Part shown: positions 1-24,464 of the stretch, in pieces | Position numbering within the stretch: position 1 is the first letter of the stretch | Layout: the number at the start of each line of letters is the position of its first letter | Source of the DNA: Candidatus Thorarchaeota archaeon | GTDB lineage: Archaea > Asgardarchaeota > Thorarchaeia > Thorarchaeales > Thorarchaeaceae | Direction of reading: 5' to 3' | NCBI GenBank assembly: GCA_003345595.1 | Contig: PRDI01000076.1 | Span: 1 to 24,464, forward strand | Length of the DNA: 24,464 nt | The notes under the pieces: model-generated | Database searches by the model: none | The model's input: the letters and a program-made list of their open reading frames with translations, nothing else | What the model was told of the DNA's origin: nothing | Made by a program: the position numbers and the translations under genes

Positions 1-2
1 TG

Positions 3-746
3 AAAGACTCAGAGATGCAGGCGCTAAGGGTTGAACTCCAGAAAGCCAGAGGAGCGCTCGACACAATCGCACGGGAAATGCAGGGAATCAGGGTCGAGCA
101 GGCCCAAGCCCTCTCAAAGAAGAGAGCTGCGAATGGAGACAGCGTGTTGCGGGAGGAACTCACATCGGCCCAGCAGGCCGTGGAGAGAATCAGGGGAGAC
201 GTCAAGCGCTTGTCCAGCGCGGCGACGGCTGTCTTGAATGGAGAAGCAGGCGCTATGGAGATACTCCGTGAGGCCCTTTCCGAAGTCGGTGACCCGAAGT
301 ACAGGGTGCTCAATCTCGTGCTAAAGCGCAGATCCGTAGGTCTCGACGAAGTCGCTTCCATCCTCGTCAGTGATTTGTCCGAGACGCTCAAGATCGCCGA
401 GGAACTCCAACTGTCTGGCGAGGTCGAGATCAAGGATGGGCGTACAATCATCCCGGCGCTGAAGTATCGACAAGTGAAGATTCCACTCGAGGAGTGGAAG
501 GCTGCCACACCTGACAGCATACTTGCTTCACTCGAAGAAACCGTGGCAAAAGCCGAGGGAAAGGAGAGTGTCGCAGGAGCAATCGATGCAGCGGTAGAGA
601 TACTGGAACAGAAAATGACCAGAGGCGGAGCAATGGTTTTCGAGATGCGACGGACTGCCAGCACTTGGAGAAAGCAGGAAGGCAAGATAGAGGAACTGCG
701 ATACAGAATCAAAGAGTGGAGAGCGCGAGCCAATTCACTCGGCTAG
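3..746 (+). CDS. Coiled-coil + winged-helix + C-terminal helical-bundle protein of unknown function (probably 5'-truncated by the window edge)
   Basis: The frame is open from base 3 (KDSE before the ATG at 15). The N-terminus is rich in heptads. DPKYRVLNLVLKRRSVGLDEVASILVSDLSETLKIAEELQLSGEVEIKDG has a wHTH pattern. The stop overlaps the convergent gene by 4 bp. Confidence 0.65.
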   Translation, partial: KDSEMQALRVELQKARGALDTIAREMQGIRVEQAQALSKKRAANGDSVLREELTSAQQAVERIRGDVKRLSSAATAVLNGEAGAMEILREALSEVGDPKYRVLNLVLKRRSVGLDEVASILVSDLSETLKIAEELQLSGEVEIKDGRTIIPALKYRQVKIPLEEWKAATPDSILASLEETVAKAEGKESVAGAIDAAVEILEQKMTRGGAMVFEMRRTASTWRKQEGKIEELRYRIKEWRARANSLG

Positions 747-1150
747 CTATCTTCTTTGCGTCCTGATTTCTTCATGGCGTCTTTGACATAATCGCCGAAG
801 TCGGATGTTTCGCCGTCACGCTGAACACGGATCTTGGGTTCCTCACCCTTCACCTGGCGCTCAATGTAGACTATGTCCAGCTGAGTGACGGTTTCGCGAA
901 GACCTCGATACACAATCAAGTAGAGCAGAATCTCCTCGACCTTCGCACCGACGGCCGGCTCCCTCTTCTTGAGGTCCTGTAGATAGGCATCGGCGTCAGC
1001 AGCGAGAAACCTCTTGATCAGCTTGACTCTCTCGACCTCCACCTTCCGATCATGTTCTCTGGTCGCCTGCATCTTCTTCTCACGTGCTGCGAGCTCTGCC
1101 ATTTTCTTTCGGCGTATGACTGCAAGCTCAGAGTCGTCATCGCTCAACAT
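743..1150 (-). CDS. PDCD5/TFAR19-like (archaeal dsDNA-binding family) protein, divergent, with C-terminal extension
   Basis: N-terminal DDDSELAVIRRKKMAEL matches the PDCD5 D-x-EL-x-x-IR-x-x-K-x-AEL start. LIKRFLAADADAYLQDLKKREPAVGAKVEEILLYL parallels the LLRQILTPEARERL..IK..KPE.A..VE..LIQL core. Confidence 0.7.
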   Translation of the reverse strand: MLSDDDSELAVIRRKKMAELAAREKKMQATREHDRKVEVERVKLIKRFLAADADAYLQDLKKREPAVGAKVEEILLYLIVYRGLRETVTQLDIVYIERQVKGEEPKIRVQRDGETSDFGDYVKDAMKKSGRKEDS

Positions 1151-1278
1151 GGAGTCCTCGTCGAGTTCGGCTAAGGAACACTCAAAAGGGTGTCGCTGCG
1201 ACTAGCGTTTCCTTTTTAGGACCCAGAACACAACAGTTATGGGGATTGGCTTAACCCCTGACAAAGGAGAACTGGCAG

Positions 1279-2214
1279 TTGGCTGCTGGCGGAAAATGTG
1301 ACTGGTTGCGGGGATCACTGTCAGGCAACTCATGCGGACTTCGAAACCAGATTCTTGCTAGGCCGGAGGTCATCGCAAAGTGTTCGAACACGGACATGGC
1401 GCCGATATGCGTTGATGCATACAAGTCCTTGTCCAAAGGGCAAGAGTCCATTGATCTGGGCAGCACTGACGCTTTTCCTTGGCTGATAGATTCTGCAACC
1501 CAGTTCGAGAATCTGCAAGAACTCGACAACGCAATCATGGCGTATGTGAAGGGTATCAGTTTCGCGTCAGGGCTCGGCCTCACTGACAGAGGGTATGAGT
1601 TCTTTCGATATGCAAGGTCAGTCTTCGAAGATGGGCTGAACCATTCGGATGCTTCATTGAAGAATCCTGCGACAAAGCAGATGCTCGTGAGAGCCGGGCA
1701 AGCTCTCATCGATTCTGCCCGGAAGAAGACGGAGCAGGCTCCGGTCACGGATATGCAGGCCGAACTGAAGGCCAGTCTTCTTAGCGGGATTAGCTTGAGA
1801 AAGGCGGACAGGGAAGAGAGTAGGGATGTCATCGTCGTTGACGGGCGACAGCTCTACGCCAAGAAGGCTCAGGAGTACAGGGATAGTGCAGAAACCTACC
1901 TCAAGTCTGGCATGCTCAAGAGCGCTGTGATCTTTGCATGCATGGCGGCCGTGGCAGACCTAATGCTGGGCAAACCGACGCAGGGGATGTCTTACCTAGC
2001 TAAGGTCGTCGCCGACTCAGGAGAAAGTGACAAGTTCAACGACAACCCGTGTTTCATATGGACCAAGCTCGTGTTCAAGGGATATGTCAGTAGAGACATC
2101 TCTGCCATAGAAGAGGCGAAGACGAAGTTCCTGAGCATACCTTGGGGCTTCAAGGACGACAAAGAGTTTGCCAGACGAGTCATGGACTCTGTATATCGTC
2201 GCATCACCGAGTGA
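1279..2214 (+). CDS. Hypothetical alpha-helical repeat (TPR/SNAP-like) protein with an N-terminal 4-Cys region and a central WH2-like segment
   Basis: 311-aa ORF with a TTG start after an AGGAG SD-like motif. It has amphipathic helical repeats with TPR-like A/Y/G spacing and Cys at positions 7, 19, 35 and 44. It overlaps the convergent gene by 11 bp. Confidence 0.6.
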   Translation: MAAGGKCDWLRGSLSGNSCGLRNQILARPEVIAKCSNTDMAPICVDAYKSLSKGQESIDLGSTDAFPWLIDSATQFENLQELDNAIMAYVKGISFASGLGLTDRGYEFFRYARSVFEDGLNHSDASLKNPATKQMLVRAGQALIDSARKKTEQAPVTDMQAELKASLLSGISLRKADREESRDVIVVDGRQLYAKKAQEYRDSAETYLKSGMLKSAVIFACMAAVADLMLGKPTQGMSYLAKVVADSGESDKFNDNPCFIWTKLVFKGYVSRDISAIEEAKTKFLSIPWGFKDDKEFARRVMDSVYRRITE

Positions 2215-3550
2215 TTCGCAAGTGTGCTATGAAGAAACCGTTTGTCGAATGCCTGTGGGGAAACAGTCTGCACACACTCTGTGAACACCTGAAGCTGGGA
2301 TATCCAGGGGAATTGGGGATAGGCGGTCGGACAAGCTCAAACCTATGCCTAGTCATAGCTGAATCGATTTGCGACTCCCCTTCATGTGGGAGCAGAGAAC
2401 AGGTCGCATACACAATCTCCGTACCGGGTCTTCCGGAATAGGCCGTCAGAATCCCATCGAGGATTTTGTGTTGAATGGACATTATGTCAAGTAGTGTGCT
2501 CTTGTTGAGCCGCCACTTGAACGACGGATGGCTACGGAGGACTCCAGTGGAGGTACACGGAGCGTCTATGAGTATCTTATCCGCGTTCATTACGGGAGAC
2601 CTAGATGCGTCAGCCTGTAGCCACTCTACCTCTCCGCAACCCAGTAGCTCGGATCTCTGATGACCCATTCTAGCGCGTTTCGCGTAGACGTCTGTCGCCA
2701 CAACTCTACCAGTCCGATTCATCATCTCCCAGATGAGTTGAGTCTTCATACCGGGAGAAGCACAGGCATCCCACACGGTGTCACCAGGGCGAGGGCCCAA
2801 AGTGACAACAGTCATCACACTCGCCTTGTCCTGAATCAGTATCTCGCCTCGTTTGAAACGGTCAGAACCCACGATGGCGTCAATCCCCTGCTTTACAAGA
2901 AAAAGACCCGGCAGGTCACGATCGGATTGCAGGTCCACTCCAGCCACAGCATGTGGAATAATTGCGTCCTGGTCGTCTGCCTTCAGTCTATTGACTCGGA
3001 TGAAATAGTCGCGCGATGTGTTGTCCTGCTCCATCAGAGACACAGCTTCATCGGATGGAAGATTGTCAAAAAGCGTTCGAACCAGGAACGAGGGATGGGA
3101 GAGTCGTATGCTATATCGCTCAACGGCCGTAAGGTTCCGAATCAATCTCTGAAGGTCCAGAGACAGTGCGGTTTCAAAGACGGGGATCAACTTTGGCACC
3201 GATACAAGATAAGTTTCCCTGACGAGTTCGAGAGGGGTCTTCATCCAACGACTTTCGTATAGGGCTAGTCGAAGTAACGTTCGTTCGTGAGTACTCAGCG
3301 CTGACAACTTCTTGTGTCCTAGTGCCTTCACAATCAAGAAATCAATCGTGTTCAGGAACCTAATCACGCCTAGCGTCAGTGAATGGACCATGGGTTTGAC
3401 ATCGGACGGCATCACCGACTGAGTGTCGGCTTCACGAAGGATGGCCCTCACAGAAGAAGGACTCTGATCGTACAGCTCCAGCACTCTTAAGGCTTCAAGT
3501 CGGGCCCTTTGCTCAGGCACAGTCTTTCCCAGTCCTATCGTTCGGCACAA
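2204..3550 (-). CDS. RsmB/NOP2/NSUN family RNA (cytosine-C5) methyltransferase with NusB-like N-terminal domain
   Basis: It contains IQDKAS, motif I DACASPGMKT, motif IV ILIDAPCTSTG, motif VI VYATCSL and C-terminal FPHRHSTNGFFIA. The N-terminal helical region (LTLGVIRF...LLRLALYE) is NusB-like. The start may be the GTG at 3520. Confidence 0.92.
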   Translation of the reverse strand: MCRTIGLGKTVPEQRARLEALRVLELYDQSPSSVRAILREADTQSVMPSDVKPMVHSLTLGVIRFLNTIDFLIVKALGHKKLSALSTHERTLLRLALYESRWMKTPLELVRETYLVSVPKLIPVFETALSLDLQRLIRNLTAVERYSIRLSHPSFLVRTLFDNLPSDEAVSLMEQDNTSRDYFIRVNRLKADDQDAIIPHAVAGVDLQSDRDLPGLFLVKQGIDAIVGSDRFKRGEILIQDKASVMTVVTLGPRPGDTVWDACASPGMKTQLIWEMMNRTGRVVATDVYAKRARMGHQRSELLGCGEVEWLQADASRSPVMNADKILIDAPCTSTGVLRSHPSFKWRLNKSTLLDIMSIQHKILDGILTAYSGRPGTEIVYATCSLLPHEGESQIDSAMTRHRFELVRPPIPNSPGYPSFRCSQSVCRLFPHRHSTNGFFIAHLRITR

Positions 3551-3559
3551 TATTCACTT

Positions 3560-5227
3560 TCACAGAAACTCAGCTGCCGGTCCTGAATGCACGTATTTCA
3601 TGCGCGTGAGCATCACAGGAAAGTACTTGGCCCCAATTATCCCCGAGTCCTTGTACCCACCAAGATGGGGCATATGGGGATCAAAGTAGAGATGGTCCTG
3701 ACCAACGGATACACCTGCGGCCTCAATCTCTTTTGCCCATCTCAAGCTGACCGACTGATCATCAGTGAAAACCGAGGAACGCAGTCCAAACCGTGAGGCG
3801 TTTGCCACTCGAAGTGCCTCATCAATGCTTCCGACAGGCAACACTGGCAGAGCAGGAGCAAAGACCTCTTCCTGCATGACTCTCATAGACGCCTCCACGT
3901 TGGTTAACACCGTGGGTTTATAGAACAGGCCTGCAGTGTCAGGTTCCGATAGGTAGTTGCATCTGAATCCGCCGGTCACCACCTTCGCACCCTTTGCCCG
4001 GGCATCCTCCATTTGATCTAGTAGTAGGTACATCGCTGTGAGACCCAGCGGTGGAAGACTGACATCGGGATCCGAGGGGCGGCCAAGTTGCAGCTTCTCG
4101 GCCTCTTCAACCACAAGTCGCACCAAGTCGTCGTGTAGAGTGTCTTGCACAAGGAGGCGTTTGACAGCCATGCAGGCTTGACCGCTTCCTAGGAATCTGC
4201 CCTTCACAATCATCTTCGCTGCGAAATCAAGATTGACATCACGACCCCAGACAAGACAGGCATCACTCCCAGCCAGTTCCGGTGCCATCTGGATTCTTCT
4301 TCTTGTGGCCTCGGACCATAGCTCTATACCGGTGTCACTGTCACCGTACCAGACGATGGCACCCACCCTACGGTCCGAAGTGAATCTGTCCATGAGAGTC
4401 TTCCCTCCTCCTGTGAGGACCTGAATCATGGCAGACGGTAGCCCCATCTCTTGGAACGTCTGTAGGAATGCTTGCCCCAAGAGGATTGTACTCAACGGGA
4501 CCTTGCTTGGTGGTTTTAGTATGGTCGCGTTTCCAGCCAGTATCGATGACGTTATGCTGAGTATCCCCAAGGCAAGCGGAGAGTTGTAGGGGGTGAACAG
4601 ACAGGTAACACCGTAGGGCTCACGAAACTGGAAGTTCTTTCCGCCATCCCTGCCGGGTGCCTCCTTCAAATCCAAGTCCCGGCCCCACAGCTCGAAGGTT
4701 TCTCGTTCGAGGTATTCCGTAAACATCGTCCATGTCCATTCGAAGGTCTTTATGGGAACGCCCTCTTTGACTGATACGTCCCGCACTTCTTGGAACCGCT
4801 TCTTTATGGCGAGCCCTGCCTGGTAGAGTGCCTCCACGCGTTCATCGAGCGTGACACCGGTACTCAACAGCTTGAACGGGTTGTAGAGTTTCGGCCTGTC
4901 TCGCACCCCGGCAGAGAGTGCCCCCTCAATGTCTGGTTCACGTGAGATGGCGACTTCTGCATAAGTGGACTCATCAAGCTCATCTTTCGAATACCTGGGA
5001 ACACCATGGGCCCTCCGGTAGTCTCTCAGGTATCGCATCTCCGGAGCACTGCGCGGTATGAAACTCGGCAGTCTGGAGAAAACCAATCGCTGCATCGCTG
5101 ATGTATCCCTCATCTGGAGAGCTATTGCGATGCCCGGGTCAACGACGACCTTGTCCATATCAGGAAATGTCGCGTGCTTCCCAGTGTCCACTTCCTTGCC
5201 ATCAACGATTATCGGATAGATTCGCAT
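3560..5227 (-). CDS. Aldehyde dehydrogenase family protein (atypical)
   Basis: It contains REPYGV, TPYNSP (oxyanion Asn), LAGNATILKPP, ELAGSD (catalytic Glu), GQACMA (catalytic Cys), EEVFAP, ANASRFGL and GGYKDSG. Confidence 0.9.
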   Translation of the reverse strand: MRIYPIIVDGKEVDTGKHATFPDMDKVVVDPGIAIALQMRDTSAMQRLVFSRLPSFIPRSAPEMRYLRDYRRAHGVPRYSKDELDESTYAEVAISREPDIEGALSAGVRDRPKLYNPFKLLSTGVTLDERVEALYQAGLAIKKRFQEVRDVSVKEGVPIKTFEWTWTMFTEYLERETFELWGRDLDLKEAPGRDGGKNFQFREPYGVTCLFTPYNSPLALGILSITSSILAGNATILKPPSKVPLSTILLGQAFLQTFQEMGLPSAMIQVLTGGGKTLMDRFTSDRRVGAIVWYGDSDTGIELWSEATRRRIQMAPELAGSDACLVWGRDVNLDFAAKMIVKGRFLGSGQACMAVKRLLVQDTLHDDLVRLVVEEAEKLQLGRPSDPDVSLPPLGLTAMYLLLDQMEDARAKGAKVVTGGFRCNYLSEPDTAGLFYKPTVLTNVEASMRVMQEEVFAPALPVLPVGSIDEALRVANASRFGLRSSVFTDDQSVSLRWAKEIEAAGVSVGQDHLYFDPHMPHLGGYKDSGIIGAKYFPVMLTRMKYVHSGPAAEFL

Positions 5228-5275
5228 TGGCTGGCCTTCATAGGGGTTCTGGGCTCTGTGGCGAGTGGGACTGTA

Positions 5276-5821
5276 TTATAGTCTTTCTGAAGACATAATC
5301 TGTCTACGGATTTCTTGATTGTCTTCAGGTTCTTGCGCCACAGGACGTTCATACATCTGAACAAGCATCCCGGGCTGTTGCTCGTATGGATCACCCCACG
5401 GACGAAATCCGAATTTGTGCATAAGACGCATGCCCACGTCTTGACCAACAAGTATGTTGCAGTAGTTTCTGGAACAACCATGGCTACGAGCATACTCAAT
5501 GAAGTGAATGTACATGGCTGAAGCAAGCCCACTCGCTCTGCATGAAGGACTCACCGTCTGGTGTTCGCCGAAGAAGCCCTTCTCCGTGATCTTGGCCTTG
5601 TAGACCCCCACGATTCTGCCTTTGAGTCTGCTACCGAAGTAGTGGTAGCTGGCCCGCATCTCTTCGACAATCTGCTTTGAGGAATATGACCTCTTCTCCC
5701 TCCAGGACTCTGGGTACTCTGTGGCAAGCGGCCACACTTCCATGAAGAGTCTGGAGATGTCTCTCGCGTCCTCCTCTCCGAACTCTACTATCCGGATCTG
5801 CTCCGCCGGTATGAACGCCAT
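5276..5821 (-). CDS. GNAT family N-acetyltransferase
   Basis: It has motif A (VSPSCRASGLASAM), GRIVG and motif B (MHKFGF). The start is reassigned to ATG 5821 (MAFIP), which follows AGGAG and avoids an overlap with the radical SAM gene. Confidence 0.8.
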   Translation of the reverse strand: MAFIPAEQIRIVEFGEEDARDISRLFMEVWPLATEYPESWREKRSYSSKQIVEEMRASYHYFGSRLKGRIVGVYKAKITEKGFFGEHQTVSPSCRASGLASAMYIHFIEYARSHGCSRNYCNILVGQDVGMRLMHKFGFRPWGDPYEQQPGMLVQMYERPVAQEPEDNQEIRRQIMSSERL

Positions 5822-5853
5822 AGGGACTCTCCTACAGCAGGTGAAGGCCTGTT

Positions 5854-5859
5854 CATAAA
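5854..5859 (-). promoter_or_regulatory. Possible archaeal TATA box for the GNAT gene
   Basis: TTTATG on the minus strand about 33 nt upstream of ATG 5821. Confidence 0.3.
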
Positions 5860-5933
5860 CCTCTGCCTGCGTGATACCAATGCGGAACGCAACGGAATCC
5901 TGTATGGGAACGCCCATCGGCATCAGAGCAATA

Positions 5934-7058
5934 CTAGTGTCTCTTCTGGGCCCAGTCGAATGCTTCCTGAATGGGCGTGCAGCCACCACACCTGTGGCAA
6001 CCAGCCGCAGTCTTCTTGGGATTGAGGTGATGCCTTTGTAGAATCTCACCCACTCTCATGTAGAACGCCATCGTTTCCTCAAGATTGCCGACGTAATCAG
6101 GCGTGAAGTCTGCGAGCTGACTCCCCGGCGCAGGCCGGACGGGAGTGACTACCGGCATGACACCCATCTCGGACGTTTCCCGGACCAGTCCGAGTGTCGT
6201 TTCGATATCTTCACCCAGCCCATGCAGTATGAAAGTGCTCACATTGCCTCTCGCAAATTGACTGAGTGCACACTCCCAGCTCTTACGATACAGCTCAGGA
6301 GACCCTTGCTTGAACTTCCCTGGGCATATCTTTTCCCTAATCGACTCATCAGCGGATTCTATGTGGATGCCCACTGCCTTGGCACCAGCATCGGCAAGTC
6401 TCAGAATCAGGGTTTCATCGACAGAGGGCTCGAACTGCACGCCGACAGGAATCGTGCTCAACTCGTGTATGCGTTTCACGATTCCAATGAGGCGCTCACA
6501 ACCCATGTCGGATCCTGAAGGAGTCCCGGTCGTGAGTAGCACACTCGTGATCACACCTTCTCTCTCTGCGGCATCCACTACCTCGGCAATTTGATCGGGT
6601 GTCTTTTCAAGCACCGTGTCGCCAGCCGAGTGAGAGAGCGGTATGGTGCAGAACTTGCATTGTTCACCCTTGTTCCAGTATCTGCAAGACTGATAGACTG
6701 TTGTCGCCAGAGTGCCGTTCCCATGAAGCAGAGCCAGCTTCTGATACGGGATGCCATCGGCTGTGGACAGGTCGTAGAACTTGGGTCGCTGTACTGCTTT
6801 TAGATGAGCCGCTCCATCGTGAAGCCAGATTGCGGGGTTCTTGGTTGGGACAAGGGGCCTCGACCCAAATCTCTCTGCAAATCGTCCCTGACGAACGGGT
6901 ATCCCACAGGGACAACCATTCGGCAACGTGAAGTATCTGCTACCAACTGGCCCAGCGCCACCTCTTCTGCCGGTTGACTCACCCTCAGGGAGGATGACAC
7001 CTTCAGTTAAGAGGCGCACTTTCAACCTGAGCAGGTCTTCCGCGTTCATAGGAATCAC
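5934..7058 (-). CDS. Radical SAM protein, MSMEG_0568 (Nit1C NitD)/biotin-synthase-related type
   Basis: It has LATTVYQSCRYWNKGEQCKFCTI (CX8CX2C), EKTPDQIAEV, LTTGT, GIHIES and GLGE, plus C-terminal AGCHRCGGC. These are features I recall for the MSMEG_0568 family. The start is GTG 7058 or ATG 7049. Confidence 0.8.
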   Translation of the reverse strand: MIPMNAEDLLRLKVRLLTEGVILPEGESTGRRGGAGPVGSRYFTLPNGCPCGIPVRQGRFAERFGSRPLVPTKNPAIWLHDGAAHLKAVQRPKFYDLSTADGIPYQKLALLHGNGTLATTVYQSCRYWNKGEQCKFCTIPLSHSAGDTVLEKTPDQIAEVVDAAEREGVITSVLLTTGTPSGSDMGCERLIGIVKRIHELSTIPVGVQFEPSVDETLILRLADAGAKAVGIHIESADESIREKICPGKFKQGSPELYRKSWECALSQFARGNVSTFILHGLGEDIETTLGLVRETSEMGVMPVVTPVRPAPGSQLADFTPDYVGNLEETMAFYMRVGEILQRHHLNPKKTAAGCHRCGGCTPIQEAFDWAQKRH

Positions 7059-7089
7059 GAGCAGATTCAGGTCGATGCTTAATCTGTCT

Positions 7090-8211
7090 TCACATCTTGA
7101 CCTTTGGGTGCAAATGATATGATGCCATGACGATTTCGGGAAGGTCGAGGACTGTCAATCCTTCCGCATCTTGTGAGGCAAGCATGTTCTTACAGAAAGG
7201 ACACGAAGTGACCAAATATGCTGCACCGACATTTCGGGCTTGTTGTACACGGGCCTTCCCTATCACTCGGGCCTGCTCTTCGAAGAGCATTCTCATGCCA
7301 GCACCATTACCACAGCACATCGCGTTCTCCCTGTTTCGCTGCATCTCGACTACCTTGCCACCAGAGATCTTGTTGAGAACTCTCCTGGGAGGATCATAAA
7401 TCCCACAATGCCTTCCTAGGTGGCAAGGATCGTGAAATGTGACGAGACCCCCAAAGTCAGCTGTTTTGAGTTCGTCCAGATGCCGCTCAAGAAGCTGGCT
7501 GATGTGGATGACGGGCCTTGCGAGCTGAACACCATTCTCCGGATAGTCACGTGAGAGTGCTCTATAACAACCCGGACATGTGACTACTATCTCTTGGGCA
7601 TCCTGTTTGTTGAGCACATCAGCATTATGGCGGGCCTCTTCGAGCCCCTGATTTCTGAAGCCCGTCCTGAAAAGGGGCGAACCACAACACCATTCATCGT
7701 TCATGATACTTACTCCGTAGCCGAGCTTGGTCAGCAGAGAAGCAGTGCTCTGAGCTATGCCGTTCTCTCGATACGCGGCGGTGCAGCCGCTGAAGTATAC
7801 AATCTTCTTGCCCACATTCTTGGCTGGGGTGAACCACTTGCTCCTCTTGCTGTGCAGTTCTCCGAAGGGATTATGATTGGTCGCTATCATGGAAGAGATC
7901 TTGTCTAGACCTTGAGGATACCGCTGCTGTTCCACTAGCCTCGTTCTCGTGTCCTCTACTATTGCCGCAACGTCCACCTGAGGAAGACACCACACTAGGC
8001 ATTGTGAACACTCCAGACACTGGTACAGCACCTCGATAGCTCTCTCGTCCAGATTGCGAGTGCCATTCATTTCCTGATACACAAGCAGTGAGCGGCTATG
8101 AGGAGTAGGAGAATCAGACCGCCACGCCAGAAAGGTAGGACACATGTGACGACACATCTTGGGGCAGGCAGCACAAAGGCGGAGCTGCTCAGCAGTCTTT
8201 GCCTGATCCAT
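7090..8211 (-). CDS. Fe-S oxidoreductase with 2x[4Fe-4S] and two CCG domains (GlcF/GlpC/HdrD-like)
   Basis: It has CAACPKMCRHMCP and CLECSQCLVWC, followed by FSGC..CCG..TCPGC and HDPCH..CCG..SCPFC. Its start overlaps the upstream stop (TAATG). Confidence 0.9.
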   Translation of the reverse strand: MDQAKTAEQLRLCAACPKMCRHMCPTFLAWRSDSPTPHSRSLLVYQEMNGTRNLDERAIEVLYQCLECSQCLVWCLPQVDVAAIVEDTRTRLVEQQRYPQGLDKISSMIATNHNPFGELHSKRSKWFTPAKNVGKKIVYFSGCTAAYRENGIAQSTASLLTKLGYGVSIMNDEWCCGSPLFRTGFRNQGLEEARHNADVLNKQDAQEIVVTCPGCYRALSRDYPENGVQLARPVIHISQLLERHLDELKTADFGGLVTFHDPCHLGRHCGIYDPPRRVLNKISGGKVVEMQRNRENAMCCGNGAGMRMLFEEQARVIGKARVQQARNVGAAYLVTSCPFCKNMLASQDAEGLTVLDLPEIVMASYHLHPKVKM

Positions 8212-9638
8212 TAGCTTCGTCCTCCCATCCCAAGCTTGCCCGGGTTCATTATGCCATTCGGATCGAGCACCTCTTTGATTTGCCTAAGAACCTGAAAGCC
8301 CGATCCCCATTCTGCTTCTGTGTAGGTGCTCCTTGTAGTTCCAACACCATGCTGGTGACTCATTGTGCCGCCCATTCTGAGGCAGGCTGCCACACCATCA
8401 TCCCAGATCCCCTTGTAGGCGGACCATGCACTACTCGCATCTTCCTTGGAAACGAAGAAGATCATGTAGATGCTGCCTCCATTTGGATACATGTGAGAGA
8501 AGTGTGACATGACGACGGCGTCATGCGCCTCCATGGCTTTCTTCATCTCATGGTAGACATTCTCAAGCTTGTCGTAGGTCGCAACGATGTCGATGGTGTC
8601 GCCTACAGAATACCCCGAAGTGGCAAACTTCGTCGGGTAGTACATGTCGTATCTGTGTTCCCACCAGTACCTTGACGGACCCTCACCATAGTCTTTGGCC
8701 CCATTCTTCAGGCAGATTTCTGCTGCAATACTCTCCTCAACCGCAACTTTTTCAGCTCGACCGTCGAACGCGAGCATGAGCATGCAGCTTCCCTCCTCCA
8801 CGTCGAAGTGCGAACTAACGTGCAAGGCGGTGTCTTCAGGGTCATACAGCCGCACTACTGACGGAAGTACGCCTTCGCGAAAGATGAGTCTGATGGCCTC
8901 GAGGCCGCTGTGGACGTCAGGAAAGGACATGCTTCTGAAGCGTCTCTCCTTTGGCAACGGAAAAAGGCGCAAGGTGGCCTCAGTGATCACGCACAGTGTT
9001 CCCTCAGAACCTATGAACAGCTGCTTCAGGTCTGGGCCAACCGAGTGTCGAGGTACAGCCTTGCACCGTATGACAGATCCATCTGCCAAGACGACCTCTA
9101 GCCCCAAGGTAAGGTCTTCGATCTTGCCATAGAGAGATGACATGGAGCCCCCAGATCGCGTTGCAATAAAGCCACCCACATTCGACGCTCTTAGCGACGT
9201 CGGCGTATGCCCGGTCGTGTACCCCTGTCTGTTCACTTCCTCCTCGAGGTCTATTCCCACGACTCCCGCCTGCACTTGTACGAGCATGGACTGATTGTCA
9301 ATCAGGATGACCTTGTCCATCCGTTTGAGGTCGAGCTGGATACCACCATAGACGGGAAGAGTGCCCCCACAGGTCCCTGCACCGCCTCCGACTGGGACAA
9401 CAGGCACCCTGAGCTCATTGGCTAGCTTGAGAACTTTAGAAACCTCTTCCGTGGACGCAGGAAACACAATCAGGTCAGCCAGCGGCAGAGACTCTCCGGC
9501 CCTGATCTTTGCTTCGCTCAGTGGGTTTGCATCATGAGCGTTCAGGATGGCATCTGTTTCATTCACGGTAACATGGTCAGAACCAACAACAGTCCTGATA
9601 CGCTCTAGAAGAACACTCTTCGTCTTTGAGTCTAACAT
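8211..9638 (-). CDS. FAD-linked oxidoreductase of the VAO/PCMH family, alkylglycerone-phosphate synthase (AGPS)-like
   Basis: It has PVGGGAGTCGG, GHTPTS..SNVGGFIATRSGG..S..YGKIEDL, GPDLKQLFIGSEGTLCVITEA, VVRLYD, HFSHMYPNGGSIY, GGTMSHQHGVG and LDPNGIMNPGK. The start is set at ATG 9638, 8 nt after GAGGTGA. Confidence 0.85.
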   Translation of the reverse strand: MLDSKTKSVLLERIRTVVGSDHVTVNETDAILNAHDANPLSEAKIRAGESLPLADLIVFPASTEEVSKVLKLANELRVPVVPVGGGAGTCGGTLPVYGGIQLDLKRMDKVILIDNQSMLVQVQAGVVGIDLEEEVNRQGYTTGHTPTSLRASNVGGFIATRSGGSMSSLYGKIEDLTLGLEVVLADGSVIRCKAVPRHSVGPDLKQLFIGSEGTLCVITEATLRLFPLPKERRFRSMSFPDVHSGLEAIRLIFREGVLPSVVRLYDPEDTALHVSSHFDVEEGSCMLMLAFDGRAEKVAVEESIAAEICLKNGAKDYGEGPSRYWWEHRYDMYYPTKFATSGYSVGDTIDIVATYDKLENVYHEMKKAMEAHDAVVMSHFSHMYPNGGSIYMIFFVSKEDASSAWSAYKGIWDDGVAACLRMGGTMSHQHGVGTTRSTYTEAEWGSGFQVLRQIKEVLDPNGIMNPGKLGMGGRS

Positions 9639-9646
9639 GCATGGGT

Positions 9647-10888
9647 TCACCTCTCTTGTGGAAGCCTTTGAGCAATGAACACGGCCAGGTCATCCACCTG
9701 AATGTCGCTACCAGTGTTGAACAGATTGCGCTCAATTTGCGCCGTACAGAGAGGACAAGGGGCCACGAGCCGGTTTGCCTTGGTCGCTGATATCGGACCG
9801 AGGTTGTATGCGACAACCGCATCTGCTACATCTCTTGAGTGGTATCCGACCATTCCTCCACCTCCGCAACATGAATCTGCCACTCCAGAGGGGACAACAG
9901 TCACATTCGGAATCAGGTTCAGGACTGCGATGACATGGTCCGAGATCTGGCGCGAAGTATGGCGTATCAAATGGCACGGATCGTGAATCGTTGTCAAGAC
10001 TTCACCAGCCCGACTACCCTCAGTGAACGCTTCAGAGAGCCGTTCAAGCCCAATCTCCTCGGCCAGGAACTCAATCAAATGATACACTGGTACTCCCCAG
10101 TTGTCTCGGACGCTCATGTCAGACAGGTTCGAGGTGCATCCAGCACAGGTCGTGACAATCTTCTTGACACCGAGCAGATTCACCTTCTCTCTCAGGCGCG
10201 CGGCAAGCGACCTTGAGGTTTCGTCATCACCTATAAGTCTGGAAGGAAGACCGCAGCAGCTCATCTCTTCGAGCAGAGTGAAGTCAACTCCAAAGTAGTT
10301 CAGAATGAACTTGGCAGCCTCCTTGACTTCTTGAGCACGCTCTTCCGCTTGGCAGCCGGGGTAGAACAGGACCTCAGCTCCTTTTACAGTACGATCTTTG
10401 ATGAAGGGTAAGCCCGCTGCCTGAAGCCTTGCGTCGCGGCTCTCAGTCTTCTCATTCGGGTCTTCCCATGGTTCGAACGCAAGAGAGTACTTGGCAATGG
10501 TTTCACGAACAGCCCGAAGTCCTCTTGGCACAAGATCTGGCCTCTGCTTGAAAATCCGCGCGCGAACCATATTGACAATGTCAGGCATATTCACATTGAA
10601 GGGGCACACCTCGCGGCAAGTGCCGCAACTAGTACAGAGATAGACCTTATCTGCCGTGGACCAAAAGTCAGGCGGAGAACGGCTTAGCTCGACTGCAATG
10701 CTACGTGGACCACTGAACCTGTCAACGCCCACTGCCCTGACCACAGGACAGTGATTGAGGCACAAGCCACAGTTCACACATTTCTCCGCCGAACGTACGA
10801 CCTCAAGCTCATCAGTCTTGAATGGGATAATCCGCTCCTGCTCAAGAGTCGCACTCACTGTTCTGTATGCTTCTTCTTCGCTCATCAT
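9647..10888 (-). CDS. glpC: Anaerobic glycerol-3-phosphate dehydrogenase subunit C-like Fe-S/CCG protein
   Basis: It has CVNCGLCLNHCP and CTSCGTCREVCP plus two CCG domains. It lies directly after glpB with an ATGA overlap. Confidence 0.8.
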   Translation of the reverse strand: MMSEEEAYRTVSATLEQERIIPFKTDELEVVRSAEKCVNCGLCLNHCPVVRAVGVDRFSGPRSIAVELSRSPPDFWSTADKVYLCTSCGTCREVCPFNVNMPDIVNMVRARIFKQRPDLVPRGLRAVRETIAKYSLAFEPWEDPNEKTESRDARLQAAGLPFIKDRTVKGAEVLFYPGCQAEERAQEVKEAAKFILNYFGVDFTLLEEMSCCGLPSRLIGDDETSRSLAARLREKVNLLGVKKIVTTCAGCTSNLSDMSVRDNWGVPVYHLIEFLAEEIGLERLSEAFTEGSRAGEVLTTIHDPCHLIRHTSRQISDHVIAVLNLIPNVTVVPSGVADSCCGGGGMVGYHSRDVADAVVAYNLGPISATKANRLVAPCPLCTAQIERNLFNTGSDIQVDDLAVFIAQRLPQER

Positions 10889-12252
10889 TGCACCCCCTTT
10901 ACGTAGGCGGCGGCGTTCGCTCCAGCCGCGAAGCCTGTGGCAAGTGCCACTCCTAGTCCACTCTTCTCGACTGCGTAGTTGTAGCCCGCCAGAACAGACC
11001 CGGCAGCAAACAGATTCTGGGCAATCGGGCTGCCGTCGGCAGCCACGGGGTGAAAACTGGAGTCAAATGCAAGGCCAACCCCAAAAAGCGGATGGCCTTC
11101 TGGACTCAGTGGTATCACACCCGTAAGACGCTGCGGCCTGGAATCACCTGTTGGAATCAAATCACTGTCCACAATGGGCAGACCCATGAGCGACTCGCGA
11201 ACACCCCTCTCATCACCAACCAGTCCTCCTGCAAGAAACTTCCCAGATGCGAGGACCACTGCAGTTGACCTTATCTCTATCGTCCGTCTGGGCGCTCTTG
11301 CGGCGATAACCTGAACCAAGTCGCCGGCCTGACGAACTTCTGTGGCTTCATGGCCTGCTAGCAATCTGCCATCAGCCTTTCTGAAAACGGCTTCAAGGCT
11401 GGTCTGCAGCCTCAACCCCGGTACGGAAGGTGGAAATGCCGTTAGCTCAAAAACGGTGGCACCGGTCATCTCCTCAAGCTGTCTACGATTCTCTCTTGCA
11501 CGCTCCACCCCCAAGATGGGTGGTACTGCGACATAGTCTGCCCCTGTCTTGAGGACTTGACCCCCAATGGAATTTGCTAGTGCCGACAAGCCAGCATCAT
11601 GGTCAACAAACTGTGCTATCTCAATCTGGGATAGGTTGAACGGTTTGCCAGACGAGGAAACATCGAGAATGCAGCTGACTGCCTTCCTCGGTCCCTCTTC
11701 TCCGTAAGGTCTGTTGGCCATGAATGCTTTGACTGCCGATGAAGGATTGAAGTCTGGCAGCCCCCGAAGACCTGCGAAGAGGATGACACTATCATGACTC
11801 GGCGGGGTGTCGTTCCACATGGTTTCCTGGATGAGACACGTAGGCTTGGACGTCCCAAGGAGGCTGACTGCCTGGATGTTCTCCTCAAGATCACCCTTCA
11901 GGGCTCCACACGAACCACTCGACTTGTCTTTGAGCCATTGTACAGAGCTGTGCACACGGGACACAACCCGGCCGGGGTCGGAAGGAACACCTTCCTGCGA
12001 ACGACCAAGAGCGGAATACGGATGGAATGGACACATTGCACTGAGAGCATGTAGACCCTCGACAGGGTTCATGAGATACGCGGTGGCCCCGGGCACATAC
12101 CCGATGATGTCAATCGCACCTGATGATTGCGCCGTAGCTCCATGACCCTTTCTCAGCAAGACAACATCTAAACCAGCCTCGGCAGCGACCGAACCTGCAA
12201 CAAGACCTGCCATACCACCTCCGATGACAACCAAGTCAGTTTCGATGTCCAT
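10885..12252 (-). CDS. glpB: Anaerobic glycerol-3-phosphate dehydrogenase subunit B
   Basis: It has VIGGGMAG, SSGAID, FELTAFPPSVPGLRLQ, LASGKFLAGGL, NLFAAGSVLAGY and SGLGVALATG. The ATG abuts the glpA stop. Confidence 0.92.
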   Translation of the reverse strand: MDIETDLVVIGGGMAGLVAGSVAAEAGLDVVLLRKGHGATAQSSGAIDIIGYVPGATAYLMNPVEGLHALSAMCPFHPYSALGRSQEGVPSDPGRVVSRVHSSVQWLKDKSSGSCGALKGDLEENIQAVSLLGTSKPTCLIQETMWNDTPPSHDSVILFAGLRGLPDFNPSSAVKAFMANRPYGEEGPRKAVSCILDVSSSGKPFNLSQIEIAQFVDHDAGLSALANSIGGQVLKTGADYVAVPPILGVERARENRRQLEEMTGATVFELTAFPPSVPGLRLQTSLEAVFRKADGRLLAGHEATEVRQAGDLVQVIAARAPRRTIEIRSTAVVLASGKFLAGGLVGDERGVRESLMGLPIVDSDLIPTGDSRPQRLTGVIPLSPEGHPLFGVGLAFDSSFHPVAADGSPIAQNLFAAGSVLAGYNYAVEKSGLGVALATGFAAGANAAAYVKGVQ

Positions 12253-13911
12253 CTATGCCGCCTCCTCCCACGGCTTCAGTTCATAGGGTAGGTCAGTATG
12301 GTCTAGATTGGCCACACAAGCATAGAGCCCTTGTGTCAATTCCTCTTGGCCAAGCTGTCCTCCTCTCATGGGTGGGCGCTTGCCCTTCCAACGCTCTGCC
12401 AAGAAGTCAATCATCTCAAGCTGATATTGCTCACCGCTTAAGTCAAGTTCCTCAGCCAATACGGCAGCAGCCTTGAAGGTGCAGAATGTTCCTTGGCACG
12501 GACCTGTGCCAAGCCTTACCCGGCGTCTAAGGTCGCCGATGGTCTGCGGAAACTCATTCCGGATAGCATATCTCAATTCGGCTTCAATGACCGGTTCGCA
12601 CGTGCAGATAGTGGACTTCCATTCGGGATGTTCCTTCGTGAGAGCCAAGACCGCAGAAGTTTCGGTGCCTCTCCTAGCTCTGAGCCTCTCGACAGCGTGC
12701 TGCGACAAGCCGTATTCAGCTGCAAGCGCCAGTACATCGACATCAGCCCCATTTCCGGGCAATGAATCAAGATGCGTTCTACAGACGGTTTCCCTTCCAA
12801 GCTTCTTCGACACAAGATTGGTTACTGCCTCCGCCATGTGCCTGCACATCACGAGCTTGCCCCCTGTGAAGCTGATCAGACCATCTACTCCGTCCTTCTC
12901 ATGGTCTATGATTCGGTATCCCCTAGTCACCTTGTCTTCAGACCTCTTCCATTCTGGAACGAGAGGTCTTACACCTTCCATTGTCCGGATTATCCTCGCC
13001 TGCCGGATAGAAGGCACGACCCATTCCATGCTCTTCAGTAGATACTCAATTTCGTCATGACTCGCGACAATCACATCTGGGTCTTCCCAAGTGTCGAGAG
13101 CGGTTGTACCCAAGAGTGTCGTGTTCTCATGTGGATAGAGGTAGATCCAACGACCGTCAGCTGCTTTTGATGAAATCCCAACGTTAACGATTCTTCGGTC
13201 CAGGATGACATGGGCGCCCTTGTTCAAACGGAGATCCAGTGGAGCTCCAGCCATTGCAGCAACCTTTCCGGCCCACGGACCGCCAGCATTCACAATCAGT
13301 TTCCCGTCGGCGCACTCAACCTGTCTGGTGGCTCTGTTATAGAAAGTCACACGCTTGGCAGGTTTGGTAGCTTCTATGCCTGTTACTTCGCAGTAGGTCT
13401 TGATTGTGGCGCCATGTTGCTTGGCGTCAATGGCCTGAAGCAAGCAGAGACGGAAGGGGTCGATGAAGTACTCCTCGTAGTACAAGCAGGCTGCCATGTC
13501 AGGATTCAGTGATGGTTCGATACTGAGTGACTGCTCCGGAGAGAGAAACATGACCGGAGGAACACCTCGCTCTTTCGCACGCTTCGCGTATTCATCTGTG
13601 AAACTGCTGGCTTCTCCTCCACGAGTCAACTCCTCTAGCTCAGAGAACGGCATCAGAATCGGATCCTTCATGATTATGTGGCGGGCAATCCTGCGGAAGT
13701 AGACGACCTCCTGTGAACACATGTCCATTATGTCGGGCTCATCGTAGTACTTGAAGCCCGAAGAGATCATACCTGCGCAAGTGCCCACCGTGGCTGACGC
13801 AATGTCATCTCTCTCCAGAAGGAGCGTCTTCAGCCCACGTAGGGCACAGTCCCGAGCCACGGCAGTACCGGTGCTGCCGCCACCAATCACAATGACATCA
13901 TAGTCGGTCAT
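12253..13911 (-). CDS. glpA: Anaerobic glycerol-3-phosphate dehydrogenase subunit A-like flavoprotein with C-terminal BFD-like [2Fe-2S] domain
   Basis: It has DVIVIGGGSTG..ARDCALRGL, IDPFRL, VNAGGPWA, KGAH, GTT, GVRPL, GGKL..CRHMAE and ICTCE..RLGTGPCQGTFC. The start is reassigned to ATG 13911 (MTDYDV). Confidence 0.88.
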   Translation of the reverse strand: MTDYDVIVIGGGSTGTAVARDCALRGLKTLLLERDDIASATVGTCAGMISSGFKYYDEPDIMDMCSQEVVYFRRIARHIIMKDPILMPFSELEELTRGGEASSFTDEYAKRAKERGVPPVMFLSPEQSLSIEPSLNPDMAACLYYEEYFIDPFRLCLLQAIDAKQHGATIKTYCEVTGIEATKPAKRVTFYNRATRQVECADGKLIVNAGGPWAGKVAAMAGAPLDLRLNKGAHVILDRRIVNVGISSKAADGRWIYLYPHENTTLLGTTALDTWEDPDVIVASHDEIEYLLKSMEWVVPSIRQARIIRTMEGVRPLVPEWKRSEDKVTRGYRIIDHEKDGVDGLISFTGGKLVMCRHMAEAVTNLVSKKLGRETVCRTHLDSLPGNGADVDVLALAAEYGLSQHAVERLRARRGTETSAVLALTKEHPEWKSTICTCEPVIEAELRYAIRNEFPQTIGDLRRRVRLGTGPCQGTFCTFKAAAVLAEELDLSGEQYQLEMIDFLAERWKGKRPPMRGGQLGQEELTQGLYACVANLDHTDLPYELKPWEEAA

Positions 13912-14173
13912 CGAATGTCCAGCTTGCCGATGCGTGGAGCGCTCGGAGATCCGCGGGCGCCCCTCTCGCAGTGCGGCGTATGTAGTGGATATCAAGTCGT
14001 CAATACAAGGGTTTCGGAACGGAGTAGGCTGTTGCCATGAGAGTTGAGAGTCTGGCATCTAGAGTATGGAACGACAACGAAGTTGGCCGCATGCGCTAGA
14101 TAGGTTAAAAGGTTCCTAACCACGAGATGAACTATCAAGCATGAATGACGCCGGCGCCGCCGGAGTGATTGTG

Positions 14174-14470
14174 ATGCCGACATACAATCTTGGTACTCTG
14201 GTCATCGGAAAGCACGATGTCCAGAAGCTGACCGACGCTCTCGAAATCCCCGAACATCGGTTTGAGGACCTTATCGATCTATCACGCAAGGCGTATGAGT
14301 TTGGCGACACGATTAGCCAGTCAATAGAGTACGTGGCTCAGCGAGTCACAGGTTCGGAACTAGTCCTCACGCTTGTGTTCTTCGGTCGCCTGTGGGAAGA
14401 GAGAAAGAAACAGGAAGAAGAGAAGAAGACGACCAAGGAGCATGGAATTCGGCCCTGGACCAAGGACTGA
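14174..14470 (+). CDS. Small hypothetical protein
   Basis: The ORF fills the gap between glpA and the kinase. GGAGTGA precedes ATG 14174. The composition is protein-like and helical with a charged tail. Confidence 0.65.
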   Translation: MPTYNLGTLVIGKHDVQKLTDALEIPEHRFEDLIDLSRKAYEFGDTISQSIEYVAQRVTGSELVLTLVFFGRLWEERKKQEEEKKTTKEHGIRPWTKD

Positions 14471-14566
14471 TTAGGTTTTGTCATTCACAGAAACGTGAGC
14501 AGAGGGCGGTGTAGCCTCCACTTGTAGGATAGGCCACGCATGCTGAAGCCCAGAATCCCGCCTATG

Positions 14567-16024
14567 TTAGCTCGTGAGTTCAAGCAGTGTCGGCATCTCT
14601 GCCATCAGCAGCTTGTTGAATGTCGCGAACTGCTTTTCGTAGATTGCCACGTGTTCTGGTATCGGCTGCCTCCGCTCTTCAACCTGAAACATGTTGTCCA
14701 CGGCCTCACTGTACGTGCTGTACACTCCCGTGCCAACGGCTGCGAGTACGGCCGCTCCTATTGCCGTCGAGTCACGAGACCTAGGCAGCGCAACTGTCTT
14801 GTTTACGCAGTCTGCTTGAATCTGCCTCCATAGTGGGGAGTTCGCACCACCTCCGTCTATCCGAAGCTCACTGAACTTGAGATCGAGCATGCTTTCCATC
14901 ATGTCCACGTACAGTTTGATGCCGTATCCGTTGGCCTCCATTATCGCCCTAGCCACATGAGCCTTGGTATGACTGAAGCTCAAATCATAGAATATGCCCT
15001 TCCCGTACGCCATAAAAGGAAAGATGACTAGGCCATCGCTCCCGGCAGGGACAGAGCTCGCGGATGCCTCAATTACCTCATAGACACTCTTGTTTGTTTC
15101 AGCAGCAATGACAGCTTCGCGCTCACAGTACTGGTCGCGATACCACTTGTAAGCCAGACCTGTTCCAGGTATGACGCCCTCCAGAATCCATTTGCCGGGG
15201 ATAGCAGACGGGTTGCTGAACATGACGTACGGATCATCAATGTGCTCGTCTGTGTGTGTGATGACGAATGTGCCGGTTCCCGTAGTGGCCTTCACTATGC
15301 CAGTCTGAATGGTGCCGGTACCAAGCGCCGAACACTGCTGGTCGCCACTGCCCATAATCACAATCGTGCCCTTTCTCAGCCCTGTGGCCTTAGCAGCCTC
15401 GGGCGAGACTTCACCGATCACGGTCCCCGGGTCTACTATGTCCGCAAGCTTGTCGACAGGAATTCCTGTGGCTTGGCACATCTCATCAGACCACTTCAGA
15501 GTTGCATGATCGATGGGCCCATACCTGGCATTGGCGGGCTCTGTGAACATCTTGCCACAGAGCCGATTGTTGATCAAAGCATCCAAGGTGATGAACTTGT
15601 AAGCCTTCTGGAATAGGTCCGGTTTGTTCTCAATGAACCACATCAGCTTGTTGACTGATTTCCTGGGCCCGATCTGAGAGGCCATTTCCTTGCTCTTTGT
15701 TCCAGATCGATTGTCAACCCACGTCACAGTGGGGGCGAGAGGAAGTCCCTTCCTGTCAACAGGTGTGATACAATCCCGCGTGGTTGCCAGAACACAGGCT
15801 ACCACCGAATTCGCACCCTTAGGGTAGCTGGACAGAGCTCTCTGCATAGTGTTCACCGCAGTCCTCCAGAATGTTTCCGCTAATTGCTCGTGTGTCTTTA
15901 GCTCACGCGGCACTGGAGGATACTCTTCGTATGCCTTACTCACCTCACGACCTTCCTCATCGACAAGGCAAGAACGCGCTCCCGTGGTACCGACATCGAA
16001 GACTGCAAAGATACGCTGGCTCAT
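14567..16024 (-). CDS. FGGY family carbohydrate kinase (glycerol kinase/xylulokinase-like)
   Basis: It has FDVGTTGAR, TTRD, TWVDNR, GSGDQQ, TTGTGTF, RAIMEA, DGGGANS.LWRQIQAD and TAIGAA. ATG 16024 follows an AGGTGA SD. Confidence 0.92.
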   Translation of the reverse strand: MSQRIFAVFDVGTTGARSCLVDEEGREVSKAYEEYPPVPRELKTHEQLAETFWRTAVNTMQRALSSYPKGANSVVACVLATTRDCITPVDRKGLPLAPTVTWVDNRSGTKSKEMASQIGPRKSVNKLMWFIENKPDLFQKAYKFITLDALINNRLCGKMFTEPANARYGPIDHATLKWSDEMCQATGIPVDKLADIVDPGTVIGEVSPEAAKATGLRKGTIVIMGSGDQQCSALGTGTIQTGIVKATTGTGTFVITHTDEHIDDPYVMFSNPSAIPGKWILEGVIPGTGLAYKWYRDQYCEREAVIAAETNKSVYEVIEASASSVPAGSDGLVIFPFMAYGKGIFYDLSFSHTKAHVARAIMEANGYGIKLYVDMMESMLDLKFSELRIDGGGANSPLWRQIQADCVNKTVALPRSRDSTAIGAAVLAAVGTGVYSTYSEAVDNMFQVEERRQPIPEHVAIYEKQFATFNKLLMAEMPTLLELTS

Positions 16025-16115
16025 GATACTCACCTATCGAACAGAGGGGAAGTATGATAGCAAGCCGGAATATGAATCATCCGACGGAGAGAGTTATGAG
16101 ATGGACTGAACATGC

Positions 16116-17063
16116 ATGGGACTGGCCCAAATGCCAGAATACCCAATCCACGCAGAAATCATGCCTCATGTTCACATGATACGAGGAGCAAACAAGTCAA
16201 GGTTCCCGGAGGCGAACGCGCTTCTGATTGACGACGAAGTGATGACCCTCGTCGACGCCGGGCCAAACATGAACCATATTCTGAAGACTCTCTCCGACCT
16301 CGGGCATTCCGTAAGAGACCTTGACCGAATAATACTCACGCACTTCCACATAGATCACAAGGGGCATGCCGCACAGCTTCAGAAGGCCTCAGGATGTGAA
16401 ATAATATGTCATCCCCTTGCAGAGAAAGGCATCAGCACATTCCAAGGGATGGTCGAGTGCTATGGAATAGAGGGCAACCGACGCTTCTCAGGCTGGATGT
16501 CCACTATCACAACTTGGGTACCTCATATTACCTCAGACTGCCCGGTTTCCAGCCACTTCATAGATGGCAAGCCGATAGACTGCGGAGAAACACGGCTCCT
16601 TCCTCTTCATACCCCGGGACATACATCTGATCACACTTGTTTCGGCATAAATGACTACAACACCATACTGCTGGTGGACATTGATCTCACGTCGTTTGGA
16701 CCCTGGTATGGAAATGTGGTCAGCGATCTAGACCAGTTCGAATCATCCATCAAGAAGGTCATGAACCTATCGCCGAAGATGGGCATAAGCGGCCACTTGC
16801 TGGAGCCTGTTACAGAGGAGCTACAAGGACGGCTTGCTGAGTTTCTAGCCGTCTTTGACGAGCGTGACAGACGCATACTCGAACTTGTGGACCGAGGCCA
16901 TGATACGCTTGAGAAGCTCACGAGCCTGCCAACGATTTACCCTCGCATACCGAACGATCTCTTCTACATCTTCGAGGAATTCATGCTAAAGAAGCACATC
17001 GACAGACTTACTGAACGCGGATTGCTCACTGAAACAGATGGCTACTTGAAGGTGAAAAGATAG
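16116..17063 (+). CDS. Metallo-beta-lactamase-fold hydrolase with probable C-terminal winged helix
   Basis: It has LVDAG, THFHIDHKGH (HxHxDH), HTPGHT, the Asp in VDIDL and ISGH. The C-terminus (KKHIDRLTERGLL) is wHTH-like. The start may be 16131. Confidence 0.88.
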   Translation: MGLAQMPEYPIHAEIMPHVHMIRGANKSRFPEANALLIDDEVMTLVDAGPNMNHILKTLSDLGHSVRDLDRIILTHFHIDHKGHAAQLQKASGCEIICHPLAEKGISTFQGMVECYGIEGNRRFSGWMSTITTWVPHITSDCPVSSHFIDGKPIDCGETRLLPLHTPGHTSDHTCFGINDYNTILLVDIDLTSFGPWYGNVVSDLDQFESSIKKVMNLSPKMGISGHLLEPVTEELQGRLAEFLAVFDERDRRILELVDRGHDTLEKLTSLPTIYPRIPNDLFYIFEEFMLKKHIDRLTERGLLTETDGYLKVKR

Positions 17064-17084
17064 CGGCGAGGTATAGCCTCGCCG
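17064..17084. terminator. Hairpin between convergent genes (possible bidirectional terminator)
   Basis: CGGCGAGG-TATAG-CCTCGCCG is a perfect 8-bp stem immediately after the MBL gene stop. Confidence 0.6.
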
Positions 17085-17093
17085 GTCATTGTT

Positions 17094-17879
17094 CTACTTG
17101 TGAGAAAAGCTCGGCGTTCTCTTAGAGAGAAAGGCATCAACACCTTCTTCCTTGTCTTTCGTGTCGAAAGTCTGGCAGAACGCATCAACTTCGAACTTGA
17201 GACTCTTTTCCAGCGGCAGCTCCCAGGATTTGTTCAATGACTGCTTGGCCAGCTTTATTGCAACACCAGGTTTAGTCGCTAGTGTCTTTGCCAGCTTCAT
17301 CGTTCCCTCGCGGAGAGCCAAGACGCTCTCAAACACCTTGTTGACAAGACCTAGTCTGAACGCTTCGTCCGCCGCGATCTGTTCGCCTGTGTACACAAGC
17401 TCCTTGGCAATCCCAAGGCCTACGAGCCGCGGAAGGCGCGCAGTCCCACCAAAGCCGGGCATGATCCCCAAGTTAATCTCGGGCTGACCGAACCTGGCGT
17501 TGGACGAGGCATACCGGATGTCACAAGCCATAGCAATTTCGCAACCGCCGCCCAAGGCAAACCCATTGATGGCAGCGATGACAGGCTTGCTCATTGACTC
17601 TATGTACCTACAAAGCTCTTGACCATTCTCCGTCAGCGGTCTCACCGCTGAAGAGTTCTTGTTCGTGAACTCACTTATGTCAGCCCCGGCGGCAAATGCC
17701 TTTTCCTCAGCGCCCGTCAGGACGACGACTCTGACAGAACGGTCTTCTTCTGCTCGTCTGAACAGCTCTCTGAGCGTCTTCACGACAGTGGAGTTCAGAG
17801 CGTTGTATTTCTTGGGACGGTTTAGCGTTATTGTCGCGACCCCTTCAGCGGCTTGATAGAGCACATCTTGTTCGGACAT
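17094..17879 (-). CDS. Enoyl-CoA hydratase (crotonase)
   Basis: It has LNRP..YNAL, AFAAGADI, KPVIAAINGFALGGGCEIAMACD and QPEINLGIMPGFGGT, with both catalytic Glu. ATG 17879 follows GAGGAG. Confidence 0.95.
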   Translation of the reverse strand: MSEQDVLYQAAEGVATITLNRPKKYNALNSTVVKTLRELFRRAEEDRSVRVVVLTGAEEKAFAAGADISEFTNKNSSAVRPLTENGQELCRYIESMSKPVIAAINGFALGGGCEIAMACDIRYASSNARFGQPEINLGIMPGFGGTARLPRLVGLGIAKELVYTGEQIAADEAFRLGLVNKVFESVLALREGTMKLAKTLATKPGVAIKLAKQSLNKSWELPLEKSLKFEVDAFCQTFDTKDKEEGVDAFLSKRTPSFSHK

Positions 17880-18103
17880 CTTTAGTCTCCTCGCTAGGAT
17901 GAGGAAACCTCTGGTGGTGAATAATAAGCATTCGCTCATCGTGGCGTGTGATTAGGGTAGGCAGTTTTCGAAGAAGTGACAAGGAGCGCGTAGTCTTGTT
18001 AGAGCATCACGCCGATGCAGTAGAGCATATTCGGACTGGCTCTAGATTTATCTGCATGTCGTGCCTCATGTCGAGTGTCCGCACAAGCGCCTAGTGAAAG
18101 GAC

Positions 18104-18451
18104 TTGGAGGCATCTCCGACGGTTCAAGTCTGGAAGGAATCGCTTCTGGCCATGAGGAACTCCCTACAGAGCAGTTATGAGATGGAGAGATCTGTTGAAG
18201 AACGGATTCGGCATTCCAGACCAGCTGTCCTCTACGATGCTCGGCAAGTCCCGTGTATTGACTGCCAGCACAATGAAGGACTCAAGCGCATCAAGCAGAT
18301 TATCGACCTCATTGACAGCGCTGTGAAGCAGTTGGACCAATGCGACTCCGCAGGTGCATCGAACATATACCTCCGAACCCTCGAGGCAGTAGCCCTCATC
18401 TCAAGACATGCCAAGGTTGCTGAGAAGTCGTTTCCAGAGCTGAAGCCCTAG
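18104..18451 (+). CDS. Small helical hypothetical protein with central CxxC
   Basis: 115-aa ORF in an otherwise empty interval. Amphipathic helices flank PCIDCQH. The TTG start follows AAGGA. Confidence 0.5.
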   Translation: MEASPTVQVWKESLLAMRNSLQSSYEMERSVEERIRHSRPAVLYDARQVPCIDCQHNEGLKRIKQIIDLIDSAVKQLDQCDSAGASNIYLRTLEAVALISRHAKVAEKSFPELKP

Positions 18452-18512
18452 ATGGGGCAAAAGGGCTGGTCGCAGGGGTCTATGAACTACTGACAACGGA
18501 CGGTAAAACGCT

Positions 18513-18552
18513 GAAAAAGTAGGAGACAGGGTCACCGCCAACGGGGACCCTG
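18513..18552 (-). terminator. Hairpin + T-tract terminator after the thiolase-DUF35 operon
   Basis: Stem CAGGGTC.CCG / CGG.GACCCTG at 18527-18552, followed on the minus strand by TCTCCTACTTTTTC. Confidence 0.6.
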
Positions 18553-18572
18553 ACCTCAGCTAGACTCTGTAT

Positions 18573-18989
18573 CTATACTTGCCACTTGTAGGTGACTTGT
18601 TTGTCCGATACACGCTCGAAGCTAAGCTTGAGCTTCATGCCGACTTTGGGCATGTCCATCAGATTGGTGATGTGCGCTGTGAGTCTGCGGCCCGATGGAA
18701 ACTCTCCAATCGCGACTACGTAGGGTTGCCGAGAAGCGAGGCTCTCTGGCGCGAACTCCACAACGGTGAACGAAACCAGCTTTGCATCGCGCTCGGTGAA
18801 CTCCGTTAGCTCACATTCCGTCAGGCACTTCTGACAGTACTGTCGGGGTGGAAGGTACTCGCTCTTGCACTTCTTGCAGGTGCTCTTCATGAGCTGCTGC
18901 TTCTCAAGTGCCTCAAGGAACTGCTTGAAGAATGGAGTGACAGCCTTGTCTGTTGTGTAGCCTAGGTAGATCTCTTTCTCGCCTGACAT
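18573..18989 (-). CDS. DUF35 Zn-ribbon + OB-fold protein (thiolase partner)
   Basis: It has CKKC..YLPPRQYCQKC, SFTVV and PYVVAIGEF. It starts 2 bp after the thiolase stop. Confidence 0.92.
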   Translation of the reverse strand: MSGEKEIYLGYTTDKAVTPFFKQFLEALEKQQLMKSTCKKCKSEYLPPRQYCQKCLTECELTEFTERDAKLVSFTVVEFAPESLASRQPYVVAIGEFPSGRRLTAHITNLMDMPKVGMKLKLSFERVSDKQVTYKWQV

Positions 18990-18991
18990 GA

Positions 18992-20158
18992 TTACCAACC
19001 CCTCTCGTAGATGATAACATTGACGAACTGCCCGCTCTGCCCCACGTTGTGAACAAGGCCATACTTGACGTCCTTGATCTGTCGTGTGGGCTTCTCGGCC
19101 TTCTTCCTCATCTGACTGAGGACTTCATAGGTCATCGAAACACCAGTGGCACCCAGCGGATGGCCTTTGCTCTTGAGACCACCATCACAGTTGACAGGTA
19201 TCCTTCCTGTGTGATAGACCTCTTTGTTCTCGATTAGTTGTCTGCCTTTGCCCGGCTCTGCAAAACCGAGGTCTTCATACGCAATCAGTTCAGCAATCGA
19301 GAAACAATCGTGCACCTCGGCCATGTTTATGTCCTTGGGTTGAAGGCCAGCCATCTTGTAGGCAGCCTTTGCAGCCCGCTTGGCACCGGGTATGGACGTC
19401 AGCGACGGACGGTCCTGAATCATCATCTCCGAGGCTCCTGCTCCCATGCCCTTGATCCACATCGGCTGGTCAGTGAACTCTTTAACGCGAGGTTCGGCGA
19501 CAAGCACTACAGCTGCCGCACCATCGGTGATGAGACTGCAATCGTACAGGTTCAAAGGCCTGCAGATTGGGACTGCGTTGTTGGCCTCCTCAAATGACAC
19601 CTCTTTTGGCAGATGCGCCTTTGGGTTCTGTGCACCGTAGTGATGGGACTTTACGGAAATCATCGAAAGCACGTCGTGTGGCAGATTGTATTCAGCCATA
19701 TACCGCGAAGCCATCAAGGCGTAGAACGCAGGGAAGGATATTCCATATGGATACTCCCAACGCATGTCGCCTGCGCGTGACATGTACTCAGTCGCCGTTG
19801 CAGAAGACACCCTGTTCATCTGCTCGACACCAAGTACAAGCATCACGTCATAGAGCCCTGATGCTACCATCCCATAGGCGGCTCTAATGGAAGCTGTGCC
19901 TGTTGCACATGCGGACTCTACTCTCAAGTGCGGCTTCTCCTGAAGGCCTATGGAATCTGCCATGAGAGCAGAGCCAGCACCCTGGCCCGTGAACTGCGAT
20001 GCAGCGTAGGAGAGAACTGTCGCGTCGATGCGATCCTGAGTGATACCCGCATCATAGACAGGCTTGTATGCCTCCGCGCAGAGCTCTCTCATTGTTGCAT
20101 CGTAGCGCTTTCCGAATTTGCTGTGGCCACCGGCCACTACTGCAACTCTTCTAGTCAT
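18992..20158 (-). CDS. Archaeal/SCP2-type thiolase (acetyl-CoA C-acyltransferase)
   Basis: It has ESACATG (nucleophile Cys), DCSLITDGAAA, EVHDCF, GGLKSKGHPLGATG and HNVG. ATG 20158 follows GGAGG. Confidence 0.95.
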   Translation of the reverse strand: MTRRVAVVAGGHSKFGKRYDATMRELCAEAYKPVYDAGITQDRIDATVLSYAASQFTGQGAGSALMADSIGLQEKPHLRVESACATGTASIRAAYGMVASGLYDVMLVLGVEQMNRVSSATATEYMSRAGDMRWEYPYGISFPAFYALMASRYMAEYNLPHDVLSMISVKSHHYGAQNPKAHLPKEVSFEEANNAVPICRPLNLYDCSLITDGAAAVVLVAEPRVKEFTDQPMWIKGMGAGASEMMIQDRPSLTSIPGAKRAAKAAYKMAGLQPKDINMAEVHDCFSIAELIAYEDLGFAEPGKGRQLIENKEVYHTGRIPVNCDGGLKSKGHPLGATGVSMTYEVLSQMRKKAEKPTRQIKDVKYGLVHNVGQSGQFVNVIIYERGW

Positions 20159-20415
20159 TTCTTGTCCTCCGTAGGAACAACCTACATAGTAACAGTGTGT
20201 GTAATCTGAGACGCTCAGCCTGAGTCTGGGAAGACTTTGCACCTAATCTTAAGGTTGACGATTCGTCGTTTATGATGAGTCTGCGGCCGTCGGCGGCACA
20301 ACTTCAACTAGCCAACGCACGGGGAATGACCGTAACAGGGAGTCGAGAGCAGTCAGCTGCATTGGTGAGCAGAGAAGGGAGGACTCATTCAGTTTCTTTC
20401 TCAACAGTGAGGACT

Positions 20416-20456
20416 AAAGAAAAGAAAGTGCGACCCCGTTCAATTTGCCGGGGTCG
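20416..20456 (-). terminator. Hairpin + T-tract terminator after the second crotonase
   Basis: CGACCCCG (20431-20438) pairs with CGGGGTCG (20449-20456), followed on the minus strand by CACTTTCTTTTCTTT. Confidence 0.65.
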
Positions 20457-20470
20457 TAATCATGTTGAGT

Positions 20471-21283
20471 CTAGGCACCTGTGAACTTGCCACGACGCTT
20501 CTCGAAGAGAGCGGCGATTCCTTCACCAAGGTCCTTGGTCTTGAAGCATTCAACACACGAATCGACCTCATACTTGAGGTTCGCTGCGTATGGTGCCTCG
20601 AAAGCCATATGCACAGCTCTCTTGCCAAACTTCATTGCTATCGGGGCGTTTCCTGCGAGCTTTGCTCCGTACCACATCGCTTGACTCATCAGTTCATCGA
20701 TCTTGGTGACCTTGCTGACCAGTCCTGCTGTGAGAGCTTCCTGTGCGGTCAGTTGACCTCCGGTCAGCACCATCTCCATTGCCCTTCCCATGCCAATAGC
20801 TCGGGGCAACCTCACACAACCACCCCAAGCTGGGAAGAGCCCAAGGCCTACCTCCGGTGTGCCAATTTTGGCTTCCTCATCCGCAATCCGGATGTCACAG
20901 GCGAGTGCTATCTCAGTTCCACCACCAAGGCAGAGACCGTGAATTGCAGCGATGACGGGCTTAGTGAGTGTCGCGATCTTGTCGATAGCTTTCTGTCCCT
21001 GTTCCACAAGAATCTTCACCTTGTCGGGTGTGGCAAGCAGGGCCTGAGCCACCTTAAGATCCGCACCAGTGCAAAAGACCTTGTCGTGAGCAGTACCTAT
21101 GACCACCGATCTCACGTCCTTGTCCTTCTCAGCCTCGTCAAGAGCCGCCACTAGATCTGCAATGAATTGATCATTGATGGCGTTCATCGCATCAAGCCTG
21201 TTGAACTTGATGACGGCCACGTTCTTCACGGGGGAGAGAAACGAACCCTCTTTGCTGTACAGCATTGTCTTGAATTCGGGCAT
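20471..21283 (-). CDS. Enoyl-CoA hydratase/isomerase (crotonase) paralog 2
   Basis: It has FNRLDAMNAI, FCTGADL, KPVIAAIHGLCLGGGTEIALACD and PEVGLGLFPAWGG. ATG 21283 follows GAGGTG. Confidence 0.93.
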   Translation of the reverse strand: MPEFKTMLYSKEGSFLSPVKNVAVIKFNRLDAMNAINDQFIADLVAALDEAEKDKDVRSVVIGTAHDKVFCTGADLKVAQALLATPDKVKILVEQGQKAIDKIATLTKPVIAAIHGLCLGGGTEIALACDIRIADEEAKIGTPEVGLGLFPAWGGCVRLPRAIGMGRAMEMVLTGGQLTAQEALTAGLVSKVTKIDELMSQAMWYGAKLAGNAPIAMKFGKRAVHMAFEAPYAANLKYEVDSCVECFKTKDLGEGIAALFEKRRGKFTGA

Positions 21284-21327
21284 CTTAACACCTCTGGTGA
21301 CAGTGGGCTGACGGGAGAATGCCCACC

Positions 21328-21334
21328 TTATAAA
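21328..21334 (-). promoter_or_regulatory. TATA box for crotonase 2
   Basis: TTTATAA on the minus strand about 45 nt upstream of ATG 21283. Confidence 0.5.
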
Positions 21335-21395
21335 CACAATTCATTGTGGACCCGAATGACGAAGCTGTTGCCTGCCTTTGACACTGATATGCAGA

Positions 21396-21434
21396 GAAAA
21401 AGAGGATGATGGCAGGGGGTTAGTTCCCTGCCAT
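21396..21434 (-). terminator. Hairpin + T-tract terminator after the 3-hydroxyacyl-CoA dehydrogenase
   Basis: ATGGCAGGG (21409-21417) pairs with CCCTGCCAT (21426-21434), followed on the minus strand by CATCCTCTTTTTC. Confidence 0.65.
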
Positions 21435-21438
21435 TCTA

Positions 21439-22572
21439 TCACTTACCAGTCTGCAGCATTTTGGGCACACTGTAGCAAGCGCCGAGCTCTTTGTTGAGCT
21501 TCTCGATCTCCGCCTTGACTTTGTCCATGCCAATCTTCTCAGCCATCTCAAATGGACCAACTGGGAAGCTGGCACCTAGCTTCATGGCCTGATCAATATC
21601 GGCCTTTGTCGCAATGCCTTGGTCGACGAGAATCATGGCCTCCCGGATGACGGGTATCGTGATTCGGTTCACGATCATCTGAAGGTTGGCACCCTTGGGC
21701 TTGTCAGGCTCGGACTTTGCGCCACCGTATGCATAGAAGCCCTTCTTCGCCTTCATGCCCAACGCACCAGATTCGACGAGCTTCTTCAGGGTTTCAGGAG
21801 GCTTGAAACAGTCGCCCAACTCTCTGTAGAGAGTGCTCATTGCGTTGTAGGTAACATCGAGACCCACGAAGTCTCCTAGAGTGAACGGTCCTGCTTGGAA
21901 CTTCCCGATTGTCGTCAGAGCAGTATCGATCTCTTCCTTGGTCGCAACTCCTTTCTCATAGAGGAAGATTGCCTCTCTCATAACTGGCATCAGGATGCGG
22001 TTGACGATGAAACCAGGGCTGTTCTTCGCCCTCACAGGAGTCTTTCCCTGCTTCTTACCGACAGCGAATGCAACTTGGACAGTGTCTTCAGTGGTCTTCT
22101 TGCCTATGACCACCTCAAGGAGCTTCATCGACGCGACTGGTGAGAAGTAGTGCATACCGATGAACTTGTCAGGTCTCTTCGTTGCCGTTGCAAGCTCATC
22201 AATGCTCAGGGAAGATGTGTTGGTCGCAAAGATTGCGTGCGGCGGTGCAACCTTGTCTACTTGGGTGAATGTCTTCTTCTTGACTTCCATGTTCTCGAAG
22301 ATGGCTTCGACCACAAGGTCTGCGTCCTTTACCGCATCCTCCAGCTTGACAGTGCTCTTGATGCGACCCATCATTCCCTCGGCCTCCGACATCGACATCT
22401 TGCCTTTCTCGATGCCTGTCATGACGTCGGATCGTAGTCGTTCCATTCCCCGCTCAAGTGCGGCCTGATCGACATCCACGAGGTACACGTTGTAGCCGTT
22501 TCTTGCCGATACATACGCAATCCCCGAGCCCATGAAACCTGAGCCAATGATGGCAATGTTCTTGATTTCCAC
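21439..22572 (-). CDS. 3-hydroxyacyl-CoA dehydrogenase with duplicated C-terminal domain
   Basis: It has IIGSGFMGSGIA, VVEAIFE, ATNTSSL, GMHYFSP..LLE and PGFIVNR. A second IVNR..REA..G.ATK..ID..GPF unit follows. Confidence 0.95.
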   Translation of the reverse strand: MEIKNIAIIGSGFMGSGIAYVSARNGYNVYLVDVDQAALERGMERLRSDVMTGIEKGKMSMSEAEGMMGRIKSTVKLEDAVKDADLVVEAIFENMEVKKKTFTQVDKVAPPHAIFATNTSSLSIDELATATKRPDKFIGMHYFSPVASMKLLEVVIGKKTTEDTVQVAFAVGKKQGKTPVRAKNSPGFIVNRILMPVMREAIFLYEKGVATKEEIDTALTTIGKFQAGPFTLGDFVGLDVTYNAMSTLYRELGDCFKPPETLKKLVESGALGMKAKKGFYAYGGAKSEPDKPKGANLQMIVNRITIPVIREAMILVDQGIATKADIDQAMKLGASFPVGPFEMAEKIGMDKVKAEIEKLNKELGACYSVPKMLQTGK

Positions 22573-22584
22573 TGCGGAAGCCTC

Positions 22585-22941
22585 CTACATACCCATCATT
22601 GCAGCCAGTATCAGGTTTGCTAAGGGATCAGCCTCGTTCGCATTGCCGATGACCTCAAGACGACCGTCCTTCATCGTGTCCTTGAATGGGGTTTCTCCCG
22701 TGAATATTCCCAGCAAGGTCGCCGCCTTGGCCTTGAATATCACGTCAGGACTCGGATAGACGCCAGTGTGCAGTGTCATGTTATCCTTCGTGACGACCAT
22801 GTACTGTGCGCCCTCTTCGGTGAAGACTTGGAGGATTTTCCCATCGTAGGGTCCTACCCAGTCGATGAGGTTCTTCTTGAGATCGGGCTTCTCCTTGACC
22901 TTGGAAGCGAGGAACTGAAAGAACTCTTGTAGCTGTGACAT
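22585..22941 (-). CDS. SCP2 sterol/lipid-binding domain protein
   Basis: PDVIFKAKAATLLGIFTGETPFKDTMKDGRLEVIGN fits the SCP2 pattern PD.T......F..L..G......A...GKL.V.G. Confidence 0.8.
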   Translation of the reverse strand: MSQLQEFFQFLASKVKEKPDLKKNLIDWVGPYDGKILQVFTEEGAQYMVVTKDNMTLHTGVYPSPDVIFKAKAATLLGIFTGETPFKDTMKDGRLEVIGNANEADPLANLILAAMMGM

Positions 22942-22944
22942 GTT

Positions 22945-23217
22945 CTAGTCCCCCTTAGCGACCCAGCCATCGATTGCCTCATGGACGGCTGCGTCCACCG
23001 AACTTGCCCAGATGTTGCCTTTCTTCTTCCGGACCTTGTCCAAGAACCTGTCATAGTCAGGTCCATCCATGAGCAGGACAATCCTGCCCTTCCGGTCGTT
23101 CATGAAAGACTGGTAGACCATCTTCTTGCTTGTCCAGTACTCATGTTGGATGTCGCCCTCTTTCAGGCGAGGGTAAAACGGCCATTGGCCACTTGGATGC
23201 TTTCTGAACTTCGCCAT
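22945..23217 (-). CDS. Small hypothetical protein with possible C-terminal ribbon-helix-helix-like fold
   Basis: It is coupled by TAATG to the upstream gene and ends 3 bp before SCP2. The C-terminal pattern is RIVLLMDGPDYDRFLDKV..SVDAAVHEAIDGWV. Confidence 0.7.
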   Translation of the reverse strand: MAKFRKHPSGQWPFYPRLKEGDIQHEYWTSKKMVYQSFMNDRKGRIVLLMDGPDYDRFLDKVRKKKGNIWASSVDAAVHEAIDGWVAKGD

Positions 23218-23474
23218 TACTTCAGCCTCCACTTCTTGACCAAGTCGCCCGTGGCTTCAAGGAACCCAGGTCGGAATGGCCATTGTACGACGTAGCGCAT
23301 TCCTTTCTCTCCATCCTTCTCACCACCAGACCAGCGTCCGGTGTAGACTCGAGCACCCTTATTGCCGGCGAACTGGCCAATGACTACCTCGATGAGGCCC
23401 TCAAGGGATAGATCGGCCTCCTCTGCCAGTTCCTTCATGTGCTTCAGCACATTCGGATCGAAGTCGACGTTCAT
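23217..23474 (-). CDS. Small hypothetical protein with N-terminal ribbon-helix-helix-like fold
   Basis: MNVDFDPNVLKHMKELAEEADLSLEGLIEVVIGQF resembles CopG-type RHH. It starts 6 bp after the nitroreductase stop, with a GGAG SD. Confidence 0.7.
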   Translation of the reverse strand: MNVDFDPNVLKHMKELAEEADLSLEGLIEVVIGQFAGNKGARVYTGRWSGGEKDGEKGMRYVVQWPFRPGFLEATGDLVKKWRLK

Positions 23475-23480
23475 TCAAAC

Positions 23481-24296
23481 TCACTTCTCCTTCCTGAAAG
23501 CCAGGCGCTTGTATGGCAAGCCCCAACGCTCCTGATACATCAGCCCCTCAAGCGGAGGCCTGCTTGGACCAAGAGCACGAGGCGAAACCCTCTTCCCGAT
23601 GCAGAATGCTGTGATCGGTACCCAGATTGGGGGTATTCCCAACCTGTCCCTTATGAGCTCGGCATGACGTGGGTCAGAACAGACCAGAGCTTCGTAGCCA
23701 CAGCCATATCCAAGCTCAGAGGCTACCAGCCACATGTTCATTATCGCCATTCCTGAAACCACCGAGCCGAAGAGTTCATTCGGATACTGATACGCCGCAT
23801 CATGCCACATCTCGCTGGCACAGACAATGATCACAGTGTCACTCTTCTCCGGGTATCTGAAGAGATCACCATCCCTCAGCTTGGCATACTGACTAGCCCT
23901 ATATGGATCGGCAATATACCAGAGCCGACCGCTCGTTAACTCGAACGGGGCTCCGCCGAAAGCACTCATAGCCATTTCTTGCGCGATGTCCGCAAGGAAC
24001 ACTTTCGTTTCCTGGTCATCCCGGATTACAACGAACCTGACCATGAGCATATTCTCTGGGCTCGGCGCATGCCGCGCCGCTTCGAGAATCATCTCGATGT
24101 GTTCGTCTGGAATCTTTTCGCCAGTGAACTCTCTGATTGAGCGTCGATCCCGAATCAGTTTCAGGGAGTGCAGCTCTTCAGCAACCTTGGCCTTAGGTTC
24201 TTCTACAACCTTTGCCTTCGGTTCCTCTGCAACCCTTGCTTCTGGTCCAGGTCCGCCCGCAGGAGCCGGCCTTACCTTAGCAGCTTTTGCAGCCAT
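23481..24296 (-). CDS. Nitroreductase-family FMN-binding protein with low-complexity N-terminal extension
   Basis: It has IRDRRSIREF, ILEAARHAPSPEN...RFVVI and AIMNMWLVASELGYG. The GAGGT SD spacing favours ATG 24296 over 24302. Confidence 0.9.
   Translation of the reverse strand: MAAKAAKVRPAPAGGPGPEARVAEEPKAKVVEEPKAKVAEELHSLKLIRDRRSIREFTGEKIPDEHIEMILEAARHAPSPENMLMVRFVVIRDDQETKVFLADIAQEMAMSAFGGAPFELTSGRLWYIADPYRASQYAKLRDGDLFRYPEKSDTVIIVCASEMWHDAAYQYPNELFGSVVSGMAIMNMWLVASELGYGCGYEALVCSDPRHAELIRDRLGIPPIWVPITAFCIGKRVSPRALGPSRPPLEGLMYQERWGLPYKRLAFRKEK
24174..24239 (-). repeat. Imperfect 24-bp tandem repeat (about 2.75 copies) encoding [RK]V[AV]EEPKA
   Basis: The units are ctcttcagcaaccttggccttagg, ttcttctacaacctttgccttcgg and ttcctctgcaacccttgc. 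Confidence 0.85.
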
Positions 24297-24464
24297 TGAC
24301 ATACCTCAACAACACTGTTGACTGGCAAGTCCCACGTAAAGGCTCGATAAATGTGTTACGAGAGGCGTTGGGAAGGGGTAGTAACTCGCCGGGTATGGCA
24401 ATCATGACTGCTCAAAGAGGTCCAATCTGTGAGTAATACTACAATGCGACTGGAGTACTAGCTG

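Follow-up and report, generated by a model that had tools for sequence, protein, structure and literature searches.

Why would an archaeon carry a relative of alkyldihydroxyacetonephosphate synthase (AGPS) among genes for glycerol phosphate metabolism? The question arises from a 24,464-nucleotide stretch of a Candidatus Thorarchaeota genome (contig PRDI01000076.1; the window), in which genes for an FGGY kinase, a GlpABC-like dehydrogenase, an AGPS-like flavoprotein and an Fe-S protein occur together. A preliminary description proposed that they form an O2-independent pathway recycling glycerol ether lipids, or synthesizing them in reverse, and this interpretation as a whole is partly supported by the analysis reported here.

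Organization and conservation of the module

All six genes are located on the minus strand at the positions originally reported. The FGGY kinase (14567-16024; Pfam FGGY_N and FGGY_C), a remodelled glycerol-kinase-like paralogue, is followed by the GlpA-like FAD/[2Fe-2S] dehydrogenase subunit (12253-14058; DAO, DAO_C and Fer2_BFD), the GlpB-like flavoprotein subunit (10885-12252; TIGR03378 at 204.6 bits, above the 174.15 cut-off), the GlpC-like Fe-S subunit (9647-10888; two CCG domains and Fer4_8), the 475-residue AGPS-like flavoprotein of the VAO family (8211-9638; FAD_binding_4 and FAD-oxidase_C) and CCG2, a dedicated GlpC/GlcF/HdrD-like Fe-S partner (7090-8211; two CCG domains). The tight coupling ascribed to the last five genes was confirmed at each junction: the TAG of glpA is followed by the ATG of glpB with a gap of 0 bp, glpB and glpC overlap by ATGA, the TGA of glpC is separated by 8 nucleotides from the in-frame ATG of the AGPS-like gene at 9638, and the latter gene overlaps that of CCG2 through TAATG. 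A GTG at 9650 overlaps the glpC stop. The operon contains two dehydrogenase systems, whose CCG subunits are paralogous; their coexistence, for which the reading preferred below offers no reason, counts against it.

The kinase gene is co-oriented and upstream as described, but 508 bp separate it from glpA, and an opposite-strand ORF of 109 aa (14141-14470, plus strand) lies between them. By tblastx and tblastn, this ORF is kept in 29 Thorarchaeota loci, antisense to the operon in every case, and was not found in other Asgard families, where the kinase directly abuts glpA; it has no Pfam match and is probably outside the module. Similarly, the acyl-CoA cluster (17094-22941), which encodes two crotonases, a thiolase with a DUF35 protein, a 3-hydroxyacyl-CoA dehydrogenase and an SCP2 protein, is real but lies beyond a divergent metallo-beta-lactamase-fold gene, and it adjoins the module in Thorarchaeota loci only, being absent beside it in other Asgard families.

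The neighbourhood survey suggested in the preliminary description revealed a gene arrangement far beyond chance, which supports the idea of one conserved functional module. Gene order is retained in approximately 50 Thorarchaeota loci that extend far enough. In the other Asgard families, 16 loci were compared (35-51% identity). Of these, 15 have the AGPS-like and CCG genes at most 4 kb apart, 14 have FGGY nearby, and 5 contain the whole FGGY-GlpABC-AGPS-like-CCG block without interruption, while a sixth has a GlpABC-AGPS-like run that is ended by the contig edge. Five loci from several Asgard families contain AGPS-like, CCG and FGGY genes without an adjacent GlpA. The same trio recurs in Bacillota and other bacteria, and one Bacillota row comprises DeoR, an FngABC-type G3P dehydrogenase, the AGPS-like protein, an Fe-S protein and FGGY. 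Related bacterial clusters of kinase, G3P dehydrogenase and AGPS-like protein thus exist, as anticipated, and this triad recurs with non-homologous kinases.

The AGPS-like flavoprotein and its Fe-S partner

The AGPS-like flavoprotein resembles AGPS more than it does GlcD or D-lactate dehydrogenase, in agreement with the likeness first claimed. In a search of PDB sequences, it scored 225 bits against Dictyostelium AGPS and 168 against LctD, and Foldseek with its AlphaFold model (pLDDT 93.9) gave AGPS as the top match, with a TM of 0.90 versus 0.85 for the comparison. Both AGPS structures considered (EC 2.5.1.26; PDB 2uuu from Dictyostelium and 4bby from guinea pig; 225 and 194 bits) share with it the VAO-type FAD domain and the cap domain. 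The AGPS Arg (R352 in Dictyostelium, R419 in guinea pig; VRLYD here) and catalytic Tyr (Y508/Y578; SIYMIFF here) are retained, as are the two outer His residues of the HHH loop, which reads SHQHG where AGPS has SHHHG; HQH was observed in 120 of 120 homologues among the matches listed (70-96% identical, and from Thorarchaeota where named). However, the N-terminal gating-helix domain of AGPS is missing, the N-terminus being shorter by approximately 110 residues than in Dictyostelium and by 150-180 than in guinea pig, a cap-domain segment of approximately 20 residues is missing as well, and the position of Dictyostelium R447 is occupied by Thr with an adjacent Lys. The suggested phylogeny of AGPS and YgcU proteins placed the protein outside the AGPS-proximal clade, with E. 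coli YgcU in the same AGPS-like clade but in a different subclade.

These differences bear on the synthetic direction, a eukaryote-type route in which acyl-DHAP and an alcohol would yield alkyl-DHAP for subsequent reduction. AGPS is the best match in sequence and fold, and the JGI annotation of homologues is alkyldihydroxyacetonephosphate synthase; nevertheless, searches of the genome, which is 83% complete, yielded neither a PlsC/GNPAT-type acyltransferase (PF01553) nor a clear fatty-acyl reductase, the N-terminal domain is gone, the loop is HQH, the protein branches outside the AGPS-proximal clade, and the kinase and the Fe-S partner would have no role in such a route. A 2025 preprint likewise described the plasmalogen pathway as being without evidence in Archaea (10.1101/2025.10.10.681575). 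Ether-lipid synthesis is the least probable of the readings considered.

A further difference from AGPS is the electron-transfer partner itself. CCG2 contains two cluster motifs (one of them CX2CX3CX3C) and two CCG domains, and its best NCBIfam matches, TfrB, LdhH and GlpC, are all below their cut-offs. Relatives of the AGPS-like protein almost always have such a partner, either a CCG protein (separate or fused), a set of GlcE/F-like subunits or, in E. coli, an ETF: a CCG partner is present in all four contexts of the nearest bacterial clade, AGPS-like, Fer4 and CCG domains are fused in one bacterial form (P0156), GlcE-like and GlcF-like subunits accompany the Myxococcota relatives, and E. coli ygcU is flanked by genes for an ETF (ygcQR) and by ygcNO. 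An almost obligatory Fe-S partner would be superfluous in a redox-neutral exchange or hydrolysis, which counts against the ether pathway initially envisaged.

The combination of a VAO flavoprotein with a subunit bearing two [4Fe-4S] motifs and two CCG domains resembles GlcDEF and the CCG-type D-lactate dehydrogenases (GlcF, LdhH, HdrD-like), and the GlcE-like third subunit is kept in the Myxococcota relatives. An ordinary GlcD/GlcF-type dehydrogenase of D-lactate or glycolate, merely placed beside a normal glycerol operon, could therefore be considered, given the resemblance of the partner to GlcF and LdhH and a score of 228 bits with the GlcD model. This score, however, is below all GlcD cut-offs (228 versus 568), and the flavoprotein is 27% identical to E. 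coli GlcD, from which a long branch sets the AGPS-like clade apart. GlcD and D-lactate dehydrogenases carry GEHG in place of SHQHG, and SGEH occurs in only 1 of 150 representatives. Moreover, the Thorarchaeota context consists of kinase and glycerol-phosphate genes rather than glycolate or lactate genes, and the adjacency of a remodelled kinase and GlpA is kept across Asgard families and in Bacillota, making this explanation very improbable.

The kinase and the GlpABC subunits

Compared with E. coli GlpK, the FGGY kinase has TRDC for QRET and lacks the DPYFS loop, whereas GDQQ and GTGTF are retained, and it scores below every NCBIfam cut-off (LsrK, 227 of 528; XylB, 222 of 380; GlpK, 164 of 590). 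Glu84 and the Tyr135 loop, which bind the glycerol hydroxyls in E. coli GlpK, are missing in every GlpK-like FGGY kinase checked beside an AGPS-like gene. A paralogue with canonical motifs is encoded in the same genome on contig C92, and a separate NQRET/DPYFS kinase was detected elsewhere in five Asgard genomes as well as in the studied one.

The GlpABC subunits have the same order as those of E. coli, haloarchaea and the FngABC system (PMC13689815), the domains of GlpA are the same (DAO, DAO_C and the BFD [2Fe-2S] domain), GlpB exceeds its cut-off, and GlpC has two 4Fe-4S motifs and two CCG domains, with no transmembrane segment seen. In contrast, GlpA, the sole GlpA-like protein of the genome, reaches only 410 bits with TIGR03377 (cut-off 552.8), and alignments to 3da1, 2rgh and E. 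coli GlpA show that its substrate loop reads GMISSGFKY instead of HSGARY/IHGGLRY, the conserved His being replaced by Ser and the conserved Arg by Lys. The Ser/Lys motif (SSG[FL]KY) recurs in 49 of 50 Thorarchaeota loci as well as in 6 Asgard loci outside that group; GlpA within the operon is the Ser/Lys variant, whereas L153, the only GlpA that is divergently placed, has the canonical loop. The departures of kinase, GlpA and AGPS-like protein from canonical motifs, already pointed out in the preliminary description, accompany the module from one Asgard family to another, and the change in the kinase follows the module across bacterial phyla too. This co-variation fits a glycerol-like substrate other than plain glycerol. 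Many FngA/GlpA homologues have been proposed to use polyol phosphates other than G3P (PMC13689815).

The Thorarchaeota operon also differs from other GlpABC systems in its extension by a second flavoprotein/CCG pair, for which two further roles can be envisaged. The pair might work as a reductase, accepting the high-potential electron of a bifurcating GlpABC in an organism without a quinone acceptor. Electron bifurcation by GlpABC, with the CCG clusters of GlpC as the high-potential exit, has been proposed (PMC13689815), translational coupling links the genes, and the best family match of the paralogues GlpC and CCG2 is TfrB, the thiol-oxidizing subunit of a reductase. The bifurcation is itself only a proposal, however, no acceptor substrate is evident, and AGPS-like, CCG and FGGY genes occur without GlpABC in several lineages, so that an electron sink of this type appears quite improbable.

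Alternatively, the pair could be a second glycerol-phosphate dehydrogenase parallel to GlpABC, for example one specific to sn-glycerol-1-phosphate (G1P), the enantiomer of the archaeal backbone, with both systems yielding DHAP. Consistent with this, AGPS binds a DHAP moiety, the trio lacks an adjacent GlpA in several Asgard families, two bacterial kinases adjacent to AGPS-like genes (L132 and L165) reach or approach the GlpK cut-offs, and one bacterial context has a Ugp-like ABC transporter and a protein of the Fe-ADH_2 family, which includes G1P dehydrogenase. On the other hand, GlpA/FngA-like genes are present elsewhere in the genomes that have the trio alone, archaea already interconvert G1P and DHAP via the NAD-dependent EgsA, the adjacent kinases have lost the glycerol-binding residues, and we know of no G1P-forming glycerol kinase. 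A parallel dehydrogenase seems unlikely, marginally more so than the monoether catabolism considered next.

Nature of the substrate

In the catabolic direction, the kinase and GlpABC would convert a glycerol monoether to alkyl-DHAP, and the AGPS-like protein would cleave the ether at flavin N5, either hydrolytically or oxidatively with electrons passing to CCG2, releasing an alcohol for beta-oxidation without O2. The retained Arg, Tyr and two of three loop His residues agree with such chemistry, a kinase pocket enlarged by the loss of Glu84 and Tyr135 and an altered GlpA loop would suit a group on glycerol C1, and ALDH, beta-oxidation and SCP2 genes are close by in Thorarchaeota. The triad of kinase, G3P dehydrogenase and AGPS-like protein occurs with varied kinases, including the lipid-type DAGK_cat in Bacteroidota. 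However, the gating domain that governs access to the C16 channel in AGPS is missing together with the cap-domain segment, the protein is not within the AGPS-proximal clade, the lipid genes are not kept with the module outside Thorarchaeota, hydrolytic cleavage would leave the Fe-S partner unexplained, and no lipid-acting FGGY kinase is known to us. No indication of a lipid substrate emerged, and monoether catabolism is judged unlikely.

Neighbours of the bacterial relatives point to soluble solutes instead: LivK-type and CUT1-type binding-protein ABC transporters, SSF and MFS transporters and DeoR regulators are found beside them, and some AGPS-like proteins are fused to PfkB kinases or HAD phosphatases, in keeping with sugars and polyols. 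The Bacteroidota AGPS-like protein with the DAGK_cat neighbour belongs to the AGPS-proximal clade; this neighbour is counted against a soluble substrate. A small polyol, acknowledged in the preliminary description as an alternative, is better supported than the ether-lipid pathway. From gene context, we infer a redox role and this class of substrate for the AGPS-like clade, and with a probability of roughly 0.55 the module carries out a catabolic redox reaction by flavin and Fe-S centres, its substrate being a small glycerol-like phosphate other than that of plain glycerol.

According to this preferred reading, the dedicated kinase, with the catalytic Asp of GDQQ and Arg83 kept but Glu84 and the Tyr135 loop lost, would phosphorylate the substrate, and GlpABC with the variant GlpA would oxidize the portion resembling glycerol phosphate, giving a DHAP-like keto-phosphate. 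The AGPS-like protein and the translationally coupled CCG2 would then act as a two-subunit dehydrogenase with GlcD/GlcF-type or HdrD-type wiring, in which the Arg/Tyr/His-x-His site, common to AGPS, may hold a keto- or hydroxy-phosphate and remove a proton from it, and two electrons would pass from FAD to the Fe-S clusters in place of a redox-neutral acyl/alkyl exchange. Electron flow in the opposite direction, with the pair acting as a reductase, is equally conceivable. Since the catalytic Arg and Tyr of AGPS are retained, AGPS-type covalent N5 chemistry, including exchange of a C1 leaving group, may occur as well. The most likely candidate substrates are a C4-C5 polyol phosphate or glycerol with a small C1 group.

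Two known systems offer parallels. The E. coli K-12 ygc cluster encodes YgcU (32% identity, 241 bits), the FGGY kinase YgcE without the GlpK Glu (IRCC), a dedicated electron-transfer system (ygcQR ETF, ygcNO), the SDR protein YgcW and the transporters YgcS and YqcE; it differs in its ETF/FixCX-like rather than CCG partner and in the lack of GlpABC, and YgcU is nearer to families f8 and f19, which make up a second group of Asgard proteins. Erythritol catabolism in Brucella and Rhizobium, where the FGGY kinase EryA and the GlpD-like dehydrogenase EryB convert a polyol to a polyol phosphate and then to a keto-polyol phosphate, follows the same logic, with further steps at the carbon beside the ketone, and to our knowledge it involves no AGPS-like or CCG protein. 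If the preferred reading is true, a relative of AGPS would most likely oxidize a glycerol-like phosphate rather than make or cut ether lipids.

Gene layout and conservation

The window is a contig from a metagenome-assembled genome of 2.7 Mb (83% complete); the names given to its close relatives are Candidatus Thorarchaeota or Promethearchaeota. The module lies on the reverse strand and comprises an FGGY kinase (14567-16024), a GlpA-like flavoprotein with DAO, DAO_C and BFD [2Fe-2S] domains (12253-14058), GlpB (10885-12252; FAD_binding_2, TIGR03378 cut-off passed), GlpC (9647-10888; Fer4, two 4Fe-4S motifs and two CCG domains), a VAO-family FAD-linked oxidase of 475 aa that resembles alkyl-dihydroxyacetonephosphate synthase (AGPS; 8211-9638), and a second Fe-S/CCG protein, CCG2 (7090-8211). 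Gene order and domain content of GlpABC are those of anaerobic G3P dehydrogenase, and the junctions from glpA onward read TAG-ATG, ATGA, TGA + 8 nt + ATG and TAATG, as in the preliminary description. The kinase gene is co-oriented with glpA, as had been noted, but is not closely coupled to it, since 508 bp separate the two genes and contain an opposite-strand ORF. This 109-aa ORF (14141-14470, forward strand), antisense between kinase and glpA, has no Pfam match; it is conserved in 29 Thorarchaeota loci, with identities of 55-94%. In other Asgard families, whose kinase gene adjoins glpA directly, no such ORF was found.

The order FGGY ... GlpA-GlpB-GlpC-AGPS-like-CCG2 is kept in about 50 Thorarchaeota loci, namely those extending far enough, although this order alone says little on function because unrelated flanking genes, RsmB for example, are conserved as well. 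A homologue at E <= 1e-60 is present in 40 of the 81 sampled genomes of the same phylum. The deeper comparison covered 16 loci from other Asgard families at 35-51% identity, among which a CCG2 homologue is found at most 4 kb from the AGPS-like gene in 15 (directly abutting in 13), an FGGY kinase occurs in the same stretch in 14, and the contiguous FGGY-GlpA-GlpB-GlpC-AGPS-like-CCG2 block is found in five; a sixth locus, L162, carries a GlpA-GlpB-GlpC-AGPS-like run that ends at the contig edge. One Asgard family has an FngA/FngB-type dehydrogenase in place of GlpABC. Among bacteria, a Bacillota contig (relatives of Gelria sp. Kuro-4) encodes DeoR, FngA-like, FngB-like, DUF1667, AGPS-like, Fe-S and FGGY proteins, and in Acidimicrobiia, Chloroflexota and Bacteroidota the AGPS-like gene adjoins canonical GlpD-type genes together with an FGGY or DAGK_cat kinase. 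From the Asgard synteny and the bacterial clusters, therefore, the functional linkage of these genes is real, and it is wider than originally stated, extending over several Asgard families, Bacillota and other bacteria.

The acyl-CoA cluster described beside the module is indeed there, as beta-oxidation/SCP2 genes at 17094-22941, but it accompanies the module only in Thorarchaeota loci and is not a conserved member. In practically every Thorarchaeota locus CCG2 is followed, after about 30-40 bp, by genes for a radical SAM protein of the MSMEG_0568 family (281 bits, just under the 303.7 cut-off) and a GNAT protein (5276-7058, reverse strand); these were not found adjoining the module in other Asgard families. 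Both the radical SAM and GNAT pair and the beta-oxidation genes were accordingly rejected as module members. The downstream aldehyde dehydrogenase (3560-5227, reverse strand), likewise confined to Thorarchaeota loci as a companion of the module, matches Pfam only from residue 125, and its best NCBIfam match, lactaldehyde dehydrogenase, is far below cut-off; in some Thorarchaeota loci it is replaced by an opposite-strand homologue of only about 37% identity.

Active sites of the kinase, GlpA and the AGPS-like flavoprotein

For the kinase, the GlpK equivalog score is 163.6 bits against a cut-off of 590.35. In E. coli GlpK we take Arg83, Glu84, Tyr135 and Asp245, from structures, to be the glycerol-binding residues; in a motif alignment the module kinase keeps the Arg and the Asp, has Asp for Glu84 (TRDC) and lacks the Tyr135 loop. 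Every AGPS-adjacent GlpK-like FGGY kinase checked (among them those of the window, of five other Asgard families and of Bacillota, Actinobacteria and Bacteroidota, and two on the locus L165) reads QRA[TS], QRS, QRG or TRDC in place of QRET and has no DPYFS Tyr loop, even though the two L165 kinases are otherwise at or near the GlpK cut-off. E. coli YgcE reads IRCC at this site, and two XylB-like neighbours (in L167, and the upstream kinase of L132) do not align at the motif. A separate NQRET/DPYFS kinase is encoded elsewhere in five Asgard genomes of five families and also in the genome of the window. The kinase on contig C92 of the latter (locus L186, 8141-9655; QRET, DPYFS) passes the XylB cut-off (390 versus 380) and not that of GlpK; no glycerol genes were found beside it, its neighbours being LarA-like and A/V-type ATP synthase genes. 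As this paralogue is the closest relative of the module kinase (35% identity), orthology of the Thorarchaeota kinase with the bacterial AGPS-adjacent kinases was rejected, and Glu84 seems to have been lost in more than one FGGY lineage.

The GlpA-like protein scores 410 bits against an equivalog cut-off of 552.8, and its substrate loop reads GMISSGFKY versus LLHSGARY in E. coli. More generally, the in-operon GlpA reads GMIS[GAS]G.KY, with His to Ser and Arg to Lys replacements in the HSGARY/IHGGLRY loop, whose residues presumably have roles in GlpD/GlpO, judging from solved structures. Of 50 Thorarchaeota loci, 49 have the Ser/Lys variant, as do six other Asgard loci. L153 (G113:C284, about 14000-18300) is the sole Asgard locus in which GlpABC is divergent from FGGY-AGPS-like-CCG2; its GlpA loop is canonical (GMIHGGFRY), and the bacterial GlpD-type neighbours are canonical as well. 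The possibility that the AGPS-like/CCG pair is the only G3P dehydrogenase of triad-only genomes was rejected: all five triad-only Asgard genomes tested carry other GlpA/FngA-like genes, so that this check does not discriminate.

The AGPS-like protein has the VAO-type FAD-binding and cap fold, and its nearest solved relative is AGPS. With phmmer against the PDB it scores 224.7 bits to the Dictyostelium enzyme (2uuu) and 194.5 to that of guinea pig (4bby), followed by LctD (168.3) and LDHD (156); its AlphaFold model (pLDDT 93.9) is matched best by AGPS in Foldseek (TM 0.90), then by LDHD (0.85). The catalytic Tyr is kept, SIYMIFF aligning with CLYFIF/CIYFYF (Y508 in Dictyostelium, Y578 in guinea pig), as is an Arg, VRLYD aligning with IRVYD/IRLMD (R352 and R419), and both residues are invariant or nearly so among 62 clade members; in AGPS both are reported to be needed for catalysis (PMC3509576; PDB mutant entries 4bca and 4bc7). 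The HHH loop (His615-617 in guinea pig) is replaced by SHQHGVG in the window. SHQH is shared by every one of the 120 homologues listed (identity 70-96%; Thorarchaeota where they are named); most other clade members have HHH. We assume a role in AGPS for the middle His of this loop. His616 and His617 are treated as active-site residues of AGPS (PMC13019191). R447, the third catalytic Arg of the Dictyostelium enzyme (PMC3509576), aligns with the Thr of YYPTKF, with a Lys at +1. In addition, the alignment starts only at about residue 128 of the Dictyostelium protein and at residue 181 of the guinea-pig protein, and the AGPS N-terminal domain is therefore absent, as is a cap segment of about 20 residues. 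This domain is described as unique to AGPS (also called ADPS), in which its gate-keeping helix controls the C16 substrate channel (PMC3509576). On a hydrophobic tunnel for the alkyl chain these two gaps bear only indirectly. The label 'alkyldihydroxyacetonephosphate synthase' that JGI gives these genes should not be taken to show that Asgard archaea make ether lipids by the eukaryote-type route.

The departures from canonical motifs that had been pointed out in all three proteins were found again (TRDC without DPYFS in the kinase, SSGFKY in GlpA, HQH in the AGPS-like protein). They travel with the module, HQH doing so in Thorarchaeota-type homologues, and on these motifs the substrate is predicted not to be plain glycerol.

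Phylogeny and electron-transfer partners

An exhaustive search yielded 2,420 cluster representatives of the AGPS-like clade at E < 1e-30, and the clade consensus keeps the Arg, the Tyr and SHHHG. A FastTree phylogeny of 192 domains was rooted on E. coli GlcD; because it holds no eukaryotic AGPS sequences, with the Myxococcota protein L116 (322 bits to 2uuu) as AGPS proxy, placement relative to true AGPS is indirect. The Thorarchaeota sequences fall into one clade with those of six other Asgard families (support 63), and this clade nests with bacterial proteins accompanied by CCG partners (support 99). Proteins of greater length (552-668 aa), extended at the N-terminus, make up a separate, AGPS-proximal clade with support 100, to which the Asgard clade does not belong; among them are L116 and the GlpD-linked Chloroflexota and Bacteroidota proteins. 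As far as placement by the Myxococcota proxy goes, the Thorarchaeota protein would be a relative of AGPS, not an orthologue. AGPS-like proteins of 553-557 aa are encoded beside canonical GlpD-type genes in L083 (9854-14061, Bacteroidota) and L078-L082 (Chloroflexota/Anaerolineae), with a DAGK_cat lipid kinase also adjoining in L083; these look like better candidates than the Asgard proteins for true bacterial ether-lipid enzymes.

Family scores, motifs and the tree all speak against an ordinary GlcD or D-lactate dehydrogenase, and this identity was rejected. The protein scores 227.6 bits to the GlcD model TIGR00387 (cut-off 567.9), is 27% identical to E. coli GlcD, and has SHQHG at the site of the C-terminal motif, which we take to be GEHG in GlcD and D-2-hydroxyacid dehydrogenases. 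Literature searches retrieved no functional study of prokaryotic AGPS-like members except the Myxococcus AGPS gene MXAN_1676, and those on Rv2251, ygcU/YgcU and AGPS in Asgard archaea retrieved none.

AGPS itself is redox-neutral and needs no electron carrier (PMC3509576), and yet an electron-transfer partner is nearly always present among clade members. In Asgard archaea, and in all four contexts examined from the nearest bacterial clade, the partner is a CCG Fe-S protein with a gene of its own; elsewhere it is a fused Fer4 + CCG module in the protein P0156, GlcE-like and GlcF-like subunits in Myxococcota, and ETF (ygcQR) with ygcNO beside ygcU in E. coli. In the Myxococcales loci L076 and L084 the AGPS-like, GlcE-like and GlcF-like genes are consecutive, in a glcDEF-like arrangement, with a radical SAM/SPASM gene about 0.5 kb upstream. 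In several proteins of about 900-990 aa, P0121 among them, the AGPS-like domain is joined to another FAD_binding_4 module. Like GlpC, CCG2 combines two cluster motifs with two CCG domains, and no transmembrane segment was seen in it; its gene overlaps that of the flavoprotein by TAATG, and it is a CCG-type Fe-S partner of the GlcF-like kind. AGPS-like and CCG2 share with GlcDF the architecture of a flavoprotein plus a CCG-type Fe-S subunit, and the simplest reading is that they would form a two-subunit, GlcDF-like flavin/Fe-S dehydrogenase or reductase. A creatininase-family (PF02633) gene follows the AGPS-like gene directly in L085 and past the CCG gene in L134; because these loci are from unrelated bacteria or metagenomes, it is a second recurring neighbour.

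Soluble or lipid substrate

The module is a conserved kinase/G3P-dehydrogenase-like/AGPS-like/Fe-S set with coordinated active-site changes, and to this extent the anaerobic alkylglycerol pathway proposed in the preliminary description, from kinase through GlpABC to ether cleavage by the AGPS-like protein, has been upheld; its ether-lipid cleavage or synthesis has not, as the evidence favours a small soluble phosphate. Across Asgard archaea and several bacterial phyla, AGPS-like proteins go together with a kinase of their own and with an Fe-S or ETF partner, often also with a homologue of G3P dehydrogenase, which points to a reaction next to glycerol-phosphate/DHAP metabolism. Taken together, the gene contexts favour a redox step on a soluble, small, glycerol-like phosphate, which may be that of a polyol or of a glycerol substituted at C1. 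Around the bacterial relatives there are LivK-type and CUT1-type binding-protein ABC transporters, SSF and MFS transporters, a DeoR regulator, SDR, Fe-ADH and 2-hydroxyacid dehydrogenases; a PfkB sugar kinase (P0213) and a Cof-type HAD phosphatase (P0211) occur as fusions with AGPS-like domains, and the E. coli ygc cluster includes two sugar-type transporters. Many FngA/GlpA homologues have also been proposed to act on polyol phosphates (PMC13689815).

Eukaryote-type ether-lipid synthesis is less favoured than such a soluble redox step. In the genome of the window, PF01553 (GNPAT-type acyltransferase) was not found and PF07993 (fatty-acyl reductase) gave only weak, generic matches; as this genome is 83% complete, these enzymes are counted as not found and not as absent. 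According to a preprint on how plasmalogens originated, there is no evidence for the plasmalogen pathway in Archaea (10.1101/2025.10.10.681575). Degradation of a C1-ether glycerol is also unlikely, although the enzymes could be chained so that the kinase and GlpABC with the Ser/Lys loop would yield alkyl-DHAP, from which a flavin-N5 adduct would expel or oxidatively free the alcohol, with electrons passing to the Fe-S protein. The only features that speak for a lipid substrate are the DAGK_cat kinase in Bacteroidota, found beside a protein of the AGPS-proximal clade, and the beta-oxidation neighbours, seen in Thorarchaeota only. Monoalkyl glycerol ethers have been reported from anoxic sediments, and we know of no earlier oxygen-independent enzymatic route for glycerol ether cleavage. 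If it were true, the ether reading would provide the first such route, common to Asgard archaea and several bacterial phyla, and would account for the recycling of ether lipids where oxygen is absent. If, instead, the AGPS-like protein is a dehydrogenase, as the favoured soluble redox step would have it, it would show how the covalent redox-neutral chemistry of AGPS relates to ordinary flavin dehydrogenation.
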